64,000 bases of DNA, taken from Candidatus Omnitrophota bacterium. GTDB taxonomy: Bacteria > Omnitrophota > Omnitrophia > Omnitrophales > Aquincolibacteriaceae. This document shows, piece by piece, positions 1 to 64,000 of the stretch. The DNA is taken from NCBI GenBank assembly GCA_030698625.1, contig JAUYMS010000042.1:160423-224422 (forward strand). Direction: 5' to 3'. The notes below the pieces were generated by a model that was not told the origin of the DNA, made no database searches, and saw only the letters and a program-made list of their open reading frames with translations. How positions within the stretch are numbered: the first letter of the stretch is position 1; the number at the start of each line of letters is the position of its first letter. The position numbers and the translations under genes are program-made.

Positions 1-2738
1 GAATGGAGCTCAATCATCGCCAGTTGGAACGAATCACCGCCTTCACCGGGCACCAGACCCCGCACACGAACGTCGAATTCCACCCCGCGAAAATTCCGGT
101 TCCTATGGCGGGTATTGGCAGCGCGCACATTTCGGGTAATGGAAATATCGAGGCCCGGATTCCCGATCGCATCTGCATGAAAGCCTTCAAAACCGTCCCG
201 CAAGAATCCGCGCAGTGTCACCCGGTTGCCCCCTGTTGTACGCGTATCCTTAACCGACAGGTGCGCGTAAACGTTTTTTACCGGGTTCAGGTAGATTGCG
301 TTCTGGAAGGCACCGCGCTTCTCCAGGCTCAGAGTTACTTCACGGCTCCCCGTCCTCAGTTCGGACCGCGAATCGTCTCCTGTCGCAAGTGCGGGAACTG
401 AGCCGCGTATGACGGCAATGTAACGTTCAATTTCCTCCGCTGAAATCCGCTCGGAGGGTTCGGCCATGACATCCACGCGCGGCATGAAGAAATACCGGGT
501 CTCTCCGAATCGCTCATACAGCATGCGGTCCCATTTGATACGCTTGAGGCGACCCTTCCTCGCGTAGAGCCTGTCTACGCGTTCCGAAATATACGACTTC
601 TCCGGCACAGTATCCTCTGCCGGTTTTACGACATCACCGCCTCCTAGGGCCTCGCGGTTCAGGTGTTTGAAAAACACGTAGTCCAAGGCAACCTCAAAGA
701 CCTTGGCGTACGGGCCCGTGGTAATCCTGTCGGTCTTAGGGATATCTCCCAGCAAATCCGTGATTGCCAAGTGGCGGCTAACAACCTCGTTGAACGACAG
801 CCCCTGCTTCTGTGCGGCCTCGACGGACAACCAGGCTAGTTTCGTTTTCACCATTTGAACCCAGTGATCATTCGGCTTAATAAACAAGCGGTCGATATCC
901 GCTTTCTTTCGCACATACCCAATGAGTTCGGCTCGATACTCATCTTCGGTCAGATACTTTTCATCGTCTGATCTTAATTCCGAGCGCACGGGCTTAACGA
1001 GATCCGGAGCGGAGCGCGCACGCAGAAATTGGCTCTGGAAAGTTGCTGCGTCAATGCGGTGACGGGACAAAAGGGCTCTGGCAAATTGGGTCACATCCCC
1101 TGCAAGGCGGCCGAGGTCGTGAACACCCTGCGTTTTCAAGGCGTTCTGTGTGAAAGCAAGAAAGGCAACGGACTCCATCGTGGAGTTTTCACCGAACTGG
1201 TGATCGAGGACTGACCGCACATAGGCTTCTTGGCCGTCAAAGTGACTTATGTTCGGGGCTATCAGTGCGTAATTATAATTCTTATCCCGGAAGAATTTCT
1301 TGAACGGTCCTGTATGGAACCCTCCGGTGATCACAACGGCCTTCTTCTCGGGATGCTCGCGAAGCCGGCGATCGATATTCTGCAGCATGCGCTCGTCACG
1401 GATTCTCACCCACCGGTAAAACTCCGCGGCCTTCTCATAGAGCGCGTCGATCTCGGTAATTGCACCGGCCTTCCACGAAAGTCTCGAGCCGTCCGCCGCG
1501 AATCCGCTTGATTCGTTCACGAGCGCCGAAGGGCGGGCCTCAGCAACCGCATTCTCGTCGGTCGGCAGGAGTTCCAGCGCAAAAAGCCTTTTGAGCAGCC
1601 GGTACTTCTTGAGCAGACCCAAGAGGCCCCTGACCTCGTCCGTCTCCGCCAAAACAGATGTAATCTTGTCCGCAAGTGCGTCGAGTTCTGCGAAGAGCCG
1701 CTCGCTATCGAGCTCGCTTCGGAGGATGAGATGCCCTATAAAGCGGGTCAGATTCGGGTACCTGCGAAAGTCAAAGTTCTGCGGCAGGTAGGTCATCATG
1801 CTCTCGAAGAGAAGGCCGGTTTCCGGATCCGGCAATTCGTGGCTGCTCAGATCGCCTTTGAGCAGTTTCTGGACTTCCCCAAGAAGCCCTTTTGGGGCGG
1901 TCCTAAGGAGCCGCAGAAATACCTCCCGCTCTTTTTCGAAAGCGGCGGAATCCATTTGGGTTTCAAACTCTCGAAGCTTGAATAAACGCGAAAGCATCGG
2001 CCAATCGAGCTGATGCACGGGGTCGCTAATATTCAGCTCGAGATGAGCGAGGGCTTGTACCTGAAGGTAATCGAGCCAGTCCGTCATCGCGAAACGTCGC
2101 GACTCGAACCTTTCCTCCTCCTTGAGGAAGTGCCGCAGGTCCTTGCTCAGGCGCTCGCTAGCCAGGCGGTCCATCTGCATATCGAAGCGGCGCAGAAACC
2201 CGTCTGTCTTTTCCCTCTGAGAATGGACATCGGCGAACGCTTTTGCGTTGTTCAGATAGGCATCAAGGTTTTCGATACCGAATGCTTCGACACCTTCCGC
2301 TTCCGCCAGAAACAGTTCAGGCCCTTTCACAAGGGCCTTTTTTGTAAGTTCATCCAGAATTTCCATCGTAACGTCCATGCGTTCAGGCACAAGACGCAAC
2401 AAGTCCGCGTTCAGCTTAAGCGCACTCCCCTCGAGGAGAATCAGCTCCACATCGTAAGCGGAATGCAGGTGATGGAGAATCGCCTGAACTTTCTTTTGCG
2501 CCTCGTAATTGCCATGAGCTGTCTGGAGGTGAATGAGGGTCGGGCCGGTTCCCGAGACAAGATTCTGCACGGCGCCAAGCTCGGCAGGCAGTTGTAGTTG
2601 AAATCCCTGCGGCACGGAAATCTCCCTAACACTATTCGCGTGAAGGATATTCAGGTTGGGCGCTGCCATACCGATATCCTGTGCAAGAAACAAAATCGCA
2701 GTCAGCATGGCTATCCATTTTTTGGTTTTGCTTTTCAT
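1..2738 (-). CDS. Hypothetical secreted protein, partial; the C-terminus lies beyond the left window edge. The ATG is at 2738..2736 and the N-terminus reads MKSKTKKWIAMLTAILFLAQDIGMAAPN, a signal peptide.
   Basis: Manual reverse-complement translation from 2738 downward gives a continuous frame with no stop (checked codon by codon around 2610..2642 and from the start). The + strand ORFs in this span are short, fragmented and in mixed frames. The gene is absent from the track because it runs off the window edge. Confidence 0.6.
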   Translation of the reverse strand, partial: MKSKTKKWIAMLTAILFLAQDIGMAAPNLNILHANSVREISVPQGFQLQLPAELGAVQNLVSGTGPTLIHLQTAHGNYEAQKKVQAILHHLHSAYDVELILLEGSALKLNADLLRLVPERMDVTMEILDELTKKALVKGPELFLAEAEGVEAFGIENLDAYLNNAKAFADVHSQREKTDGFLRRFDMQMDRLASERLSKDLRHFLKEEERFESRRFAMTDWLDYLQVQALAHLELNISDPVHQLDWPMLSRLFKLREFETQMDSAAFEKEREVFLRLLRTAPKGLLGEVQKLLKGDLSSHELPDPETGLLFESMMTYLPQNFDFRRYPNLTRFIGHLILRSELDSERLFAELDALADKITSVLAETDEVRGLLGLLKKYRLLKRLFALELLPTDENAVAEARPSALVNESSGFAADGSRLSWKAGAITEIDALYEKAAEFYRWVRIRDERMLQNIDRRLREHPEKKAVVITGGFHTGPFKKFFRDKNYNYALIAPNISHFDGQEAYVRSVLDHQFGENSTMESVAFLAFTQNALKTQGVHDLGRLAGDVTQFARALLSRHRIDAATFQSQFLRARSAPDLVKPVRSELRSDDEKYLTEDEYRAELIGYVRKKADIDRLFIKPNDHWVQMVKTKLAWLSVEAAQKQGLSFNEVVSRHLAITDLLGDIPKTDRITTGPYAKVFEVALDYVFFKHLNREALGGGDVVKPAEDTVPEKSYISERVDRLYARKGRLKRIKWDRMLYERFGETRYFFMPRVDVMAEPSERISAEEIERYIAVIRGSVPALATGDDSRSELRTGSREVTLSLEKRGAFQNAIYLNPVKNVYAHLSVKDTRTTGGNRVTLRGFLRDGFEGFHADAIGNPGLDISITRNVRAANTRHRNRNFRGVEFDVRVRGLVPGEGGDSFQLAMIELH

Positions 2739-2909
2739 AAGTTGCATTTCAAGATAGAATATTGCCCTCGGCTGATTACTTGGTAATAAGCCTAAGTCCA
2801 TGGGAATAAAAGAGTTGATAAAGGCTACCCGGCGCTTGGAGACTCTTCAAATTTTGAGCGCTTGCGGTATAACATCAACTAACATTGACAGGCAGGGTGC
2901 AAAAATTGA

Positions 2910-5861
2910 ATGCCGTCATCTAACCCCTTACCTATAGGCATGTCACAAGAGAATCAAATCCAGACAGTCGGCAGAAAAGTCCTCGAGCTAGCGCGGCGCG
3001 AGGAAGTGAAATTTGCTAAGAAGCATCGTTGGGAAAATGCCCTTTTGGACTGGTGCATGGCCAACGAAGAGCTCAAAAACCGTACTTTTCGTTTTATCGA
3101 TGTCTTTCCCCAATTAAAGTCTTCGAAGTCGGTACTGCAGCATATCCGGGAATATTTTCCCCTTTCCGAGCACCGCCTGCCGCAGGCGATACGCGCCGGG
3201 CTGGTCTTGACTCATCCGGGACTACTGACTCGAGGCGCCGTACACGGTGTCACGCATGCCATGTTCATGAAGCTATCGAAATTCTTCGTTGCCGCCGCAA
3301 ACGAAAAGGACCTCGAGAAAATTCTGGATGATCTGGATCGTGAAGGCGTCACGAGTTCCATCGACCTGCTCGGCGAGAAAACCATGAGCGAGGCCGAGGC
3401 AGAGATCTGTTTTCAGCGCTATCAGTCGCTGATCCGTACGCTCGGCAAGAAGAAGTGGGGCTTTAAAAAACAGAATGTCTCGGTGAAACTTTCAGCTCTC
3501 GATCCCCTCTTTGATCCCATTGATCCGAATGGAACCAGCGAGCGTATCCGTTGGCGCTTGCGAGAGCTGGTGCGGCTGGGCACGGAGCAACAGGTGTTCA
3601 TTCACATCGATATGGAAGAGTTTGAAATGCGCGATCTGACGCTCAAGATTGTGCGCGACCTTTTACACGAAGATGAATTTGCTCCGGGCATAGCTCTCGG
3701 AATCGTCTTGCAGGCTTATCTGCGCGACGCTGAAGACTGTCTCGACGGCATTCTCTCGTGGGCAAAGACATTGGCAAAACCGCTTACGATTCGGCTCGTG
3801 CGGGGTGCCTATTGGGATCAGGAGATCATGAAGGCCAAGGAGCGCAGCTGGCCGATCCCCGTGTTCCTGCGCAAAGACGAGACCGACGCCATGTTCGAAA
3901 AACTCACGGTCCGCATCCTGGACGAGGCCCCGCACGTAAACTTAGCCCTGGCAACCCATAACGTGCGGTCAATCGCACATGCAATAACATGCGCCAAGGC
4001 CAAGGGCATCGGCGACGAAAACCTTGAATTTCAATTACTCTACGGAATGGGCGAACCCTTGATGCACGTTCTCAGAGAAATGAATTACGCACCCCGTATG
4101 TACACTCCGATCGGCGACCCTGTCTGGGGCATGGCGTATCTGGTTCGGCGACTCCTTGAAAACGTTTCATCGCAATCGTTCGTCAGACGCAGCGTTCACG
4201 ACGAGTCCGCCGTAGGGGAATTGTTAAGAGCCCCACTCGCCATGATTGATCAAAACGACACTGAGGGCCCACCCGAGAAAAATAATCATTACCACCCCTG
4301 CCCTTCCCTGCGTTTTTTCAACCATAAGATCAGGCAGGATTTTTCGGACAATCTGGAGGAAGTCATCCTTACGCTGAGAAATCCCAAGCTTCCCATCGTT
4401 GTCAACGGAAAGTCGAAACAGAAAAAGGTCCGCACCCAGATTATTTCGCCGATTGACGGCGTCACAAAGGTTGCCAGCGCCTCAAACGCCGATGCCTCGG
4501 ATGTCGATCAAGCCATTCGCGTCAGCCTCGATAAATTCCGATCGTGGGCAAATACACCCGTTCATGTGCGCGCTAATTATCTGCGGCGCACTGCGGAGTG
4601 GATGCGGGACCACCGCTACGAAATGGCGGCCCTGGAAGTGTTGGAGGTGGGCAAGCCCTATCGCGAAGCGGATGCCGATGTGAAGGAGGCGATTGATTTT
4701 CTTAACTACTACGCATACTCCGCAGAGAAACTCATGCAGGACCATCCGACAGAGACGCTCGCCGACGAGGTCAACTTCACCCGGCCGCGGCCGCGCGGCG
4801 TGACCGCGGTGATCGCACCGTGGAATTTTCCGATTGCGATTTTAACCGGCATGAGCGCGGCAGCTTTAGTCACCGGCAATCCGGTTTTACTCAAGCCGGC
4901 CGAGCAATCGCCCCTTACGGCGTGGAAAGTATTTGAGGCGTTTCGCGAAGCCGGGGTTCCGCCCGGAGTGCTTCATTACCTGAGCGGCGTTGGTGAAGAG
5001 ATCGGTTCATTAATGGCTGATGACCCTCGCGTTTCGGTGGTGGCCTTTACCGGCTCAAGAGAAGTCGGACTCCAAATTGTGGCCCGGTCTAATTTACGTA
5101 ACCCATTACAGCGACATGTGAAAAAGACAGTCATCGAGATGGGCGGAAAGAATGCTGCCATCGTCGATGAGACCGCCGATTTTGATCAGGCGATTCCCGA
5201 TATCCTCTACTCGGCATTCGGTTATGCCGGGCAAAAGTGTTCCGCCCTCTCCCGGTTGATCGTTCTCGATGACGTCTACGACGCTTTCATCAAGCGATTA
5301 ATTCAAGCTGCGGGAAGTTTTCCCGTCGGAGATCCCGCCGACCCGCGGACGCTTTGCGGGCCGGTCATCGACGAGCAAGCGCGCCAGAGAATTCTAAGCG
5401 CGATCGAAGAAGCAACCGTCAAGGGCAAGGTGCTTTTCAAAGCGGATGTCTCAAACCTCGCCGCCGGTTACTATGTGCCGCCGGCAATCATTGCCGACCT
5501 CCCTGCAAATTCACGGCTTCTGCGGGATGAGCTCTTCGGCCCTATTCTTGCGGTCATACGAGCAAAGAATTTTGAGGAGGCCTTGAACCTCGCCAACGAT
5601 TCCGACTTTGCACTGACCGGAGGCCTCTTCAGCCGCACCCCCTCACACATCGAAAGAGCCAAGCAAGAGTTTGAATGCGGGAATTTCTACGTCAACCGGC
5701 CCACAACCGGCGCTATCGTTCAGCGACAGCCTTTCGGGGGTTACAACCTTTCAGGAACGGGAACTAAGGCGGGAAGTGCCGAATACCTGCGGGAATTCTT
5801 CATTGAGCGCACCATTAGCGAAAACGTATCACGCCACGGTTTCGCGCCCCTTAATCTTTAA
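2910..5861 (+). CDS. putA: Bifunctional proline dehydrogenase / delta-1-pyrroline-5-carboxylate dehydrogenase (PutA-type, no DNA-binding domain)
   Basis: 983 aa. The N-terminal half resembles a proline dehydrogenase TIM barrel. The C-terminal half is an aldehyde dehydrogenase fold with VIEMGGKNA and catalytic-Cys GQKCSA motifs. Confidence 0.88.
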   Translation: MPSSNPLPIGMSQENQIQTVGRKVLELARREEVKFAKKHRWENALLDWCMANEELKNRTFRFIDVFPQLKSSKSVLQHIREYFPLSEHRLPQAIRAGLVLTHPGLLTRGAVHGVTHAMFMKLSKFFVAAANEKDLEKILDDLDREGVTSSIDLLGEKTMSEAEAEICFQRYQSLIRTLGKKKWGFKKQNVSVKLSALDPLFDPIDPNGTSERIRWRLRELVRLGTEQQVFIHIDMEEFEMRDLTLKIVRDLLHEDEFAPGIALGIVLQAYLRDAEDCLDGILSWAKTLAKPLTIRLVRGAYWDQEIMKAKERSWPIPVFLRKDETDAMFEKLTVRILDEAPHVNLALATHNVRSIAHAITCAKAKGIGDENLEFQLLYGMGEPLMHVLREMNYAPRMYTPIGDPVWGMAYLVRRLLENVSSQSFVRRSVHDESAVGELLRAPLAMIDQNDTEGPPEKNNHYHPCPSLRFFNHKIRQDFSDNLEEVILTLRNPKLPIVVNGKSKQKKVRTQIISPIDGVTKVASASNADASDVDQAIRVSLDKFRSWANTPVHVRANYLRRTAEWMRDHRYEMAALEVLEVGKPYREADADVKEAIDFLNYYAYSAEKLMQDHPTETLADEVNFTRPRPRGVTAVIAPWNFPIAILTGMSAAALVTGNPVLLKPAEQSPLTAWKVFEAFREAGVPPGVLHYLSGVGEEIGSLMADDPRVSVVAFTGSREVGLQIVARSNLRNPLQRHVKKTVIEMGGKNAAIVDETADFDQAIPDILYSAFGYAGQKCSALSRLIVLDDVYDAFIKRLIQAAGSFPVGDPADPRTLCGPVIDEQARQRILSAIEEATVKGKVLFKADVSNLAAGYYVPPAIIADLPANSRLLRDELFGPILAVIRAKNFEEALNLANDSDFALTGGLFSRTPSHIERAKQEFECGNFYVNRPTTGAIVQRQPFGGYNLSGTGTKAGSAEYLREFFIERTISENVSRHGFAPLNL

Positions 5862-5867
5862 ATCTTA

Positions 5868-8800
5868 TTAGACGATCGTGAATGTGCTGAGGTCAACGGT
5901 GACCGGACTGCTGGTGCCGTCTGCCTTGAGAAGGACATAACTCGCAAAATTCCCTATATAGCGGACTTGTGTGGCCGCCCCGGTCAATACGAGTTTCTGT
6001 CCCGTGTTGGGGTCAATGAGAATGGTTTTGTTGTAAGAGGCGGTCTTCATCGCTACGGTTACCACCAGACGGCCTGTCGTGATCACGTGCGCATCCGCGA
6101 ACGTCGTCTCAAACGGCGGATTCGTGCCGACAACCGGGGCTAACTCCTCGGCATGCAAGAGGGTCATATTCCTCGTACCGTTGGAGGTATCATAAACAAA
6201 CACCTCAGGAGTACCACCCAGGTATTCTGTATGGACAAGAATCGGTTCCCCGTCATCGATATAAACGCTGGCACCCTGTGTGAGCAACTTAAATCCGCCA
6301 AGCGTGGTCACCTTTGTCGCCGGATCAAAAGTTGTGGTTGCTGCCAGCACCGTACCCGTGAAATCGCTCGACTCCTGCAGGAGCAATATCTTGCCGTCTG
6401 CGAAATCGATACCCTTGAGCAATTCGCCGGCGCTCTGGGCCGTAGCGGTGAAAAGGTCCGCAGATGCGAGGTCTTTTATATAGAGGTCATAAGTGTCACC
6501 TTGCGGCCCGGAGGTCTTGGTGCTGTAGACGGCCCATTTGCCGTCCGGAGATACGTCATGAAGCGGCGAAAACGGGGAAGGCCCGCCTTTCGGAACCTCG
6601 ATAGTCAGAAGGTCAATGATGTTGAGCGACGGTCCCGAGGTGTCCAACAACTGCAAGGTGTAGCGGTCATTCGGGCCCGATATTACGACCACATCAACTT
6701 TGAAAGCAAAATCACTGTTCGACGGCGCGAGTTCCCATCCGGAAGGCACGGCCACGGGAACGTTTGTAAAATGCAGGTTCCCCTGCTGCCCATTCCCTTC
6801 AACGATGAAGAACATAAGCTGAACATTTGCCAAATCGATGCCCGCAAACTTCACCGGATCGATCTCCCACACCTGCTCGATATCGGAACGAATTCCATTC
6901 AGATGAACCGAGGCCTTCTTGCCCTGATTGTCGATAAGTTCGAGTTTAACGCGGCTGACATCCCCCATGAGACCCACGGTAAATTTTGAGAGGGTATCAA
7001 AACGTTTAGACCCGGGCGCAAAGGTATAGCCTCCGCCCGTCCATCCCTGCGTCCCCGTATTATAGGCCAGGGTCGTGCCGCGGCCCTGGTAATCCGCCAA
7101 GTTGGAACTTGCATCTCCACCGGGAGATACGCCTTGGATAAAGCCTGTCGGCGAACCGGCGCGGAAATCCACAAGATCATCCAAGCCCAGCGTGTCGGAG
7201 GGATAGACATCGAGATCCGGCAGGTAATTTATCTGCAGCGACCCCACTTCCTGCGGGCCTTCTACGATAAAGTAAATAATTCGAACTTTACTAAGGTCAA
7301 TACCGCCGAGGGCCGAGATGGGAATCTCAAAAACCTGCTCTTTGTCAGGATCTACACCCTCCAAGTAGAGGACCGATCGGTCCCCGCTTGAGTCGAGCAC
7401 TTCGACTTTAACGCGGCTGTTGGTACCCGACAGGTCCTGAAGACCAAAGGCTACCGATTGTAATCCGCTCCAATCGCCCGTTTCTTGGGCGGGATTCGTC
7501 GTAAAATCATCGTAACTAAATCCGCCGCCTGCCCAACCGGCACTCCCTGTATTGTATTCAAAGAGTACGCCTCGCGGCGTGGCAGTGGCCTTGTCGGTGG
7601 CGTTGCCGCCGGGACCGACTGAGGTTATTCCGGGCGCGCCGATCTGGCCGTTCGGAAGGCCGGGAAGATCCGCCGTCGTTAACGTTGTCGAAGGAGTAAT
7701 AACAACGTCCGGTTTGATGCGATTAACAGTCAAACTGCCGTCAATGTTATCCCCTTCCACCACCAGAATAACGAACCGCAGTTTGGTTAGATCAATCCCG
7801 GTAAAAGAAGACATCGGAACTTTCCAAATCTTCTCCTCGCCGGGAACAATGCCGCCTAGTAACACTGAAGACTTCGCTCCAAAAATATCTTCGAGCTCGA
7901 GCTTAACGGTGCCATGATCTCCGAACATACCGAGTACGAGGTTGGTAAAGCCGCTAAAATTGCTAGATCCCACGAAACCCGTCGTGAAATTGTCGAAAGA
8001 AAAGGCCCCGGCTGCCCAACCCGGTGTGCCGGTATCATAATTGATTTGCATACCACGAGCGGTTCCTGCCGTCGTTGACGTCGCATCGGTGCCTGCAGGA
8101 AAGATCGGAAAGGTGAAGGGCCCGCCGTCGGTACCCGCCGGAAACTCGGTGATAGCACGTCCCGTCAATGTAGGGTCGGGCTGAAGAGACGCCGGGGGCG
8201 CATCAATGGCAAAGTTAAAGGTATCCGACCAGAGGCTTCTCGGGCCGGTGTCAAAACTGTTATTCGCAGAGGCTCGTACTCGCACATAATACTGCCCCGC
8301 ATCCGTCACAGGCGCGACTTCTGAAGTTCCCGCCGGAAATCCATCATGGACAATGTCGTTGAAGGCCGGGTCTGTGGCCACCTGCACTTGATAGATCACG
8401 GCACCGCTGACCCCTGAAAAACCGATATCTCGGCCGCCTGATACAGGACCGGCGCCATTAACTGTCGGCTTCGACACAATAAAGGCATTCCGAATGACAT
8501 CAAACGAGAAGGTGTCCGACCACTGACTGAGCGGCCCCACCTCGATGAGGGGATCTTTAGAACCGAGAACGCGCACATAATAGGTTCCGTCCGTCAGAGC
8601 GTCCGTAGAAGGGATCGTCTCGGGCGAAGTGCCCGGGAATCCCTCGTGGATAATGTTGGTGAAACCGGAATCTGTGGCTACCTGAATCCGGTACTTTTGG
8701 GCGTCCTGGATCGGCGTGAACTGGAGTTCCGTTGCACCCTCATGATTCGTCACAGCCGCATCGACCGTCGTTTTTAACGCTGTGAAGGGATCCGGCCCGG

Positions 8801-10025
8801 AAGGCTCCGGAAGATAATAGTCAATACGACCGAGCCGGTTCGGCGAGAGGCCGCGGTCGATCTCAATAATGACTTCTGCGATCTGCGTCTTATCAAATAG
8901 ACCGTCGTCAACAAAGGTAATATAGAAATTGAGAAACACATCCGAGAGATTCATCTCATAGATTTGTTCGTTACCATCTTTATCTCTGACCCGCAAGCGC
9001 GCATCGGCATCGTTCCCGTTATTCTTCAGGGCCATGACCAGGGTACCCCCAAAATCAAAGTATTCATTGGACGCAGGCACGATCTCGGCAGTTACGGTAG
9101 CCCCCGCTGATCCACCGACGTCATAACGAAAACCCCGAATGCCGTCCGGTTGGTCATCGAAGGTAATGAAACCAGGCACCGAGCCTGCTCCGCGGATATA
9201 GGCCCCGGGACTGGCCGTGGTTCCTTGAGGAAACTCGCTTAGCAGCCCTTCGCTGAAGGCCGTCACACCGCCTGCCATCATCGGCACATCAACCCCGCCG
9301 ATGTGCACAAAAATCTCGCCGCGCCGGTCCTGCTGATACGTCGTCGGGTCTATGTCGGCAAAGGTCTGCCGCAAGACCATGCAGGTCACCGCGCCTTCAT
9401 TAAAATTCGAATCCTCGCTCAAATCAATGCTGTAGGTAAGATAGGTATCAGACAAAACGAGCCGCCGCGATGCTTGATTGCCCGTAGAATCAATAAAGAG
9501 GATGGTGAGTTCATCCACGCCGTCGGTGGTGATGTCAAAGTTTTCGCGTTTCAAACGAATGAGGAGAGGCCCGCCGCTTAGGTCCATCGTGGAATTCGCG
9601 CCGACACTGATCTCGGCATCGACCGTGGCGCCTGCGCCGGCACCCAGATCATAGCGATAAGAAAAGAAACTTTCGCTGAAAGGTTTAAACGTGGCGTATC
9701 CCGGTAAGTTCTCTTTGCCCGCCTGAGAATTGTACTTGTGTAATGTCAGCTCCGGATTGCCGGGCAATTTGGAGACGATCGTCGATCCGACTTCTCCATT
9801 GACCTGAGGCGGTGACAAAGGCCCTTCCTCAGTGCCGGCACCCGAAGGAACTTCGGGGTCGGATACACCCGGGTCCTTGCTGGGATCGACGGTCGGCTGC
9901 GGAACACCTGTTGGGCCTAATATTAAATCAGCGTAAGCGGTGGATTGGAATGAAAGCGGCAGTGAATAGAAGAGTAGTGTAAGGGATAAGGACAGTCTTA
10001 GTATTTTGTTTGCAGTAAAACCCAT
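5868..10025 (-). CDS. Giant secreted multidomain protein: signal peptide, Pro-rich linker, about five CBM-like beta-sandwich repeats, two FN3-like modules, and a C-terminal TolB/PD40-like beta-propeller
   Basis: 1385 aa with an N-terminal signal peptide. Repeated ~110-aa modules carry a Y(N/D)TGT(P/Q/S)GW(A/T)GG(G)FxxD(N)F motif. Two modules read YxVxVATDxxFxxIxHxGF. The C-terminus reads SPDGKWAVYS...DLYIKDL, which is PD40-like. Confidence 0.75.
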   Translation of the reverse strand: MGFTANKILRLSLSLTLLFYSLPLSFQSTAYADLILGPTGVPQPTVDPSKDPGVSDPEVPSGAGTEEGPLSPPQVNGEVGSTIVSKLPGNPELTLHKYNSQAGKENLPGYATFKPFSESFFSYRYDLGAGAGATVDAEISVGANSTMDLSGGPLLIRLKRENFDITTDGVDELTILFIDSTGNQASRRLVLSDTYLTYSIDLSEDSNFNEGAVTCMVLRQTFADIDPTTYQQDRRGEIFVHIGGVDVPMMAGGVTAFSEGLLSEFPQGTTASPGAYIRGAGSVPGFITFDDQPDGIRGFRYDVGGSAGATVTAEIVPASNEYFDFGGTLVMALKNNGNDADARLRVRDKDGNEQIYEMNLSDVFLNFYITFVDDGLFDKTQIAEVIIEIDRGLSPNRLGRIDYYLPEPSGPDPFTALKTTVDAAVTNHEGATELQFTPIQDAQKYRIQVATDSGFTNIIHEGFPGTSPETIPSTDALTDGTYYVRVLGSKDPLIEVGPLSQWSDTFSFDVIRNAFIVSKPTVNGAGPVSGGRDIGFSGVSGAVIYQVQVATDPAFNDIVHDGFPAGTSEVAPVTDAGQYYVRVRASANNSFDTGPRSLWSDTFNFAIDAPPASLQPDPTLTGRAITEFPAGTDGGPFTFPIFPAGTDATSTTAGTARGMQINYDTGTPGWAAGAFSFDNFTTGFVGSSNFSGFTNLVLGMFGDHGTVKLELEDIFGAKSSVLLGGIVPGEEKIWKVPMSSFTGIDLTKLRFVILVVEGDNIDGSLTVNRIKPDVVITPSTTLTTADLPGLPNGQIGAPGITSVGPGGNATDKATATPRGVLFEYNTGSAGWAGGGFSYDDFTTNPAQETGDWSGLQSVAFGLQDLSGTNSRVKVEVLDSSGDRSVLYLEGVDPDKEQVFEIPISALGGIDLSKVRIIYFIVEGPQEVGSLQINYLPDLDVYPSDTLGLDDLVDFRAGSPTGFIQGVSPGGDASSNLADYQGRGTTLAYNTGTQGWTGGGYTFAPGSKRFDTLSKFTVGLMGDVSRVKLELIDNQGKKASVHLNGIRSDIEQVWEIDPVKFAGIDLANVQLMFFIVEGNGQQGNLHFTNVPVAVPSGWELAPSNSDFAFKVDVVVISGPNDRYTLQLLDTSGPSLNIIDLLTIEVPKGGPSPFSPLHDVSPDGKWAVYSTKTSGPQGDTYDLYIKDLASADLFTATAQSAGELLKGIDFADGKILLLQESSDFTGTVLAATTTFDPATKVTTLGGFKLLTQGASVYIDDGEPILVHTEYLGGTPEVFVYDTSNGTRNMTLLHAEELAPVVGTNPPFETTFADAHVITTGRLVVTVAMKTASYNKTILIDPNTGQKLVLTGAATQVRYIGNFASYVLLKADGTSSPVTVDLSTFTIV

Positions 10026-10256
10026 TTCACAATTCCTGTGTTTGTATCCATGTTTTAGACTTTCCCCCTTTCAGAACAACTACCAGCTTTTGCAAATAAT
10101 TGCGAAAGTTGCTAAGTATAGCAGAATCAACCCTGGACAGCAAGTCCTTTGAGTAAACTTGACCTCACATGTTATTTATTGCTCGACTTGATTTCAAATA
10201 AAGACCATTAAAGATCGTGGTCTTTTTGACCGTATCTCGTAAAAGGTTATTCCCCT

Positions 10257-11318
10257 ATGAAGATTGAAAAGATTGCCAAATCCGGCTTTGAAGAAATACT
10301 AGTCTGCGAAGATCAAGCCTCAGGACTCCACGCTATTATTGCTGTTCATAATACCCGGCTCGGGCCCGCCTTGGGCGGTATTCGTATGCATCCCTACGCA
10401 ACTACCGCTGACGCATTACGGGATGTCACACTTCTTGCGCAAGCAATGACTTATAAGTCGGCCGCCTCTGACCTTAAACTCGGCGGCGGCAAGGCCGTGA
10501 TCCTCGGCGATCCTGCCGCCGATAAAAGTCCCGAACGACTCTATGCCATGGGAAGATTCATAAATGAATTTAAGGGGCGCTACATCGCGGCCAAAGATCT
10601 TGGGATTACGACTGAGGATCTCATTGCTGTTGCCAAGGAAACAATATACATGACGGGGCTCCCTGAAACCATGGGGGGCAGCGGCGACCCCTCGCCTTGG
10701 ACTGCCGAAGGTATCTTTGCCGGAATACGCGCCTGCTTTCAATTCAAATTGAAGCAGCTCAATCTCGCCGGAGTGACCGTCGCCATACAGGGAATCGGCC
10801 ATGTGGGACTCGCGCTAGCGCGTCGCCTGCATAGTGAAGGCGTAAAACTTATCGTCTCGGACACGAATCCCGACCTACTAAAAGAAGTCGCTGAAAAGCT
10901 GGATGCGAAAGCAGTGCCCCCCGATGAAATCTATGATATGCCCTGTGAGGTCTTCTCCCCCTGCGCCATGGGCGGCATCATTAATGATAATACGATAAAG
11001 AGGCTACAATGTTCGATCATTGCAGGCGGCGCAAACAACCAGCTCGCCGATATGGAAAAACACGATCAGCTATTACGGGACCAGGGTATTCTTTACGCCC
11101 CCGATTACATTATTAATGCCGGGGGCGTTATCAATATCTACGTTAAAGATATTCTTAAAGAGGAAGACGCGATGCCCTGGATTCGGAAGATTAGCGGCCA
11201 TCTACTTGATGTCTTCGAGAGATCGGCTCAAAGCGGCAAGGGTGTGAATTTCGAGGCCGATAAGCTGACTCAGGCGAGACTCGAGCGGGCCTCGATAAGG
11301 CGGGATTCCGATTCGTGA
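10257..11318 (+). CDS. Leucine (branched-chain amino acid) dehydrogenase, Glu/Leu/Phe/Val dehydrogenase family
   Basis: 353 aa, collinear with Bacillus leucine dehydrogenase: GLHAIIAVHNTRLGPALGGIRM, KLGGGKAVI, GxGxVG NAD motif, PCAMGGIINDNTI, YAPDYIINAGGVIN. Confidence 0.85.
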   Translation: MKIEKIAKSGFEEILVCEDQASGLHAIIAVHNTRLGPALGGIRMHPYATTADALRDVTLLAQAMTYKSAASDLKLGGGKAVILGDPAADKSPERLYAMGRFINEFKGRYIAAKDLGITTEDLIAVAKETIYMTGLPETMGGSGDPSPWTAEGIFAGIRACFQFKLKQLNLAGVTVAIQGIGHVGLALARRLHSEGVKLIVSDTNPDLLKEVAEKLDAKAVPPDEIYDMPCEVFSPCAMGGIINDNTIKRLQCSIIAGGANNQLADMEKHDQLLRDQGILYAPDYIINAGGVINIYVKDILKEEDAMPWIRKISGHLLDVFERSAQSGKGVNFEADKLTQARLERASIRRDSDS

Positions 11319-11818
11319 CTATAGTCATCCTTTTCGCGATCGGGTCGTGACTGAATGAGAGCCGTCGAGATGGTGCCCGCAGTCACTGCCGAACCCGCAG
11401 CCGCGAAAGTCCCCGCCCCGCCCGCCGACGCGGCACCCGTTGCGACGGGCGCCGTCGCCAAACCGATAGCCCCCGCAGCTGTTCCCGCCGCCGCCAAGGA
11501 AGCCGCCAAGATATAGACCTTCTTGCGATCACTGACAGGGCCTTGGTATCCCACGTCACTCGGTCTTACATCGGGATCCAACATTCGATAGTCCGGTCTT
11601 ACGAGGGGGCCCAATTCCGGCTTTGGAATCCGGTCGAGATCAGGTTCTCGAGTGTCGACGATGGTGACATAAGGATTGCCGGTCTTCGGATGATTTCTGA
11701 CACGCACATCCGCATTAGATTCTTCGATAACCTCAGACGAATCGGCGGCATTCAGCGGCGCTGACTGCCGCCCGAGAAGCGCAAACACCATCAGAACCAC
11801 GAGATAAGTCTTCGCCAT
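11270..11818 (-). CDS. Hypothetical secreted protein with a Gly/Ala-rich C-terminal region
   Basis: Signal peptide MAKTYLVVLMVFALLG. Low-complexity AAGTAAGAIGLATAPVATGAASAGG tail. Overlaps the leucine dehydrogenase 3' end by 49 nt. Confidence 0.4.
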   Translation of the reverse strand: MAKTYLVVLMVFALLGRQSAPLNAADSSEVIEESNADVRVRNHPKTGNPYVTIVDTREPDLDRIPKPELGPLVRPDYRMLDPDVRPSDVGYQGPVSDRKKVYILAASLAAAGTAAGAIGLATAPVATGAASAGGAGTFAAAGSAVTAGTISTALIQSRPDREKDDYSHESESRLIEARSSLA

Positions 11819-11820
11819 CT

Positions 11821-12405
11821 TTATACCCCCAAAGTATCTTGCAAATGTTGCACAATGGCTATGACGTTATTCTCGATCGCTGCATTCAAATTAACTTCAG
11901 GGCCCCCTTTTTTGGCAAAGACCTTCTGGGCATCGCTTGTGCCTCGGGCCTCGAGGCGTGCCACAAACTCCAGCTCCGAATCATAGAGTTCCACTTCAGT
12001 GAGAAGCGTGACGGCCTGCCCCTTCAAGGTCACCTGATTACCGAAGTCTTTAATGCGAATCGCCGCGACATGCGCAATGGCATAGCGCTTCATAATCGCC
12101 TGCGTGGGCTCCGCTTCCATATATAGGAACTCATCAAATGCCCGCTGAAAGGCTTCAATCAGCATGGGCGTAATGGCCTCGCCGACATGGTAAGTTTGGG
12201 GATCAGCCAAACGGCCGCCGCGTTCCTGTGAGACATAGGTCATCACTTCTTTCGGAATATAGAGCGCGATGCGGGCAGGAGCCGGCTGCACGGTCTCATA
12301 GAAATGGTTAGAGAGCAACCCGGGAGCATGGATATCCCACCCAAAAAGGGCCACACAACCTGCGAGCCCTAGGGCGGTTGTCAAAAGGATATTTCGCAAG
12401 TTCAT
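11821..12405 (-). CDS. Hypothetical lipoprotein
   Basis: 194 aa. N-terminus LLTTALGLAGC is lipobox-like. Packed 2 nt from its neighbours. Confidence 0.5.
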   Translation of the reverse strand: MNLRNILLTTALGLAGCVALFGWDIHAPGLLSNHFYETVQPAPARIALYIPKEVMTYVSQERGGRLADPQTYHVGEAITPMLIEAFQRAFDEFLYMEAEPTQAIMKRYAIAHVAAIRIKDFGNQVTLKGQAVTLLTEVELYDSELEFVARLEARGTSDAQKVFAKKGGPEVNLNAAIENNVIAIVQHLQDTLGV

Positions 12406-12406
12406 T

Positions 12407-14140
12407 TTACGAAGGCCGATCCAATGTCTGCTTCAGAATCGCATTTTCCAAGGCAAGTTCTTTTCGGGCTCGAATGCGTTCCAAATGTTTTCCGATACGC
12501 TCTTCCGGGATCTTGAGATGCCGCATCACAAGCCGGCTGAGTTCGTAGCTGGCTTCCCATTCCTCCATCACCACCATATCCGCACCCAACTCATAAAGCC
12601 GCGGCATTTCTGTTTCGTACCGTGTGCGCACGGCAAGCATGACTTGAGAATTCAGTTGTTGAATAACGCGGATCACCTGCACCATACCTATGATATCCGG
12701 AAAACTCACAACCACTGCACGGGCCCGCTCTATCCCCGCTCGCTTCATGACCTCACGATTCGCCGCGTCACCGTATATAACCGATATGCGTTTCTTCCTG
12801 GCCTCCTGGACCTTGCTATGATTGAGCTCCACCAGAACGAAGGGGATGTTTTCTTCGAGGAAAGTCAGCGCCAGATCCTGCCCCGAAGGACCGAAACCGC
12901 AAAGGATCACATGGTCATTTACGGCCGGCAGGGCCGAAGGTGGGATTTTCCAATCCGCCGGAGGAGTTCCGAAGAAACCGATCCTTTCCGAAAGCGATAA
13001 GACCAGCGGAACTAACTTGAAAAGCACCGGCGTCATAAGCATGGTCAGAAAGGCCGTCGACAGGAGTACATGATACAGATAGAGGTCAATGCCCCCCGAG
13101 GCCCTGCCTGCCTCCAACAGAAGAAGCGAAAATTCACCGATTTGCGACAGCAAAATTCCCGCCGCAAGTGCGACTCGCGGGGCCATGCCGAAACACGTGA
13201 TGAGCACCGTCATGAGGACAAAGTTAACGAGCAAAACCAACCCGACCGTAACGGATACGACAAACGCGTTTTCCAACGCAAAATGGATATCAAACAGCAG
13301 GCCGATTGAAACAAAAAAGACACTCACGAAGATATAACGAAAGGGTGTTATGTCACCGATGAGAGAACTCCTGAAATCTGTGTTCGCAAACATGAAACCC
13401 GCGAAAAAAGCCCCGATCGCCAAGGACAGACCCAAAAATTCGCTCAACCAGGCCGTTCCGAGGCATACCACGACCGCGGTCAAAAAAACAATTTCCCGGT
13501 TACGCGTCACCGCCAAACGGTGCATCATACGCGGCAGTAAAAACCGTGAGAACAGCACAACGGCCGCCAGTAAGATCAGCGTCTTCACAAGTGCCATACC
13601 TAAAGTAATCGCAAGTGACGATGGCTGGCCCAGGCCGGTTGTAAAAATCAGTAGCGGCACTACCGCGATATCCTGAAAGAGAAGAATCGCCACAGCAATA
13701 CGACCGTATTGCGTATCAAGTTCACCGCGATCAATGAGGAATTTCAGGACGATGGCCGTAGAACTCAGAGCGATTACCGAGCCGAAAAAAAATCCGTCAT
13801 ACAGCGGACGGTCCCGCCACCACGCAAAGGCAAAACCGACTAAAATCGACAATAAGATCTGCAGCGTGCCCCCGAAAACCGCTAAATTCTTTAAGCCACG
13901 CATACGGTCCATCGAAAATTCCAGGCCGATCGTGAGCATGAGCAACATTACGCCGAGTTCCGCCATTTGGTGAATACGCCCTGAATCCGTCAAGATCCCA
14001 AATCCATGGGGCCCGACAATAACACCGGCAATAAGAAATCCAAGGATACTGGGGAGGCGCAGGCGCTCGAAGGTAACAGCGACAATGGTTGCCGTGATCA
14101 AAACGAGAATAAATTCTGTCAGAAATCCGGGAGTCCCCAT
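12407..14140 (-). CDS. Monovalent cation:proton antiporter-2 family K+ efflux protein with a C-terminal RCK/TrkA-N domain (KefB/KefC-like)
   Basis: Polytopic membrane N-terminal domain plus C-terminal VILCGFGPSGQ...YGDAAN Rossmann (TrkA-N). Start moved to the internal MGTPGFLTEF at about 14140 so as not to overlap DUF1223; the track ORF extends to 14236. Confidence 0.8.
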   Translation of the reverse strand: MGTPGFLTEFILVLITATIVAVTFERLRLPSILGFLIAGVIVGPHGFGILTDSGRIHQMAELGVMLLMLTIGLEFSMDRMRGLKNLAVFGGTLQILLSILVGFAFAWWRDRPLYDGFFFGSVIALSSTAIVLKFLIDRGELDTQYGRIAVAILLFQDIAVVPLLIFTTGLGQPSSLAITLGMALVKTLILLAAVVLFSRFLLPRMMHRLAVTRNREIVFLTAVVVCLGTAWLSEFLGLSLAIGAFFAGFMFANTDFRSSLIGDITPFRYIFVSVFFVSIGLLFDIHFALENAFVVSVTVGLVLLVNFVLMTVLITCFGMAPRVALAAGILLSQIGEFSLLLLEAGRASGGIDLYLYHVLLSTAFLTMLMTPVLFKLVPLVLSLSERIGFFGTPPADWKIPPSALPAVNDHVILCGFGPSGQDLALTFLEENIPFVLVELNHSKVQEARKKRISVIYGDAANREVMKRAGIERARAVVVSFPDIIGMVQVIRVIQQLNSQVMLAVRTRYETEMPRLYELGADMVVMEEWEASYELSRLVMRHLKIPEERIGKHLERIRARKELALENAILKQTLDRPS

Positions 14141-14144
14141 AGGC

Positions 14145-14891
14145 CTAAGGCAGGTACCCCCCCGTCGCCTGAACGGGTGTCGGGTCGTTTCCTTTTGTGA
14201 CCCACGTTGCCACCGCGTAGCGCTTTGATTCGACATCGGACGGAGCCTTAAGTGTTACGGTAGCCGCCAATTTATCCGCGTGAGGCTTCATAATACCGGA
14301 TTCATAACTGAGGACAACAAACTGATGATTCAAATTTCGCCCTCGGTTCTCCCCCGCCCGAACATCAGAACTTAAATCAAATCCGAGAAGCGCGCCGTAA
14401 GCGCGCCACTCTTTGCCCTGCTCTGCAGGAGTAAACGCAACCTCATATCGGCCTTCATCCTCCGCCTTCACTGCGAGCACACCGACTTCCTTATTATCTG
14501 ATTTCGGCACAGTCTTAGATCGGAACCAGCGGGGCCAGGGCCTGCCCGCCACGGCAAAACAAGGAGTGTAAATAGAAGGCTCTTGCCAAAGGCGCGCATA
14601 GACACGCTGGCGCTCCGTAAACGCAGGAGATGCGAAACGGTCTTTCCATCCCAGGTAATCCCAATAACCCACGTGAAACACCACGGGAACATAAGAACTC
14701 CAAAGATCCGGGGCTTCGGTTAAACCACTCACCCATTGGTCCGCGCGAGGACAACTGCTGCAGCCTTCGGAGGTGTAGAGTTCCAATAAATTTGTTCGAC
14801 GCGCACCACTCGTGAAGGTCTCTGCATAAATCGACGGCAAAACAAGGAGGAGGGCCAAGGGTAGAAGCCATGGCGTGCGCCGCAAAACCAT
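14145..14891 (-). CDS. DUF1223 family thioredoxin-like secreted protein
   Basis: Signal peptide, then ELYTSEGCSSCPRAD, the hallmark of DUF1223. Confidence 0.7.
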   Translation of the reverse strand: MVLRRTPWLLPLALLLVLPSIYAETFTSGARRTNLLELYTSEGCSSCPRADQWVSGLTEAPDLWSSYVPVVFHVGYWDYLGWKDRFASPAFTERQRVYARLWQEPSIYTPCFAVAGRPWPRWFRSKTVPKSDNKEVGVLAVKAEDEGRYEVAFTPAEQGKEWRAYGALLGFDLSSDVRAGENRGRNLNHQFVVLSYESGIMKPHADKLAATVTLKAPSDVESKRYAVATWVTKGNDPTPVQATGGYLP

Positions 14892-14895
14892 GGTA

Positions 14896-15468
14896 TCAAT
14901 CAGATGAAATAGTCACTTTTTTCATGGCGATGGTCTCCAGAGGCTTATCATTTGCAGCATGCGCCCGGGCAATCTTTTTTACGACATCCATGCCTTCCGT
15001 CACCTGCCCAAAAACAGAATGCCGGTTATCGAGCCAGGGCGTGGGAGCATCTGTAATAAAAAACTGGCTCCCGTTCGTATTGGGTCCTGAATTTGCCATG
15101 GATAATATGCCCGGCTTGTCGTGTCGCAAAGCCGATGAGAATTCATCATCGAACTTGTAGCCGGGGCCTCCCATTCCCGTCCCTGTAGGATCTCCGGTCT
15201 GAATCATGAAACCCGGTATGACCCGGTGAAATAGGATGCCGTCATAAAAACCCTTGTTCACCAGTTTGACGAAATTGTCCACAGTCTTCGGCGCTTCCTC
15301 GGCAAAGAGCTCCGCATAAATGTCTCCTACAGATGTCTCAATCTTAACTTTCACGATATTCTCATCCCCCCGTCTCGATGTTAATGTCCCCACGCCTGGT
15401 GTAGCGCCCACACGAGCTACACATCCCGCTGCGATGACGCATAAAATCAATAATAGCCACATTCTCAC
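14896..15468 (-). CDS. Peptidyl-prolyl cis-trans isomerase, cyclophilin type (lipoprotein)
   Basis: [14 protein letters not shown]...[17 protein letters not shown]...HSVFGQV. N-terminal lipobox AAGC. Confidence 0.85.
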
Positions 15469-15521
15469 GGGTTTATTTTATCACTAAACGTAGTCATGGC
15501 GATAGAAGGAAAGGGAATGAA

Positions 15522-15884
15522 TTAACGAACCCGCTGTTTGATTTCATGGATACGCCGCATGCAGAGATCCATCGCCTGCCGGGCATTCGTTGCATCTTCA
15601 GGTCGGGAATACTGCGGGCCCAGATTCTCGTATACACCCGCCGCCTTTTCAAAAAGTTTTCCGGCACGCGCATAAAGCGCAACTGCGGACTCGGCTCTCG
15701 CGCGGGTCATATTACCCTGCAACAGCTGCTCGGCCTGGGTCAAGATCGTCGTTGCGGCCAGAGCGTCGGCATTGGCCTGCTGGCGATAGACTTCCGGATC
15801 CTGCGTCTGCCCCAACGGCGCGCTGAGTAAAAGCAGAGGCATGGAAAAACTAACCAGTATAAAAATGCTTTTTTTGTTATTCAT
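15522..15884 (-). CDS. Hypothetical secreted protein
   Basis: 120 aa with a signal peptide. Helical and TPR-like by composition. Confidence 0.45.
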   Translation of the reverse strand: MNNKKSIFILVSFSMPLLLLSAPLGQTQDPEVYRQQANADALAATTILTQAEQLLQGNMTRARAESAVALYARAGKLFEKAAGVYENLGPQYSRPEDATNARQAMDLCMRRIHEIKQRVR

Positions 15885-15909
15885 CGATTGACCCCGTCAC
15901 CGGCGCACA

Positions 15910-16302
15910 TTAGTCCCCCGCTGAGGAATCGCCTATCTCGGTAAAACAGCGGTCGATTTCGTGGAGGAAATCCTGGGAATTGAAAGGCTTCGTGATATAG
16001 CGGTGCGCAAGATGCTCCATGCCCTTCTGAACGTTATCGCTTTGGTTAAGCGCTGTCAGCATAATAACGGGAATGTGCATGGTGTGCTTATCCTTTTTGA
16101 GATGCTCCAGAACCTGAAATCCGTCAAGTTCCGGCATCATCACATCAAGCACTATCACATCGGGATTAAATTTCTTAACCTTATGGAGCGCGTCTTTGCC
16201 GTCGACAGCCATTTCCACATCATAGCCGGCGTGTTCCAGGCGTTCCTTAATCACAATGCGCAGTTTCTCTTCATCGTCGGCGACGAGAATTTTCCTAGCC
16301 AT
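15910..16302 (-). CDS. Stand-alone response regulator receiver (CheY-like)
   Basis: ILVADDE...DVIVLDVMMPELDG...LTA...KP. Single REC domain, no output domain. Confidence 0.8.
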   Translation of the reverse strand: MARKILVADDEEKLRIVIKERLEHAGYDVEMAVDGKDALHKVKKFNPDVIVLDVMMPELDGFQVLEHLKKDKHTMHIPVIMLTALNQSDNVQKGMEHLAHRYITKPFNSQDFLHEIDRCFTEIGDSSAGD

Positions 16303-16523
16303 TAGAGGGACACCGTTTTTTGCAATGTTTTGAGAGCGGGTAACATTTCTATAATTGTACCACGTTCGTGTTTTGCCGGCTCTCGGGTCACATGGATCTC
16401 AATATGATGGGCGAGGTTTTCGTGACATTCTTCGTGCCCGCCGTGTGCCCAGGCCGTAAAACCGGGAAGCGCACCGAGAACCGTCACGAATAAAAAAACC
16501 CGCGCACGCGAGCGAAACGTCAT
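16302..16523 (-). CDS. Small His-rich secreted protein
   Basis: 73 aa with a signal peptide, then HGGHEECHENLAHHIEIH. Abuts the receiver gene start. Confidence 0.35.
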   Translation of the reverse strand: MTFRSRARVFLFVTVLGALPGFTAWAHGGHEECHENLAHHIEIHVTREPAKHERGTIIEMLPALKTLQKTVSL

Positions 16524-16695
16524 TAACGCGCCTCCGCTTTAATCACTAAAAAAGATAGAAAGAAATTCCTTGAGCATGTTCCCGCCGGACTCAGCAGATT
16601 CCACGACCCCGTCTATCATGCCTTTTAACTGATCCCCCGGCGCCCGCCACAACGCAAAAAGACGGTATTTCCACTGCCCTCGCTTCGACTCCTCT

Positions 16696-16908
16696 TCACG
16701 ACCCCCAAACCTCATACTCGTAGGTATGCGCTATATTCTTAGGCCCCTTAACGACAACACCCTCTAAAGGGGCCGCGACGACCCGCACAAGGCTTCGCCC
16801 CATATTATAAAGATGGTGGCGGGCAGACAAGGCATAGGCCGATGAGCTTTGAAGCATGAGGAGACAAAAACCGATCCGGGTAATCGTAACGTTGCGCATA
16901 GGCCTCAT
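16696..16908 (-). CDS. Small hypothetical protein
   Basis: 70-aa ORF filling the gap in the co-directional string. No recognisable motif. Confidence 0.25.
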   Translation of the reverse strand: MRPMRNVTITRIGFCLLMLQSSSAYALSARHHLYNMGRSLVRVVAAPLEGVVVKGPKNIAHTYEYEVWGS

Positions 16909-17462
16909 CGGCGTTCTTGAGCCTTTTCAACGAAGATCTTCTTGTCCTTAAGCTGGTGGATGAACTTTTTCAGTTCGGCATCACCGCGGTACGGCCAAAA
17001 CCCGAAACGCTTGGCTTCATGATAACCTTCTTTAGGCCCCCAGCCCTGGACCGCGACTCGATACACTGCAACCAAAGTACCGGTTTTATCCTTACCGCTT
17101 TCGCAATGAAGAAAAACCGGCTGTGCTCCACGATTCAACACAGTTTCCAAAAATTGAATAACGGTACTGTCTGCCGGCCTTTCGTACAGGCTCATAGGCA
17201 AGGAAGAAAAGTGCATTCCCAAGCCCTCGACGATGCCCCGCTCCTCGGCAACTCTTGCCGCATCTTCTTCGAGACTGATGACCGTCTTTACACCAAGCTT
17301 CGTGAGCTCGCTCCACTCGTCTTCCATCGGCCGCGGACCTCGATAGAACCCCTCATCGACAAGATAAAAGCCCGAAGCCCCTGACAAAAGCGGCTTATGC
17401 GCACACCCGGCGAGCCCCGTCAAGAGCGCACCCGCAAACACCCATCGAAGAAACTTAGACAT
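16905..17462 (-). CDS. Periplasmic lipoprotein with a protein-tyrosine/dual-specificity phosphatase-like fold (Siw14/TpbA-like), variant HCxxGKDKTG P-loop
   Basis: Lipobox LLTGLAGC. VFLHCESGKDKTGTL resembles the HCxxGKxRTG P-loop of Y_phosphatase2-type PTPs, with Lys at the Arg position. Confidence 0.6.
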   Translation of the reverse strand: MSKFLRWVFAGALLTGLAGCAHKPLLSGASGFYLVDEGFYRGPRPMEDEWSELTKLGVKTVISLEEDAARVAEERGIVEGLGMHFSSLPMSLYERPADSTVIQFLETVLNRGAQPVFLHCESGKDKTGTLVAVYRVAVQGWGPKEGYHEAKRFGFWPYRGDAELKKFIHQLKDKKIFVEKAQERR

Positions 17463-17467
17463 GGAAA

Positions 17468-18103
17468 TCAGGCATTATTATTGCGATAAATACCAACGGC
17501 AAAAATGGCCAGCGTCGCAACAAGTAAAACAAACAAGCCTGCATCCGGTTGAATGGCGGCTTCCTGAACAAAGTTCCTTGTCACAAAACCAAGAACCCCT
17601 TCGCCTGCCCTCTCAACAGCTGCATCAAAACCCTTCACCGCAGCCTGCCCCAAATAATAAACCCCGAACATCGAGTAAGCCGCGCCGATAAGTCCGATCA
17701 GAGAGGTGTAGACCAGCGGACTGCCCCTGCCGAAAGCCGCCAAGAAAAGGCCTCCGATCAAGGAGAGGTAGGTAACGATTAGCGCGACCGGAATCAAGGC
17801 GCCCAAAATAAAGGTTGGGGATAACCGCGTGAGCTCATTGGACTTCTTATCCCGCGGCAAGACCTTCTCCAGTAAGTCCGTAAAATCGTAATCAACCTTG
17901 AAGGATTTTTTTTTGCCGCCGCCGAAGATTTTTTGGGGAAGGGGTTCGAGGATCTGCTGAAGGCTCCAGCTCTTTGTCCCAAGCGGCGCCAGTTTCACCT
18001 GCAGAAGCGGCATAAAGTAGGTGCCGAGCCCCAGAAATAGAAGGATATAGATCGTGACCGTCGTAGTCTTCAGGGTCTGTTGTTTCGTTTTTCGTACCAT
18101 CAC
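17468..18103 (-). CDS. Hypothetical membrane protein (about 3 TM)
   Basis: 211 aa with hydrophobic helices. 4-nt overlap with the downstream receiver. Confidence 0.5.
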   Translation of the reverse strand: MMVRKTKQQTLKTTTVTIYILLFLGLGTYFMPLLQVKLAPLGTKSWSLQQILEPLPQKIFGGGKKKSFKVDYDFTDLLEKVLPRDKKSNELTRLSPTFILGALIPVALIVTYLSLIGGLFLAAFGRGSPLVYTSLIGLIGAAYSMFGVYYLGQAAVKGFDAAVERAGEGVLGFVTRNFVQEAAIQPDAGLFVLLVATLAIFAVGIYRNNNA

Positions 18104-18468
18104 TTGGCTAGCAAGTCCTCGATCGCTTTGAGGAGTTCTTGGATATCAAAGGGCTTCTGAAAAACACGATTAGCTCCCAGCTTCCGCGCCAAGTCTAGAT
18201 AATCCACAGGGATGAGTTTGGCTCCGCCCGACATTGCGATAATGCGGAGGTTGGGAGCCTCCTTCCTCAGGATGCGAATGGTCTCAACACCCTCCTGCTC
18301 AGGCATGAGAAGATCCGTAATAACGAGATCTGCCGCCTTTTCCCGGAACCGATCTACACCTTGTTTTCCGTCGGCGGCCAGAGTTACCTCATAGCCACTT
18401 TCAGTCAGAAAGGTTCCGAGTATCTCGCGAATATCCGTATTATCATCAATCACAATAATGTGCGCCAC
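18100..18468 (-). CDS. Stand-alone response regulator receiver (CheY-like)
   Basis: IIVIDDN...DLVITDLLMPEQEG...KP. REC domain only. Confidence 0.8.
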   Translation of the reverse strand: MAHIIVIDDNTDIREILGTFLTESGYEVTLAADGKQGVDRFREKAADLVITDLLMPEQEGVETIRILRKEAPNLRIIAMSGGAKLIPVDYLDLARKLGANRVFQKPFDIQELLKAIEDLLAK

Positions 18469-18486
18469 AGCTAACTCCTCTTGTTA

Positions 18487-18888
18487 TTACTCGGAATAAT
18501 GAACCGCCAGTGTTCTTTCAACATCGGCAAGAAGTTGGTCAATCTCAAAAGGTTTTGGGATATATCGCTCTGCCATGAGTTCCATAGCCCTGCTGACATC
18601 CTCGGGTTTCTGAGCCCCGGTCATCATAATAACCGGGATATGCTTTAAGGTCTCGTCTGACTTTATCGCCTGCAATGCCTCAAGCCCGTCCATTTCCGGC
18701 ATGGTTACATCCATGAGTATGAGGTGCGGCTTGATCGCCCGAGCCTTGTCGACGGCGTCTTTGCCGTTTATCGCCCCGACAGCTTCATAACCGCTCTCTT
18801 TTAAAACCTCAATAACGACGTCGCGAATCTCCTGTTGGTCGTCGGCGACAAGAATCTTTTTGCCCTGATGCGGGTTTCCTTCTGCCAT
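18487..18888 (-). CDS. Stand-alone response regulator receiver (CheY-like)
   Basis: ILVADDQ...LILMDVTMPEMDG...KP. REC domain only. Confidence 0.8.
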   Translation of the reverse strand: MAEGNPHQGKKILVADDQQEIRDVVIEVLKESGYEAVGAINGKDAVDKARAIKPHLILMDVTMPEMDGLEALQAIKSDETLKHIPVIMMTGAQKPEDVSRAMELMAERYIPKPFEIDQLLADVERTLAVHYSE

Positions 18889-18890
18889 GA

Positions 18891-19784
18891 CTAATAGACC
18901 TCTATCTTCAAACGTTTTTCGGACTTCATTTTTTTGACTAATGACCCCTCAACACCCGCCTCGGCGCCCATTTTATCGAGAACGGGGAGGATCCCCGCCT
19001 CCATCCCTTTTAGACCGCATATAAAAATCATGCTCCGCGGGTTCGTGAGTACCGGCTTAAGATCATCAGCTTGAAGCGCCATCTTGACCTGAACATACAT
19101 TCTGTCGTCCCGCGTCGGAACCTCATCGGGAACAGGATTGATCTCTTCCCGGCTTACGGCCCTATGGTAATGAAAATTTTTATGTTTTCGATAAGATTCG
19201 AACTCTTCATTATAAAAGCCCGTATCTCCATACTTCACGCCGAAAAAAAGCCACACCTGTCCTTTGTACCCGTTAGCAAAGAGCTGCTTCAACATGCCGC
19301 GATACGGTGCAATCCCCGTACCTGTTGCCACAAGCACAAGATCACGGCCTACAGCATCCGGCGGGAGAACGAAATTACGCCCAACGGGGCCGGTTAGGTT
19401 GACTTTATGCCCTGGCTCGAGATCGCATAGATAATTGCTGGCGACACCCGGAGTCTGAACCTGCCCCGGCGTATCACGGCGGAAATGACGCACCACACAG
19501 AGCGAGAGGGTCTGCTGATCTCCGTCGTCACCGGGGCTATCTGAAGCAACGGAATACAAACGCAACTTGTGGGGCTTTCCCGTGGCGGGGTCCGTACCTT
19601 CGGCAAGCACCCCCACACTCTGGCCCGGGGCATAAGGAAATTTCTCTGAATATCGAAAGGTCATGTGCCTCACGTCGAATTCCGCTCCCCGGCTTTCCGC
19701 TGTCAGACGGATATTGCTCAGGGTTTCCGCGCTGAGAGGGGCTTGTAAGGTGAATAAATTTAGGGCTATTTCCTGGGGCATCAA
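18891..19784 (-). CDS. Ferredoxin-NADP+ reductase, plant-type (FNR)
   Basis: RLYSVAS FAD-binding motif, GTGIAP NADP motif, C-terminal ...EVY. Confidence 0.85.
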   Translation of the reverse strand: MMPQEIALNLFTLQAPLSAETLSNIRLTAESRGAEFDVRHMTFRYSEKFPYAPGQSVGVLAEGTDPATGKPHKLRLYSVASDSPGDDGDQQTLSLCVVRHFRRDTPGQVQTPGVASNYLCDLEPGHKVNLTGPVGRNFVLPPDAVGRDLVLVATGTGIAPYRGMLKQLFANGYKGQVWLFFGVKYGDTGFYNEEFESYRKHKNFHYHRAVSREEINPVPDEVPTRDDRMYVQVKMALQADDLKPVLTNPRSMIFICGLKGMEAGILPVLDKMGAEAGVEGSLVKKMKSEKRLKIEVY

Positions 19785-20179
19785 GATTCTAGGAGTATAC
19801 TACCTCTATTGACAGCCCGGCAACGCCCTTTTTACGGGGCATTGACTGCATTTTAACGTTCACAAAGCGATAGAAGCGACCGAAAACAACAAAGAGTGGG
19901 AATTTCCTTCGCCCCTTTATTAAGTCGCTTCCCTCTCAAATAATAATTGTTGTCGGAATATACCGATGTCGTATAATGAACGCGTTTGCAACATTTCTCT
20001 TGCCGCTCTATTCTTTTAACTGAGGAACTTGTAAAGCCAGCGGAAAACGCCAGTACATGATGCATAAAAGCTTTGCTCGGCAGTTCCTGAGATTCTAGTT
20101 CGACTCACAGCCTTTTCCCATTCCCACTCTTCGAGGTCTCCTCGTCACTTCGCTCCTTGCCTTATCCGCTGTTTCCTCT

Positions 20180-21925
20180 ATGCCTGTCGCCTACGCCGAC
20201 TTATTGGGGGATACAAGCGACGAGGACCTTCTAGGTGAACGGAAGAGTGGAAGAGACACTGCCGACGCCACAGATTTAGATGACGCTCGCAAGGCGCACG
20301 AGGAGCTCTTTGCCGAGAATCGTTATCCGTCGGCCGCAACCTGCGCCACTTGTCACGCCAAGCAGTATCGCGAATGGTCGGTTTCTTCACACTCGTATTC
20401 ACAGCTCAGTCCGATCTACATGGCACTCAACAACACGATTAACGTGTTGGCGAGCGGTAGCAACGGCGATTTTTGTTTGCGCTGCCATAGCCAGGTCGGA
20501 GCAAACTTAGGCGAGAATCCCCGCATGTCGAATCTTGAGCGCCACCCGACATCCCGTGAGGGGATTACTTGTACCGTCTGTCACCGTATTAATAAGAAAT
20601 ATGATAAAGTCAGCGGCCGCATCGGCCTTGTTGAGGGCGGCCTGACCGAGCCCATCTATGGTCCTGGTGGCAACAAGATTCTTTCTGAGGTTCTGAGGGA
20701 CCCCAAGTTCAAAGTCGTAACCGATCCGAACCAGCCCGGCCGGAAAATTCACGACGAAGTTAAGTTCTTTGCGCCCATCTCCACATCAACGTTCTGCGGC
20801 TCATGCCATGACGTGACGCTTTTCAATGGCTTCCGTCTGGAAGAGGCCTTCAGTGAATACCGCATGTCCCCCGCGGCGCGGAAGGGCATTAGCTGTCAGG
20901 ATTGCCATATGGGCAAAGTTCAAGGTGTGGTCTCGGGTTATGATTTCGGACCGGCTGCGGTCGTGGGCGGCGTTCCTACCGAATCCAGAAAACTTACAAA
21001 TCATTTTTTTGCCGGTCCCGATTATTCCATCATTCACCCCGGCATCTTTCCTCACAACACCAAAGCTCAGGAGATGGCGACCTTGGAAGAGTGGCTGCGA
21101 TTTGATCACAAGGCCGGCTGGGGTACTGATTCTTTTGAAAATAAAGTCCCGCGCGATTTCAAATTTCCCGACCGCTGGCAGGCCCTTGACGACCGCTATG
21201 ACGCTCGCGCAATCCTCAACGATCAGTTCGAACTCCTGGCATGGGCGCGCGAACGACGGTTAGAGGCCTTGCGCAATGGGTACGGCCTCGGCGAGATCAT
21301 AATCAAGAAAGCGACGTCTTCAGGCATCAAGTTTAAGGTAGAGGTGAAAAACTTGACCAATGGCCACAACGTACCCACCGGGTTCACGGGTGAGCGGCCG
21401 GTTTGGCTTGATGTAACGGTCACCGACAGCGCCGGAACTGTCGTATTTCGGTCGGGCGACCTGGATCCTAACGGAGATTATCGCGACGACCATTCTTCGT
21501 ATGTGCGAACCGGCCGAGTACCTCTCGATACGCATCTATTCACGCTGCAATCGAAGTTTGTGGTCTCCAACATACGCGGGTCAGAGCGCGAACGCGTTAT
21601 CCCTATTCCCTACCCTCTTACGTCCCTTCCGCGCGTGCTGCCCGCACCGCAGTCTTTAGTGATCACGGGCGAGCCGTTTACCGAACGCAATCATCATAAG
21701 GGGATTCAGCCCGATGGTCGCCGCTGGGCGATGTATAAGGTGAAGGCCAAAGCCCTTACCGGGAAAAGTCCTTATAAGGCGAATGTCAAGTTGTGGAATG
21801 CGATGGTGCCGGTCAATCTTGTCGAAGCCATTCAATGGGTCGGGTTTGACTACGGGATGAGCGCCCGCGAAGTCGCCGATAACCTCCCAAAAAGAAATAC
21901 TATGGGAAAAGGATATTGTCATTAA
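20180..21925 (+). CDS. Pentaheme c-type cytochrome: five CxxCH motifs in the N-terminal ~240 aa, then a ~340-aa heme-free C-terminal domain
   Basis: CATCH, CLRCH, CTVCH, CGSCH, CQDCH. No signal peptide follows the annotated ATG, but the 27 codons in-frame upstream encode one (see findings). Confidence 0.8.
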   Translation: MPVAYADLLGDTSDEDLLGERKSGRDTADATDLDDARKAHEELFAENRYPSAATCATCHAKQYREWSVSSHSYSQLSPIYMALNNTINVLASGSNGDFCLRCHSQVGANLGENPRMSNLERHPTSREGITCTVCHRINKKYDKVSGRIGLVEGGLTEPIYGPGGNKILSEVLRDPKFKVVTDPNQPGRKIHDEVKFFAPISTSTFCGSCHDVTLFNGFRLEEAFSEYRMSPAARKGISCQDCHMGKVQGVVSGYDFGPAAVVGGVPTESRKLTNHFFAGPDYSIIHPGIFPHNTKAQEMATLEEWLRFDHKAGWGTDSFENKVPRDFKFPDRWQALDDRYDARAILNDQFELLAWARERRLEALRNGYGLGEIIIKKATSSGIKFKVEVKNLTNGHNVPTGFTGERPVWLDVTVTDSAGTVVFRSGDLDPNGDYRDDHSSYVRTGRVPLDTHLFTLQSKFVVSNIRGSERERVIPIPYPLTSLPRVLPAPQSLVITGEPFTERNHHKGIQPDGRRWAMYKVKAKALTGKSPYKANVKLWNAMVPVNLVEAIQWVGFDYGMSAREVADNLPKRNTMGKGYCH

Positions 21926-23451
21926 TGTCGCCCTGTAAAGGACATTCCGCTTATTACAAGGTTCTGTGTTGTTTTATCGCAGCGGCGATGCTTGTTTCCG
22001 TCCCTCTGCCCCGCTTAGGTTGGGCCGGAGGCGAACATGGCGGAATGGAGCACGGCGGAAGTGAATTTAAAGAACTCCATTCTAATTGGTACGACCCCTT
22101 TTACCCGTTGGGGCAGACGAAGGGTGCTAGCCGGCTCTCTGATGTGCCGGTTCCTTTTCAGGGAGTTGACAAGATACCGCCCCGCCCCAAACTCCATTTG
22201 GAACTCGGAGATCCGTTTCTGGATTCCGGTAATCTCTTCCCGGGTTTTGAATTACCTACGGGAGCCGTTTGGCAGCCGCGTCTTTGGAGTTACATGATTT
22301 ACCGTACCGCCCTACACTCTTTCGAGGTCAACGCGGATAGCCGGACATCGGAATGGGTCCATCGCTTGGACACGTATACTTCCTTGCAGCTGACGGGAAC
22401 CGAAAGAATTTTGGTTTCATTCCGCCCACTCGATAAGAACCGCTTTGATCAGTTTACGCGCTTTGATCTCGAAGATCCCAATAATGACGAGGGCTTCCGC
22501 CAGGAATTCAACTTGAATTTGCGTGCCCTTTTCATGGAAGGTGATATGGGTAGTCTCTTTCCCTTTTTAGATCCCGAGGGCATGCGGCCCATGGATTTCG
22601 GCTTTTCTGTCGGCCGTCAGAACCTCAACTTTCAAGATGGCATTATGCTCAATGACGACATGGATGCCTTGGCAATCGTGCGTAACAATATACGTATTCC
22701 CGCCATCGGTATCTCCAATTTGCGCATAACCGGTATGTGGGCCTGGAAAGGCAATGACCGCGGCGGCGGCATCACACCGCCAAACCGCCGTAGTCCGGAA
22801 GCCGATGTCTTTGGTTTATTCAATTCAGCTGATTTCCACAAGAGCACTATTAACATCGACGGTATCTTCATTTCGGATAATAAGACCAACGGCGGTGATG
22901 CCTTCTATACCGGGGTCTCGTCAATTCAGCGCATGGGTGCCTTCAATACAACGTTCCGCTGGCTGGGATCATATGCCGAAGATTCTACGACGCCGCAGAC
23001 AGGCTCGGGCCAGCTGCTGACGGGAGAAATATCCTGGACTCCGCATTCTTCAGACGACGTTGTCTATTTCAACCCCTTCATAGCCTTTGGCAATTACACG
23101 CAGGCAGGCCGCGAACCTATTCTTGGCGGTCCCCTAGCCCCACTCGGCATTCTCTTTGCATCACCGAATCTCGGCGATTATCGCGGCGAGATCGGCGGGG
23201 CCGCTCAAGATGTCTTTGGCGCGGCAACTGGTTATCAGGCCTTCTGGAATGATCACCACACCAACCTTGTCTTGGAGACCTCTTTCCGCAAGGATTATGG
23301 CGGACGCGGCACAGGCGTTTGGGGCGCTGGTTTTCAGTTGCAGCAGAAATTAGGTCAGCATGTCCAACTTCAGTTTGAAGCCTTCGCCTCTCTGCAAGAA
23401 AACCGCAAACGCGGTTACGGGGGACGTTCGGAAATTCTACTTGTATTCTAG
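21916..23451 (+). CDS. Outer-membrane beta-barrel protein (porin-like), likely partner of the flanking cytochromes
   Basis: N-terminal signal peptide. His/Gly-rich GGEHGGMEHGG segment. Alternating amphipathic beta-strand pattern. C-terminal ...SEILLVF with a terminal Phe, the OMP signature. 10-nt overlap with the upstream cytochrome. Confidence 0.6.
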   Translation: MSLMSPCKGHSAYYKVLCCFIAAAMLVSVPLPRLGWAGGEHGGMEHGGSEFKELHSNWYDPFYPLGQTKGASRLSDVPVPFQGVDKIPPRPKLHLELGDPFLDSGNLFPGFELPTGAVWQPRLWSYMIYRTALHSFEVNADSRTSEWVHRLDTYTSLQLTGTERILVSFRPLDKNRFDQFTRFDLEDPNNDEGFRQEFNLNLRALFMEGDMGSLFPFLDPEGMRPMDFGFSVGRQNLNFQDGIMLNDDMDALAIVRNNIRIPAIGISNLRITGMWAWKGNDRGGGITPPNRRSPEADVFGLFNSADFHKSTINIDGIFISDNKTNGGDAFYTGVSSIQRMGAFNTTFRWLGSYAEDSTTPQTGSGQLLTGEISWTPHSSDDVVYFNPFIAFGNYTQAGREPILGGPLAPLGILFASPNLGDYRGEIGGAAQDVFGAATGYQAFWNDHHTNLVLETSFRKDYGGRGTGVWGAGFQLQQKLGQHVQLQFEAFASLQENRKRGYGGRSEILLVF

Positions 23452-23503
23452 ACAGCCCATACCGTATTGCTATTTCATATCAGTCAAACGAAAGGATAAT
23501 CAT

Positions 23504-24511
23504 ATGCGTCTCTTTACCGCACTGTTATCTGCCATAATATTTTTTGCGAGTCCTGCGACAGCCGCGCAGATGTGGGATCCCATCGCCGATAACGAAAAAA
23601 TTACCGGCCCGGAATCCTGTGCGGAATGTCATGCAGACACCTTTCGAGTCTGGGAAGGGATGCATCACGCCACCACGTTTCGGGATATGCCTCGAAGTGA
23701 CGCGGCCCGTGAAATAGCCGATAAATTGGGCATTCAACGCATCAAAACCGAGCCCTTGTGTCTCAGCTGCCATTTTACGACGATGCTAACGGATACGGGA
23801 AAATCTAAGCCCGTGTCGGGTATTTCCTGTGAATCTTGTCACGGGGCCGGAAAGGATTGGATCAACGTCCACAGTGACTATGGCCCGGGAGCCGATAAGG
23901 ACACAGAGTCTGCTGATCACCGCGCCAAGCGACTTGCCGATTCCGAAGCCGCGGGTATGATTCGTCCGAGAAATCTGCACGCCTGGGCCTCCAATTGCTA
24001 CAACTGTCATACCGTGCCCGACGAAAAACTCGTAAACATGGGGGGACACCCCGCCGGAAGTAAGTTTGAACTTGTGTCCTGGTCTCAGGGAGAAGTGCGC
24101 CATAATGTCTGGTTTTCCGGCGGTGTGGACAATGTAATGGCTACACCCGAACGCAAACGCGTCATGTACGTTACCGGTCAGGCCCTCGACCTCGCATATG
24201 CCCTGCGCGGTCTTTCTAAAGCCACCGAAGGCGCCACCTATGCAATCACCATGGCGAAGAGGGCCAAGGCGGCAATGATCCGTCTCGGACAAATTGATGA
24301 AGCCCTTACCATTCCCGAAGTAAAAGAAATCCTTAAAGTTGCCGACGCCGTCAAGCTCGATCTCAATAATGAGGCTCAGTTGTCCGGCGCCGCTGACGAC
24401 GTTGCAAACCAGGCATTAAAATTTACTGAGGCCCATGACGGAAGTGCGCTTGCCGCATTGGACTCCCTCATTCCTTCGCCGGACGCCTTCCGCGGAACTC
24501 CCGCTGCCTAA
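23504..24511 (+). CDS. Tetraheme c-type cytochrome, secreted
   Basis: Start placed at MRLFTALLSAIIFFASPATAA (signal peptide, RBS AAAGGA upstream). CAECH, CLSCH, CESCH, CYNCH. The track ORF starts further upstream at 23360, inside the OMP gene. Confidence 0.8.
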   Translation: MRLFTALLSAIIFFASPATAAQMWDPIADNEKITGPESCAECHADTFRVWEGMHHATTFRDMPRSDAAREIADKLGIQRIKTEPLCLSCHFTTMLTDTGKSKPVSGISCESCHGAGKDWINVHSDYGPGADKDTESADHRAKRLADSEAAGMIRPRNLHAWASNCYNCHTVPDEKLVNMGGHPAGSKFELVSWSQGEVRHNVWFSGGVDNVMATPERKRVMYVTGQALDLAYALRGLSKATEGATYAITMAKRAKAAMIRLGQIDEALTIPEVKEILKVADAVKLDLNNEAQLSGAADDVANQALKFTEAHDGSALAALDSLIPSPDAFRGTPAA

Positions 24512-24659
24512 ATAATTCCTCGCAGGAGGTGTTGAAAATTCGCAACATTTTCTGCGCGAGTGTACATTTATTTCGTCATTCCATTTCTTCCGAGATATTT
24601 TTTCAAGCCGCCCGCAATAGTATTGTATTCCGGTCTTTTTCCCATATACTTAGCGATCG

Positions 24660-25856
24660 ATGGAAAATAAATTCTCCCATATTGAAAAGAGGAAATACCG
24701 ACGCAAGCCGACATCCGTGGCTGTCCGTTCCCTAAAAGAGGCGAAACGCGGCCTTTGGAAGCGCGCAAAGGCACTTGATCTTTCAGATACCGGCATACGC
24801 ATTTCCCTGCGCGAAGCGCCCGCTAAGGGAAGCCGCGTGCACCTCTCGCTCAAGTCAGAGCAAGGCAGCCGCCGCAGGCGTGTGGACGGGAAGGTTGTGT
24901 GGAAAAAGGGGCTGGAATGCGGCATACAATTTGAAAACCTTCGAGGAACTCCGAACAACGAGAAGTTGCTATTCTACATGGGCGACCGCATGTGTGAGTT
25001 TGTCGTCAAGTCAGCAGGATCCAATCTTGTCGCGCTGCCCGTTACAACGCTCACGGAGCACAAGGCCGCGTATCGGTTGATGTATCGAGAGTATCTGGCG
25101 CGGGGCTACTGCGCTAAACACGCGTCGAAGATGTACTATACTTCATACAGCTTGCTTCCCACTTCACGCACTTTTATTCTGAAGCAGCAAAAGCATCTCA
25201 TTGGGACGTTGTCCCTCTTTGTGGATTCACCCTGTGGACTTCCCATGGACCACACGGCCCCCGAAGTGACCGGCCAGCTACGCTTTCAGGGGCGACGCGT
25301 TGCAGAGGCAAGCCTCCTTGCCCTTGACCCAAACGCCTTTCGTGAGGGCACTCCCCCGCTTACCTACGCGCATCGCCTCGCGGGTTCCTTCTGGCTGTTC
25401 AAGACTTTGCTGGATTATGCGCGCCAAATCGCCGACGTTACGGATCTCGTCGTAACGGTGCACCCTAACCATGAGCACCTTTACCGCAACCTGGCATTCA
25501 AATCCATAAAACCCGCGACACCCTACGTCTTTGCCCGCGGCCATTTGGGGCTCCCGATGCATTTGGATGTGCGAGAGCTCGAGGCCCATCTTCCCGTCGG
25601 CACATGTTTTAAAAAATTCTTTTTCGACAATCTCCTGCCGTTAGATCAGCTAGCGAAGACTTACCGCTGGACGCCGGTTGCACTAAGTGACTTTATCAAC
25701 AAGCGGCAGGCAGAATGGCCCCAGATGATGCAGGGGGCCGTAGAATGGCTTAAGAGACGTTACCCGCTCGTGGCAGCCAGGACACGGCAAAAGAGCCACA
25801 AGACATCTGGTCTAAATGACAAAGGAGAGCCGCAGCTCTCCTTTGTCGGTATCTGA
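24660..25856 (+). CDS. PilZ domain fused to a FeeM/AHL-synthase-like N-acyl amino acid synthase domain (GNAT-related)
   Basis: N-terminus RKYRRKP...DLSDTGIRIS matches the PilZ RxxxR / D-x-S-x-G-G c-di-GMP-binding motifs. The C-terminal ~270 aa include AAYRLMYREYLARGYC, resembling the conserved core of exosortase-associated N-acyl amino acid synthases (TIGR03694-like). Confidence 0.55.
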   Translation: MENKFSHIEKRKYRRKPTSVAVRSLKEAKRGLWKRAKALDLSDTGIRISLREAPAKGSRVHLSLKSEQGSRRRRVDGKVVWKKGLECGIQFENLRGTPNNEKLLFYMGDRMCEFVVKSAGSNLVALPVTTLTEHKAAYRLMYREYLARGYCAKHASKMYYTSYSLLPTSRTFILKQQKHLIGTLSLFVDSPCGLPMDHTAPEVTGQLRFQGRRVAEASLLALDPNAFREGTPPLTYAHRLAGSFWLFKTLLDYARQIADVTDLVVTVHPNHEHLYRNLAFKSIKPATPYVFARGHLGLPMHLDVRELEAHLPVGTCFKKFFFDNLLPLDQLAKTYRWTPVALSDFINKRQAEWPQMMQGAVEWLKRRYPLVAARTRQKSHKTSGLNDKGEPQLSFVGI

Positions 25857-25882
25857 TTTTTTAAACGGTCGCGGTTGCTCTA

Positions 25883-26221
25883 TTAAAGATCGACTCCGTT
25901 ATTGGGAATCGGAACATCAAGCGGAATAGGAAAAGTCACTACATGAACAGCTCCCAATGCCGTATAAACGATGGCATTCCAAAGCCCTTCGCCAAACCCT
26001 TCTATCTGAGGCCGATCTTCAGCCGCAGCGGCTGTCGTCTGGGTAAATATCTCGGACCATCCGAAAACCACATTCTTTAAGCCGAACTGCAGCTTGCTCA
26101 CTGATTTCGCATAATAGTCTGCCTCTTCAGTCCACGGGCTCGCTGCCATAGCCGGAACCTGGACCGCAAGGCAAGCCACAAACACCACCAACGTAATAGC
26201 AAAAATCTTTTTCACTGACAC
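25883..26221 (-). CDS. Small secreted protein, TIGR04073-like (exosortase-system-associated family)
   Basis: 112 aa with a signal peptide. Twin G(L/F)xN(v)vxGW(S)EI(F/P)-type motifs: FGLKNVVFGWSEIF and FGEGLWNAIVYTALG. Confidence 0.4.
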   Translation of the reverse strand: MSVKKIFAITLVVFVACLAVQVPAMAASPWTEEADYYAKSVSKLQFGLKNVVFGWSEIFTQTTAAAAEDRPQIEGFGEGLWNAIVYTALGAVHVVTFPIPLDVPIPNNGVDL

Positions 26222-26300
26222 ACCCTCCCTTGGTAAATTTAAGTACCTGCATTAGGTATCGGACACTCACTGAGAACCTTTACGACGAACAGGCGAGTAC

Positions 26301-26696
26301 TCAGGCATTACATAGGTGGGAGTAAACCTTTGGTTTGATGAAGTAGCCCATTTTGTACGGTGTGTCGAGTCTCAGGAGCTTTGGGCTGTCTTCAGACATC
26401 TCCAGAATCATGCTTTCCTCTTTGCCGCAGTCCATGGAAATCAGATAATCCATGGTTGCAAAAGCATCTGCTGCCTCTCGCGTTGACTTTTTTGCCGTAC
26501 GATACCGAAAGCGGAGAATATCGCCTTCGCGTTCTACGCTATCCGTATCCACATAATAATCCGACCAGGCCAGAAATGCGTTTTCACCACCCACATTGAG
26601 CCACCGCTCCGCCGCAGCAAACGGATTTGTGGCAAACAAAAGACACAGAACCGCGAAAAACAGGCGGCTTGCTCTATAAAGCAAATGAGAACACAT
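26301..26696 (-). CDS. Hypothetical secreted protein
   Basis: Signal peptide MCSHLLYRASRLFFAVLCLLFATNPFAAA. No recognisable domain. Confidence 0.4.
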   Translation of the reverse strand: MCSHLLYRASRLFFAVLCLLFATNPFAAAERWLNVGGENAFLAWSDYYVDTDSVEREGDILRFRYRTAKKSTREAADAFATMDYLISMDCGKEESMILEMSEDSPKLLRLDTPYKMGYFIKPKVYSHLCNA

Positions 26697-27336
26697 AAGT
26701 ATGTCTGTCGGGTTTGACCTTGAGCAATTCATAAGTAAAACAATTAATCCGACTAGCCTTCCCCCTGATCGCGCGCACAGGTATATTTCGTAGGAACCAA
26801 ATTTCTTGGGCTTGCAATTTCTCTACGCGTTTTGCGCTCTTGCGCATAGCTATTTCAAGGCTTGTTTGAGTCGCGAGATCGGCGTTTACGTAGATAATTA
26901 AAAAAAGGCCGCTGTAATCCTGGGTGATCCTTTCCAACGCTACTTTCATCACTTGAGCAAGTTCTAAGGAGTCACGCTGAATCTGTCTCTGCGATTTTCT
27001 GCCGAGGACCCGTGCGGCACCCGTCGTCTCATGCCGCCGCCGCCTTCTTATGGCGCGGCTGATATAAATACCCTTGATCTGCAGTTTCTTCAGTCGTCCG
27101 TTATCACTTGCTACAACAATATCAATGCCTCGGGCATCCTCCGCATGGTGGATTTTCTCGTAATCGGCCGGAAGCTTAAAGTTAGTGCCGAATTCCTGAT
27201 TTCGAAAGCTGGTGAAAATAGCGGCAGCAATGACCTCATCCCGTCTTTTTTCCGACATTTTAAGCGCGAGAGACGACTTGCCATAAATCGTGCCCAGAAC
27301 ATGCTCAGGGGACATAAAACCTACGCTTTTGGCCAT
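26674..27336 (-). CDS. Hypothetical protein with an Mrr-like PD-(D/E)xK (restriction-endonuclease-fold) N-terminal domain
   Basis: EDARGIDIVVASDNG...LQIKG, a D...QxK arrangement typical of the Mrr catalytic domain. Start trimmed to MAKSVGF because the track ORF would overlap ykgJ by 139 nt. Confidence 0.4.
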   Translation of the reverse strand: MAKSVGFMSPEHVLGTIYGKSSLALKMSEKRRDEVIAAAIFTSFRNQEFGTNFKLPADYEKIHHAEDARGIDIVVASDNGRLKKLQIKGIYISRAIRRRRRHETTGAARVLGRKSQRQIQRDSLELAQVMKVALERITQDYSGLFLIIYVNADLATQTSLEIAMRKSAKRVEKLQAQEIWFLRNIPVRAIRGKASRINCFTYELLKVKPDRHTYVFSFAL

Positions 27337-27665
27337 AGCCGTTTCAACCCTTCGCAGTACGAATAGCTCTTTTCCGTTCGCCACTTCTTCGGAAAATCCA
27401 GGCACTGTTGCGGCTTTGCGGAATGAACCGTACAGCCATTTACAGCAAGAAAGACACAAGACTCATCTTCCCTCTTCTTCAGGACAAGCCGGTGCCGTCC
27501 CTGGAGGTCGCAGTAGTCTTCTGTGAATGCATACGGGGTAAGACCAAAAAAGTCGGCAAGCCTGTCTACGTCTTCATCGGTGAGCGCCACCCGGCCGGGC
27601 TGCTGACAGCATCGATTACAACGTTGGCATTCAAACGCTTCAAGCTTAAAAGCCGTGGCGCTCAT
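27321..27665 (-). CDS. YkgJ-family (UPF0153) Cys-cluster protein
   Basis: CQRCNRCC (CxxCxxCC) motif near the N-terminus plus downstream Cys residues. Confidence 0.7.
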   Translation of the reverse strand: MSATAFKLEAFECQRCNRCCQQPGRVALTDEDVDRLADFFGLTPYAFTEDYCDLQGRHRLVLKKREDESCVFLAVNGCTVHSAKPQQCLDFPKKWRTEKSYSYCEGLKRLWPKA

Positions 27666-27677
27666 GGGGCCCGAGTC

Positions 27678-28355
27678 TTATCTGTCATCCCTACTGTAAT
27701 CGCGGGACGCACCAGACAGCGGCGACTGAAAGTCTTCGGGGGTGGGGCCGCCTTCATTCTCCTGTGCAGCGTCTGCCCTACTTTTATTACGCTCGATTAC
27801 GGATGACTGGCCGGGTGCGGAAACATAGCCAAGCTGTGGTGAGTGAAGCTCCCGGGCCGTATTTTTTGATCCGATCGGCGAGATCGCCTTTATATCCCGC
27901 TGTCGAACGGGCTGAGTATTAACGCTTGGCGTCTTATAAACTTCGCGCAAGCGGCTTGCAAGACCCATAACACCGGCCTGTGCCGATGCGTCTTGAGCAG
28001 CAACCGCCTGTGGACCGTAAGAACGAATCGGCGTCGCGGTCCGGCCTTGAAATTCGTTGTAGCCGGAAGGACGCGTTATCCCTTCCGAGGGCGCACCAGC
28101 TCCCCGCTCACCAGGCTCACCGGTAAGCTGAGGAACGGTCACAATATCCGACTCGGCCCCCGCGCTGTCTTCGATAATGCCCTTAACGCTTTGCCCACCA
28201 AGTCTGCGAGCCGCCTGGTTGTCCGCAGAGTCACCCGCTGAGCTATCTGAGGGTTTGTCCCAAGGCAGGGTCTTCCCGTCTGAAAATACGTTGCCGGCAG
28301 GAAATAGAAAGAATGCCGCGATTAATGCGCCACTAAGAAATACATTACGATTCAT
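27678..28355 (-). CDS. Secreted low-complexity protein
   Basis: Signal peptide MNRNVFLSGALIAAFFLFPAGNVFS, then a G/S/A/P/Q-rich, probably disordered, region. Confidence 0.45.
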   Translation of the reverse strand: MNRNVFLSGALIAAFFLFPAGNVFSDGKTLPWDKPSDSSAGDSADNQAARRLGGQSVKGIIEDSAGAESDIVTVPQLTGEPGERGAGAPSEGITRPSGYNEFQGRTATPIRSYGPQAVAAQDASAQAGVMGLASRLREVYKTPSVNTQPVRQRDIKAISPIGSKNTARELHSPQLGYVSAPGQSSVIERNKSRADAAQENEGGPTPEDFQSPLSGASRDYSRDDR

Positions 28356-28427
28356 AGCTCACCCTCTTCCACAAGTTGTTATTATTATACACCTTACGAC
28401 CAAATAAGACCAGCGGCTTGGGTTGGC

Positions 28428-29447
28428 CTAGGTTTTAAGTACGATGCGATAGCGCGCCTTATTCTGAGCAACTTTTTCGAAAGCTTGATTCACATCCTTA
28501 AGGGCCACGACCTCTACTTCCGCCTCTATAGAGTGGCGTGCCGAAAACTCCAGCATCTCACGAATTCTCGTCCTGCTTCCAATCATGCTCCCGCATATTG
28601 TTTTCTGCCCAAGGACAAGCGGCAGCGCGGAAATACTCATTGGCTCCGGCGGAACCCCAACAATACAGAGTGACCCAAGCGGACGTTACGCGACGAGATA
28701 ACTCTGCCAGTCCAAACTGACATTGACCGTAGAAATAATGAAATCCAGTGATCCCTTCGCCGATTCCATCTGTTTCGCATCCCTGCTCAAAATAAATCGA
28801 TGAGCACCTAGCCTCTTCACTTCTGCTTCTTTAGAAGCGGACGAAGAGAAGGCTGTCACTTCACATCCGAAAGCACGCGCGTACTTAACAGCGAGGTGCC
28901 CGAGGCCGCCAATGCCCACAACACCGACCTTCATATTGGATGTTACATGATACTGACGCAGCGGAGAAAAAACCGTGATGCCTCCGCATAATAGCGGCGC
29001 CGCCCCTTCCGAGGACAGATTATCCGGTATTGCAAAGGCAAAACGGCTGTCTAATCGAATTCGATCGGCATACCCCCCGAATCGCCCGACACAGGTCGCC
29101 TGATTCTGTGAGCACAATTGTTCTTCGCCCCGGTCGCAATACTCGCAAGACCAGCAAGATCCGCACTGCCAGCCGACACCAACACGCTGGCCGTCTTCAA
29201 ACTGATTCACTTCCGGCCCCCTCTGGGCGATTGTCCCTACGACTTCATGGCCCGGCACCAAAGGATAGGTGCTGAAACCCCAATCGTTCTTTACCAGGTG
29301 CAAATCGCTATGGCATATGCCGCAATGGGTAATCGCGATTTCAATATCCCATGATCCCAAAACACCCGGTTCATAATCAAATTTACTGAGCGAAGCTCTT
29401 TGTTCTAAGGCAGCATAAGCATGAATCTGTGTCGCAGTCTTTTGCAT
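28428..29447 (-). pseudogene. Zn-dependent alcohol dehydrogenase (YahK / cinnamyl-ADH type) interrupted by an in-frame TAA at 28686..28688
   Basis: Track ORFs 28686..29447 and 28428..28640 are in the same frame. Read across the stop: ...DFIISTVNVSLDWQSYLVA*RPLGSLCIVGVPPEPMSISALPLVLGQKTICGSMIGS.... This is collinear with YahK (GHEVVG, GVVGIGGLGH). The stop sits where homologs have Lys/Leu. Confidence 0.75.
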
Positions 29448-29451
29448 AGGA

Positions 29452-29736
29452 TTACCAGTATCTTCTCAGTTGAGCACTCGTTAGCATGCAGTATAAAAGA
29501 TAGGGAACCGTTCCAACGTCTAAGATGAGCGGTACCCAGAAAAAAGCTAATACCCCTTCTAAAGGGCAAACGAAAAGCGCTACAAGCCCCATAAGTCCGC
29601 CCATCAGCGGTGCAAAGGTCAAGCCGATCCCGCGCTTGAGTGCCACTTCCCTCCAAACAACCCAAGCATTAAAGAGAGAGAAGATCAGAAACGCGGAAGC
29701 CAGCGCCCCACATAAAAGCCAGCGTAGAATAATCAC
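29452..29736 (-). CDS. Small hypothetical membrane protein
   Basis: 94 aa with three hydrophobic segments. Confidence 0.4.
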   Translation of the reverse strand: MIILRWLLCGALASAFLIFSLFNAWVVWREVALKRGIGLTFAPLMGGLMGLVALFVCPLEGVLAFFWVPLILDVGTVPYLLYCMLTSAQLRRYW

Positions 29737-29818
29737 AGTACCACATTCCTTTTCAATACCATGAGCGTCACGTCATCGACAAATACCGCTTCGCAGAGTT
29801 CTCCCCGCATAGAAGTCT

Positions 29819-30169
29819 TCAAGATGAGGATTTTTTCTCCGTGGCACGGTAGAGGATGACGTTTACTTTCTCGAGCGTTACTAAGCCTTCGCGAACCATC
29901 CCATCGAGATGGGGTAAAAAGCGCGTTATCTTTTCTTCGGCATCCACAATTTCAACCACAATAGGTAAATCTTCGGACAGACGCAGGAGCTTTGTCGTAT
30001 GCATGTGGCTCTTGCACCCAAACCCCATAAAGCCCTTGAAAGCGGTAGCTCCTGCCAGGCCTTCCTTGCGTGCCAAGCTCACGAGCGCCTCGTAAAGCGG
30101 CTTGCCTTCCCAACTATCTGATTCACCGATGAAGATTCTTAAAATCTGCTGTTCACCAATTGTCTTCAT
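29819..30169 (-). CDS. DUF190 (PII-like) protein, classic crcB partner
   Basis: Start taken at MKTIGEQQILRIFIGESD. PII-like fold signature. Sits immediately downstream of crcB. Confidence 0.7.
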   Translation of the reverse strand: MKTIGEQQILRIFIGESDSWEGKPLYEALVSLARKEGLAGATAFKGFMGFGCKSHMHTTKLLRLSEDLPIVVEIVDAEEKITRFLPHLDGMVREGLVTLEKVNVILYRATEKKSSS

Positions 30170-30182
30170 ATGATTTTTCTCC

Positions 30183-30554
30183 CTAGAGGGCTTCTCCCGC
30201 GAGAACACCTAAGCGCAGTAAGAGAAAGCCAATGATTACACTTCCCGTCACATTCCAGAAAGCGTGCAAGGTCTCGCCTCCTCGGATAAGATGCGAGGTC
30301 TCAAGGATGAAGGTGGAAAATGTTGTAAAAGCGCCGCAAAATCCTACCATGAGAAAGATCCTAGCATGCGGACCAAGCAAAGCCTTATCCTCAGCGAGAA
30401 CGGCTAAGACTCCGACGATAAAGCATCCTGCCATATTGACGGCTGCCGTCCCATACGGGAAAGACGCGCCAAATATATGCTGGACGGCCCCTGAGAGAAT
30501 ATAACGCGCACCCGTTCCCGCCGCTCCTCCGACGATTAAAATAATCCACTTCAT
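30183..30554 (-). CDS. crcB: Fluoride ion channel CrcB/FluC
   Basis: 123 aa with four TM segments. GFCGAFTTFSTF motif. ATGA overlap with the upstream YceI-like gene. Confidence 0.85.
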   Translation of the reverse strand: MKWIILIVGGAAGTGARYILSGAVQHIFGASFPYGTAAVNMAGCFIVGVLAVLAEDKALLGPHARIFLMVGFCGAFTTFSTFILETSHLIRGGETLHAFWNVTGSVIIGFLLLRLGVLAGEAL

Positions 30555-31183
30555 CCCTGCACCTCAATAACAGGCAAAGCCTGAATGTCAAGTTTCACGA
30601 CAACCTCTTCGCTCAAGAGCCAAGCACCGTTCTTCCAAGCCACATTCCAGTCGATTCCGAAGTCGCTTCGCTTGAGAACTCCCGTAGCCGTAAAACGGGC
30701 GCGATCGTTACCCCAAGGGTCTTGATCGGTTCCCAAATACTTCATGTCGAGTTTTACCGGCTTTTCCACCCCATGCATCGTCAAAAGCCCTTTCAAACGA
30801 TAATTACCCTCACCGGCATCCTCAACGCCCGAACTCTTGAAGGTAATCGCAGGGAATGTCTCTTCATCAAAAAACTCGCCGGACAATAGGTGTTCATCGC
30901 GTGGCGGGTGTTTTGTGTGAATGCTTGCGACCCGAATCGTCGCGTCCACAGCCCATTGCGCAGATTCACCCGGGACATGTTCAATCGTACCTTCAAAGCC
31001 GCGGAACGCGCCCTCCAGCCTGGCAAAAAAATGCCGTATCTCGAACGATACGGTGCTGTGATGGCGGTCAATGGTGTAAGTTTGAGTCCATCCACACGGC
31101 GGTGAGTGCAAAGTAACTGCAACCAAAATCCACCACGCGACGGCCAGCCGCGCACCTGAATTAAAGCGAACTGTGTGTCCCAT
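30551..31183 (-). CDS. YceI-like periplasmic polyisoprenoid-binding protein
   Basis: Start taken at MGHTVRFNSGARLAVAWWILVAV (signal peptide). YTIDRHHSTVSFEIRHF YceI core. The track ORF extends to 31369 through the CDGSH gene. Confidence 0.7.
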   Translation of the reverse strand: MGHTVRFNSGARLAVAWWILVAVTLHSPPCGWTQTYTIDRHHSTVSFEIRHFFARLEGAFRGFEGTIEHVPGESAQWAVDATIRVASIHTKHPPRDEHLLSGEFFDEETFPAITFKSSGVEDAGEGNYRLKGLLTMHGVEKPVKLDMKYLGTDQDPWGNDRARFTATGVLKRSDFGIDWNVAWKNGAWLLSEEVVVKLDIQALPVIEVQG

Positions 31184-31394
31184 CGCAGTACGGAGGGTTT
31201 TTAGTCTGCCGGCAACCACACCAAGCAACTTTTTTCGCCTCTGTGATCTCGACAATAACGGGCGACTTGCCCGTATTCTTCCGCGAGTGACTCCCATCGC
31301 AATAGGGCTGGTTCTCTGACTCACCACACGAGCACCATGCCTTTTTGCCCGGTGTTTCGTCTTTGACATACGGCATATTCTGAATTCCGCTCAT
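31161..31394 (-). CDS. CDGSH-type iron-sulfur domain protein (two CDGSH motifs)
   Basis: CSCGESENQPYCDGSHS and CGCRQTKNPPYCDGTHS. GGGAGG RBS 7 nt upstream of the ATG. Confidence 0.75.
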   Translation of the reverse strand: MSGIQNMPYVKDETPGKKAWCSCGESENQPYCDGSHSRKNTGKSPVIVEITEAKKVAWCGCRQTKNPPYCDGTHSSL

Positions 31395-31454
31395 TCCAAC
31401 CTCCCGTTCAGTTTGATAATCACGTTATATCTAATATCAAGGGTTTATATTATA

Positions 31455-32426
31455 TCAGGGAATAAAGACGGTCGATCCCGTAAGTTTCCTGGCTTCCAGA
31501 TCCTGATGAGCACCCACGGCCTCCTTCAACGGATACCGCTGTCCTATCCTTACCTTAACAATTCCCTTCTGGATGACCCCAAAAAGACGCTTGGCACTGA
31601 GTTCGAGTTCCTCTCTTGTCGCGGTATAGCCGAACAGCATCGGCCGAGTAAGATAGAGACTTTTCGGGGCAAAGACCTGCAGATTTACGTCCGGTATTGC
31701 CCCCGATGCTTGCCCAAAGCTCACAAGAACACCTCGCCGATGCAAACACTCTATGCTCTGCAAGAAGGTATCCTTCCCTACCGAGTCGTACACGATAGGA
31801 ACTCCTTTTCCCTTTGTGATTTCCATAACCCGATCGACAATATTTTCCTCACGGTACAGGATGGTGTGAGCGCAGCCGTGTTGTCTGGCGAGTTCTGCCT
31901 TCTCGGAACTGCCAACCGTACCGATGACCGTACACCCGAGATGTTTTGCCCACTGACAGGCGATCAAGCCGACTCCTCCTGCCGCGGCGTGGAAAAGGAT
32001 GGTCTGCCCCTTCCTGAGCGGATAAGTCCGGCAAAAAAGGTATTCTACCGTCATCCCCTTGAGCATGATGGCCGCAGCCACCTCGTCTGAAATTCCCCTA
32101 CCGATCTTAACCACCTGAGAGGCGGGTATAATACGCGCTTCAGAGTAAGCACCGGCAGGCCCCGTGCCATAGGCCACGCGGTCTCCGACCTTAAAACCAC
32201 CGACACCCGGCCCCATCTCTTCAATCACTCCAGCCGCCTCCAATCCTAGTATCGCCGGCAGGGCTAGGGGGTACAGTCCGCTACGGTGGTAAGTGTCAAT
32301 ATAGTTGAGGCCTACAGCAGTGTGCCGTAACCTGAGCTCCCCTTTGGAAGGTTTACCAACATCTACCTCTTCCCACTTCATGACATCGGGAGCGCCGGGC
32401 TCATAAAGTCTTAATGCATGCGTCAT
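31455..32426 (-). CDS. qor: NADPH:quinone oxidoreductase (zeta-crystallin family)
   Basis: Start at MTHALRLYEPGAPDV with an AAGGAGA RBS. GLNYIDTYHRSGLYP, AAGGVG. Confidence 0.85.
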   Translation of the reverse strand: MTHALRLYEPGAPDVMKWEEVDVGKPSKGELRLRHTAVGLNYIDTYHRSGLYPLALPAILGLEAAGVIEEMGPGVGGFKVGDRVAYGTGPAGAYSEARIIPASQVVKIGRGISDEVAAAIMLKGMTVEYLFCRTYPLRKGQTILFHAAAGGVGLIACQWAKHLGCTVIGTVGSSEKAELARQHGCAHTILYREENIVDRVMEITKGKGVPIVYDSVGKDTFLQSIECLHRRGVLVSFGQASGAIPDVNLQVFAPKSLYLTRPMLFGYTATREELELSAKRLFGVIQKGIVKVRIGQRYPLKEAVGAHQDLEARKLTGSTVFIP

Positions 32427-32439
32427 AATCACTTTCTCC

Positions 32440-32940
32440 TTAAGAGGCTTCGGCCTCAATACCCGGAAGCTCTGAGATCGCCTCATTGAGATCATCAAAA
32501 TTATCTGTTTCCACAACTCGGACCTGCGGCACCACATCTCGATCTGTCGACAACTGCTCGGCATAGATTTGTACCGGCACCTTAAGCTGAGTAGAGATGT
32601 CCTTTTCCTCCAACGGCTCTAAATGAATTACGGATGCCTGTTTCTTATAGAACTTCAGCGCCTTGTTCCCGCCGCTTTTTAGAAAGCCCGTGATCTCTCC
32701 CTGACCTATGGCCGTCTCAACCTGAGCCGTCACAGGCCTATTTTTCGCGTTGCGGGCATGGTAAGAAACATCGAAGATGACCATCTCGTCGGTGACGATC
32801 ACCTGGCGAATCAGTCGGTGGGACAAAACAACGTTATCGGAACGACCGTACCAAACCAGCATACCGCCGGCCATGAAAGGAACCGATAGCAGGAAGGAAA
32901 ACCCGAGCCCCCACAGAATCATGTTCCGTGAAATTATCAT
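32440..32940 (-). CDS. Membrane-anchored hypothetical protein (DUF3592-like architecture)
   Basis: N-terminal TM helix then a soluble domain. ATG chosen at 32940; the track start at 32976 is TTG. Confidence 0.4.
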   Translation of the reverse strand: MIISRNMILWGLGFSFLLSVPFMAGGMLVWYGRSDNVVLSHRLIRQVIVTDEMVIFDVSYHARNAKNRPVTAQVETAIGQGEITGFLKSGGNKALKFYKKQASVIHLEPLEEKDISTQLKVPVQIYAEQLSTDRDVVPQVRVVETDNFDDLNEAISELPGIEAEAS

Positions 32941-33205
32941 GTACAGATCACTGCCTGAGGGGTAAGGGACCGGCAAGTGATGGATTCAAAGGGGGTTTTT
33001 TGCTTTTTCGTCTTCTTCTCGGTCACAGCGCGTGTAGTTTATCACCCCCACGGGCATCCTGCCACTCAGGAATTCGATTACAACAGCACCCGAAAATGCT
33101 GATAATTAAGGAGAAGCGACGGAGGCTACTGTGAAGAAATACCCTATTTGCAAGATCGTGGTGGTACTGGCTGGCGCGGGAGCCGTAAACTGGTTGCGAT
33201 AAGAG

Positions 33206-33778
33206 CTAGCCACCCTCTCGGCTGTCTTGGGAGGCTTTGACGAGGCTGGCAAGCTTCGCAAGCTTTGCCTTTGCCGGTTCATAATCGGGATCTAGCGCCA
33301 AAACTTTTCTATAGAAATTAAAAGCGATCTCGTACTGCTTCGATGCAAGCGCAAAATCGGCCAAATTATAATGTGCCGTGGCATTCTCGGGATCTTTTTG
33401 AATGGCTGTCATCAGGTACTGCAGAGCACGCTCGGGTTCTCCCATTCTCATCGCTAGCGTCGCAAGACTGTTGTAAATCCGCGAGTCATTGGGTTTGAGC
33501 TTGAGGGCCTTACGGTAATTTTTCTCCGCTTTCCCCAACTGATCCTGGGCCGCGTAGATTTCGCCGAGCGCCAGAAATGCTTCGTCATTGTCCGCATCTA
33601 TCTTCAGAGCCTTATTGAGATGTTTTATGGCCTCCCTATCATTACCCTGGCTATAGAACCGGTGGGCTTCATTAACCAGATGGTTTGACTTCACGTTTCC
33701 GCTCTGCGCCTGAGGCAGTGCAAAAGCACCCACAGATATAGACATAAGCAACCCCGCATAAATCCAATAACGCTTCAT
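33206..33778 (-). CDS. Secreted TPR-repeat protein
   Basis: Signal peptide plus about four TPR units (AxxxLxxAxxxDPxNxxA pattern). Confidence 0.7.
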   Translation of the reverse strand: MKRYWIYAGLLMSISVGAFALPQAQSGNVKSNHLVNEAHRFYSQGNDREAIKHLNKALKIDADNDEAFLALGEIYAAQDQLGKAEKNYRKALKLKPNDSRIYNSLATLAMRMGEPERALQYLMTAIQKDPENATAHYNLADFALASKQYEIAFNFYRKVLALDPDYEPAKAKLAKLASLVKASQDSREGG

Positions 33779-33877
33779 GACTGATTTCCTTTCTTCATAT
33801 TGACGGATTTCCTGTATAGTGGCATTTATCGCCTTAAATAAACACTACACGTCAGTTTGCAATCATGCAAATGCAAA

Positions 33878-35728
33878 TTATCGCTGTGCAAGCTGCTTTT
33901 TTAAGCGGTCCAGATCTTCAAGCATCCGGAGCCACCCGGCCTCTTCCTCTTCAATCCAGATTGTCAGCTGCTTTGACCTGTCCCTACGCTTCCGAGAATA
34001 ATGGAAGGGATTGTTCCTCGACTCTTCAAAGAGGGCATCCCGCTCCTTAGTCCAGTGCTCTATTCGGTGTTCTGCCTGGTTAATCTTCCGTTTGAGCTTG
34101 GCGAAGTCAGATTTAGCCTTCTTCCTCCTCGCAATATCCTGCTGCTTCTCGGGATCCGTTTCCTTCTTTCTACTCGCCGTGCCGTTTTCGCTCGTGACTG
34201 ATTCCCTCTTCGAAAGCTCCCCGGGTTCCTCCCCGCGGGCCGCGCACTCAAGGTGATAAACATAATCTTCATAAGTGCCCGGATAGCGCTTAATCTTCCC
34301 ATCCTTGATGTCAATCACAGTGGTTGCGATCAGATTCACGAATGTGCGATCGTGACTGATAAAGAAAATCGTTCCTTCATAGCCGCCGAGCGCCTTCCCA
34401 AGTGCCTCAACGGTTTCAAAGTCCAGGTGGTTGGTGGGCTCATCAAGAAGCAGAACTTGCTTTTCAGACAACAACAGCCCTGCCAAACAAAGCCTTGCCC
34501 GCTCCCCCCCGCTCAGGACAGCGGTCTTCTTTCTCACGTCGTCACCTTGAAACAAAAAAGCAGCGGCCATATCCAGGATATCCTGCCTCTTTACGTCTTC
34601 GGCCGCCTCGCGTTGTAAGTGGCCGTAGACATCATCATCCGGATGTAGCGTAGAGAAAACGTGCTGCGCATAATAACCCACCTCTAGGGCAGTGCCCCAT
34701 TTGTAACTGCCGGTCCGCGCCTTGAGATTGCCCGCGATCGTACGCAGGAAGGTGGTCTTTCCCTGTCCGTTATCACCAAGCACCGCCACGTGCGAACCCC
34801 GATCAATATCGAGATGAATTCCGGATGCCACGCGCTTATCCTCATAACCAATTTCCAGATCGGAACAGGACAGAGCAACACCCCCCTTCTTCTCTACCGG
34901 TGGGATCGTAATGCGTACGGCGGCTGTTGCATGTGCAATCTCAATCGTTTTAAGTTTTGAGAGCTGCTTCATCTTCGATTTGGCCCGCGTAGCCGTTGAC
35001 GCTTTGGCCCGAAAGCGGTCTATAAAATCCTGCAGCTGATCCCTCTTCTTTTCGACGGTCTTGTTATGAGCCAACTTCTGTCGGAGCTGCTCTTCCTTGA
35101 ACTCAAAATACTCCTCGATATTACCCGGATAAAGAAAAACCCCGCCGTGCTCGACCTCAAGCGTATGCTCACAGGTTCTCTTTAAGAATTCGCGATCATG
35201 CGAAACGATGAGGTAGCCGCCGTTGAACTCTTGCAGGAAATTCTCTAAAAGAATAAGGGTGCTGAGATCAAGGTAGTTCGAAGGTTCGTCCAAAATCAGA
35301 AAGTTGGGATCGCGTAAAAGCATCGCCGTAAGCTTGACTCTCGTCTGATACCCCCCGGCCAACTCCCCGATCTTCGCCGCCAGGGACTGGCTCTTAAGCT
35401 GAAAGCGGCCCGCAACTTCACCGCATTCCCACTCTTCCTTACCCGTATAACGCATAAGAAAATCCAACACATTGTCTTGGGGTTTATAGGGATCATGCTG
35501 TTCAAGATAGCTCAAACGCATCGCATTGTTAAAGGTGAGTGTCCCGCCGTCCGGCTCTTCCTGGCCGATAATGATACGGCAAAGGGTGGATTTTCCGGCC
35601 CCATTTCGGCCCACGACGCCGATCTTCTGAAACTCATTGAAGGACGCGGATGCGTCTTCGAGGATAGCTCGTGCGCCGTATTCCTTGCGGATATTATTCA
35701 GTTGTAATAGGACGGCCATGCTCTGCAA
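33878..35728 (-). CDS. ABC-F family ATPase (two NBDs, Uup/EttA-like, no TMD)
   Basis: Two Walker A motifs (GRNGAGKST, GDNGQGKT), two signature motifs (LAGGYQTR, LSGGERAR), a linker, and a C-terminal coiled coil. Confidence 0.85.
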   Translation of the reverse strand: MQSMAVLLQLNNIRKEYGARAILEDASASFNEFQKIGVVGRNGAGKSTLCRIIIGQEEPDGGTLTFNNAMRLSYLEQHDPYKPQDNVLDFLMRYTGKEEWECGEVAGRFQLKSQSLAAKIGELAGGYQTRVKLTAMLLRDPNFLILDEPSNYLDLSTLILLENFLQEFNGGYLIVSHDREFLKRTCEHTLEVEHGGVFLYPGNIEEYFEFKEEQLRQKLAHNKTVEKKRDQLQDFIDRFRAKASTATRAKSKMKQLSKLKTIEIAHATAAVRITIPPVEKKGGVALSCSDLEIGYEDKRVASGIHLDIDRGSHVAVLGDNGQGKTTFLRTIAGNLKARTGSYKWGTALEVGYYAQHVFSTLHPDDDVYGHLQREAAEDVKRQDILDMAAAFLFQGDDVRKKTAVLSGGERARLCLAGLLLSEKQVLLLDEPTNHLDFETVEALGKALGGYEGTIFFISHDRTFVNLIATTVIDIKDGKIKRYPGTYEDYVYHLECAARGEEPGELSKRESVTSENGTASRKKETDPEKQQDIARRKKAKSDFAKLKRKINQAEHRIEHWTKERDALFEESRNNPFHYSRKRRDRSKQLTIWIEEEEAGWLRMLEDLDRLKKQLAQR

Positions 35729-35828
35729 TCAGATATTTTATGGGTTACCAAAAAAAATCGGCGGAACGGACGCCGCCGAAGTGTTGTGTAGTATTATAAC
35801 CGTTGTCTGCCAGAAGTAAAAGGGGTCT

Positions 35829-36146
35829 TCAATCCGTCGACAAGCGCCTAAAACCCGCGGTAATCTGGCTCACTTGTTCTTTGAACATAGCGGGAATGAG
35901 CATAACGAGCTCGCTGTCTTTATTCAAATTATAGAGATTGTCCTTCGTATTAGCGTACATGCGCCCGAGAAAACTTCGCGGTTCTGTCTCGAGGCTCCCA
36001 TAGAAATAAAGACCTTGAGGCGCGGCCATGCCGGAGTTCGGGGACACCGCATAGGAATGGGGCATCAAGACCATTCCGAGGCACGCCGGTCCGAAAATGA
36101 TAGACAGAAAACCCAATAATTTGATGAGCGATTTGATAAACCCCAC
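35829..36146 (-). CDS. Small hypothetical membrane-anchored protein (GTG start)
   Basis: 105 aa with an N-terminal hydrophobic segment. The start codon is GTG on inspection. Confidence 0.35.
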   Translation of the reverse strand: MGFIKSLIKLLGFLSIIFGPACLGMVLMPHSYAVSPNSGMAAPQGLYFYGSLETEPRSFLGRMYANTKDNLYNLNKDSELVMLIPAMFKEQVSQITAGFRRLSTD

Positions 36147-36511
36147 AGATACCTCCCCTCATAGTAAAGTTAGCTGCCCATGGGACTATTCTCGAGGCAA
36201 TTGCATCAAGCGGTCGAAAGACATGGTCATCCGGTAAAATAAACCTCTCCAATGTCCTGTCATATATAGGGTTAGCGACTTGGCAGAAAAAAAGATGAGT
36301 CCCCCCCATTTACGCCGCCTCGCACCTGTGGTATCATTCTGCTTCTGAAGCGAGATAAAAAATGAAAATCCGACTTACGCGACTCTATTTTTTAAAACGT
36401 ACTGCTACGATGGCAGCGCTCTGGATTCATTGTCCAGAGCATGATGTCGTGGGCGTGAGGAGGATTTCGGCCTGAGTTGATCTAGTTTAAGTCTTTATCC
36501 CGAAATAAGTT

Positions 36512-36552
36512 AAGCCCATGACATGAAATTGTTGTCATGGGCTTTTTTTATT
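36512..36552 (+). terminator. Rho-independent terminator-like hairpin on the + strand
   Basis: Perfect 12-bp inverted repeat AAGCCCATGACA / TGTCATGGGCTT with a 9-nt loop, followed by TTTTTTTATTT. No annotated + strand CDS lies upstream within ~370 nt. Confidence 0.5.
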
Positions 36553-36584
36553 TCAGTCAGGAATCACAAAAAAGGAGGTGCTGT

Positions 36585-36801
36585 CATGGCACAAATAGGT
36601 AACGCAATAAAGGTTCGAGGATTCCCAAGGTTTCTCAGAGACCCCGTCAAGTTGACGGCGCTTCTCTACCTCCGGGAAGCCCTATTAAGCGAGAGATATG
36701 AAGATTGCGCCGGCTACATTACCGTCGCGAAGGAGTTCGGGGCACAGGTCTTTGAGATCCGCAATCTGCTCGAAGATGCCAGACGCGTCCCCAGAGGCTA
36801 A
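36585..36801 (+). CDS. Hypothetical small protein (72 aa)
   Basis: ATG at 36585 with a perfect AGGAGG RBS 8 nt upstream. The track ORF starts at 36523 upstream of the RBS. Confidence 0.45.
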
Positions 36802-36834
36802 AACATGAAACCCGCACGCGACCTGTCTATCCAC

Positions 36835-37359
36835 TTACTTCGCCGATTTTACAAACTGAAGCGCAAGCGAATTCATACAATAGCGCTTGCCCGTCGGGTG
36901 GGGTCCGTCTTCAAAAACATGACCCAAATGCGATCCGCATCGGGCGCAATGCACTTCGATGCGCTTCGCAAAAAAACTACGGTCAATCGAAAAACCGATA
37001 TTCTGCTCCGCGATCGGCTCCCAGAAGCTAGGCCATCCTGTATGCGAATCATACTTCACGGCAGAACGAAAGAGCTCTGTGCCGCAAGCAATGCACCGGT
37101 AGATCCCGTTTTCGCCATACTTATTGTACTCACCCGTATAGGCCATCTCCGTTCCGTGCTCGCGCGTTATATGAAAGACCTTGGGGTCAAGAATCTTTCT
37201 CCATTCGTCTTCGCTCTTTTCAATTTTCTCAACTTGCACGAGCTTCTCCTGACTGCTGTCGTAAACGGCTATGGTCTCAGCAGCTCTGACCGAGCCCCGT
37301 CCCAAAAACACTAAAACCAGAACCCCCAAAATAACTTTAAGAATCAAAGTGAATCGCAT
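36835..37359 (-). CDS. msrB: Peptide-methionine (R)-S-oxide reductase MsrB with an N-terminal signal peptide
   Basis: CIACGTELF...HCARCGSHLGHVFEDGP...GKRYCMNS. Hydrophobic N-terminus MRFTLILKVILGVLVLVFLG. Confidence 0.85.
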   Translation of the reverse strand: MRFTLILKVILGVLVLVFLGRGSVRAAETIAVYDSSQEKLVQVEKIEKSEDEWRKILDPKVFHITREHGTEMAYTGEYNKYGENGIYRCIACGTELFRSAVKYDSHTGWPSFWEPIAEQNIGFSIDRSFFAKRIEVHCARCGSHLGHVFEDGPHPTGKRYCMNSLALQFVKSAK

Positions 37360-38018
37360 ATCGTCTCCTCTCCTTTGAAATACAGGACTACGTTCTTATG
37401 AGGAAATTCAGTCTGCCAGCCGAGCCACTCGGCGATCCAAAGAAACGTCTTTCTCTCGTAGAAACACACGTGGGTCGGCTCACTTTGATACCACCATTTC
37501 CCGAAATCGGTTTCATCATCCAGCATCTCAGTCATCACCGCAAGGTGACTTCCATCGGGTTTCAACAGACGATTCAGCAGCAAGAACTCGTTTCGCGGTG
37601 AGTAAAAATGCTCTACGACCTCCGTGCAGGTAATAAAATCGTAAGATGTTTCGAGTGGTTTCTTGTCTGGGAAATAAAAAGGGTCATAAACCTCGACGGT
37701 CATCCCCGCACCCTCGAGCATCTTTCCCAATGCGGGTCCGGGCCCGCATCCGAAATCAAGACCTCTGAAACCCGGTTTAAGTTTTTCGCGGAGAGGATCC
37801 AGCAACTTATTGATAAAATTCCGATAGCCGGAATCCGCGGGATCATTTTCGTGCAGGTCATATCGAGCTTTCTCGTCCTTCTCTTTGAGACGGCAAACAA
37901 CATCAAGAAACACCAAACTACAATGCGGGCATTTCCAGTAAGCCTTTTTCCCATGATGGGGATCGGTCTTCTCCCAACACAGATCGGGACTGTCGCTGTT
38001 GCAAAGGAGACAATGCAT
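37344..38018 (-). CDS. Class I SAM-dependent methyltransferase with an N-terminal Cys4 zinc ribbon (RlmA-like architecture)
   Basis: CLLCN...CPHC zinc ribbon. LDFGCGPG motif I. D/E acidic motif II. Confidence 0.65.
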   Translation of the reverse strand: MHCLLCNSDSPDLCWEKTDPHHGKKAYWKCPHCSLVFLDVVCRLKEKDEKARYDLHENDPADSGYRNFINKLLDPLREKLKPGFRGLDFGCGPGPALGKMLEGAGMTVEVYDPFYFPDKKPLETSYDFITCTEVVEHFYSPRNEFLLLNRLLKPDGSHLAVMTEMLDDETDFGKWWYQSEPTHVCFYERKTFLWIAEWLGWQTEFPHKNVVLYFKGEETICDSL

Positions 38019-38021
38019 CGT

Positions 38022-39683
38022 TTAATCGGGACTCAAAGGGTTGGCCATCCCGGAGGGCGGGCTCTTGAATACCGTGCATAATGCCGCACCTCCTGCCCGA
38101 GCCTCACAAAAACCCGATGCCGGCGGCCAGCCCCCTCTTTGCAGCACGGACGGCTCCCAGCGCGACGGCAGCATAATATAGTAATCAAGCGGAACATTCA
38201 GGCCGCGCCTGATGGCAGGTTTATACGGAATAAATCTGTTCCCCAATTCCCTTTTGAGGTAATAGAAACTCGACATCATGCTGCCATCGGCATGCACCGC
38301 TATCGGGCGCGTCATACCCGATTCGCGATAGTGGTCCGCTAAGCACTCCGAGCATGCCCTCAAACTGTTCCCCCAGTAATCGGTTTCATAATAGCCGACC
38401 GCCCCTTTCACATCGCCGACGAGGGCATTGAAATACGTTGCCTGGTACGGGTGATTACGCATCATCCATGCCACGGGTTCCAGGCAGAGAATTCCCAGAA
38501 AAACACAAAGGGCAATTTTGAGATTACGGGTCTTAAGGATTTCAAATAGTCGATCCCATGCCGCCGCAATAAGAACCACCAGCGGCGGGTAGATAAAAAG
38601 CACATGCCTCCAGCCATTATAGAGTTGAGATTTCTGGACTATGATCCAGACCACCGGAAAGACGGACCCGACGAGCAGTACTGTGAGCGAAGTCGGCTTC
38701 AAGTGTTTGAACATATGAATCAATACGGCACCGAGTAGAATGAGCCCAAGCAAAATAAGGATCGGGCTTGAGATCGCAATCCACTTGGGTATGTAGTACC
38801 ACGGGATTTCTGAGGCGAGTATCTTCCTGCCTTCAAACAAAAGGGTATCGCCCGCATTCGTAAAGTGAGCCATTTTTTGCATCGCAAGCCAGGGATGAAT
38901 CAACGGCGACACTAAACCGTAGGGCCAGAAAAGCAGCCCCCCGAAATAGCCGCCGGTGGTAACAGCGCCCAGCACCACGAAACATCGCGGCCATGACACC
39001 TCGCGCCTATACTTGTAACAGCTCCACAAACCGAATACCCATAGGTAAGCCAGCAAGAGAACGCCGCCAATCCGGACACCCAGGGTTACCGCAATAGCAA
39101 CGGCCAAGCCAACCGAGGTTGAAATCCTGGGTCGCGGAAATTGATCTGTGAATTTTATCAGGAGATACAAAAATAGCATGTACCCCATGGCAAATGGGAT
39201 GTCTTTGGGATTATTCATCGCATGCCCCAAAAAGCGCGGTGAAATCGCCAGAAATATCATCGCAAAAAATCCTGCACGCCAGCCCGCAAGGTGTCTTGCC
39301 GCCAAACCCGCGAACAGGATGGCCAAAAAGCCGAACAGCGCATTGATACAATGGCGCGTTTCAAAAATCCACGCCACGGCAAGGTCATCCTGCAACTGCA
39401 GCTGAGCAACCGCATGAATCGAATCAAAGACCGCGCCGTAGATAACGGTGGCGACAACATCAAAGAAGCCGCCGTAAAGATATAGATCCTTAAAACCCAT
39501 AACCTCCCGATCGGCTCCGCCGCTTAAGAAAAACCGCAGAACCAACCGACCGTAATAGGACTGCGCCCAGTCGTCCCAAGTAATACCGAAGTCCAGGCTT
39601 AAAAGGGGCATGGCAACGGCGAGCAGGCCTGCCACCGCGATAAAGGCCAGGGCATAGGGGCGCGGTTTTGCAGAAAGGTTCAT
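38022..39683 (-). CDS. Polytopic membrane GT-C-fold glycosyltransferase (PMT/ArnT-like), putative
   Basis: About 550 aa with at least 10 TM segments and a C-terminal soluble domain. Start chosen at MNLSAKPRPYALAFIAVAGL, adjacent to the dedA stop. Confidence 0.5.
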   Translation of the reverse strand: MNLSAKPRPYALAFIAVAGLLAVAMPLLSLDFGITWDDWAQSYYGRLVLRFFLSGGADREVMGFKDLYLYGGFFDVVATVIYGAVFDSIHAVAQLQLQDDLAVAWIFETRHCINALFGFLAILFAGLAARHLAGWRAGFFAMIFLAISPRFLGHAMNNPKDIPFAMGYMLFLYLLIKFTDQFPRPRISTSVGLAVAIAVTLGVRIGGVLLLAYLWVFGLWSCYKYRREVSWPRCFVVLGAVTTGGYFGGLLFWPYGLVSPLIHPWLAMQKMAHFTNAGDTLLFEGRKILASEIPWYYIPKWIAISSPILILLGLILLGAVLIHMFKHLKPTSLTVLLVGSVFPVVWIIVQKSQLYNGWRHVLFIYPPLVVLIAAAWDRLFEILKTRNLKIALCVFLGILCLEPVAWMMRNHPYQATYFNALVGDVKGAVGYYETDYWGNSLRACSECLADHYRESGMTRPIAVHADGSMMSSFYYLKRELGNRFIPYKPAIRRGLNVPLDYYIMLPSRWEPSVLQRGGWPPASGFCEARAGGAALCTVFKSPPSGMANPLSPD

Positions 39684-40378
39684 TTGCTCATATCCCGGCT
39701 CAAGGCATTTCGGGCAATGCGCCTTAGGTAAAGAACCAATATAATCGCCGCAACCATCCCGCCGATGAGAAGCGCCCACTCCAGAGGAGTCCGCTGGCGG
39801 CCCTGCGCATTCATGGCGGCAAGACTTCCGGTAATCGACCCCAAGTAGACGTAAACTGCGGCTGAGGGAATAGACCCGATGACTGTGGCCAGAAAATAAT
39901 GAAATGCCGGAATTCGAGTGAGGCCGATGATATAGTTTCCGATCAGAAAGGGGAAAATGGGGGTGAGACGGGCAAGTAAAACAACACGCCAGCCTTTCTT
40001 TTCAATTGTCTTATCCATTAGCTCAAACTTTTCGTTCCTCGCGTAGATACGCTCGACCCATCCGCGCGCCAGATATCGGCCGGTCAAGAGCGCCGCTGTA
40101 GATCCTATGCCATGGGCCAGCAGACTAAAGGCCAATCCTTTGAGAACGCCAAAGAGAATGCCCGCCGAAAAGGTAAAAACAAATGAAGGAACAAAAAAGA
40201 TACAGGTAAGGATATAGACGCCCATAAACACGACCGGCCCCCAAGGGCCGAAGTCATCAATCCAGTCCAGGACCTTGGGCAAAATTCCCTGCGTGTTAAG
40301 GTAATAGGCCAAGCTAAGGAGTATGGCCAGGATCATCAAACGAATCCAAAACCGCTGCCCCTTACTTAAAATTGCCAT
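39680..40378 (-). CDS. DedA/TVP38/TMEM64 family membrane protein
   Basis: FVPSFVFTFSAGILFG...LARLTPIFPF...NYIIGLT, hallmarks of the SNARE-associated/DedA family. Confidence 0.8.
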   Translation of the reverse strand: MAILSKGQRFWIRLMILAILLSLAYYLNTQGILPKVLDWIDDFGPWGPVVFMGVYILTCIFFVPSFVFTFSAGILFGVLKGLAFSLLAHGIGSTAALLTGRYLARGWVERIYARNEKFELMDKTIEKKGWRVVLLARLTPIFPFLIGNYIIGLTRIPAFHYFLATVIGSIPSAAVYVYLGSITGSLAAMNAQGRQRTPLEWALLIGGMVAAIILVLYLRRIARNALSRDMSK

Positions 40379-40390
40379 CAGATTCCCCTC

Positions 40391-41440
40391 TCAGACATTT
40401 ATCTGAGTCGGTTGCGGCTGCTTTTCAAAGAGATAATGGGCCACATACCACTCCGCCCCCTCGTGATATCCAAAAAGTTCCGCACAAGCCATAAAAAATA
40501 CACGCCAATAAGCCCACCACTTCTTTGCCTCTTTTCCGTAAGTCTGCTGAAAAAGGGGTTCTATTTCCCGTCTGCACGAATCCATTTTCTCGAGCCACGC
40601 CTTACAGGTCTTTTCGTAATGACTGCCCGAGACCTGCCAAAGGTCTCGCAAGCGGACATCCTCCTGAAACTCCAGGAACAAGTCTTCCGAAGGCATGGTG
40701 CCTCCCGTAAAGAAGTGTCGGGCCATCCAATTGCCGTCGTCTTCCATAGGGTAGAGATAAGGAAATGTCTTATGACAAAAAACATGGACAAAAAGCAGTC
40801 CGTCGTTCTTCAACCATGAGGATACCTTATGAAACAGTTGTTCGTAGTTGCGCATATGCTCGAACATCTCAATCGAGAAAATTCGGTCATATTCGCAGTC
40901 ACTTGAAAACGTATTCATATCGGCAGTGATGATCTTAACATTCTTAAGGTTTCGCCGCTTCGCTTCCGTTTCAATCCACATCTTTTGGGTACGGGAATTG
41001 GATACTCCCGTAATGCAGCTGTCGGGGAATTTTTCGGCAAGGAACAGGGTCAGTGAGCCCCAACCACAGCCGAGGTCCAGAATGTCATAGCCATCCTTTA
41101 TCCGGGCACGGTCAGCACAGAGACCGAGCATCGCTTCCTCGGACGCATCGAGATCAACATCCCCTTCCTCCCAGTAACCGCAGCTGTATTTCAACCTCCC
41201 GCCCAAGACAAGTCTAAAAAATTCAGCCGGCACTTCGTAGTGCTGCGCATTGGCCTCGGCGGTCGCTATGGCGATAGGGCTATGTCTTAGTTCATCAAGA
41301 AGGGTGGAACGGCGGTCGAGTTGGGCGGGGACTCCCCCCAGTGATTCCTGCCGCAACTTTTCCCTAAGTTGTCTTCGTATGCCGATGCGAATCAGAAAAT
41401 CAGGGATGAATCCATGTGTGAGAAGGCCTTCATACCACAT
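40391..41440 (-). CDS. Cyclopropane-fatty-acyl-phospholipid synthase family SAM methyltransferase
   Basis: LDLGCGWGSL...FSIEMFEHM...CRREIE, typical of the CFA/mycolic-acid synthase family. Confidence 0.85.
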   Translation of the reverse strand: MWYEGLLTHGFIPDFLIRIGIRRQLREKLRQESLGGVPAQLDRRSTLLDELRHSPIAIATAEANAQHYEVPAEFFRLVLGGRLKYSCGYWEEGDVDLDASEEAMLGLCADRARIKDGYDILDLGCGWGSLTLFLAEKFPDSCITGVSNSRTQKMWIETEAKRRNLKNVKIITADMNTFSSDCEYDRIFSIEMFEHMRNYEQLFHKVSSWLKNDGLLFVHVFCHKTFPYLYPMEDDGNWMARHFFTGGTMPSEDLFLEFQEDVRLRDLWQVSGSHYEKTCKAWLEKMDSCRREIEPLFQQTYGKEAKKWWAYWRVFFMACAELFGYHEGAEWYVAHYLFEKQPQPTQINV

Positions 41441-41443
41441 GGG

Positions 41444-42304
41444 TCAGGCCTTCGAGGCTGAAGCGGGGTCTTCGTCTCTGGGAAACCACGGAATAAACAT
41501 GTTGGTCGATCTTTGATAACGAAGATACTCATCTCCCCTCGACCGAATAGCTTGTTCCTCTGCCTTCGGAATACCGGTTACATTAAAGAGGAAGTGCAGA
41601 ATAAGTGCGGGGCAGGCAATAACCAGGATGCCGAACGGAGATCCCAAAGAATAGATAAATAAGGCGCACCAGATAAGAAATTCAAAGAAATAGTTCGGAT
41701 GACGCGAATAGAACCACAACCCTTCGCGACACGTCTTCCCTTTGTTTTCAGGATTCGATTTGAAATTCTCGAGCTGCAAGTCGGCAATGCTCTCTCCCGC
41801 GAAGGCCGCCACCCACAGGACAAAACCGAGGCCCTCAAAAAACACAAGCCCCGGACGCACATTATGCGAGGCGATAATAAAAGGAAGCGATAAAAGCGCC
41901 GCCACGGCACCCTGAAGGAGAAAAAAGATAAGCAGTTTCCTTTCTTTCTCTTCACCCCATTTATTTAAAAGCTCCGCGTATCGCGGGTCCTCACCTTTTC
42001 CGGCGACTCGCTTAAATAAGATAAAAAAACCCAATCGCATCCCCCAAAAAACCCCCATAACCGTAACAAAAAACCTGCGCCACTCATAACCCTCGCCCAA
42101 AGTGCCAAAAAAAATCGCCAGAAGGGCTATGAGACCGGCCCATACAGGGTCGACGATACTCGCCTTCTTGATGCGCACCGAGACAAACCACAACGCTGCC
42201 ATTATAGGGAGCGTAATAAACAGAGCCTGGATCAGACCACCAATAGCAAATCCCACTTTGACCTCCTTATCCCTTAGGACTGGCTTGTGAAAGCAGCTTG
42301 TCAC
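41444..42304 (-). CDS. DUF1295 / steroid-5-alpha-reductase-like (ICMT-fold) membrane protein
   Basis: Multi-TM. C-terminal GLWFYSRHPNYFFEFLIW, the signature of the DUF1295 / 3-oxo-5-alpha-steroid 4-dehydrogenase family. Confidence 0.65.
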   Translation of the reverse strand: MTSCFHKPVLRDKEVKVGFAIGGLIQALFITLPIMAALWFVSVRIKKASIVDPVWAGLIALLAIFFGTLGEGYEWRRFFVTVMGVFWGMRLGFFILFKRVAGKGEDPRYAELLNKWGEEKERKLLIFFLLQGAVAALLSLPFIIASHNVRPGLVFFEGLGFVLWVAAFAGESIADLQLENFKSNPENKGKTCREGLWFYSRHPNYFFEFLIWCALFIYSLGSPFGILVIACPALILHFLFNVTGIPKAEEQAIRSRGDEYLRYQRSTNMFIPWFPRDEDPASASKA

Positions 42305-43727
42305 GCAACTTACCGCTCAAGGCCCATTCAGACACCCAGATGCCGAAATAGGCACGCGCAAAATCTTCGCCCGGGACTATCGCCTTTTCCACGCCGTTTA
42401 AGAGCAGCGAGGTTCCGCGTTCCGGTTCATAGCGCAATTCATAGCGATCGCCCTTTTCGACATCCTCATAGGCATCATTAATGATTCGAAGACGGTCTCG
42501 AATTGCCTGCAGGTTGACGGTAGGGTTCTTTCCAAGCGCCCGGTCGGCTGCCTTTACAAATTGCGGCTGTTTTAAACCGCGATGGTATTCAATAACTAGC
42601 GACATAGGTACTTCTCCGAGGACCTGATCCTGTGCGGCCACATCCGCAGGAAGATATAAAGCCGCGGTATACACGTCCAACGTGAGAAACTCCAGTAATC
42701 CTATTCCCCGCAACGGCAAGGCATTGCCGGCTACGGCTGTCGTGCTTTCAAAGCAAGAGTTATTAAGACACTGCCCTTCGGCAGCGGAAGCGGCAAAAAC
42801 CTGTGCGGGTGTAAGTAGAACCATGAGAACCAGCGCCGCTGCGATTGCATGCTTGGATACCGCCCGCGCTTCCTCATAGATATCCTGTGGCGGCCTTCTC
42901 AGATCCCAAACAACCCCTATCCACGATAGGGCCGTCAACACATAATGGGTCACGTCAATCTCCCACCAATAAAATCCCTGCCGTTCCGAAGACGGGCATC
43001 TGTGATGATTATTGTGCCAGCCCTCGCCCATCGTTAAAAGGGCAACCCAGATATTATTACGACCATCATCTTTATTCGCAAAACGTTTTGATCCAAACAA
43101 ATGGCTGAAAGAATTCACCGCAAAGGTCACGTGGAAAAGAAAGACCGTACTGATAAAAAATCCCCAGACGATTACCTGACCAGCCGTTAATCCGATATCC
43201 GGCGCAAAACGTTCGAGACAAATTCCGAGAACTGCCACTACGGAAAAAAAGAATAAGGCCGGGATTTTTTGATTGCGATTCAGATACCGCAGTTCCGGGT
43301 ATACCGCAAAGTCGGCCACGTGAGGGTCGGGATGAAGGTTTGCGTGCTTCTTTGTCATGAACCATCCCACATGGGACCAGAAGAAACCATGAATGATGGG
43401 CGAATGCGGATCCAGTTCGGTATCCGCATAGCGATGATGATTCCGATGATGCGCGGCCCACCACAGAGCATCCTTCTGCAAGGAACAGGCTCCGAGAAAA
43501 GCCAGTATAAACTGGAATATCCGTGATGTTTTAAACGAGCGATGTGAGAAATACCGATGATAACCCGCCGTTAGCCCGAACATCCGCGGTAGCAGGGTTA
43601 CCAGAAATACAACGATAGCCGCACCGCTCATACCCGTAACAAAGGCAAGCAGACACCCCGCGTGCATCAACACAAAAGGGACATTTCCCCAAAACTCAAT
43701 AGTCTCCTCTTTCGGCCGGGGACTCAA
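42267..43727 (-). CDS. Membrane fatty-acid desaturase (stearoyl-CoA-desaturase type His boxes) fused to a C-terminal chalcone-isomerase-like domain
   Basis: HRYFSH, HRNHHRY and HNNHH boxes in the first ~280 aa. The last ~190 aa have no TM segments (LGEVPMSLVIEYHRGL...). Confidence 0.7.
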   Translation of the reverse strand: MSPRPKEETIEFWGNVPFVLMHAGCLLAFVTGMSGAAIVVFLVTLLPRMFGLTAGYHRYFSHRSFKTSRIFQFILAFLGACSLQKDALWWAAHHRNHHRYADTELDPHSPIIHGFFWSHVGWFMTKKHANLHPDPHVADFAVYPELRYLNRNQKIPALFFFSVVAVLGICLERFAPDIGLTAGQVIVWGFFISTVFLFHVTFAVNSFSHLFGSKRFANKDDGRNNIWVALLTMGEGWHNNHHRCPSSERQGFYWWEIDVTHYVLTALSWIGVVWDLRRPPQDIYEEARAVSKHAIAAALVLMVLLTPAQVFAASAAEGQCLNNSCFESTTAVAGNALPLRGIGLLEFLTLDVYTAALYLPADVAAQDQVLGEVPMSLVIEYHRGLKQPQFVKAADRALGKNPTVNLQAIRDRLRIINDAYEDVEKGDRYELRYEPERGTSLLLNGVEKAIVPGEDFARAYFGIWVSEWALSGKLRDKLLSQASPKG

Positions 43728-45739
43728 ATGGGTAGCGATTCCACGCGCACTGCTGCTTCCGGTTTCCTGTCTAAGGAGCGGTTACCGGTTCGCGATAGTA
43801 CCAACTGAAGATCGTTCAAGTGCCTCGCTTCGAATGCGGCCTCGCAATATGAAAAATAATACTGCCACACCCGCAGGGTCTTACGGGAGAAACCGAGCGC
43901 CTCCGCCTGTGTCTTTTGTTCCAGCAAGCGCTCCCGCCACAGGGCAAGTGTCCGCGCGTAATGGGGGCCTATATTATCCAACTCTTCGACATAAAAGGAA
44001 GAAGATTGAGTCATTGCTCGGCAGAGCGCTGAAAGCGACGGGAGATGTCCCCCGGGGAAAATATACTTTTGAATCCAGTCGCAACCCCTCCTGTAGGAAT
44101 CGTAACGCTGATCGGGGATGGTAATCACCTGGAGCACCACAACGCCGTCGGGTTTGAGCAACTCGTCGAAGCGCTTAAATAATTTGCCTAAATGCTCCCG
44201 GCCTACGGCTTCCAACATTTCAATGGATACAATGCGGTCAAACTTGCCCCGGACATGCCGGTAGTCGCAGAGTTGAATATCAATGCGGTCGCTGTACCCG
44301 GCCTCGTCAATCCGTTTGCGCGCAAACGCGAGCTGTTCTTTGGAGAGGGTGATTCCCGTAACCCGGCACCCGGTCGTGCGTACCGCCTCAATAGCAAAGG
44401 CACCCCATCCGCATCCGATCTCAAGCACGTGATCTTGCTCTGAGATCCTTGCCTTTCGCAAGATAGACCGAATTTTATTTTTCTGGGCCGCAGCCAAGTC
44501 CCCCCCCTCTTTTTCGAATTGACCGCAAGAATACGTCATGCTCTTATCCAGAAAGAGCTCATAGAAATTATTGCTTAAATCATAATGCGCTTCAATGTTT
44601 CTTTTACTACCTCGAACGGTATTTCCATGCCTCAAATGCCGCCAGCGATTAAGCCTTGCGCCGAGCTCCTCCAGGAGGGAGACCTTCCTCTCAAGATAAG
44701 GTTTATTATCAACCAGCAGTCCAATCACCGCCGTCACGTCGGATGAGTCCCAATCCTGTTCTACATACCCTTCACCAAAACCGATGCCGCCATCCCGCAC
44801 AATACGGCAGAAAAAATTATAGTCCCGGATTCGAATAACCGCTTTCTTGCCCGCTTCACTGCCGCCCCATGTTTCCGAGCGGCCATCCGGGTACGTAAGC
44901 GTAAGGGATCCTCGCCTGATCTTCGAAAGATAGCGTAGAACAATTCGCATAGCAATACGCTGTAAAAAGTTGGGGAGCGCGGTTCGTATGGTCATAGGGT
45001 TATCTACCGGGGGTTTCTTGAACACACTAATTTTTTTACCGTAAAAAAGTTTGGCCGCCTGGATATGGATGCGTGGTAACGTCATGACGGCCGTCATCGG
45101 GTAGCGGAGGAGAGTCCCGACAAGATTTGCCGTCGTAATTGGGACGGCGTTCCCCCACCAGCGTGAAACCAATGCAGCGTGTCCCTCTCGAAACAAGTTG
45201 ACCTGAAGATCTGCCTCAGCGCCCAACGACGAGAGTTTAAATTCGTACTCTCCCGCCCTGTCAAAGAAGGGCGAGACGTGGAAAACCTTTGGCGCTCGGT
45301 AATGGCCGTCTTTGGCCGAAAAATTATCCTTTAAGATATAGAGGTGTGTCTCGCCAAACGTATTGCTCACTTCGGCAACGGCACAGCCTAACTTTCCGCC
45401 TGAAGTATAGCAATAATAGAAACTTGCCGGGTTAAAAATCGTTCCCAGAAAACGGGCACAGGTGACAAGTTCTACGCGGGCAATACCTCGCGCACAATCA
45501 TGCGCTTCGAGAAATCGGAGCAGTTTCTCTTTTGTAGTACCCGGCCCTCGGTCAAGATAGTCTTTATCGTAAAGAGACACAACGCCGAAGTGATTATAGG
45601 AAAATAGCCGCACGCCCTCAGCGAGAATCGGCAGTTCGTCTAGATCGAACACGTAGAAATAGCTGGGGTACTCAAACTTATGCTGCACCGGTTGTAGACG
45701 CGCATGCATCAAAGTACCGCGATAGATGCGTGAGTTCAT
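43724..45739 (-). CDS. DUF1365 N-terminal domain fused to a cyclopropane-fatty-acyl-phospholipid-synthase-like C-terminal domain
   Basis: N-terminus YRGTLMHARLQPVQHKFEYP... is DUF1365-like. The C-terminus has LEIGCGWGAF...SIEMLEAVG, the CFAS motifs. Confidence 0.75.
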   Translation of the reverse strand: MNSRIYRGTLMHARLQPVQHKFEYPSYFYVFDLDELPILAEGVRLFSYNHFGVVSLYDKDYLDRGPGTTKEKLLRFLEAHDCARGIARVELVTCARFLGTIFNPASFYYCYTSGGKLGCAVAEVSNTFGETHLYILKDNFSAKDGHYRAPKVFHVSPFFDRAGEYEFKLSSLGAEADLQVNLFREGHAALVSRWWGNAVPITTANLVGTLLRYPMTAVMTLPRIHIQAAKLFYGKKISVFKKPPVDNPMTIRTALPNFLQRIAMRIVLRYLSKIRRGSLTLTYPDGRSETWGGSEAGKKAVIRIRDYNFFCRIVRDGGIGFGEGYVEQDWDSSDVTAVIGLLVDNKPYLERKVSLLEELGARLNRWRHLRHGNTVRGSKRNIEAHYDLSNNFYELFLDKSMTYSCGQFEKEGGDLAAAQKNKIRSILRKARISEQDHVLEIGCGWGAFAIEAVRTTGCRVTGITLSKEQLAFARKRIDEAGYSDRIDIQLCDYRHVRGKFDRIVSIEMLEAVGREHLGKLFKRFDELLKPDGVVVLQVITIPDQRYDSYRRGCDWIQKYIFPGGHLPSLSALCRAMTQSSSFYVEELDNIGPHYARTLALWRERLLEQKTQAEALGFSRKTLRVWQYYFSYCEAAFEARHLNDLQLVLSRTGNRSLDRKPEAAVRVESLPI

Positions 45740-47010
45740 AAGCTAACCCCGAAGTGTTCCGCGACACGCACCCCTGACAGGACTGCATCTTCATGAAATC
45801 CATAGCCAAAATAACTCCCGCAAAAAAAAGTTCGCGCTGCTCCATTTAGAACAGAGAGCTCGTCTTGGGTGCGAACCGAATCATTCGTATAACAGGGATG
45901 CTCATAATCGATTCTTCGCAGGACCCTTTCTTCCGCCAGGGCATCGTGGCGATTGAGCGACACAAAATAGGGATTGATCGTTTGTAAATTCTGAAGACGA
46001 TTCATGTGATACGTCAGCGAAACGGGCGCTCCCGGCAATTCGTCCTCACGAATATAGTTCCAAGAGGCCCACGCGCGAGGCGCTTTGGGCATAGCGCTGA
46101 CGTCAGAGTGCAGAACCGCCTGATTTTTCGTATAACGCCACGCCCCCAAAAGTCGCCTTTCGTCCCGCGACGGATCGGCCAGTACATTCAAGGCCTCATC
46201 GGCATGCATTGCAATGACAACATAATCATAGGCATTTTCCGCTTTTCCGTCTACGGCAACATAAACCTTGTCGAGCGCCCTACGCACGCGAGAGACATTC
46301 GCATTCGTGTACATCCTCCCCGAAAATTGCTCGCGAACAGCTCGCACATACGTGTGGCTTCCCCCGGGTACGTACATCCAGCGGGGCCTTTCCTTAAGCG
46401 CCAGTAAACCGTGATTGTCAAAAAAACGGAGGAAGGTTTCTGCGGGAAAATCCAACATCTCATCGCAAGGTGTTGACCAGATCGCGGCACCCATCGGAAT
46501 GAGATACCAGTCCATAAACTGCTTCGAAAAGTTTCCCTTTTCCAGGTAGGTCCCCAACGTGGTCCGTCCGAGCAGCCCGGCCTTCAAATCGCGCTGAGAC
46601 TCAGAATTAAAGCGAAGGATATCGGCAATCATGCGGTAAAAAGACGGGCGCAGCATATTGCGCTTCTGGGCAAAAAGACCGTTCGGGACATAGCTTGAAT
46701 ACTCGATGCCGTCGCGCCTCGAACTAAAACTAAAAGACATATCACTCGGACTGCCCGTAATCCCCAAGCGGGACAGAAAACGTATAAATGTAGGGTAATT
46801 GCGATCATTATAGACAATGAACCCCGTATCAACAGGGGTCCCGGCATCGGGACCATGCTCGATGACGATCGTATTGGTGTGCCCTCCAAGGTACGCGTTT
46901 TTTTCATAGAGCGTTACGTCGTAACGCTGTCCCAGTAAGTGGGCCGCCGCAAGGCCCGCAGCCCCCGTGCCCGCAATTGCGATTTTTGCATCTGCGCGGT
47001 ACTCAGGCAT
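45736..47010 (-). CDS. FAD/NAD(P)-binding amine-oxidase-like oxidoreductase (the partner usually found in CFAS/DUF1365 clusters)
   Basis: N-terminal IAIAGTGAAGLAAAHLL...YEKNAYLGGH dinucleotide-binding motif. Confidence 0.75.
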   Translation of the reverse strand: MPEYRADAKIAIAGTGAAGLAAAHLLGQRYDVTLYEKNAYLGGHTNTIVIEHGPDAGTPVDTGFIVYNDRNYPTFIRFLSRLGITGSPSDMSFSFSSRRDGIEYSSYVPNGLFAQKRNMLRPSFYRMIADILRFNSESQRDLKAGLLGRTTLGTYLEKGNFSKQFMDWYLIPMGAAIWSTPCDEMLDFPAETFLRFFDNHGLLALKERPRWMYVPGGSHTYVRAVREQFSGRMYTNANVSRVRRALDKVYVAVDGKAENAYDYVVIAMHADEALNVLADPSRDERRLLGAWRYTKNQAVLHSDVSAMPKAPRAWASWNYIREDELPGAPVSLTYHMNRLQNLQTINPYFVSLNRHDALAEERVLRRIDYEHPCYTNDSVRTQDELSVLNGAARTFFCGSYFGYGFHEDAVLSGVRVAEHFGVSL

Positions 47011-50000
47011 GGATAATTTCTTCCATCGTCGAATTCTTTAGAAGCTCCGGCTCAATGCGGACAGCCTCACGCATAGCATTGCGCATCTCATCCCCCCTGC
47101 CCATTTTGTCATATATCCGTGCTAGATTAATATAACCCGACGAGCTGTTTGGATACAGACGGATAAAACTGCGAAACGCTTCTGCCGCGACCTCATATTT
47201 TTCCTGCTTCTCAGAGACCCAGCCCAATTCCAGATAAGCCGTCGGATGGAGCGGGTAGCTCTTCACAAACCTGCGAACAGATGCGAGCTTTTCCTCATCA
47301 CTGCCGATCGATACTTGGATACTTACGATCCTTTCCAAAGATCCAAAATGCCTTCCCTTCGACCTGATAATTTCCTCATAAACTTTCAGAGCTTCCGGAA
47401 GTTGATGTGCCTTAAAAAGAGCATCGGCGAAAGCCTGGAGGTGTCTTTCGCGTTCCGTCAGTTCTACAGCCCTGCGAAGGTATCCCACGGCACTCTGCGA
47501 GTCTCCTTGTTCCATAAGAACTTTACCGAGGTAGTAATTACCATCCGCGGACTCTGGGTTCGCCTGAACAGCCTGCGTCAGATGTCTGGCTGCTTCAAGT
47601 TTATTATCCGTAAGATAATGCAGAATACCTGCCACCTCTAGGTTTCCCGGATGGTCCGGATTGGTCTCGACAGCCATGTTCAGCACGCGCCGTGCCATCT
47701 GGTAAAATTTGCCTGAAGCGTATCCCTTAGCAACCTCATGCAACAGAGCGACATTTTTCTCCGGCGGCGGGTTGATGTTTTCCATGGGTGGGAAAACCTT
47801 TGTTCTGGCACGATTCAACCATTCGAAATTCATTTTGCCGGTTTTCTCGTAAAGATGTCGCGGGGCTGAGTATTCCAAAATGGGTCGGTTATCACGATGT
47901 ATGGGCGCCTCCCGACTGAGCAGCCGCAGCTCGGTATCATCAAGCCAAAACGTCGCTAAGAAATTGCCGGGCGTTCGCAGGCCGTAGGGCCCTAAATCTT
48001 CGACAAGCTGAGGATTTTCATAGCCTCCCTGAATGCGGGCGAAGTCGACCGGCCGTTTTTCATTGCGGCCGATTAGCATTAAGTCCGGGTAGTCGGATCG
48101 CCAGAGCTGAACATGAGCGAAAGCCTCGCTGAAAGTTCTAACAATCGTCGCAATGTCCTCAGACCCCATGTTATAAGCGTGTAGCCACTGGCACGCAACC
48201 CCTCCCGGCTTCAGGCGGCTGCTCATTGTTTGGAAGTTTTCCAAAGAAAAAAGATTTGCGACGCCCGCCATCCAGGGGTTTGACGGCTCCGAGATAATAA
48301 TGTCATAAAGATCGGGCCTGACAAGAAGGGCATTGCGCCCGTCGTTGACAAAAAGCTTCACACGCGGATCTCTGAGCACGTTTCGATTCATGAAGAGGAA
48401 GAACTCGGACGCCTCTACCACGGCGGGTTCCAATTCGACCACATGCAAAACTTCCGCCGGATGGGATGCCGCAGCCGCAAGCGTCGACGCGCTGCCCAAA
48501 CCGATGATCAATACCTTTTTCGGATTGGGGTGAAGGAGCATGGGAAGATGCCCCAAATAATATTGCGTCAAGGCATCACCGTCTGAGGCATCCGTCTTTC
48601 CGTTGACAGTCAGCGCGATATTGTCCCTAGCGCGCGTAACGGACACGGTAGCGCTCGGGCCATCTTTATGGAACAGTGTTCCTCTGTTGAGAAAGTTCCT
48701 CTGAAATTCCTCATGGCTCAGGCCAACACTTTTCCACGGTTTGGTCACGGAATCACTCGAGTCCATCACCGAAAGATTCCAAGGTTTCACAAGCGAAACG
48801 GCAATCCCAACCGCAAGAAACAATGATGTTCCGGCAGCCAGTCGCTTCCAAACAAAGTTAGGGCGATGCAAGAAAAAGGCAGTGACACCCACCCCGGCAT
48901 TAATAAGTCCCGCGGTCAGTAAAGTCTTCTGAATTCCGATCGCGGGGATGATCAAAAAACCCGTCAGGGCCGAGCCCAGGATTGCGCCTATCGTATTAAA
49001 AAAGTACGCCGCGCCGACTTCGGTTCCGATAGCTGCCGTTCGGCGGTAGATATGGATAAAGCATGTAAAGGCCGCTCCAATCATCAGCGTAGGCATAAAC
49101 ATGACCGCCGAGCAGAGCAAAAATCTGCCAAACTCAAGAACAAGCGAATTCCCTCGAGCCCAAACGAAGAGCTGTATGAAAAAATAAGGAATATCGTCAA
49201 AGAAATTGATACCGATAAGCGATGAGAGAGCCGTAAGCATTTGCAAAGCGGAGAAGGTCATCAAATCGGCTTTAAATCGTTTGGAAAAAACGCTGAACAG
49301 GAAACTTCCCAAGGCTATTCCCAGGAGAAAGGTAGCCAGCATCACCGAAAAGGCGTAAACGGAACTACCGAGAACCGTCGCCATAACCCTTGTCCAGCCG
49401 ACTTCGTAGATCATCGAGACCGCCCCTGATAAACTGAAGAGACAGAGCAGCACCGGTGCTTTTACGCTCTGCTGTCCCGCGGCGGGCGGACTTGCCTGCG
49501 ATTGGGCTTCGTCATCAACAGCTGCGGCCTCAGGCGCATAGTAGCAGCAGACCCCGTAGATCATAAAGTTTATAGCCCCTGTCAGTAGGACCGTCTGCCA
49601 CAGCCCCAGAGCATAAATAGCATAGAAGCCGCTGAACAAGACACCGATGACCGCGCCCAGAGTATTCAAGGCATACAAAAGCCCGACATATCTTGCGGTA
49701 TCCCTTTTCTGACGCACAAAGAACTTCGAAACAACGGGCAGGGTGCCCCCCATCAGGAAAGAAGGGATAAAGAGGACGGTAAAGGCCACAATAAATTTGA
49801 ACAGGCTCGCCTGCATGAATTCAGGATCGACGCCGTGATAAAAAACGATATTAAGACCGTCGATCAGTTTCCATATCAAAGGAGTAATCAAGGCATAGAA
49901 TCCGACACCGGCTTCCAGCAACCCGTAGGTTGCGACCGGCTCCCCCTTGGCATCAATTTTCTTGCCGAAGTACAACGCGCCAAGACCAAGCCCCGCCATA

Positions 50001-50149
50001 TAACTGGACAAAACCGTGCTGGTTGCAAAAGTAGTATTGCCAAACACCAGTGACATCACTTTCAGCCAGGCGATCTCATAGACGAGGCCGCATAAACCCG
50101 ACACAAAGAAACATGCGAGGATTACGGAACGAACGCGGGGAATTTTCAC
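47003..50149 (-). CDS. Polytopic membrane domain fused to a spermidine-synthase-like aminopropyltransferase domain and C-terminal TPR repeats
   Basis: About 12 TM helices in the N-terminal half. VLIIGLGSAST...DIIISEPSNPW, the SpeE-family motifs. C-terminal TPR units. Confidence 0.75.
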   Translation of the reverse strand: MKIPRVRSVILACFFVSGLCGLVYEIAWLKVMSLVFGNTTFATSTVLSSYMAGLGLGALYFGKKIDAKGEPVATYGLLEAGVGFYALITPLIWKLIDGLNIVFYHGVDPEFMQASLFKFIVAFTVLFIPSFLMGGTLPVVSKFFVRQKRDTARYVGLLYALNTLGAVIGVLFSGFYAIYALGLWQTVLLTGAINFMIYGVCCYYAPEAAAVDDEAQSQASPPAAGQQSVKAPVLLCLFSLSGAVSMIYEVGWTRVMATVLGSSVYAFSVMLATFLLGIALGSFLFSVFSKRFKADLMTFSALQMLTALSSLIGINFFDDIPYFFIQLFVWARGNSLVLEFGRFLLCSAVMFMPTLMIGAAFTCFIHIYRRTAAIGTEVGAAYFFNTIGAILGSALTGFLIIPAIGIQKTLLTAGLINAGVGVTAFFLHRPNFVWKRLAAGTSLFLAVGIAVSLVKPWNLSVMDSSDSVTKPWKSVGLSHEEFQRNFLNRGTLFHKDGPSATVSVTRARDNIALTVNGKTDASDGDALTQYYLGHLPMLLHPNPKKVLIIGLGSASTLAAAASHPAEVLHVVELEPAVVEASEFFLFMNRNVLRDPRVKLFVNDGRNALLVRPDLYDIIISEPSNPWMAGVANLFSLENFQTMSSRLKPGGVACQWLHAYNMGSEDIATIVRTFSEAFAHVQLWRSDYPDLMLIGRNEKRPVDFARIQGGYENPQLVEDLGPYGLRTPGNFLATFWLDDTELRLLSREAPIHRDNRPILEYSAPRHLYEKTGKMNFEWLNRARTKVFPPMENINPPPEKNVALLHEVAKGYASGKFYQMARRVLNMAVETNPDHPGNLEVAGILHYLTDNKLEAARHLTQAVQANPESADGNYYLGKVLMEQGDSQSAVGYLRRAVELTERERHLQAFADALFKAHQLPEALKVYEEIIRSKGRHFGSLERIVSIQVSIGSDEEKLASVRRFVKSYPLHPTAYLELGWVSEKQEKYEVAAEAFRSFIRLYPNSSSGYINLARIYDKMGRGDEMRNAMREAVRIEPELLKNSTMEEIIHA

Positions 50150-50152
50150 TGG

Positions 50153-52657
50153 TTAGACGGTGTGTGAGGGCGAAAAAAGCTTGCGGAAATCTTCGGTGGC
50201 CAACTGCATTACATCCATGAGTTTCAGAAAATGATCATAGCTGGAGAATATCCATTCGGGAATACTCTGAGCACCGGAACGCCACCTCTTCAGAAGAAAA
50301 AAGAGATCGTCCTGTGCCTGGCGCTGCCTGAGGGAAATGCCCAACCTCTCAGCCAGGCCGTGGATATTCAAACACTCAGTAACGAGATCGGCCCGAGGCT
50401 CCTCCACGAAAGTCTTCATGCGATTTCCCAACTCCTCACTTAGGAACAACGCAGCCGAAGTCTTGTCCATATTGATATGAAACTTGTTAGCCGCCTCCAC
50501 GATCTCGAAAGCGGAATCGACCTTCTTCAGATTAAACCCATCGACGGCAATTTTGCGCACCGCACCCATGAAACGCTTACCGAGCACATGCTCCGCAACG
50601 TAGCGAAACTCGGGCGGAATGGGGAGACGTATTGACCGGTACATCATATTCATACGGCGGTTTTCGTCATAGATTGTTTCGTAGAATTGGCTTACCTTTT
50701 CCATCTGTTCCCGCGTCACCAAGGAGATGATCTTCATCCGGTCTTCCAACAACAGATCCTTCAACCTGAAGTGATTCTCACCGAATTGCGCATCAACTTT
50801 CTCGAGTAATTCAAGGGCCGCAGCATGGTCAATGCCTGTAAAGATATCCTTCTCGATAGCCTCAAAGCATTCTCCTCCGGTGTCCGACTTTACGTAGCAG
50901 CGAAAATCATGGAGCCCCATTTGGATCACGAAAAAGATTAAACTTTTCTCCTCGAGCGTAACTCGAGAATGGATTCGTGCACGCCCCAGTTGGACGGTCA
51001 TTTCGCCGAGCGTCTCGCGGCGGATGTTCGAAACATTGAGATAAGCACAACGATTATCAAGACTGTCCTCGGACGGATAGTAGTCCTTGAAAAGGGAACC
51101 GATCGCATAGTAGCTGACAATGTGTTCGAGTGAGGCCACAGACGGCCTGACTAGGGATTCGTAGACATCTCGGCCGCTACCCCAAAGCCTTAGGTTGCTT
51201 TCCGCCTTTTCAAGGAAGGCAAGAAAATCGGCCTCATAATCGATCCCGCTCACTTCGTGGGCCAATTGCATCGCCCTCGCCGCATACTGGAGTATCTGGA
51301 TGGTTTCAATCCCGGAGATATCGGAAAAAAACCAGCCGCAGCTTGTATACATGAGCATCGAGTGCCGCTGCATTTCAAGGAGCTTCAAGCAGACACTGCG
51401 CTCATCCGGATTGAGCTTTTTCTTCTGATGTCTGCCGAGGAAACTCTCGATTGTCGCTTCACTCCTATCGAGAATAACTTCGATATATTCATCGCGCGCC
51501 TTCCAAACATCACCAAGATATTCCGAACCGCCGCTTTCATAGAGCTTGGCGAGTCGATCGCGCAAACTATTCAGAGAATCCCTGAGCGGTTTACGCCACT
51601 TTTGATTCCACCCCGCACGCGCCCCGGTGGCACACCCGCAATCATCCTTCCACCGCTTGACGCCGTGTGCGCAACTCCAGGCCGTCCCTTCGCCATCCTC
51701 GCCCTCTTTGAGCTTTACCGTATTTTTTGGCGGATGTCGGGCCAGGAATGCCCCATAGTTGGATACATGGTAACCCCGCTCGGGAGCCTCCACGCTGAGG
51801 AAGTACGCAAGAGCTTGCTCGCCGAAGGCCTTATGGTGGCCGTAGGTCTCCCCGTCAGTAGCCACGTGAATAAATTGTGTCGAAGTCGCATTTTTAGCAA
51901 CGGCTCCCTCGATTCGATCCATGAACTGCTTCGCATCTGAGAGAATATTTTCAAACCCCACCGCATGCGATATCGGTCCGTCATAAAAAAATAAACTGAT
52001 AGACCGGTTAGGATCATTCTTAAGCTTATAGCGATAGGCCTGGCGAGGGTCAATACCTCCCGTGGAAACGTCGTGCCACTCGATTTCATCCTTACCGTCC
52101 AGGCTTACCGCTTTGGCCTGATGCGGTGAGAGAATGGTAAACTTCAATCCTTCATCAACAAGAACTTCGAGCGTTTCGTCATTGCAAGCGGTTTCGGGCA
52201 ACCAGATACCTTCGGGGGCACGGCCGAAACGGTGCCGGAAATCGGCAATCCCCCAGCGCACTTGGGTAACTCTGTCCCGGCCATTCGCCAACGGCATAAT
52301 CATGTGGTTATAAACCTGCGCAATTGCATTACCGTGGCCATGGTGAGCGTCGGCGCTGACACGATCGGCTTCCACGACGCGTTGATATGTTTTGGGGTGT
52401 TTATCCTCGAGCCAGGACATCAGGGTGGGGCCGATATTGAAACTCATCTTCTCGAAATTATTGACGATATCAACAATCTTACCGGCATCGTTGAAGATGC
52501 GAGCGCGAGAATTGGCGACATAGCATTCACTATAAATACGCTCGTTCCAATCGTGGAAAGGCTTGGCGCTTTCTTGTCGCTCGATAATTTCTACCCAGGC
52601 GTTTTCTCTGGGAGGTTGATAGAAATGGCCATGCAGACAGACATAGACAGGCTTCAA
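50153..52657 (-). CDS. Glycoside hydrolase family 57 protein (large form with a DUF3536-like C-terminal extension)
   Basis: N-terminal YVCLHGHFYQPPRENAW matches the GH57 HxHxYQPxRE signature. 834 aa. Confidence 0.7.
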   Translation of the reverse strand: MKPVYVCLHGHFYQPPRENAWVEIIERQESAKPFHDWNERIYSECYVANSRARIFNDAGKIVDIVNNFEKMSFNIGPTLMSWLEDKHPKTYQRVVEADRVSADAHHGHGNAIAQVYNHMIMPLANGRDRVTQVRWGIADFRHRFGRAPEGIWLPETACNDETLEVLVDEGLKFTILSPHQAKAVSLDGKDEIEWHDVSTGGIDPRQAYRYKLKNDPNRSISLFFYDGPISHAVGFENILSDAKQFMDRIEGAVAKNATSTQFIHVATDGETYGHHKAFGEQALAYFLSVEAPERGYHVSNYGAFLARHPPKNTVKLKEGEDGEGTAWSCAHGVKRWKDDCGCATGARAGWNQKWRKPLRDSLNSLRDRLAKLYESGGSEYLGDVWKARDEYIEVILDRSEATIESFLGRHQKKKLNPDERSVCLKLLEMQRHSMLMYTSCGWFFSDISGIETIQILQYAARAMQLAHEVSGIDYEADFLAFLEKAESNLRLWGSGRDVYESLVRPSVASLEHIVSYYAIGSLFKDYYPSEDSLDNRCAYLNVSNIRRETLGEMTVQLGRARIHSRVTLEEKSLIFFVIQMGLHDFRCYVKSDTGGECFEAIEKDIFTGIDHAAALELLEKVDAQFGENHFRLKDLLLEDRMKIISLVTREQMEKVSQFYETIYDENRRMNMMYRSIRLPIPPEFRYVAEHVLGKRFMGAVRKIAVDGFNLKKVDSAFEIVEAANKFHINMDKTSAALFLSEELGNRMKTFVEEPRADLVTECLNIHGLAERLGISLRQRQAQDDLFFLLKRWRSGAQSIPEWIFSSYDHFLKLMDVMQLATEDFRKLFSPSHTV

Positions 52658-52747
52658 GACATGCTCCTAAAAAAACAGCGCAGTCGCCGGAGAGATCTAC
52701 GGGTGGGATTTATTTGAAATTGTCGGAATCTTGGCAACAATCAAACG

Positions 52748-52969
52748 TTAGCCGTTAGATTCCCGCAGAGATACCTTCACAGAGCGGCCGGAGCGAGCTA
52801 GGCTGATCTTTTCTTCACGCGCCAGCCATCCGAGAGCCTGGTTAAAAAGCGAAGCATCGGATACGCCTACTTCCTTCTGCACCGTGGAAGACGGTTTTGC
52901 ACCCTGATTCTCTAAGGCCCTGTAAATTTTTCCTGCGACATCACCGATTGCATAATCTTGTTCGCTCAT
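52748..52969 (-). CDS. Small winged-helix protein (DUF2582-like)
   Basis: 73 aa with a helix-turn-helix-like core. Located between the two GH57 genes. Confidence 0.45.
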   Translation of the reverse strand: MSEQDYAIGDVAGKIYRALENQGAKPSSTVQKEVGVSDASLFNQALGWLAREEKISLARSGRSVKVSLRESNG

Positions 52970-52994
52970 GGTTCATTTCTCCTTTCTCTTAGAA

Positions 52995-54581
52995 CTATTG
53001 GTCACAAAAAACGCGGTAATCGACTTCGGGAAAGATATTGTCCTTATCTTCAAGCTCCTTCAACCAGCCCTCATCAACACTGTTGTTGATAAGGTCTTCG
53101 TAGATCCGTGTAAAATTCAGCAAATGGTTCTTAGTACGCTTAACAGCATAAGGCACCATGGTTCCCGTATGCATGATAAAGGCCCAATCGCTCGATTGGG
53201 CCAGTAAAAGCTCACGGGCAGCCTGGTTCAAAGACCGTTCCACGATGCCATTCTGATTCAAAAAACGGTTCGCCAACTCCCCCATCCTCAAGCTTGCCTT
53301 GTGCAAGTGCGGATAGATCCACTCATTGGCGCCGGAAAGCCAGGTCTCTGAATATCCTTTCCAGCCCCAACTCGACATCGACGGAGTCGAAACCTGGTTG
53401 ACCGGAAACTGTTTGAGGTAGTCGAGCGGCGTTGCCAACCGAATCGTATCCTGGTCATAGGCGATCTTTCTTATGAGAAAATTCAAAAAATCCGGCCCCT
53501 CATACCACCAATGGCCGTAAAGCTCTGCGTCGTAGGGGGCAACCACGATGGGCTTCCTTCCCATGAATTCATAAAGACATTCCACCTGTTTCTGGCGATT
53601 GAACAGGAAATTGCCCGCATGAGTTGCGGCTTTTTCCAAAGCGCGGGCACGCGAATAGGTTTCCTTATGGTCACCCGCACCTGTGATGCGGTGATACTTA
53701 AATCCGGTGCTGACTCTTAAACCGTCGGGAGCAATATAGGGTTTAATATATTCAAAATCGAGGTCGAATCCAATATCGCGGTAGTACTCTCTGTAGTCGT
53801 AGTCTCCCGGATAGCCCTCTTCCGCCGACCAAACCTGCTTCGAAGACTCGAAGTCGCGACCGAAAGCGGCCACGCTTGAATTACAATAGATCGGAGCAAA
53901 TACGCCGAATTTCGGGCGCGGAGACGCGTGCAGAATACCGTGCGTATCGACTAAAAAGTAACGGATACCCGCGCTTTTTAGGTACCGGTCTACGCCTGGA
54001 ACATACCCGCATTCCGGCAGCCATATTCCCACGGGTTTTCTGCCAAACACTTTCTCATACTGTTTCACCGCGGTTTGAATCTGACCGCGCACCGCTCCCG
54101 GCGTGCGGTTGACCAGCGGCAAAAACCCATGAGTCGCGCCGCAAGTAAGAATTTCCAAATACCCGCGATCCTGAAATCTTTTAAAGGCCCATATCAAGTC
54201 ACGGTAATAGCGATTAACAAAGGTGTCGCGGGCCTGTGTAAACTGATAATAGTAATGAAGTGCGGTGTCATGATATGCCGGTTCAAAACGTGTCCGATCG
54301 ATTTCCTTGCCCGCAAGTTCGATCAACCTATCCAGGTGACGCACGTACCGTTCCTGCAACAACGGGTCTTTCAGCATGGAGATCAGGGTCGGCGTCAACG
54401 ACATCGTGAGACGAAAGGGCACGCCGTCGCGCTCAAGCCCCTCAAACATATGAATCAGCGGAATATAGGTCTCGGAAATGGCCTCATAGAGCCAGTTCTC
54501 TTCCAAGAAATATTCGTGCTCGGGGTGGCGAACAAAGGGTAAATGGGCATGAAGAACGATTGAAAGGAGACCCTTTTCCAT
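52995..54581 (-). CDS. GH57 family 1,4-alpha-glucan branching enzyme (AmyC/TK1436-like)
   Basis: LSIVLHAHLPFVRHPEHEYFLEENWLYEAISETYIPL N-terminal signature, WLPECGY and HG motifs. 528 aa, consistent with GH57 branching enzymes. Confidence 0.8.
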   Translation of the reverse strand: MEKGLLSIVLHAHLPFVRHPEHEYFLEENWLYEAISETYIPLIHMFEGLERDGVPFRLTMSLTPTLISMLKDPLLQERYVRHLDRLIELAGKEIDRTRFEPAYHDTALHYYYQFTQARDTFVNRYYRDLIWAFKRFQDRGYLEILTCGATHGFLPLVNRTPGAVRGQIQTAVKQYEKVFGRKPVGIWLPECGYVPGVDRYLKSAGIRYFLVDTHGILHASPRPKFGVFAPIYCNSSVAAFGRDFESSKQVWSAEEGYPGDYDYREYYRDIGFDLDFEYIKPYIAPDGLRVSTGFKYHRITGAGDHKETYSRARALEKAATHAGNFLFNRQKQVECLYEFMGRKPIVVAPYDAELYGHWWYEGPDFLNFLIRKIAYDQDTIRLATPLDYLKQFPVNQVSTPSMSSWGWKGYSETWLSGANEWIYPHLHKASLRMGELANRFLNQNGIVERSLNQAARELLLAQSSDWAFIMHTGTMVPYAVKRTKNHLLNFTRIYEDLINNSVDEGWLKELEDKDNIFPEVDYRVFCDQ

Positions 54582-54584
54582 AAC

Positions 54585-55679
54585 TTACTTAGGCGCCTCC
54601 GGTTTCAAATATGGCGCAGGGCGATCCGTATTTCTTTCAACCTTAGGAACAATCGTCCGTTCTTCCTTATCGTCGGCAGAAGTCGCAGTAGCATCAAGGA
54701 CAATCTTCCCGTCAGGAAGGGCAAAACGCATCGAAAAGGTTCCGTCGGGACGCAGCTTAATGTCCTGTCCCTGAAGCGTGACCTTTGCGTCGGGCTCAGT
54801 AGCACCGTAGACAATAAGTTCACAATCAAGATGAAACCAGAAGCCGCGCTCCTGCTTCTTTATGGGGCTGGAGATGCTGGATACATGGGATGCCCCGGAT
54901 CCGGAGGTAATGGCGCCGCTCAACCGCTGCTCCATCTGGCGACGCAAATCAAGGGAACTCTGCCCCACTGCAAATCCGCCCGAAAGAGCATACATCTTAT
55001 CGAAATCAATCCCCATCCAACGCTCATCAAGCTCATCCGACATGGAGTCACGAGGCACGGTCACTTCATTAGAACGTGCGAGAGCAACAAAGCGTCCGTC
55101 CTCATGCAATAAGCCGATCTCAACGACATAACCGCGCCCGGGTTCAACTTCGATATACCACTGGCGGGCAAGTCCAAAAAGCGGTAAATCACAGAAGGAA
55201 GCGTCTTCGGAGGGGTTGGTAATGTCGTAAACTCGAAGAACGGATTTGACCTGCTCCCGCCTTGCATCCAGTTGAGCCAACGCCCGTTCTTCGTGATCAC
55301 GCTGAATCTCCCAATAGGAAAACATCCAATGAGGGTCGCGAACCATCAAGTAAATGTGATTGTCACCATAACCGCCCGGCAGTTCCCGTTCCGGTATCGG
55401 CATGTAGGATGGCGCTTGTAACTCTTGAACCGGTTCGGATTTCGGAGAGGGCGCGTGGGTAATAGCCTTTTTCGACTTCCTTGCTGCTGACTTTTTAGCT
55501 GAAAGAGGGGCTCTGCGAATCTTCCTAAAAGCCTGCGTTACGACACTCCGCTTTCTCCGCGGCCTGCCCGTAGTTACACGATTGGACGACTTCTTAGACG
55601 CGCCCGAAGCCTTACGGCGTGCGGTCGCCTTCTTTGAAGAGACACGTCGACTCGTCCTTTTTTCGCCAACCGAACGCAT
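54585..55679 (-). CDS. DUF4912-like protein with a Lys/Arg-rich N-terminal tail (a frequent GH57 neighbour)
   Basis: The first ~80 aa are strongly basic (KK/RR-rich). Central WMFSYWEI motif. Adjacent to the GH57 branching enzyme. Confidence 0.5.
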   Translation of the reverse strand: MRSVGEKRTSRRVSSKKATARRKASGASKKSSNRVTTGRPRRKRSVVTQAFRKIRRAPLSAKKSAARKSKKAITHAPSPKSEPVQELQAPSYMPIPERELPGGYGDNHIYLMVRDPHWMFSYWEIQRDHEERALAQLDARREQVKSVLRVYDITNPSEDASFCDLPLFGLARQWYIEVEPGRGYVVEIGLLHEDGRFVALARSNEVTVPRDSMSDELDERWMGIDFDKMYALSGGFAVGQSSLDLRRQMEQRLSGAITSGSGASHVSSISSPIKKQERGFWFHLDCELIVYGATEPDAKVTLQGQDIKLRPDGTFSMRFALPDGKIVLDATATSADDKEERTIVPKVERNTDRPAPYLKPEAPK

Positions 55680-55915
55680 TGCGAGATCCTGTTCCTCTTA
55701 TAGCTGTGAAATTCCAGGTGTTACAGGGGAAAGCATTATAACAAAAAAAGTTCGTAGGAAGCTAACTTTACTTAACCATCCAGAACTATTCTCAGCAATA
55801 TTCGTGCCTAAATATGGGGGGCCTTCTTACTCACAAAGTGGCTTCCAAAGGCAAAACTTGACAAAAATGTAGCATTTTGTAGCCATTAATGTCAGCGCTG
55901 AATGGTCTGGGCGGC

Positions 55916-56398
55916 TTAGATAGCCGCCTGGGCTCGGAGGCGCTTATTGATCTCGTAGAGCTGCGGCCCGAGAACTTCTTGAGCGACCGTCTCTTTGTCT
56001 TCCCCGTTGTAGTAGTCGTACTCCATGACAGCCGCAATCTTGACCATGGTATAGAGAGCAAACGCCTCCATGGGAGGATTCCCCTCAAGAAGGGCATCGA
56101 TCTTGGCCGCATAAAAGTTCGCGGAATTGAGGATGGCTGCATTTTCGCGATCACGAAAAAGTCCCAGGGTTTGGTCCACGGCATAAATCTTGTCATTCTG
56201 TCGGAGATTTTTCCAGCTGCTCATATTATCGAACAGCTCTCGCAGGACATCTTCGATTTTATCGGAGGGAGCATCCTGTAAGGATGTCTGTTGCGTTTCA
56301 TTTCTTGCAGAACCAATTTGGCGGGAGATAATTGTCGCGGTCAAAGCATTCGTCAGCACGAGCAAGAAACCCATCATCACGAATGCTCTTATCTTCAC
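55916..56398 (-). CDS. Hypothetical secreted protein
   Basis: 160 aa with a signal peptide. 4-nt overlap with the upstream receiver gene. Confidence 0.45.
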   Translation of the reverse strand: MKIRAFVMMGFLLVLTNALTATIISRQIGSARNETQQTSLQDAPSDKIEDVLRELFDNMSSWKNLRQNDKIYAVDQTLGLFRDRENAAILNSANFYAAKIDALLEGNPPMEAFALYTMVKIAAVMEYDYYNGEDKETVAQEVLGPQLYEINKRLRAQAAI

Positions 56399-56805
56399 AG
56401 ATCCTCTTCTTCAACCGCAGGATCGACTTCCCTGCCGGCAAAAACATCCTTAGCCAACTGCAATAGCCCGCCGACATCAGGCTTATAAATCACGCCGACG
56501 GCACCCGCGTTCAAGCATTCTTCTTCAAACGCAACCTTGTGATGCCCTGTAAACATAATTACCGGAATCTCCTTGGTTTCCTGATTCATCTTTAATTTAT
56601 GGCAAGCCTCAAGACCCGTCATACCGGGCATCAGGTGATCAAGAATAACCAAATCGGGTTTAACGTCTTTGGCCTTTTCGAGCATCTCCGCACCGCTTTC
56701 AACCGCCATAACGTCAAAATTGCTCTTCTTTAGACGAGAAACCATGATCTTACAAATGGTTCGCTCATCATCTACAAACAGTATTCTTTTAACGGGTTCA
56801 CTCAT
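56395..56805 (-). CDS. Stand-alone response regulator receiver
   Basis: ILFVDDE...DLVILDHLMPGMTG...KP. REC only. Confidence 0.8.
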   Translation of the reverse strand: MSEPVKRILFVDDERTICKIMVSRLKKSNFDVMAVESGAEMLEKAKDVKPDLVILDHLMPGMTGLEACHKLKMNQETKEIPVIMFTGHHKVAFEEECLNAGAVGVIYKPDVGGLLQLAKDVFAGREVDPAVEEEDL

Positions 56806-56886
56806 AATATCAACCTTGCCCCTTACGCTGAGATAATGCCAGAAACTGCTTCAAATCGCAAGACCTGCGAAAGCTCAAGCCGCGGA

Positions 56887-58698
56887 TCATAACCGCACCT
56901 TTTGCCGGGCAAATTCCACCCAGTCCTCGTTAAGTTCTTCCATAACATCTTCGAAGGCCTCTCCGAAGGCATCGACACTGAAGGACTCATTCGTGAGCAT
57001 TTCGATATACTTTCGCAATCGAGGGATGTATTTCCCGTTTTCATACTCGAAAAAGAATTGGGCGGCGTTTCGCCATAGCACATAGGACCGCGGTTGATAA
57101 TCGCGCGTCTTGATAACTCGATCCAGATCCGGCAGTTTCCCGAACCGATAGAGTTCGGACATATAGGTCTTCCCGGCAAGTCTGTTTTCCAAGAAATCAA
57201 TCCCGGAAAGCTTCATGCTCACATAGTCGGCCACCCCTTCATCCAGCCACGCTGGAGCACGAATCATCAGATCGGCCATCACCCAATGTGCGATTTCGTG
57301 GATGATGCCGCCGGTCTTGAGTTCCTCGGTGAAGTGATAATAGAGTGTATTCTTCTCCCTGACGAATACCCCAGAGAAAAAAACGGCATCCGAAAAGTAG
57401 TAATCATAAGAATCGCGGACAAAGGATATCTTGTCGGCATAAATATTGAGATCGGCTTTAGGCTGCGCGATGACCTTTTCACCGAAGATGGGCGTGAGGA
57501 TCTTGGTCAAATCATCGACATACTCATCCAGACTCGCCAAAAACTCCGTGCGGTAAGGATCCCCGACATTCGTCTTTAATTTGAAATAGCGCGACTCGAG
57601 GACTTCTGCATCCTTCCACTCTCCGGTTTTAGTCTTTCTTTCGAATTCGCGCTGACGGACATAGTCTTTGTATGCCTGTTGGGCCGTCTCTACCACAGTG
57701 ATCTTGTCGGTCTTTACATGCGTTATTTCTTCGATCGCATCGATGGCTTTATCCAACTCGCCCAACTCGCCGTCGATAAGCGCAATCGAGAGCTGCAGCT
57801 CCAGGTCATCCGGGTAGTAGTGCATAAGCCATCGAAGCTTTTCTTTCGCCTGCAAAAAATTTCCGGCTTCCATCATGAGCGCTGTGCGGCGGTAGTGTTC
57901 ACGCAGCGAGCTCTTGATCCCATCTTCCCTTCTCCGCACTTCACCCAAGAGCACGCGGCCCAAATGAACATCGTTAACATACTGCATCGTGACAATCTCA
58001 GGATGACCGGGGACAAGACTCAGAGCCTTTTCGATCCACACACCGGCTTCGTCATAATTCATACGCTTCATATGGTAAGTGGCTCTTAGAATGCAGTATT
58101 CGACATCTTCTATATCGTCGACACCATAATCCAGGATAACGGGGCCGCACTTCTTATACTCACCGAGCGTCAGGTAAATTCCGCAAAGCTCGGTACGCGG
58201 CTTCAGGAGGTTGGGTTGCAGCTTAATCAGTTTTTCTAGTTCTACCTGGGCCCGCACCAACTTGCGCTCGAACATCAGGAGATTTGCCTTAGTATAGATA
58301 TCTGTCCAGGAATCCCCCAGCGTCTCGAGAAGTTCCTCGTTCAGGGCATAGGCGTCGCTCATCTTACCTTGATAGATGAGCGTACTGACAAGCTCACGCT
58401 TGGCTGAGACATTGTCGGGGGCGCGCTCCAAGAGCTTGCGGTAGATCTCTTCGCCATCCTCATAGCGTCCCTGAGCCGCGAGGGCGCTGCCCAGAAGGCC
58501 CCATATTTCATTGTCTTCCGGGTGGTCGGCCAAATAACTGCGGAAAAGGTCCTCATGTGCCGTGGGATCGCCCTCAAAATAGAGCTTCAGGACCTGGGCT
58601 CGGCTTGGACTCTCCCGATTGGCAGCATCGAGACGAATGACAGGAATAATAACGACGAGTGCGGTTATTGTGAGCGCATATAGAGTGCCACGTGACAA
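56887..58698 (-). CDS. Secreted TPR-repeat protein with a C-terminal HExxH (gluzincin-like) putative metallopeptidase domain
   Basis: Signal peptide. Multiple TPR units. GGIIHEIAHWVMADL...DEGVADY (HEIAH plus downstream Glu). Confidence 0.6.
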   Translation of the reverse strand: MSRGTLYALTITALVVIIPVIRLDAANRESPSRAQVLKLYFEGDPTAHEDLFRSYLADHPEDNEIWGLLGSALAAQGRYEDGEEIYRKLLERAPDNVSAKRELVSTLIYQGKMSDAYALNEELLETLGDSWTDIYTKANLLMFERKLVRAQVELEKLIKLQPNLLKPRTELCGIYLTLGEYKKCGPVILDYGVDDIEDVEYCILRATYHMKRMNYDEAGVWIEKALSLVPGHPEIVTMQYVNDVHLGRVLLGEVRRREDGIKSSLREHYRRTALMMEAGNFLQAKEKLRWLMHYYPDDLELQLSIALIDGELGELDKAIDAIEEITHVKTDKITVVETAQQAYKDYVRQREFERKTKTGEWKDAEVLESRYFKLKTNVGDPYRTEFLASLDEYVDDLTKILTPIFGEKVIAQPKADLNIYADKISFVRDSYDYYFSDAVFFSGVFVREKNTLYYHFTEELKTGGIIHEIAHWVMADLMIRAPAWLDEGVADYVSMKLSGIDFLENRLAGKTYMSELYRFGKLPDLDRVIKTRDYQPRSYVLWRNAAQFFFEYENGKYIPRLRKYIEMLTNESFSVDAFGEAFEDVMEELNEDWVEFARQKVRL

Positions 58699-58749
58699 AC
58701 TTCACCTCCAAGTAACCATTGTAATCGCCGTAACTTACGATTGCAAACC

Positions 58750-59448
58750 TCAAATGGCGGGCTTGATGCGAAACTCTAATGCGATGGTCGTACCGGAACC
58801 CCGGAAGCTGGAAACAGCAATGCGACCGCGATTTTTGCTCACAAGGCCTTGGGTCAGGTAAAGGCCAAGACCGCTTCCTTCTTCTGCGGGTTTGGTGCTA
58901 AAAAAAGGCCGGAAGAGGCACCGCAAAGCGGCCGTCTCTATCCCGGGACCGGTATCGGCGAGTGTGATCGTAGCACGATGCTCGCCTTCTGCGGAGCAGG
59001 CGATTTGCGCGCGTAGAATTAGTTTCCCGTTGAAGGCAATGGCCTGCAGTGCATTCTTGCAGAGGTGATACAGAATCTCCTGAAATTCACCCCCTTCACA
59101 GCATATGGCTGGAAAATCGTCCGGGATTCGATCCAGTATCTCAATAGAGTCAAAAGGAAATTCTCGTTGAAGAATGCGCCTGACCCGGCTCCAGGTTTCC
59201 TTGAGTCCCGCCTCAGATTGGAGGGAATTGTCCTCATGAGCCATTCCGCTCACAACCTGTCGAATACGTTTCGTGATTTTCAACCCCTGCCGGGCCTTCA
59301 GGTAGGCGCTTTTAAGGATCTTCTCGGCGTGAATGAGCCGCTCCTCACGATTGTCAAAATACCCCTCATCGACCTGGGCTAGATGCGCCTCCGCCATACC
59401 CTTGATCACGTAGAATATGTTGAGCACATTGTGCTGAAGCTGTCCCAT
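58750..59448 (-). CDS. Sensor-less cytoplasmic histidine kinase (HisKA-like + HATPase_c)
   Basis: H-box-like LQHNVLN, N-box LCKNALQA, G1 LADTGPGI, G2 GSGLGLYL. No TM or sensor domain. Confidence 0.7.
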   Translation of the reverse strand: MGQLQHNVLNIFYVIKGMAEAHLAQVDEGYFDNREERLIHAEKILKSAYLKARQGLKITKRIRQVVSGMAHEDNSLQSEAGLKETWSRVRRILQREFPFDSIEILDRIPDDFPAICCEGGEFQEILYHLCKNALQAIAFNGKLILRAQIACSAEGEHRATITLADTGPGIETAALRCLFRPFFSTKPAEEGSGLGLYLTQGLVSKNRGRIAVSSFRGSGTTIALEFRIKPAI

Positions 59449-59457
59449 GATGCTCGT

Positions 59458-60009
59458 TTACCTCCCTTTGATATACCGACGAACTTTCATTTTCCACCAC
59501 CAAGATCTGAGATACTGCCGGCCGATAGCCAAGTCGCTGAGCTTACCAAATGCCCCTGCCGGGAAACATGTCTCCTGGCAATAATATCTCGCAAACGCCT
59601 GAATCAAATCACGGTAGCGATGAAAGAACCGTATCCAGGATTTGGAATTCGTGGGAAGGTCGCAGCGCAAAACGGCAATCAAGCGGTCTATGATCCGGGA
59701 ATGTGCTTGTGCCTCATCGGCGACGAATTCCTGCAGACAGCTCAGATGCTCTATAATTCTTAGGGCCTTGCGCGCATCGAGCCATCCCTCCTTTCCGCTC
59801 AGGGCAAAATGCGCGATCAGAGAAAAATATGAAAGCGCATGGTTGGCATTGTGGTGTTCCTGCATGGACTGAAGCCGCTGGGTAATCGGAGCTTGCTGCG
59901 ACACGATACGAATCAAGCCTTCTGGGCTCTCACTTATGTAAGTTTTGTCTGGTTCATCTTTATTACTTTTTTCTCGATAATTAACATCTATTGTCCTCTC
60001 TGCCTTCAT
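59458..60009 (-). CDS. Hypothetical protein immediately upstream of the histidine kinase
   Basis: 183 aa. 9-nt gap to the HK gene. No recognisable motif. Confidence 0.4.
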   Translation of the reverse strand: MKAERTIDVNYREKSNKDEPDKTYISESPEGLIRIVSQQAPITQRLQSMQEHHNANHALSYFSLIAHFALSGKEGWLDARKALRIIEHLSCLQEFVADEAQAHSRIIDRLIAVLRCDLPTNSKSWIRFFHRYRDLIQAFARYYCQETCFPAGAFGKLSDLAIGRQYLRSWWWKMKVRRYIKGR

Positions 60010-60173
60010 CGCTTTATCCCCCTTAATTTCTTACTTATGGGAACCATAGCACCCGAGGTTCAGCATAACAAGGTCTCCATATTAGATAGTTTTTACTATA
60101 TTTTTATCGATATTTGACAACCTCTATAAATCCGGCTAAGCTTATGAAGTTAAGACCTGTTTAAGGGAGATTC

Positions 60174-61502
60174 ATGTACAAGCAGATCTGGGAAAAATAT
60201 CGTGCCAGCTTGCCCGGGTTTCCTGCACTGCGGCGCCCATTAGTCGGTTCGGTCATCAAGGAAATTCGCGTAGACAAGGGCATAGCACAAAAGGATTTCT
60301 CGCGTCTAGTCGGTATCCACGAATCGACGCTAAAATCCATCGAGAACGATCATCAGCAGGCGACGACAGTCGACAACCTCGAGCGGTGCGCTAAGGTTCT
60401 GGGTCTGAGCGCTGACAGCTTGATTCTGGCCGGGCAAGAACGAGATCCCGCAAATTGTTTCATCCAGAAGAAAACGGCTCCATCTGCGATTACAGGCATT
60501 CGCAAGAGAAAACGCGCACCGGAAGAATGGCATCAGAGTCTGCGACTCCGTTTTAAGGATTTCGACCTAACCCCCATCTCCGCCCCTATTGCAAGCAAGA
60601 AAGACTTTTTTTTATGCCGCATCAATTTGCCGCCCAAGCGCTCCATTAGGAATCTGCGTTTACCCGGTCATCACGCAGTAATCGGATTTGTGTCAGGCGG
60701 ATTCAATGTCAAAGTCACATGCGGTTCAAAAATAGCTGAGGTTACAAGCAATCAGGGCTTTGCCCTCGACGGATTTTTCCCCCACGACATTCGCAACGAT
60801 GATGAAGATCAGGGCGCGATCATCTATCTCGTGACCCGCTTTCCGAACTTCTCCATGATCGGTCAGACAACTTCGTCTTCTGAGAAACGTCCTGGCTCGA
60901 TCCGCATATCTCAAGGAATCGAGCAATTACGTCGGCATCGCTCCGACCGTCCTGGACGGCCAATTTCGGTACAACATCTCGCGGATCTTACGGATACCCT
61001 CGATCATGAACAAGTCGCAAAGATGATGCGCCTCAAAAAGGGTTCGTCTGTAGTTTATTGGGAAAAGATTGAGGATCTCCTCGGAGGCGTAGGCGTATCG
61101 CTTGAAAAGTTTCTCCTCTGGTCGCAGGAGAGATCACAAAAGCCCTTTTCGGTGGCCACAGCGACAACACGCGCGATGATCGATTTTAGCACTTATCATG
61201 GAATCAAGATTTACTCAGCGGTTCCCCCAGGCATTGAGCACCGATTCTTCTGCGGCGAACTCTTCATTGCCGGCAAGGGCACTCTTATCAAGCGCGGGTG
61301 GGAACGTAAGGATCCAAGCATGATCGGCATTTATGTGGAGGAGGGGGAAATGGAGGTAACGGTCGGGAAACGGCGCAGTGCCCTGCCAATATTAAAGGGA
61401 GAATCGATTTACTTCGACGGGAGTCTGGGATATGTCCTGAGAAATGCCGCAAACAATCAGGTGAAAGGCTTTATGGCCGCCTGCCCTTCGATACATTTTT
61501 AG
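60174..61502 (+). CDS. XRE-family HTH transcriptional regulator with a large C-terminal (cupin-like) domain
   Basis: N-terminal GIAQKDFSRLVGIHESTLKSIEN helix-turn-helix. 442 aa. The only + strand gene in the right 27 kb. Confidence 0.65.
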   Translation: MYKQIWEKYRASLPGFPALRRPLVGSVIKEIRVDKGIAQKDFSRLVGIHESTLKSIENDHQQATTVDNLERCAKVLGLSADSLILAGQERDPANCFIQKKTAPSAITGIRKRKRAPEEWHQSLRLRFKDFDLTPISAPIASKKDFFLCRINLPPKRSIRNLRLPGHHAVIGFVSGGFNVKVTCGSKIAEVTSNQGFALDGFFPHDIRNDDEDQGAIIYLVTRFPNFSMIGQTTSSSEKRPGSIRISQGIEQLRRHRSDRPGRPISVQHLADLTDTLDHEQVAKMMRLKKGSSVVYWEKIEDLLGGVGVSLEKFLLWSQERSQKPFSVATATTRAMIDFSTYHGIKIYSAVPPGIEHRFFCGELFIAGKGTLIKRGWERKDPSMIGIYVEEGEMEVTVGKRRSALPILKGESIYFDGSLGYVLRNAANNQVKGFMAACPSIHF

Positions 61503-61504
61503 CG

Positions 61505-62335
61505 TTAACTGCCGGTGCCGAGGGTATTGGCTTCGGTTGCCATCACTTTTATCTGCTCAATTAATGTCGGAAGATCAAAAGGTTTTGTAACTAACGCCGC
61601 CGAATCGAAACCCACGCTGCGGAGTTTCTCCTTCATCTCGTCTACATACTTGGCGGAGACCGGGATAAACCTGATCATCTTGTTGAATTTCTTCACCTCT
61701 TCGATCAATTTGTGCCCCGGGATCTTGGGAAGCGACATGTCTACAACGGCGATCTGGCATGTATCCTTGTCTACCCTAAAGAAATCAAGGGCCGCCTGGC
61801 CGTCGCGGAAGGTTATGACTTCATACTTTCTTTCCCGAAGAATTTCGGCCAGAATCTCGTTAATTTCATCCTCGTCGTCCACGAGCACCACCTTGGTGCG
61901 GTTATCATAGTAAATCTCATCCTCATAATCACTGCCGACTTCACTGGGAGCGACAATACGATTAAGCTTTCTGTTAATACTGGCCTCGATTTTCGAGAAA
62001 TCCCGAAAAGGCTTTTCAATGACATCTTCGGCCGTAATCCCTACCTGCTCCAGGCGTTCACGTTCATCTTGAAAATAAGCCGTAATGATAAGGACCGGCG
62101 TCTTAACGTTGTTGGCACGAAGGTTTTGAAGCACCTCATACCCGTTTAAGCGTTCCATACGCAAATCGAGAAGTATGAGGTGAACCTCAAAGGCCTCAAG
62201 CGTCTGTTTTACAATGGCCGGATTGGCCGTAGCGATCGGTTCGTAATTGCGACGACGGAAATGGGTCACGAGCTGTTCGATGACGGTCTTATCATCATCG
62301 ACAATAAGTATGGTAGTCGGTTTGTCACCCATCAA
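61505..62335 (-). CDS. Tandem-receiver response regulator (REC-REC)
   Basis: Two D-D...D...KP receiver cores: ILIVDDDK...LILLDLRM and VLVDDEDE...AVVDMSLP. Confidence 0.8.
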   Translation of the reverse strand: MMGDKPTTILIVDDDKTVIEQLVTHFRRRNYEPIATANPAIVKQTLEAFEVHLILLDLRMERLNGYEVLQNLRANNVKTPVLIITAYFQDERERLEQVGITAEDVIEKPFRDFSKIEASINRKLNRIVAPSEVGSDYEDEIYYDNRTKVVLVDDEDEINEILAEILRERKYEVITFRDGQAALDFFRVDKDTCQIAVVDMSLPKIPGHKLIEEVKKFNKMIRFIPVSAKYVDEMKEKLRSVGFDSAALVTKPFDLPTLIEQIKVMATEANTLGTGS

Positions 62336-62347
62336 AAACTCTCCTCC

Positions 62348-62732
62348 TTAGCGTCCGAGCACAATGTTAATTTCATTTACAAATCTTTCAGGATTTAAAT
62401 CGCCCGGTTTTTCTAACACTTTATCGACGAGATCGCTTACGGCATGATCCTCAAGCGTGGGGCCGAGAAACCGCTTCGCCGTCGCCGACATAACAATGAT
62501 TTTGGGGCGGTTCTGAACGGCCCTGTAGGTTTTGATGATGTCGATCCCGGATGTGGAACCGCTAAGACGCACATCGACGATGAGGGCATCGTAGGGCACA
62601 TTAGTAAGATATTCTAGGCCCTCCTCACCGGAATGAACGACATCGACGTCATAACCGCCCTCCACGAGAACCTCCTTCAGGATCTCGCAAATATCCGTTT
62701 CGTCTTCAACGATTAGGATCCGTCGCCCCATA
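62348..62732 (-). CDS. Stand-alone response regulator receiver
   Basis: Start at MGRRILIVEDETD (ATG at 62732). DALIVDVRL...KP. The track ORF is extended upstream to 63019 through an unrelated frame. Confidence 0.75.
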
Positions 62733-62738
62733 GAACCC

Positions 62739-63101
62739 CTAAGCAGAAGCCGCAATTGCTCGCAGCACCTGAAGCTGATTGAGATGCCGGTGCTTGAGCC
62801 GTTCGTATCGCATCTTCTCAGCCTGCGCACGATCGATGATACTCTTATAAACCTGTTCCATTTCGTCGACCCATTTAGCATACTCCTTAAGGCCGTCGCT
62901 GTCCTTCTCACGAACCAGCGCTTCCCGTATCTTTTCATATTGAGAGATGGCTCTAGCCTCGGCTTCGGCTTTCTGGTCGTACCAGTCTGCCATGGATAGT
63001 GACTCGTTGACTGCCGCACCTACTTGAGACCACGCCTTCGCTGATTGAACCGTTAACAACATCACCCCGCACGCGATCACAACCATTGCCTTTTTGATCA
63101 T
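62739..63101 (-). CDS. Small secreted coiled-coil protein
   Basis: Signal peptide MIKKAMVVIACGVMLLTVQSAKA, then a charged helical region. 7-nt gap to the downstream receiver. Confidence 0.45.
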   Translation of the reverse strand: MIKKAMVVIACGVMLLTVQSAKAWSQVGAAVNESLSMADWYDQKAEAEARAISQYEKIREALVREKDSDGLKEYAKWVDEMEQVYKSIIDRAQAEKMRYERLKHRHLNQLQVLRAIAASA

Positions 63102-64000
63102 GGCTTTCTGTTGCCTCCTTGTTTTTTAAATTCGCCGCACTCTAGCCCCCAGATATCTTGAGCATATTCAGCGATCGTGCGGTCGCTTGAGAACTTACCC
63201 GAACGCGACACGTTGAGAATTGCCTTTTGTGTCCAATCTTGAACATCCAGATAATTCTTAGAAACAGCCGCTTGTGCCTGACAATACGCCTCGAAATCGG
63301 CACAAACGAAATACCGGTCGAAGGATTTCAGATTCTCAATCAGGGGCCTAAAGATGCCCTGCTCCATAGGAGAAAAGAAATCCGCTTCGACCATTTGAAA
63401 AATCTCTTCGAGGACGGGCGACTTCTGGATAATCTCGCGAGGATTGTACCCCGCAGCAGACATCCCCTTAACCTCCTCGGAACTCAACCCAAACATAAAC
63501 ATGTTTTCGCTTCCCGCCGCTTCGGCCATCTCGATATTGGCGCCGTCCTGGGTACCGATGGTCAGGGCCCCGTTCATCATAAATTTCATGCAACCCGTAC
63601 CCGAGGCCTCCTTTCCTGCCGTGGAAATCTGCTCTGAGAGATCGCTTGCGGGAAAGATCTTTTCGGCAAGAGAAACGCGGTAATTCTCCAGAAACAAAAC
63701 TTTGAGCTTTTCGTGACAAGACCTGTCTTGGTTGATCACGCCGGCGATGCTCGTAATAAACTTGATAACAAGCTTTGCCATGGCGTAACCCGGCGCAGCC
63801 TTTCCGCCAAAAATAAACGTTCGGCTGACGTTATGGCTTCTCGGATTGTGCTTGATTTTCAAGTACTCCGAGATGATATAAAAAGCGAATAACACCTGGC
63901 GCTTATATTCGTGAATTCTTTTGACCTGAACGTCAAAAAGAGAGTGCTCATCCACCCGAACTCCGGTCATCTCCCGGATAAGTCCGGCCAGCACCCTCTT
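63098..64000 (-). CDS. glgP: Glycogen/maltodextrin phosphorylase (GT35), C-terminal part; the N-terminus lies beyond the right window edge
   Basis: EASGTGCMKFMMNGALTIGTQDGANIEM pyridoxal-phosphate-site motif. The reading frame is open to position 64000. Confidence 0.85.
   Translation of the reverse strand, partial: KRVLAGLIREMTGVRVDEHSLFDVQVKRIHEYKRQVLFAFYIISEYLKIKHNPRSHNVSRTFIFGGKAAPGYAMAKLVIKFITSIAGVINQDRSCHEKLKVLFLENYRVSLAEKIFPASDLSEQISTAGKEASGTGCMKFMMNGALTIGTQDGANIEMAEAAGSENMFMFGLSSEEVKGMSAAGYNPREIIQKSPVLEEIFQMVEADFFSPMEQGIFRPLIENLKSFDRYFVCADFEAYCQAQAAVSKNYLDVQDWTQKAILNVSRSGKFSSDRTIAEYAQDIWGLECGEFKKQGGNRKP

Follow-up and report, generated by a model that had tools for sequence, protein, structure and literature searches.

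The 64-kb stretch of DNA analyzed here (the window) is part of a Candidatus Omnitrophota MAG and carries a co-directional string of genes on its minus strand: FNR, REC_A, REC_B, TM211, a PTP-fold lipoprotein, small ORFs and REC_C. Every gene named in an earlier, sequence-only reading was found, tightly packed, and in agreement with that reading neither a histidine kinase nor an output domain was present in the string. Its extent had been given as 19784-15910; the end at 15910 does not hold, since the tight co-directional run goes on to about 11270: beyond REC_C come an exported-protein stretch at 14145..15884 on the minus strand (a secreted protein of 120 aa, a cyclophilin lipoprotein and DUF1223), then a Kef-type transporter and two genes of unknown kind. 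The features are:

19785..20179, no strand: divergent intergenic region separating FNR from a multihaem cytochrome operon on the plus strand
18891..19784, minus strand: plant-type ferredoxin-NADP+ reductase (FNR), 297 aa (PF00175 at 6.9e-18)
18487..18888, minus strand: REC_A, stand-alone receiver, 133 aa (PF00072 at 5.1e-28)
18100..18468, minus strand: REC_B, stand-alone receiver, 122 aa (PF00072 at 5.8e-26)
17468..18103, minus strand: TM211, membrane protein by hydropathy, 210-211 aa, overlapping the REC_B stop
16905..17462, minus strand: PTP/DSP-fold lipoprotein, 185 aa (PF22741 at 4e-14, PF03162 at 5.9e-14, each over its cut-off)
16539..16908, minus strand: partner gene for a secreted helical-hairpin protein of ~122 aa, split here (homologues, family HMM)
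16302..16523, minus strand: His73, orphan His-rich ORF of 73 aa with a signal-peptide-like N-terminus (..FTAWA, then HGGHEECHENLAHHIEIH)
15910..16302, minus strand: REC_C, stand-alone receiver, 130 aa (PF00072 at 1.6e-29)
15522-15884, minus strand: 120-aa secreted protein (N-terminal hydrophobic segment)
14896-15468, minus strand: cyclophilin lipoprotein, lipobox AAGC (PF00160 at 5.6e-54; N-terminal hydrophobic segment)
14145-14891, minus strand: DUF1223 with signal peptide (PF06764 at 5.3e-43; N-terminal hydrophobic segment)

According to the ORF coordinates, spacing across the string ranges from -4 to +18 nt: REC_A starts 2 nt past the FNR stop, followed by 18 nt from REC_A to REC_B, -4 nt from REC_B to TM211, 5 nt from TM211 to the lipoprotein, -4 nt from the lipoprotein to its partner, 15 nt from the partner to His73 and -1 nt from His73 to REC_C. 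Three pairs (REC_B/TM211, lipoprotein/partner and His73/REC_C) overlap at start and stop, which is consistent with translation being coupled across functional borders. Tight spacing is normal in the window, where co-directional gaps have a median of 9 nt and 65% are ≤25 nt as judged from a crude gene model, and is therefore weak evidence of joint function. FNR is the first gene after the divergent intergenic region of 395 nt, which is likely the promoter region for the string: two overlapping promoter-like sites, consensus matches only, lie on its minus strand (19823-19794 and 19815-19786), and promoter-like matches were in number about 2 sd above shuffles. Transcription of the string would probably start, at least in part, from this region. 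No convincing terminator was detected within the string (candidate 16513-16498, z = -0.1), the matches of the scan being near chance level.

The receivers had been described as orphans, and all three retain the DD pair, the phospho-acceptor Asp, Thr/Ser and Lys (REC_A: DD, Asp in LILMD, Thr in MMTG, Lys in PKPF; REC_C: DD, Asp in VIVLD, Thr in MLTA, Lys in TKPF), from which they look phosphorylatable. None reached an NCBIfam equivalog cut-off (CpdR 67.9 against 180; DVU0259/DivK 73.6 against 160). As the window holds seven REC domains in six genes, a receiver beside any given gene is expected by chance. Across 80 loci with REC_B-like receivers, the receiver was usually found directly behind a histidine kinase, and the lipoprotein, its partner, FNR and TM211 were present in none of these loci. 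TM211, described before as a protein with three transmembrane segments, is indeed a membrane protein, but hydropathy gives four hydrophobic segments (15-38, 91-126, 130-148 and 182-208). It matched no Pfam or NCBIfam entry and belongs to no known family; the two homologues found (P0134 and P0135) both adjoin AhpC/Redoxin genes, not the lipoprotein. His73 had no family match in Pfam or NCBIfam and no tblastn match in any of the compared loci.

The likely start of FNR is the ATG at 19781. Its best PDB match was 1sm4 (E 1.2e-60), and it aligned over its full length, up to the terminal Tyr, with chloroplast and cyanobacterial FNRs in the PDB (E 1e-60 to 1e-44); the motifs RLYSVAS, GTGIAP, SRE and CGLKGM are readable in its sequence, which ends in EVY. 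Only 85 representative clusters in 1.84 billion proteins matched it at E ≤ 1e-30. The closest relative, taken as the nearest representative (52% identity), has DUF309 and YceI as neighbours and no adjoining receiver.

The lipoprotein carries the lipobox LAGC (Cys20) and is predicted to be exported. Its AF2 model (pLDDT 89.4) supports the PTP fold proposed earlier, since Foldseek matched it with probability 1.0 to Siw14, At1g05000 (1xri) and TpbA (E 1e-9 to 1e-10). The P-loop reads HCESGKDKTG, and the replacement of the CX5R arginine was likewise confirmed: Lys126 aligns with Arg138 of TpbA. As stated in PMC4409338, all PTPs conserve the Arg of the PTP loop, and its mutation abolishes activity. 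In the clade to which the lipoprotein belongs, confined to Omnitrophota/PVC MAGs, the P-loop Cys120 is invariant among 34 aligned members while the residue at the Arg site varies: HCxxGRDRTG is retained by the majority (about 80%), and K, I, C or L occurs in the window protein, P0002, P0010, L024, L026, L033, L034 and L037.

Downstream of the lipoprotein, two small proteins had been reported. The His-rich 73-aa ORF is one, while the other, of 70 aa, proved to be half of the split partner gene, which consists of this ORF (16696-16908) and an overlooked ORF of 58 aa (16539-16715). An insertion of 1 nt at about 16701-16706 causes the split, the extra base being visible in the DNA alignment with the homologous loci L048, L050 and L051. 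When both frames are joined, they match homologues end to end, and the fragments match the family HMM at positions 4-68 and 68-121. The start of the partner and the lipoprotein stop share 4 nt. The frameshift is identical in an independent Logan assembly; it may nevertheless be a sequencing or assembly error, because the same reads possibly underlie the two assemblies. The AF2 model of the partner is a helical hairpin (pLDDT 88) with no family match in Pfam or NCBIfam, and its mean column identity (63%) exceeds that of the lipoprotein (51%).

Which of these genes belong together was judged from synteny, in a comparison that reached no relative closer than about 58% identity. Directly 3' of the lipoprotein and on the same strand, the partner was found in 33 of the 36 Omnitrophota/PVC genome loci that hold the lipoprotein; it also lies directly downstream in L002, L004, L006, L048, L050 and L051. 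The SxRHH motif of the partner lies a median of 65 nt beyond the lipoprotein stop (n = 21 loci with the motif located), which means that the two genes abut or overlap. By contrast, FNR, TM211, His73, DUF1223 and cyclophilin were present within 8 kb of the lipoprotein in 0 of the 36 genome loci, a receiver was nearby in one of them, at 3.8 kb, and no REC_C orthologue was found near the lipoprotein in other loci. Only the lipoprotein and its partner thus stay together in related bacteria, so that the string is for the most part a local arrangement of neighbours and no novel signalling system; the conserved unit is an uncharacterised envelope gene pair that is possibly degenerate in this genome.

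We therefore favour, with a probability of roughly 60%, the view that the string is a genome-specific, dense co-directional array of functionally separable pieces, not one system, in which the conserved unit is an envelope cassette. This two-gene cassette is the only evolutionarily conserved unit of the locus and is restricted to Omnitrophota and related PVC MAGs. Its first gene encodes a lipid-anchored, periplasm-facing protein of the Cys-phosphatase fold, kin of TpbA and PFA-DSP/Siw14, and its second, apparently translationally coupled to the first, a highly conserved helical hairpin of ~95 residues in its mature form with its own signal peptide. We propose that the two proteins might form a complex at the membrane surface, where the invariant P-loop Cys would act on a phosphorylated envelope or periplasmic substrate; the hairpin partner could then be a regulatory or targeting subunit, or the substrate itself. 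The cassette looks compromised or functionally shifted in this genome, because the catalytic Arg is Lys and the partner is frameshifted. On the other hand, Arg is missing from this position in cassettes with intact partners too (L033, L034, L037 and P0010), so Lys126 need not mean decay. FNR, REC_A, REC_B and REC_C are ordinary genes for cytoplasmic proteins and chance neighbours in a receiver-rich, gene-dense genome, while REC_B, possibly with the adjacent TM211, has at most a lineage-level association with the cassette.

This last association is the starting point of an alternative which we consider possible though clearly less probable, namely that REC_B, TM211 and possibly DUF1223 form, together with the cassette, an envelope-sensing circuit of a sub-lineage, in which TM211 would relay a signal from the periplasm to the receiver in the cytoplasm and FNR, REC_A and REC_C would be bystanders. 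REC_B is the only string member outside the gene pair with an orthologue adjoining the lipoprotein in a relative: in L048, the nearest relative, the order is REC_B orthologue (57% identity), 84 nt, lipoprotein (58%, with Lys at the Arg site) and partner (65%). Moreover, L051 carries a DUF1223 gene (46% identity) directly upstream of the lipoprotein and a fragment resembling the TM211 C-terminus 1.8 kb upstream, both within 1.9 kb, and the window itself has TM211 overlapping REC_B and ending just before the lipoprotein start. A true functional connection, and not just inheritance of gene order, could lie behind these neighbours. However, the support comes from only two short contigs of one metagenome, gene order differs, no TM211 lies between receiver and lipoprotein in L048, and the TM211 homologues are not near a cassette. 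TM211 also contains neither a kinase nor another transmitter domain, and shared ancestry alone could explain the residual synteny.

The sequence-only reading itself, in which the whole string is one module with the three single-domain receivers as phosphorelay or phosphate sink connecting FNR to a periplasmic TpbA-like phosphatase, now appears improbable, already weakened by the synteny tests. The short gaps with their three overlaps, the lack of a significant internal terminator, the complete phospho-acceptor pockets, TpbA as the lipoprotein's nearest sequence relative with a solved structure and the REC_B orthologue of L048 are all in its favour, as is a receiver that follows the cassette, two genes downstream, in L004/L005. 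This receiver, though, has no orthologue among those of the string (28-35% identity to them, 32-35% to REC_A and REC_C). The counts of 0/36 and 0/80, the FNR relative with no neighbouring receiver and the frequency of both receivers and tight spacing in the window speak against such a module as well. Furthermore, the compartments differ: a Cys-phosphatase in the periplasm has no access to receivers in the cytoplasm, and phospho-Asp is not known as a PTP substrate. The suggested TpbA-type control of c-di-GMP fared no better, since ORFs with GGDEF or EAL motifs, and with them a TpbB/YfiN-like GGDEF target, were not detectable in the window, which leaves the analogy with no visible target.

Equally doubtful is a role of the lipoprotein family in other thiol chemistry (persulfide or sulfur transfer as in DUF442/TIGR01244, or redox sensing, with the hairpin as carrier or anti-factor): the invariant Cys120 beside an Arg that is replaced in the members named above, weak NCBIfam matches to the TIGR01244 sulfur transferase (4.7e-4) and Blh (1.7e-3), and the DUF442 structure 3gxh among the Foldseek matches would fit, but the Arg-containing P-loop prevails in the clade, true phosphatases lead the matches by family (PF03162 and PF22741, each over its cut-off) and by structure (Siw14, TpbA), and TIGR01244 reached 20 bits, far under its cut-off of 85.85 bits.

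Returning to the envelope cassette as the preferred reading, its first gene product has two kinds of characterized relatives. TpbA (PA3885) from Pseudomonas aeruginosa, a periplasmic dual-specificity tyrosine phosphatase (PDB 2m3v, 4r0s; PMC4409338, PMC2691606), was the best sequence match among solved structures (2m3v, E 1.1e-10, residues 31-156). Both proteins share the DSP fold (Foldseek E 5e-9, TM 0.67-0.77), periplasmic export, similar size and a P-loop of the type HC-x2-G-x2-[RK]-TG. However, they are only about 24% identical, and the window protein has a lipid anchor whereas TpbA is soluble in the periplasm, Lys in place of the catalytic Arg138 and a C-terminal extension (GFWPYRG...FIHQLKDKK) specific to the Omnitrophota clade. 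The Omnitrophota lipoprotein also has an obligate downstream partner gene, which, to our knowledge, TpbA lacks. The top structural matches were the PFA-DSP/Siw14 enzymes (PF03162 Y_phosphatase2; fungal and plant inositol pyrophosphate phosphatases; PDB 6byf, 1xri, 7mod), with Foldseek E 3.5e-10, TM 0.69/0.77, 52.4 bits to PF03162 (cut-off 27) and the P-loop type HCxxGKxRTG in common. The known enzymes of this kind are eukaryotic and cytosolic, whereas the window protein is a bacterial exported lipoprotein with 21-26% identity to them and Lys instead of Arg. We know of no inositol pyrophosphates in the bacterial periplasm.

The three receivers are in accordance with stand-alone CheY-like receivers (PF00072), scoring 91-103 bits against a cut-off of 30.2, and, unlike the kinase-paired relatives of REC_B, are flanked by neither a histidine kinase nor an Hpt domain nor chemotaxis genes. 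FNR, finally, resembles the plastidic-class FNRs over its full length (paprika 1sm4, spinach 1fnb, Anabaena 1que and Leptospira 2rc5; E 1e-60 to 1e-39). The two-domain build, the motifs for FAD and NADP and the terminal Tyr are common to both. It differs from them by its host, an Omnitrophota MAG, and by an identity of 40-46% to plant/cyanobacterial-type representatives, carries no CpcD linker domain and scored 223 bits against the 600-bit cut-off of the PetH equivalog.

Synteny tests shrank the eight-gene "module" proposed from the sequence to a two-gene core, namely the gene of the PTP-fold lipoprotein and the directly downstream gene of a secreted helical-hairpin protein of ~122 aa, here called the partner, and what is left is an envelope cassette of two genes on a known fold, so far undescribed and restricted to the phylum. 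The gene order that had been read for the string, i.e., FNR, receiver, receiver, membrane protein, lipoprotein, small ORFs and receiver, was matched by the ORF listing and the domain scans:

18891-19784, minus strand: plant-type FNR (ORF listing and domain scans)
18487-18888, minus strand: REC_A, stand-alone receiver
18100-18468, minus strand: REC_B, stand-alone receiver
17468-18103, minus strand: TM211, membrane protein of no family
16905-17462, minus strand: PTP-fold lipoprotein
between the lipoprotein and REC_C, minus strand: small ORFs
15910-16302, minus strand: REC_C, third receiver

The sequence-only reading was essentially right about this string and required correction in the membrane-protein segments, the small ORFs and the end of the run: TM211, described as a 3-TM protein, has four hydrophobic segments, and of the alleged two small proteins the 70-aa ORF is the N-terminal half of a split gene, whose C-terminal half, an overlapping 58-aa ORF, had been overlooked. 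The genes listed down to 15910 stand, whereas the tightly spaced minus-strand run does not stop there and goes on to 11270 with a secreted 120-aa protein, a cyclophilin lipoprotein, a DUF1223 protein, a Kef-type transporter and two unknown genes. Pfam and NCBIfam gave no above-threshold family for TM211, the His-rich 73-aa ORF (His73) or the 120-aa protein, and a 1385-aa ORF at 5868-10025 (minus strand) had no Pfam match at E ≤ 0.001.

According to a crude gene model, the coding density of the window is ~0.9 and the gaps between co-directional genes have a median of 9 nt, with 65% of them at ≤25 nt; moreover, seven REC domains are spread over six genes. Short gaps and adjacent receivers are thus background traits of this genome. 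Consensus scans detected 10 promoter-like sites (5.6 ± 2.2 expected) and 11 terminator-like sites (8.4 ± 3.1 expected), both counts being at chance or close to it; the internal promoter-like site at 17502-17474 lies too near the lipoprotein start for interpretation, and a candidate terminator hairpin at 16513-16498, right after the partner stop, was rejected because it folds like shuffled sequence (z = -0.10). Since the hairpin score and the terminator count are near chance, separate transcription units are not claimed, and co-transcription starting in the divergent region 19785-20179 is plausible. An Rfam scan of 11000-21000 revealed no RNA element at E ≤ 0.1.

The conservation of the cassette was analyzed in a scan for the lipoprotein clade in which each species was represented by a single genome. 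This yielded 36 loci, all from Omnitrophota or PVC-labelled MAGs, against which every protein of the string was searched by tblastn. The partner is located directly downstream of the lipoprotein in 33 of the 36 genome loci; the remainder comprises one contig end (L020) and two loci with a discoidin-domain gene instead (L024 and L026). These three loci belong to one sub-branch of the lipoprotein clade, and the replacement in L024 and L026 is a secreted F5/8 type C (discoidin) protein. The SxRHH motif of the partner starts at a median of 65 nt after the lipoprotein stop (21 loci where the motif could be located), hence the two genes abut or overlap; in the window the overlap is 4 nt. There, the lipoprotein carries the GFWPYRG and IHQLKD motifs of the cassette and the partner is present but frameshifted. 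A third secreted gene of ~130-150 aa follows the cassette in 15 of 38 loci and is absent from the window (L002 at 8018-8458 and 14 more, e.g., L008-L013, L015, L016, L018, L019, L022, L027, L029 and L031); its product has the conserved C-terminus ..ILRxKWKxxLGVDIFYPYFKAKEVExW..IKGKPxF..YIFKIKF. Weakly DUF5329-like secreted proteins adjoin the cassette once downstream and once upstream (L004, 8074-8532; L050, 3053-3490), and neither they nor the third gene scored above threshold for any Pfam or NCBIfam family.

By the same tblastn searches, FNR, TM211, His73, the 120-aa protein, the cyclophilin, DUF1223 and Kef were found in 0 of the 36 genome loci, and a receiver in one of them (L030), 3.8 kb from the lipoprotein. 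The metagenomic locus L004/L005 also has a receiver, which was rejected as a REC_C orthologue, its identity to each of the three receivers of the window being only 28-35%. Furthermore, a metagenome scan with REC_B recovered 80 loci (L052-L131; 41-55% identity), none of which encodes any other protein of the string, be it FNR, TM211, the lipoprotein or the partner. The proposal that FNR, the receivers and the phosphatase form one phosphorelay or sink module is therefore not upheld: none of the 36 lipoprotein loci and none of the 80 REC_B-like loci hold its other parts, and the relatives of FNR and TM211 lie elsewhere, the only two detectable TM211 homologues both being beside AhpC/Redoxin genes. 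The exceptions to this non-co-occurrence are the nearest lipoprotein-bearing relatives, L048 and L051, both of which come from the same metagenome and are short contigs. In L048, the lipoprotein is 58% identical and likewise has Lys at the Arg site, an intact partner (65%) follows downstream, and a REC_B orthologue (57% to REC_B vs. 31% to REC_A and 24% to REC_C) lies 84 nt upstream. In L051 (lipoprotein 57%), the stretch just upstream of the lipoprotein and partner encodes a C-terminal fragment resembling TM211, a CBS protein, a 111-aa protein and DUF1223 (46%). This synteny might reflect a functional link at the level of the lineage, which we consider unlikely; alternatively, it represents inherited gene order. 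The link of the cassette to one receiver at the lineage level is weak. As a caution for genome scanning, a tight co-directional string of domains in a gene-dense, receiver-rich genome is no evidence of a system.

All three receivers appear phosphorylatable by sequence, with the acidic pair, the acceptor Asp, Thr/Ser and Lys retained (REC_A: DD, LILMD, MMTG, PKPF; REC_B: DD, VITDL, AMSGG, QKPF; REC_C: DD, VIVLD, MLTA, TKPF) and PF00072 scores of 91-103 bits. The reported lack of a histidine kinase in the string was borne out by domain scans of 11270-19784, which detected no HisKA, HATPase_c or Hpt domain; the sole HATPase_c ORF seen, at 58750-59448, is 39 kb away. This ORF encodes a 232-aa HATPase_c-only protein, and the same end of the window holds a further stand-alone receiver (56395-56805), a double-receiver protein (61505-62335) and a 223-aa protein with a C-terminal receiver (62348-63019). 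The window genome is rich in output-less receivers. In about 44 of the 80 REC_B-like loci, the gene of a PAS or hybrid histidine kinase ends at the receiver start, which argues that REC_B belongs to an ordinary receiver type with kinase partners and is an orphan in the window. Single-domain receivers of this REC_B-like type (ITDLxMPE...AMSGG) occur widely in metagenomes of soil, peat and sediment.

The alignment of the FNR with FNRs of chloroplasts and cyanobacteria spans its entire length (1sm4 at E 1.2e-60), and its translation, in which the motifs RxYS, GTGxAP, SRE and CGxxxM are readable, is that of a two-domain plant-type FNR. It ends in ...EVY, the terminal Tyr being a C-terminal aromatic residue of the kind that stacks on FAD in known FNRs. 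The protein lacks the CpcD-like N-terminal domain and therefore missed the cut-off of the cyanobacterial PetH equivalog (223 vs. 600 bits). Only 85 representative clusters of homologues were found at E ≤ 1e-30 among 1.84 billion proteins; the nearest representative is 52% identical, and all others, plant or cyanobacterial-type in appearance, 46% or less. Since a metagenome scan for close relatives returned 381 pattern matches and no true relative, the gene context could be checked only via the single 52% representative, which is flanked by DUF309 and YceI on 2-kb contigs. That an Omnitrophota MAG encodes an FNR of the plastidic class may be due to horizontal acquisition, as may also be the case in Leptospira, whose FNR structure 2rc5 is among the PDB matches of the window protein. 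Divergently to FNR, two multihaem cytochromes of 581 aa and 383 aa that match c554, c7 and MtrC/MtrF domain II/IV families, with a 511-aa family-less protein between them, are encoded at 20180-24511 (plus strand); this cluster may serve electron transfer outside the cell or in the periplasm.

The partner in the window is interrupted by a frameshift. Joined across one extra base in TGGGGGTCG (~16701-16706), the 70-aa and 58-aa ORFs match homologues end to end, and a partner HMM built from 34 homologues hit the two halves at model positions 4-68 and 68-121 with E-values of 2e-24 and 2.5e-22. The split covers 16696-16715, and both the NCBI annotation of the MAG and the Logan gene calls give only the 70-aa fragment (P0124). 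A DNA comparison showed that the extra base is absent from three relatives; for this reason, and because UGG GGG UCG UGA offers no known shift-prone context, programmed +1 frameshifting was rejected as the default reading. The extra base may mark a real pseudogene or stem from an error of assembly. Over 11.2 kb, the sequence agrees base for base with an independent Logan assembly of SRR13727534, but the two assemblies may share reads. For the protein itself, a cleavable signal peptide and a two-helix hairpin (AF2 pLDDT 88) were predicted, with only generic structural matches and no Pfam or NCBIfam family above threshold. Its motif set is SxRHH...YEVWGRE...LFAxWRAP...KEFLSIFFSD. The partner is thus family-less and is more conserved than the accompanying enzyme (mean column identity 63% for the partner and 51% for the lipoprotein).

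That the lipoprotein carries a PTP fold, as had been proposed, was confirmed by its AF2 model (pLDDT 89.4; strand 116-120 and helix 125-139 around the P-loop), which Foldseek matched with probability 1.0 to the PTP/DSP structures Siw14, 1xri, TpbA, SsoPTP and DUSP23. The best structural matches were Siw14, At1g05000/PFA-DSP1 and TpbA, the last being also the best solved relative by sequence. Residues 32-173 scored 52.4 bits against PF03162 (cut-off 27 bits), an assignment that is not unique within the DSP clan since PF22741 (PTP-NADK) scores similarly (52.8 bits). The signal peptide with the lipobox L-A-G-C, whose Cys20 never varies within the clade and whose Gly19 hardly does, predicts export to the periplasm. 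Moreover, the clade-specific C-terminal extension GFWPYRG...FIHQLKDKK is present in the window protein, which is 100% identical to one annotated on a 253-kb contig of a Candidatus Omnitrophota MAG.

In PTPs, phosphate binding and stabilisation of the transition state fall to the Arg of the CX5R motif. The P-loop of the window protein, HCESGKDKTG, retains H119-C120, and C120, which aligns with TpbA C132, is invariant in 34 clade members; Lys126, by contrast, takes the place of the CX5R Arg opposite catalytic Arg138 of TpbA, just as the sequence-only reading had it. Elsewhere in the clade, this Arg is replaced by K in P0002 and L024, L in P0010, L034 and L037, I in L026 and C in L033, the remaining members having R. 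A second Arg two positions before it (GRDRTG) is found in most members, and there, too, the window protein has Lys. As regards the general acid, an Asp of the loop that precedes the P-loop in PTPs, Glu94 is opposite the loop residue of TpbA that we take, from the loop sequence in the TpbA paper, to be Asp105, and this position is variable in the clade; Asp98 (RPxD), which sits opposite the third Asp in the loop of TpbA, is mostly conserved. According to the TpbA structure paper, every PTP has the PTP-loop Arg as a conserved residue, and its mutation abolishes activity (PMC4409338). Repeated loss of this Arg with an invariant Cys is a small but real biochemical puzzle; possible explanations are a pseudophosphatase, a change in chemistry, or a second P-loop Arg, two residues before, that compensates for the loss.

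Based on the fold, the signal peptides, the conservation of the pair and the abutment of the genes, we propose that the lipoprotein and the partner would form a complex that is anchored to the membrane and has a phosphorylated component of the envelope as its substrate. Lys at both P-loop Arg positions together with the frameshifted partner suggests that the cassette is compromised or functionally shifted in the window genome, and the family may have a non-canonical function, given that some members lack the Arg while their partners are intact. It is a long shot that the cassette is a new Cys-dependent, Arg-independent periplasmic system, acting as non-canonical phosphatase, thiol/redox sensor or pseudo-enzyme scaffold, which in the window sub-lineage is wired via TM211 and REC_B to two-component signalling and perhaps to an FNR-dependent redox state. 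The Omnitrophota are a widespread, uncultivated phylum of which, to our knowledge, very few genes have been characterised, and our literature search found neither a paper linking them with tyrosine phosphatases nor a description of a periplasmic DSP lipoprotein with a partner. A pair of genes for exported proteins that stays together across the phylum offers a concrete handle on their envelope biology.

Finally, no target for c-di-GMP control of the TpbA type was seen in the window. TpbA acts via a membrane GGDEF protein (TpbB/YfiN-like), whereas a regex search of ORFs >150 aa within the 64-kb window found no GG[DE]EF or EAL motif and no c-di-GMP enzyme was seen among the annotated neighbours of related loci, so that the suggested control was not supported; a target may lie elsewhere in the genome. 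PilZ is a c-di-GMP receptor, and the only c-di-GMP-related domain seen in the window is the N-terminal PilZ of a protein encoded at 24660-25856 (plus strand), where it is fused to a FeeM-type N-acyl amino acid synthase domain. What the lipoprotein shares with TpbA is the fold, the Cys and the predicted export, with Lys126 in place of Arg138 setting the two apart.

Follow-up and report, generated by a model that had tools for sequence, protein, structure and literature searches.

A predicted Sec signal peptide behind an in-frame stop codon suggests a recently inactivated pentahaem cytochrome gene in an Omnitrophota bacterium

The 64-kb stretch of Omnitrophota DNA analysed here (the window) carries a gene for a pentahaem c-type cytochrome, whose annotated start codon is preceded in frame by a predicted export signal and, further upstream, by a TAG stop codon. 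Two more genes of the same operon follow it, and an interrupted dehydrogenase gene lies on the other strand. The features are as follows.

19950..19977, plus strand: candidate sigma-70-like promoter (TTGTCG, 16-nt spacer, TATAAT), by consensus match only
20057..20098, plus strand: 13-codon in-frame ORF, MMHKSFARQFLRF, ending at the TAG, by direct reading
20096..20098, plus strand: in-frame TAG with identical codons on both sides (TTC TAG TTC)
20120..20122, plus strand: near-cognate codon ATT, at which a start would give MPTLRGLLVTSLLALSAVSSMPVAYA
20120..20197, plus strand: predicted Sec-type signal peptide coding region, with cleavage predicted after 20197, before Asp 20198
20180..21925, plus strand: pentahaem c-type cytochrome with a non-haem C-terminal domain (PGAP MDP3921048.1, 581 aa), by five CxxCH motifs and Pfam matches
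21889..21893, plus strand: A5 run with a one-base frameshift relative to all homologs, by tail comparison
21894..21938, plus strand: apparent ancestral C-terminal tail, out of frame, EILWEKDIVINVAL, with its stop at 21936-21938, by comparison with homolog tails
21925..23451, plus strand: intact downstream operon gene (508 aa) with an N-terminal signal peptide, ending in LLVF, by comparison with the neighbour at homologous locus L081
23504..24511, plus strand: intact downstream cytochrome c554-like gene, 65% identical to the L081 neighbour
28686..28688, minus strand: TAA nonsense codon in an Ahr-type zinc alcohol/aldehyde dehydrogenase (ADH), by model match and in-frame continuation

The cytochrome ORF, whose start both PGAP and Prodigal placed at ATG 20180, contains five CxxCH motifs and matches the Pfam models Cytochrome_C554, MtrC/MtrF, c7 and c3, as well as, weakly, the PDB entry for cytochrome c552 (5ze8, E=1e-8). 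Its family comprises more than 3000 homologs, of which the best non-self match is 74% identical; among the 120 homologs listed, most are 590-700 aa long, and thus longer than the 581 aa of the annotated product. Relaxed constraint, in the form of substitutions at conserved sites or further decay in the gene body, was not seen: of the 235 positions with at least 95% conservation across the family, the window cytochrome keeps 230, a score that 21 of the 120 homologs do not exceed.

Direct reading of the 5' end bears out the layout on which the original prediction was built. Two adjacent ATG codons (20057-20062) lie in frame with the cytochrome ORF and open a frame that reads MMHKSFARQFLRF until the TAG. 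There follow 27 sense codons (20099-20179), FDSQPFPIPTLRGLLVTSLLALSAVSS, and then ATG 20180, which begins the 581-codon ORF. These 27 codons contain no ATG, GTG or TTG, and consequently no canonical start lies in frame between the TAG and the hydrophobic core of the export signal; the sole near-cognate start codon in the interval is ATT 20120-20122. A rare CTG start had also been proposed, but the only CTG is at 20087, upstream of the TAG, and since none follows the TAG, such a start is excluded. The promoter candidate, with 10 of 12 consensus matches, is upstream of every candidate start; three sigma-70-like sites were found in the region, where shuffles give an expectation of 0.4. A terminator-like hairpin at 20076-20091 was rejected as no more than expected by chance, and an Rfam scan of 19600-20400 returned only a sub-threshold match to a fungal snoRNA, which is at the level of chance.

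The c-type cytochromes require translocation before haem attachment, which takes place on the periplasmic side (Ccm and Ccs systems). It was originally postulated that the annotated N-terminus lacks a signal peptide and that the true one lies upstream of the annotated ATG, behind the TAG, and both parts of this proposal are supported. Read from ATT 20120, the Kyte-Doolittle 11-residue maximum is 2.26, versus 0.64 for the annotated N-terminus, and neither a hydrophobic stretch nor a twin-arginine motif was found after ATG 20180. The predicted leader consists of a short n-region with an Arg (PTLR), the h-region GLLVTSLLALSAVSS, and the c-region MPVAYA, and the codon log-odds of 20120-20197 equal the N-terminal mean of real genes in the window. 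In its n-h-c order, in having AYA at -3 to -1, in the acidic residues past the cleavage site, and in a position matching that of the homolog leaders, it resembles the Sec (signal peptidase I) leaders of periplasmic c-type cytochromes; it differs from them in having no in-frame ATG, GTG or TTG downstream of the TAG.

The closest homologs, which are 72-74% identical, all have leaders and share the mature N-terminal pattern A/DDxLLGDD (the slash marks the cleavage site). The predicted cleavage AYA/DLLGD aligns with LHA/DDDLLGDD, LYA/DDSLLGDD and VWA/DE..DDLLTDD in these homologs (P0001-P0004), so that small residues at -3 and -1 of the window protein (AYA/D) stand opposite those of P0001 (LHA/D), P0003 (LYA/D) and P0004 (VWA/D). 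ATG 20180 then falls at position -6 of the signal peptide, and the 20 nt upstream of it are 15% purine, versus a mean of 59% at real starts in the window. Orthologous loci, to which the original prediction had looked for a check, agree: at 70 of 77 homologous genomic loci, the open frame preceding the first haem motif offers a canonical start and then a hydrophobic leader.

How often such a configuration would arise by chance was gauged from the 2064 ATG triplets of the window, counted on both strands. Nineteen of them have 27 open codons before them, together with a hydrophobic stretch of equal or greater strength and a small-x-small motif close to the ATG, and four of the 2064 meet all of this and also lack a canonical start. 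The configuration is thus uncommon, which is not decisive alone; what is decisive is the alignment of the cleavage site and of the mature N-terminus with those of the homologs. Judged by this alignment, the 27 codons together with MPVAYA (core 20120-20197) encode a real Sec signal peptide, one that would direct a pentahaem c-type cytochrome to the periplasm. Furthermore, because the cleavage site and mature N-terminus align in this way and 70 of the 77 loci have a start and a leader, the annotated ATG 20180 is a codon within the signal peptide, and the native start lies elsewhere.

There are two candidates for the position of the native start. The 20 nt upstream of ATG 20057 are 60% purine, like those of real window starts, and the promoter candidate at 19950-19977 also favours this start, while the codon log-odds of 20057-20119 are ambiguous and become coding-like only from 20120 onward. 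The peptide before the TAG, MMHKSFARQFLRF, had been regarded as a good n-region. However, in local alignments with the 120 homolog leaders and 2000 shuffles it showed no significant similarity, its scores being those of unrelated leaders and shuffles, and so it has no demonstrable homology to the N-termini of the family. A likeness seen by eye between MMHKSF.. and the leaders of P0001 (..FWRF..) and P0006 (MQKS.., PPF.., SMPAAAA) was dropped, as the alignment was not significant. A start at ATT 20120, on the other hand, would give a compact and typical signal peptide of 26 residues, MPTLRGLLVTSLLALSAVSSMPVAYA. The 20 nt upstream of the ATT are 25% purine and contain no Shine-Dalgarno (SD) motif; the missing SD is weak evidence, because only about one third of the window genes have one. 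The values for RNA folding near all of the candidate starts are within the range of real starts.

Given these findings, the 13-codon ORF (20057..20098) may be the original N-terminus, now severed from the rest, or a separate mini-ORF with no relation to the gene. By a rough likelihood, a nonsense mutation in a long leader begun at 20057/60 and the loss of a start codon at 20120 would carry similar weight. In this weighing, either an in-frame ATG must have come to lie upstream by chance, or a near-cognate codon must have been well placed by chance.

The 3' end of the gene also departs from the family. In the annotated frame the C-terminus reads ..ADNLPKRNTMGKGYCH (also read as ..REVADNLPKRNTMGKGYCH) before its stop, in place of the family form ..REV[AG]DAVVAGKEVLWEKDLNINV. 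Directly after the A5 run, the +1 frame gives KEILWEKDIVINVAL and a stop, matching the family tail ..GKEVLWEKDLNINV; the alternative C-termini of the window cytochrome are ..PKRNTMGKGYCH and ..KEILWEKDIVINVAL. Only when read in the +1 frame past 21889-21893 does the sequence give the conserved tail KEILWEKDIVINV and the motif LW[EQ][KR], which is present in 85 of 105 homolog tails. The frameshift replaces the conserved last ~15 residues and accounts for 2 of the 5 highly conserved positions missed by the window cytochrome. It is a second lesion of the gene, one that the original prediction did not list, although the protein might tolerate it.

Beyond the cytochrome gene, the in-frame TAA that had been reported in the ADH gene holds. 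The ADH ORF (28686..29447, minus strand) matches the Ahr aldehyde-reductase model over only positions 2-247 of 335, and the domain carries on for a further 85 in-frame codons past the TAA at 28686-28688; the stop presumably falls where E. coli Ahr has Leu. Six single-substitution versions of the ADH and its neighbouring ORFs were looked up in the protein collection and none was present, a result that is uninformative. In a screen of same-frame neighbouring ORFs (at least 40 and at least 150 codons), the ADH TAA was the only other in-frame stop to be confirmed, the screen being blind to cases like the cytochrome TAG and liable to miss smaller ones. Two other candidates, a histidine kinase pair (58750/59458) and a response-regulator pair (61505/62348), were rejected as lesions, since the members have their own starts and SDs and are separate genes, and the larger inter-ORF gaps of the window contain small intact genes. 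Ordinary bacterial genomes carry a pseudogene load of roughly a few percent, and the 2 disrupted genes among the ~60 in the window are within such a load.

Both operon genes downstream of the cytochrome are intact. They align with their L081 counterparts to their C-terminal ends (64-65% identity), with the N-terminal leaders unaligned. For the 508-aa product, which is 64% identical to its counterpart, the unaligned part comprises the first ~58 residues, among them the signal peptide. No Pfam or NCBIfam match was found for this product, which is probably an outer-membrane beta-barrel.

TAG is an ordinary stop in this genome: among 42 gene stops in the window, there are 8 TAG, 17 TAA and 17 TGA. 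In addition, a tRNA scan of the 64-kb window found no tRNA gene. None of the 77 homologous loci examined has the window arrangement, in which an upstream ATG is cut from the leader by an in-frame stop. Two of these MAG loci (L019 and L056) have differently disrupted 5' ends, and one of the two is a frameshift in a large contig, which from its naming is guessed to be a long-read assembly.

In the Logan assembly of SRR13727534, a 7.9-kb contig matches window positions 18135-24925 (6,791 nt) with 100% identity, the TAG included. Agreement between this independent assembly and the window makes a plain artefact of the assembler less likely. When the cytochrome, the downstream gene and the upstream FNR-like gene were looked up by exact sequence, the only return was one Logan contig, from SRR13727534, so that the organism was seen in a single sequencing run. 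An exact-pattern scan of JGI metagenome contigs with a 29-mer around the TAG, in which the stop was wild-carded, gave 0 matches, and no intact cytochrome allele was present among 5.8 billion clustered proteins, the best non-self match again being 74% identical.

The most economical reading, given two lesions in one gene, the ADH nonsense codon, the normal use of TAG and the identical assemblies, is that the cytochrome gene is a recently inactivated or very weakly expressed allele, a young pseudogene whose start was rescued in annotation. This is rather likely, though well short of certain. In this model, a single point mutation would have left the signal peptide with no canonical start codon, whether by converting a sense codon to TAG in a long leader begun at ATG 20057/20060 or by changing an ATG at 20120 to ATT. 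The one-base frameshift in the A5 run adds a second lesion, with the conserved C-terminal ~15 residues replaced. PGAP and Prodigal would have "rescued" the gene by taking the first downstream ATG, and a product begun at 20180 would remain in the cytoplasm and carry no haem, because haem attachment is periplasmic. The start contexts also count for inactivation, as neither ATT 20120 (purine fraction 0.25) nor ATG 20180 (0.15) is purine-rich, the mean at real starts being 0.59. From the comparisons above we infer that function has been lost and that the lesions are true mutations rather than consensus errors.

Relative to its homologs, then, the gene has a lost start or an internal stop set against a homolog-supported N-terminus, and it has a frameshift. 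It thus resembles bacterial pseudogenes that have undergone rescue by a gene caller, in its 5' in-frame stop or lost start, its 3' homopolymer frameshift, the nonsense codon in the neighbouring ADH gene, and the shortened PGAP protein without the N-terminal signal of the family. It differs from them in a gene body that is free of further decay (230 of 235 positions). The lesions therefore look young: because the gene body is clean and both downstream operon genes are intact, inactivation must be very recent, or else the gene is still working. A real inactivating mutation, the simplest cause, was absent from the explanations first offered for the export signal behind the TAG; the signal itself stands, and the 3' frameshift adds weight to the omitted cause.

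If the gene is still working, the cytochrome might be functional and start at AUU 20120-20122, with the 26-residue signal peptide MPTLRGLLVTSLLALSAVSSMPVAYA, a reading that we consider unlikely. Initiation at AUU has been demonstrated in bacteria for E. coli infC and pcnB, the only confirmed cases there, and its efficiency in E. coli is ~0.02-3% of that of AUG (bioRxiv 10.1101/063800). The window gene is like these two in having a single ATT where the n-region of the signal peptide would begin, and a typical n-region (MPTLR) is what this lone near-cognate codon would open; it is unlike them in lacking an SD or a purine-rich leader, the 20 nt upstream being rich in pyrimidines. The codon usage, coding-like from 20120 and ambiguous before, the lack of homology between the pre-TAG peptide and other leaders, and the apparent constraint on the remaining gene and operon are all consistent with this start. 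In opposition are the low efficiency and extreme rarity of confirmed natural AUU starts, the 3' frameshift, which is left unexplained, and the 70 of 77 homologous loci, those of the nearest relatives (at most 74% identity) included, that offer an ATG, GTG or TTG upstream of the leader. Furthermore, we know of no autoregulatory logic for an AUU start of a cytochrome. In such a reading the 13-codon ORF and its TAG would be a mere 5' leader, or else a small uORF that aids re-initiation, with termination 22 nt upstream of the AUU. A full signal peptide with an Arg-containing n-region begins exactly at the lone near-cognate ATT, as it would in an AUU-initiated gene, and this observation counts against inactivation.

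A further possibility, to which we give a similarly low probability, is that sequencing or consensus calling introduced the TAG, and perhaps also the additional A and the TAA of the ADH gene, or that the MAG consensus took these over from a minority strain; the true gene would then be intact from ATG 20057/60. Two different assemblers gave the same sequence across 6.8 kb; however, the sequence comes from a MAG, and a single set of reads may underlie both assemblies. The location of the frameshift in a homopolymer, the start-like context upstream of ATG 20057, and the similar N-terminal disruption at 2 of the 77 homologous MAG loci are what such errors would predict. Nevertheless, substitutions that create stops make up only a small part of all substitutions, and two of them in 64 kb would require an implausible base-error rate: two random nonsense codons would imply ~1e-3, far above Illumina consensus accuracy. 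In addition, no intact allele was present among the clustered proteins or in the JGI contigs.

Less likely again is a gene that is alive and expressed at a trickle, in which the 13-codon ORF would be translated to its TAG, after which the ribosome would resume, by re-initiation at AUU 20120 or by a hop between the two TTC codons. If so, small and possibly regulated amounts of an exported pentahaem cytochrome would be made in Omnitrophota.

Bypass of the TAG by recoding, after a start at ATG 20057/60, is improbable, whether by a suppressor or near-cognate read-through, by pyrrolysine, or by a +6 hop in which peptidyl-tRNA-Phe moves from TTC 20093 to the identical TTC 20099. Short ribosomal hops over stop codons with identical flanking codons have been described in E. 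coli, and TTC TAG TTC has the geometry for one; the initiation context of ATG 20057 is also normal. Yet identical flanking codons arise by chance in a few percent of cases, and the resemblance to bacterial short hops and stop read-through ends with them, there being no stimulatory element, no conservation and a TAG that is a normal stop, so that the hop is possible in a formal sense only. The stop is followed by a T, a strong termination context in E. coli, and a second recoding event would be needed at the 3' end of the gene. A literature search found nothing linking Omnitrophota to stop-codon recoding and nothing relevant for the run accession. The read-through originally suggested, taken as a property of the genome, is contradicted by the 8 of 42 genes that end in TAG, by the lack of a tRNA gene in the 64-kb window, and by the lack of the same ATG-stop-leader arrangement at any homologous locus examined. 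Finally, that the annotation is right, and that a protein starting MPVAYADLL is cytoplasmic or exported by another route, is hardly credible: no canonical start precedes ATG 20180 in the long ORF, and both gene callers picked it, but it sits at -6 of a signal peptide aligned with homologs, has 15% purine upstream and no hydrophobic or twin-arginine motif downstream, and would deny a c-type cytochrome the translocation that must precede haem attachment.

Every part of this finding is familiar, from the Sec signal peptide and the operon of multihaem cytochromes to the nonsense and frameshift lesions and the misannotated start; the finding is real but ordinary. Were AUU initiation or a bypass of the TAG true, an uncultured phylum would gain one of the rare natural examples of non-canonical initiation or recoding, although nothing found favours either. 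In terms of annotation, MDP3921048.1 is a model cut short at its N-terminus, in which neither the export signal nor the damaged state of the gene can be seen, and it illustrates a general trap, in which a gene caller moves to an internal ATG and thereby conceals a 5' lesion. Thus, wherever extracellular or periplasmic electron transfer is inferred for this Omnitrophota MAG from this cytochrome, the cytochrome should be treated as probably non-functional.

The in-frame TAG that precedes the signal-peptide coding stretch of the pentahaem cytochrome gene has identical Phe codons on both of its sides, TTC TAG TTC (window 20093-20101, + strand). Identical codons flanking a stop are the geometry required for a short ribosomal hop across it; here, the arrangement is probably a coincidence. 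Of 77 homologous loci, two likewise have a disrupted 5' end:

L056, about 2640-3060: frameshift separating the signal-peptide/first-haem region from the rest of the gene
L019, about 470-890: in-frame stop 13 codons 5' of the conserved region; no leader

Judging from its naming, the large contig of L056 looks like a long-read MAG assembly.

Further disruptions or shortened gene models are present in the window, one of them at the 3' end of the cytochrome gene itself:

21889-21938, + strand: cytochrome gene, reading frame shifted by one base at an A5 run; family tail in the other frame
28428-29447, - strand: Ahr-type zinc aldehyde/alcohol dehydrogenase, interrupted by TAA at 28686-88
36835-37359, - strand: MsrB, 174-aa ORF from the ATG at 37359

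The conserved tail of the cytochrome family, KEILWEKDIVINVAL*, can be read in the +1 frame only, and the TAA that closes the current frame overlaps the ATG of the next gene (TAATG, 21923-27). In the dehydrogenase, the remainder of the domain stays in frame beyond the TAA, a codon that occupies the place of a Leu in E. coli Ahr. This gene apparently has no PGAP protein record. The PGAP model for MsrB (MDP3921067.1, 134 aa) begins at an internal Met, while the 174-aa ORF has a strong SD and a clear N-terminal signal peptide, MRFTLILKVILGVLVLVFLGRGSVRAA. MsrB is a second case in the window of an annotated start that strips an export signal, here with a normal ATG available.

The cytochrome begins a three-gene module, which is directly followed by a fusion protein:

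20180-24511, + strand: pentahaem cytochrome, 508-aa protein and c554-like cytochrome
24660-25856, + strand: fusion of an N-terminal PilZ (c-di-GMP-binding) domain with an N-acyl amino acid synthase domain of the FeeM type

The 508-aa protein has a signal peptide, an outer-membrane barrel-like end (..LLVF) and no family match. The module looks like an uncharacterised porin-cytochrome-type unit. In the homolog search, the cytochrome did not retrieve itself because its 90%-identity cluster (that of protein P0121) is represented by an unrelated 42-aa peptide, P0122, apparently through an artefact of clustering in the database. Many MAGs of Nitrospinota and of marine Alphaproteobacteria have homologs of the cytochrome, at 59-74% identity. 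The loci covered were L001-L081, and the complete three-gene order was confirmed in L081 only. Although the MAG is labelled Omnitrophota, the nearest relatives of its cytochrome, at no more than 74% identity, belong to Nitrospinota and Alphaproteobacteria, a discrepancy that suggests that the module may have been transferred laterally or that the binning may be in question.

Follow-up and report, generated by a model that had tools for sequence, protein, structure and literature searches.

Where an outer-membrane barrel is encoded between two multiheme cytochromes, does the barrel carry electrons across the outer membrane, or does it admit a substrate to a cytochrome on the periplasmic side? 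The locus that raises this question lies in a 64 kb stretch (the window) of a 253 kb contig from a Candidatus Omnitrophota MAG. As the preliminary description had reported, it comprises three co-directional genes on the + strand, here called A, B and C, which are present in the ORF listing; the window has no multiheme ORF besides A and C. The features of the locus are:

18891..19784, - strand: divergently transcribed neighbour, a ferredoxin-NADP+ reductase of plant/PetH type with no 2Fe-2S domain
19950..19977, + strand: promoter-like site, TTGTCG-16-TATAAT, 10/12, a weak consensus match only
20057..20179, + strand: broken leader of A, identified from the sequence and by aligning it with the N-termini of its nearest homologs
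20180-21925, + strand: A, 5-heme cytochrome, 581 aa (NCBI MDP3921048.1)
21925-23451, + strand: B, outer-membrane beta-barrel, 508 aa (NCBI P0001, 100% identical)
23504-24511, + strand: C, 4-heme c554-like cytochrome, 335 aa (NCBI MDP3921050.1, identical)

The promoter-like site falls in the 272 bp that separate A from the divergently transcribed gene before it.

The arrangement is widespread. Homologs of A number more than 3000 at 65–77% identity and span phyla, and the B family comprises 363 representative clusters at E<=1e-30. A and B are neighbours in 72 of the 83 sources examined, with about nine loci holding the pair and no other partners nearby, and C is present in 51 loci; a functional unit with strongly conserved synteny is thus supported. 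Clustering of the ORFs from the 83 sources yields a recurrent seven-gene set: B (79 loci), A (78 loci), an FNR-2Fe2S protein (56 loci), a cytochrome of about 741 aa (55 loci), C (51 loci), a cNMP-binding plus 4Fe-4S (Fer4_11 = pfam13247) protein (48 loci) and a 271-aa membrane protein (45 loci).

Judged by composition and motifs, this set, to which A-B-C belongs, matches feature for feature the hypothetical porin-cytochrome cluster PCC4, named in 2017 (He, Barco, Emerson & Roden, Front Microbiol 8:1584; PMC5566968). PCC4 was described from Hyphomicrobium, marine Alpha-, Gamma- and Zetaproteobacteria and Planctomycetes as a porin with cytochromes of 4, 5 and 10 heme motifs, a five-helix inner-membrane protein containing two W-x3-H-x13-H motifs and SGxxG, whose gene is preceded by a pfam13247 Fe-S gene, and further redox genes; its proposed role was to conduct electrons to the quinone pool from a donor outside the cell (PMC5566968). 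The porin, the three cytochromes, the W-x3-H-x13-H protein, the Fe-S gene and the hosts were all independently recovered here. Five heme motifs are found in 71/82 sequences of the pentaheme protein, four in 51/51 of the tetraheme and ten in 44/56 of the decaheme, and the 271-aa protein carries W75-x3-H79-x13-H93, S117-G118-x-x-G121 and W248-x3-H252-x13-H266 in 40–44 of 44 sequences. The closest relatives of the window B (64–72% identity) have the full set in one operon. Of this set the window, in an Omnitrophota MAG, has just A, B and C: nowhere in its 64 kb are there cNMP/Fe-S, di-heme-b or decaheme partners, and the locus is a cut-down copy of PCC4. The neighbouring ferredoxin-NADP+ reductase is not orthologous to the PCC4 FNR-2Fe2S protein (30% identity over 153 aa), and its membership of the module is therefore doubtful. 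The module had been called probably undescribed, which is wrong, as the cluster type was described bioinformatically in 2017 (PMC5566968). The heme counts of 5 and 4 were correctly given, but they are less unusual than that description implied: the complete cluster has 19 c-type hemes, and Geobacter Ext clusters also contain pentahemes.

A contains exactly five CxxCH motifs (C55/58, C99/102, C131/134, C206/209 and C239/242) and a heme-free C-terminal half, as first described; its only other cysteine is C580. The protein is built of a heme cap bearing the five motifs, a long helix and an Ig-like beta-sandwich stem with an invariant GHNVPTGFTGER loop, and whole segments are invariant across the family alignment (CHDVTLFNGFRLEEAFSEYR as well as GHNVPTGFTGER). 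Used as a profile, A aligns with the Thermochromatium tepidum pentaheme c552 (5ZE8) over three collinear segments (E 7e-12), with the Ig-domain loop (PHAMPTG) falling within them; its match to MccSep is collinear too, but weak (E about 0.04 overall). A thus belongs to the pentaheme "PHC" fold family, which was defined in PMC11976967 and includes T. tepidum c552 and the Geobacter ExtKL/MccSep polysulfide reductase, and with its heme cap and Ig-like stem it is enzyme-like. Inference of a catalytic site is tentative, because the heme half of the predicted model has pLDDT below 50 and the MccSep active-site alignment is weak. Most A homologs, including the window A, have an ordinary signal peptide with no lipobox; Nitrospinota A is a predicted lipoprotein with a lipobox and a long linker. 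C had been described as a secreted tetraheme cytochrome, and this is borne out by its four CxxCH motifs and its signal peptide, MRLFTALLSAIIFFASPATA followed by AQ. Its ORF extends upstream to 23360, but the true initiation codon is ATG 23504, with the RBS AAAGGA 7 nt before it; a c554-like heme domain is followed by an alpha-helical C-terminal domain.

B was listed from TTG 21916 (511 aa), and the NCBI protein begins at ATG 21925 (508 aa), which overlaps the TAA stop of A (TAATG) and is preceded by GGGAAAAGGA. With this change in length, the features first noted in B are present: a signal-peptide-like N-terminus, GGEHGGMEHGG (residues 38–48, about nt 22027–22059, the EHGG repeat being lineage-specific) and a C-terminus of ...EILLVF. 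B also has a highly conserved 60-residue N-terminal segment, and Nitrospinota B apparently has a lipobox. AlphaFold2, run on a 59-sequence alignment, predicts a closed beta-barrel rather than a soluble fold (pLDDT 77.8, pTM 0.75), in agreement with the original assignment; the model has about 18 strands, give or take 2. Conserved strand residues assigned to the lumen, by strand register and not by coordinates, include 11 Arg and no Lys, with 4 Glu and 3 Asp. The predicted B is an OprD/AlgE-like channel of ~18 strands whose conserved lumen is rich in Arg, and not an MtrB-like barrel.

In one lineage A is fused to the periplasmic N-terminus of B. The fusion protein P0370 (1098 aa) runs from A through a 45-residue hydrophilic linker into the mature N-terminus of B, with no signal peptide at the junction in any frame, and in other B homologs a SPOR domain, also periplasmic, occupies that N-terminal position. 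This natural fusion puts A on the periplasmic side of B; the fused A must stay there, since a folded domain loaded with heme cannot get through a barrel of 18 strands. The fusion, the channel class of B and the PHC membership of A are points new to this analysis.

Given the folds, family relations, synteny, A-B fusion and motifs documented here, the best reading, at a probability of about 0.5, is that PCC4 pairs a pentaheme periplasmic oxidoreductase with a substrate-channel barrel and is fed by NAD(P)H in complete clusters. A-B-C would be the outward end of a PCC4-type electron-transfer system, located in the periplasm and outer membrane. A, as a PHC-family oxidoreductase, would dock at the periplasmic mouth of B, and B would serve as a narrow Arg-lined channel of the OprD/AlgE structural class, passing to or from the active site of A a small substrate or product that is probably anionic or for another reason unable to permeate the membrane. 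B would not be a route for electrons across the outer membrane. C would act as a c554-like tetraheme shuttle that feeds A. In complete clusters, electrons may pass from cytoplasmic NAD(P)H to the membrane-anchored FNR-2Fe2S protein, the cytoplasmic 4Fe-4S protein with cNMP-binding domains, the five-helix di-heme-b membrane protein and then the decaheme cytochrome, which is membrane-anchored. In the partner FNR a region similar to the Hmp reductase domain (E 2e-76) is joined by a 2Fe-2S domain, and no export signal is found in the partner Fe-S protein. Because the electrons would come from cytoplasmic NAD(P)H, the complete system probably works as a reductase; outward flow would be downhill and aided by the membrane potential. 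Candidate substrates include S, Se, N or halogen oxyanions, chelated Fe(III) or Mn(III), and O2.

The published PCC4 hypothesis and the preliminary description both propose a true trans-outer-membrane conduit. In such a reading A or C, in or against B, would exchange electrons with extracellular Fe/Mn minerals, and the 10-heme and 4-heme proteins would span the periplasm. Gene content does parallel full EET pathways (inner-membrane module, periplasmic shuttle, barrel plus cytochrome), and the hosts reported in 2017 include Hyphomicrobium, Fe(II)-oxidising Zetaproteobacteria and genomes from Mn/Fe filters (PMC5566968). Many host MAGs in this dataset come from Fe-Mn-rich biofilms or crusts (e.g. 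OFTM, MnTg02), an enrichment that fits mineral redox and counts against the channel reading, as does the lipobox of Nitrospinota A, a lipoprotein with a long linker, and apparently of B, which would also suit proteins placed at the surface or in the outer membrane. The close coupling of A with B, and the fusion of the two, are reminiscent of Cyc2, in which cytochrome and porin are fused. Geobacter Pcc porins were also predicted to be small, those of the OmbB type, which form an electron-transferring complex, at about 20 strands; therefore barrel size alone does not exclude a conduit. Nevertheless, a conduit is unlikely: B falls in an 18-strand substrate-channel class, neither MtrB/PioB nor MtrA/DmsE shows any sequence relation to the module, A is a globular cap-and-stem protein whose solved relatives are soluble and periplasmic, its homologs mostly lack a lipobox, fused A is confined to the periplasm, and the NAD(P)H link points to a reductase, unlike energy-conserving Fe(II) oxidation. 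The porin-cytochrome interpretation first given thus stands as a published hypothesis for the cluster type, but the enzyme-like A and channel-class B speak against it. More improbable by far is an unconventional role for A, either in NOX-like, NAD(P)H-driven production of superoxide released via the Arg-lined channel of B or as a cytochrome filament like the distantly related AvECN. An FNR-type flavoprotein with a di-heme-b protein bearing two H-x13-H motifs is a NOX/FRE architecture, the B lumen is conserved and Arg-rich, hosts come from Mn-oxidising settings, and the PHC fold is reportedly related to the archaeal nanowire AvECN (PMC11976967). However, this support is entirely indirect; there is no NOX-type fusion and no Pfam ferric-reductase domain in the 271-aa protein, an 18-strand barrel is impassable to a filament, and the A-B fusion speaks against polymerisation.

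A separate concern, compatible with either mechanism for the family, applies to the window copy only, and its missing partners and interrupted leader also count against the channel reading there. The A leader opens with ATG ATG (20057/20060) and 11 codons, followed by an in-frame TAG (20096-20098) and 27 sense codons (20099-20179) that encode a signal-peptide core, ...LRGLLVTSLLALSAVSSMPVAYA. The two at 20057/20060 are the only upstream ATGs, and no ATG, GTG or TTG start lies between the TAG and ATG 20180. In all of the closest homologs a signal peptide immediately precedes (D)DLLGD, and the listed NCBI CDS (start 20180) has none. Because the TAG cuts off the signal peptide, the window copy may be defective. 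That it is a decaying, non-functional remnant, with A unexportable and the inner-membrane partners lost, is a possibility we regard as doubtful, slightly less so than the conduit. The stop, the truncated CDS, the lack of partner genes that the nearest relatives carry in the same operon, and the departure of the final ~15 residues of A from the family consensus all favour it, but A, B and C contain no further stops or frameshifts, every family-invariant residue checked is kept at 72–77% identity to the nearest relatives, and the RBS and stop-start coupling are undamaged. The TAG could be an assembly error, a start at ATT 20120 could give a normal 26-residue signal peptide, A-B pairs without nearby partners also occur in about nine other genomes, and the partners may lie elsewhere on the contig, beyond the window.

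MtrCAB, MtoAB, PioAB and OmaB-OmbB-OmcB share the same neighbourhood logic, a barrel beside multihemes with more cytochromes toward the inner membrane. The module had been likened in gene order to the Mtr/Mto/Pio and Oma-Omb-Omc systems; homology to them was rejected, as B has no Pfam or NCBIfam match and the DmsE/MtrA decaheme model (cutoff 192) gives A 31 bits and C 15. MtrB is a 26-strand barrel that sheathes a 10-heme wire, whereas B is of the 18-strand class; MtrA packs 10 hemes into 333 aa (about 33 residues per heme), whereas the globular A has 115 residues per heme; and this cluster has no extracellular decaheme. T. tepidum low-potential c552 (PDB 5ZE8; 385–435 residues) shares only 12–14% identity with the 581-aa A, and we know of no porin partner for it. 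Cyc2 Fe(II) oxidase joins a cytochrome to a small barrel in the same order as P0370, cytochrome N-terminal and barrel C-terminal, and a further shared point is that substrate, not electrons, would travel the pore. No sequence relation to Cyc2 is detected, and its domain is short with a single heme whereas A has 560 residues, five hemes and two domains. OprD/Occ, AlgE and maltoporin-type 18-strand channels are only 6–12% identical to B, which has no Pfam OprD or Alginate_exp match and differs in its additional conserved 60-residue N-terminal segment and constant pairing with A.

The proposed logic of PCC4 resembles the two-component NOX-like Fre-MsrQ-MsrP chain. There, as in NOX/FRE systems, an FNR-family flavoprotein in the cytoplasm takes electrons from NAD(P)H, and a membrane protein with heme b at two H-x13-H sites relays them to a reductase in the periplasm, as may happen in PCC4; PCC4 adds Fe-S, 10-heme and 4-heme carriers, and the corresponding components (FNR-2Fe2S and the 271-aa protein) are absent from the window. 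Its proposed outer end likewise resembles the Geobacter ExtI-porin/ExtKL(MccSep) pair. In the Geobacter sulfurreducens extHIJKL... cluster the gene for MccSep, a periplasmic catalytic pentaheme (polysulfide reductase), lies beside the porin gene extI, and this selenoenzyme has the cap-and-stem build of A. A differs in having L220 and F402 aligned where MccSep has its heme-ligating Cys and its Sec/Cys, and scores 34 bits against the NCBIfam ExtKL model (cutoff 250), and the Rieske/cytochrome b inner-membrane module of Ext is replaced in PCC4 by FNR/Fe-S/di-heme-b. The role proposed for PCC4 in 2017 was that of a conduit to the quinone pool; the present evidence speaks instead for a reductase in the periplasm that has a substrate channel and is linked to NAD(P)H.

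The cytochrome-porin-cytochrome module of the window is a partial member, in a new host phylum, of PCC4, a hypothetical porin-cytochrome cluster whose complete form has seven genes. The three genes are co-directional in the window's ORF listing and encode a 5-heme cytochrome (A), an outer-membrane beta-barrel (B) and a 4-heme cytochrome (C):

Gene A, 20180-21925, + strand: 581 aa (NCBI MDP3921048.1), five CxxCH within the first 243 residues, remainder heme-free
Gene B, from ATG 21925 (TTG 21916 in the ORF listing), + strand: 508 aa, identical to the NCBI protein (P0001)
Gene C, from ATG 23504 (the ORF opens at 23360), + strand: 335 aa, identical to MDP3921050.1

ORFs and CxxCH counts bear out the three-gene module of the preliminary description, and a motif scan identifies A and C as the only multiheme ORFs in the 64 kb. 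C was also correctly described as a secreted protein; translated from its true start at ATG 23504, which AAAGGA precedes, it contains a signal peptide and four CxxCH motifs. The ATG of B follows GGGAAAAGGA and shares one base with the TAA stop of A (TAATG), an overlap typical for translational coupling. Directly after its signal peptide, B carries the motif GGEHGGMEHGG (residues 38-48; 22027-22059, +). This EHGG repeat recurs, in longer form (GEHGGKEHGGEEHGGMAHGRGHDH), only in the closest homolog, P0002, is absent from the rest of the family, and may be a periplasmic metal-binding tail.

As annotated (NCBI CDS from 20180), A has no signal peptide. The 27 codons at 20099-20179 (+) encode a signal-peptide core, ...LRGLLVTSLLALSAVSSMPVAYA, in which AYA directly abuts DLLGD, and the signal peptides of the closest A homologs end at the same context, just before DLLGD. 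The leader (20057-20179, +) opens with the only upstream ATGs (20057/20060), followed by 11 codons and an in-frame TAG at 20096-20098, and no ATG, GTG or TTG occurs in the 27 codons after this TAG. An assembly error, a recent nonsense mutation or initiation at an ATT (20120) could account for the interrupted leader; pyrrolysine or another stop-codon reassignment was considered and found no support.

Relatives of B were sought in one genome per GTDB species, yielding 244, of which 80 loci were kept. By record labels, 50 of these belong to Alphaproteobacteria (Hyphomicrobiales, Rhodospirillales, Kiloniellaceae, Geminicoccaceae and others), 17 to Nitrospinota, two to Methylococcales and two to Flavobacteriales-labelled MAGs, with nine unresolved. 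ORF clustering of these loci, two further contigs and the window (83 sources) reveals conserved synteny, as a module would predict: A is followed by B in 72 sources, and the remainder are tentatively attributed to contig ends or to an antisense ORF picked by the ORF caller. About nine genomes contain A-B alone; elsewhere five partners recur.

Recurrent partners of the A-B pair and the number of loci containing each
C: 51 loci
Membrane-anchored FNR-type protein, FAD/NAD domains and a C-terminal 2Fe-2S domain: 56 loci
572-aa protein, cNMP-binding and DmsB/HybA-like 4Fe-4S domains, no export signal: 48 loci
271-aa membrane protein: 45 loci
Cytochrome of about 741 aa, 10 CxxCH, one transmembrane helix and a Cys-rich cytoplasmic N-terminus: 55 loci

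The FAD/NAD domains of the FNR-type partner most resemble the Hmp reductase domain (E 2e-76), and 40-44 of 44 sequences of the 271-aa protein conserve W75-x3-H79-x13-H93, S117-G118-x-x-G121 and W248-x3-H252-x13-H266. In Nitrospinaceae the genes typically run A-B-C-FeS-TM-10heme-FNR; the other usual layout has A-B-FNR on one strand and the remaining four genes on the other. The two homologs nearest to the window's B (loci L083 and L084; 64-72% identity) each lie in a single operon of all seven genes. Adenylate/guanylate cyclase genes (CHASE2 and Guanylate_cyc) sit beside these complete clusters (L083 1-3405, L084 10867-12396), and, together with the cNMP-binding domains of the Fe-S protein, hint that cyclic nucleotides gate the electron chain. 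The decaheme cytochrome (L002 11727-14150, L024 4186-6420, L051 15030-16925) has a cytoplasmic N-terminal segment of ~100 residues with about 12 Cys ahead of its single transmembrane helix; this segment may be an additional site for a metal or an Fe-S cluster. Among 150 ORFs flanking the clusters, Pfam domains (VIT1 6, cyclases 3, FAA hydrolase 7) reveal no universal flanking partner or substrate clue. The VIT1-family (Fe2+/Mn2+ transporter) and FAA-hydrolase genes come from the flanks in L041, L051, L066, L067, L069 and others. An apparent fusion of B to FHA/FNR, P0337, was rejected because it looks like a frameshift artefact.

The published PCC4 combines a porin with three periplasmic multiheme cytochromes, which have 4, 5 and 10 heme sites. 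Its conserved inner-membrane protein has five helices and carries SGxxG on TM4 and a W-x3-H-x13-H motif on both TM3 and TM5; the gene for that protein is preceded by a pfam13247 Fe-S gene, and other redox genes also belong to the cluster (He, Barco, Emerson and Roden 2017, PMC5566968). It was reported from Hyphomicrobium, four marine Zetaproteobacteria, other Alpha- and Gammaproteobacteria and Planctomycetes, and was proposed to conduct electrons into the quinone pool from a donor outside the cell (PMC5566968). Every published feature matches the independently derived seven-gene set, and by component and motif A-B-C and its partners are identifiable as PCC4. The module is thus uncharacterised rather than undescribed, as the preliminary description had thought probable. 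Only one later paper in the literature searched uses the name, and a 2025 study of Oslofjord-tunnel MAGs, which include several of the loci used here, calls the role of such Nitrospinaceae multiheme clusters unclear; beyond this remark, the literature on Nitrospina, Omnitrophota, nodules and Thioclava cytochromes yielded nothing relevant.

The window shares with PCC4 a porin gene adjoining 5-heme and 4-heme cytochrome genes, with the same heme counts in homologs, and holds part of a cluster type that, where complete, has all the PCC4 features named. By tblastn and motif scan the 64 kb lack the 10-heme cytochrome present in 55 related loci (L083 and L084 included), and the di-heme-b inner-membrane protein (SGxxG, two W-x3-H-x13-H) and pfam13247 Fe-S gene are likewise absent from the window. 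These missing partners and the TAG that interrupts the leader of A raise the question of whether the window copy is defective. This is rather doubtful, as A, B and C are conserved and have no further stops or frameshifts, the TAG may stem from misassembly, translation could begin at ATT 20120, and the missing partners may be encoded in another part of the 253-kb contig. A divergently transcribed FNR gene in the window (18891-19784) was rejected as a PCC4 partner; its product is PetH-type, lacks 2Fe-2S and has 30% identity over 153 residues. Between this gene and a dual-specificity phosphatase gene, 18100-18888 (-) and 17468-18103 (-) hold two ORFs that by their sequences resemble stand-alone receiver domains (122 and 133 aa), and a 211-aa membrane ORF, the last with no Pfam match. 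Immediately downstream of C, 24660-25856 (+) encodes an unusual fusion of PilZ and a FeeM-type N-acyl amino acid synthase, which elsewhere lies outside PCC4, and 5868-10025 (-) is a 1385-aa ORF with no Pfam match at E<=0.001.

More than 3000 homologs of A are identified, and A is unusually conserved across phyla: the best 120, from Alphaproteobacteria, Nitrospina and others, are 65-77% identical. Invariant stretches include CHDVTLFNGFRLEEAFSEYR, which lies between hemes 4 and 5, and, in the C-terminal domain, GHNVPTGFTGER; this level of constraint suits an enzyme better than a wire. In the AlphaFold2 model the heme half is poor, and a long helix and Ig-like sandwich at residues 300-560 are confident. 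The sole specific solved relative is the low-potential pentaheme c552 of T. tepidum (5ZE8), recovered by phmmer (E 1.2e-8), by profile (E 7e-12, in three collinear pieces that include the sandwich loop PHAMPTG) and by Foldseek (E 3e-6). This c552, Geobacter ExtKL and Gsu2801, and cable-bacteria proteins constitute PHC, a pentaheme family with an Ig-like domain (2025 study, PMC11976967). A belongs to this fold family: its N-terminal helical cap holds the five CxxCH, and an Ig-like beta-sandwich comes after the cap.

Within PHC, MccSep (ExtKL) is a homotetrameric polysulfide reductase of the periplasm, built of a five-heme cap and an Ig-like stem; its catalytic site is heme 2, which Cys239 ligates and Sec325 adjoins (bioRxiv 10.1101/2025.11.18.688581). 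The A profile aligns to MccSep weakly (E about 0.04) but collinearly, pairing the GHSIPDG-U325 loop with GHNVPTG-F402, and in this weak alignment invariant L220 and F402 of A occupy the positions of C239 and U325. The only cysteine of A outside the heme motifs, C580, is non-conserved, and A scores 34.1 bits against NCBIfam NF040886 (ExtKL; cutoff 250). On these comparisons A does not appear to be an MccSep-type enzyme. In A the equivalent pocket is an invariant one with many Arg, Glu, Tyr and His residues, which suggests a different catalytic site. C matches PF13435, the cytochrome c554 family (57.8 bits, cutoff 20.8), with its four CxxCH, and c554 itself (PDB 1BVB; E 3.3e-5); its score of 35.7 against NF043010 (cutoff 400) indicates that it is not an ortholog of Nitrosomonas c554.

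Pfam, NCBIfam and profile searches of PDB sequences return no match for B, and only structure prediction is informative on its fold. Homologs are numerous at about 50% identity, with many residues invariant, and the B profile recovers, among 1.84 billion, 770 representative clusters at E<=1e-3, 363 of them at E<=1e-30. B belongs to a discrete sequence family that does not merge with known porin families. AlphaFold2, given a 59-sequence alignment, predicts a barrel (pLDDT 77.8, pTM 0.75) with 19 DSSP strand segments across residues 122-510. Its structural matches include OpdQ/OccK (26.5), OccAB, OpdC, C. jejuni MOMP, AlgE and ChiP (23.7-25.5; AlgE 24.5) and maltoporin (21.0), all of which are 18-stranded substrate-specific channels, and no MtrB-type chain is found among the 60 best. 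The likeness to the OprD/Occ and AlgE families is structural only (6-12% identity), and B falls outside Pfam OprD and Alginate_exp. The preliminary description was therefore right to expect a barrel rather than a soluble fold, but the model places B in the narrow 18-strand channel class and not in the 26-strand class that sheaths MtrA. By amphipathic strand register, a crude assignment made without coordinates, the conserved lumen-facing strand residues comprise 11 Arg, no Lys, 4 Glu and 3 Asp, and this Arg-rich lumen recalls the basic ladders of anion and carboxylate channels. The first 60 residues of mature B are highly conserved. Other homologs, P0106 and P0248, carry a peptidoglycan-binding SPOR domain at the N-terminal end and a ~300-residue linker ahead of the conserved barrel.

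The spatial relation of A to B is informed by P0370, a 1098-aa A-B fusion encoded in two assemblies of an organism with 72% GC (L085 8001-11297 and L086 1030-4326). It consists of a complete A that runs through a 45-residue Pro/Ala/Asp linker into the N-terminus of mature B; none of the reading frames at the junction encodes a signal peptide. Outer-membrane barrels have their N-terminus in the periplasm, and a folded domain loaded with heme is unable to pass through a barrel of 18 strands. Since the fusion joins A to the periplasmic end of B, A would sit at the periplasmic mouth of the channel. Downstream of P0370 lie genes for a 746-aa double-c554 cytochrome and a 539-aa multiheme cytochrome.

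The constant adjacency of A and B, their stop/start coupling, the ~nine genomes with A-B alone and the conserved B N-terminus indicate that A-B is the core unit. In the simplest mechanism, A would be an enzyme docked from the periplasmic side onto the mouth of B, a channel for the substrate (or product) of A, and C, a c554-type tetraheme, would shuttle electrons. In complete clusters the FNR-2Fe2S protein and the 4Fe-4S protein would be the cytoplasmic donors. Electron flow from NAD(P)H outward via the two b hemes would be downhill, with the membrane potential, and the reverse strongly uphill, from which we infer that the PCC4 system works as a reductase. The Arg-rich lumen and pocket favour a small anion as substrate; as the hosts lean to Fe/Mn-rich sites, chelated metals or O2-derived species stay among the candidates.

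The alternative in which A-B-C forms a trans-outer-membrane electron conduit, as modelled in the 2017 paper and in the preliminary description, draws on the pathway-like gene content, the Fe(II) oxidisers among the hosts, the predicted lipoprotein form of A with a long linker in Nitrospinota, and the likewise small predicted size of Geobacter Pcc porins. It is nevertheless unlikely. A has a globular cap-and-stem build with 115 residues per heme, and its solved relatives are soluble periplasmic proteins; on three independent lines, this build, the fold class of B and the P0370 fusion, electrons probably do not cross the outer membrane through B. What stands of the earlier proposal is a real porin-cytochrome module of a published type, probably without an electron-conducting sheath. 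By analogy, NOX-like superoxide export or filament formation might also be entertained, but is very improbable. A bolder reading, in which electrons pass from NAD(P)H to FNR-2Fe2S, 4Fe-4S, two b hemes, 14 c hemes and finally the pentaheme enzyme on its Arg-lined channel, and PCC4 is a quinone-independent NOX-like machine, with no electron conduit, that reduces O2 or another small acceptor and releases a charged product such as superoxide outside, is a long shot. If true, it would explain at the molecular level why bacteria of the sea and of Mn filters so widely produce extracellular superoxide and oxidise Mn(II) by means of it.

PCC4 is widespread, occurring in Nitrospinota nitrite oxidisers, many marine Hyphomicrobiales and Rhodospirillales, Methylococcales and, as reported in PMC5566968, Zetaproteobacterial iron oxidisers. 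It has been cited as a possible route for extracellular electron transfer, and such clusters are taken in genome surveys as evidence of metal redox capacity. The PHC fold of A, the 18-strand B and the fusion point instead to a periplasmic reductase that is driven by NAD(P)H and has a channel of its own, not to an Mtr-like wire. If this is so, the Fe/Mn conduit annotation would be misleading, and ecologically important marine chemolithoautotrophs would have a new periplasmic redox activity. The window itself, a partial and possibly damaged copy, is of modest value in this respect.

Comparison with known systems places the module apart from the Mtr/Pcc porin-cytochrome complexes to which it had been related. 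Unlike MtrAB, MtoAB and PioAB, it has no barrel of the MtrB/PioB family (Pfam MtrB_PioB; 26 or more strands), and against the MtrA/DmsE decaheme model (TIGR03508, cutoff 192) A and C, with only 5 and 4 hemes, score 30.9 and 15 bits; the complexes are not homologous. The proposed NAD(P)H-outward chain would parallel Fre-MsrQ-MsrP and NOX/FRE. The placing of an enzyme on its own channel, as proposed for A-B, follows the same logic as Cyc2 and, probably, as the ExtI-ExtKL pair, in which loss of the ExtI porin impairs selenite and tellurite reduction (PMC5877670).
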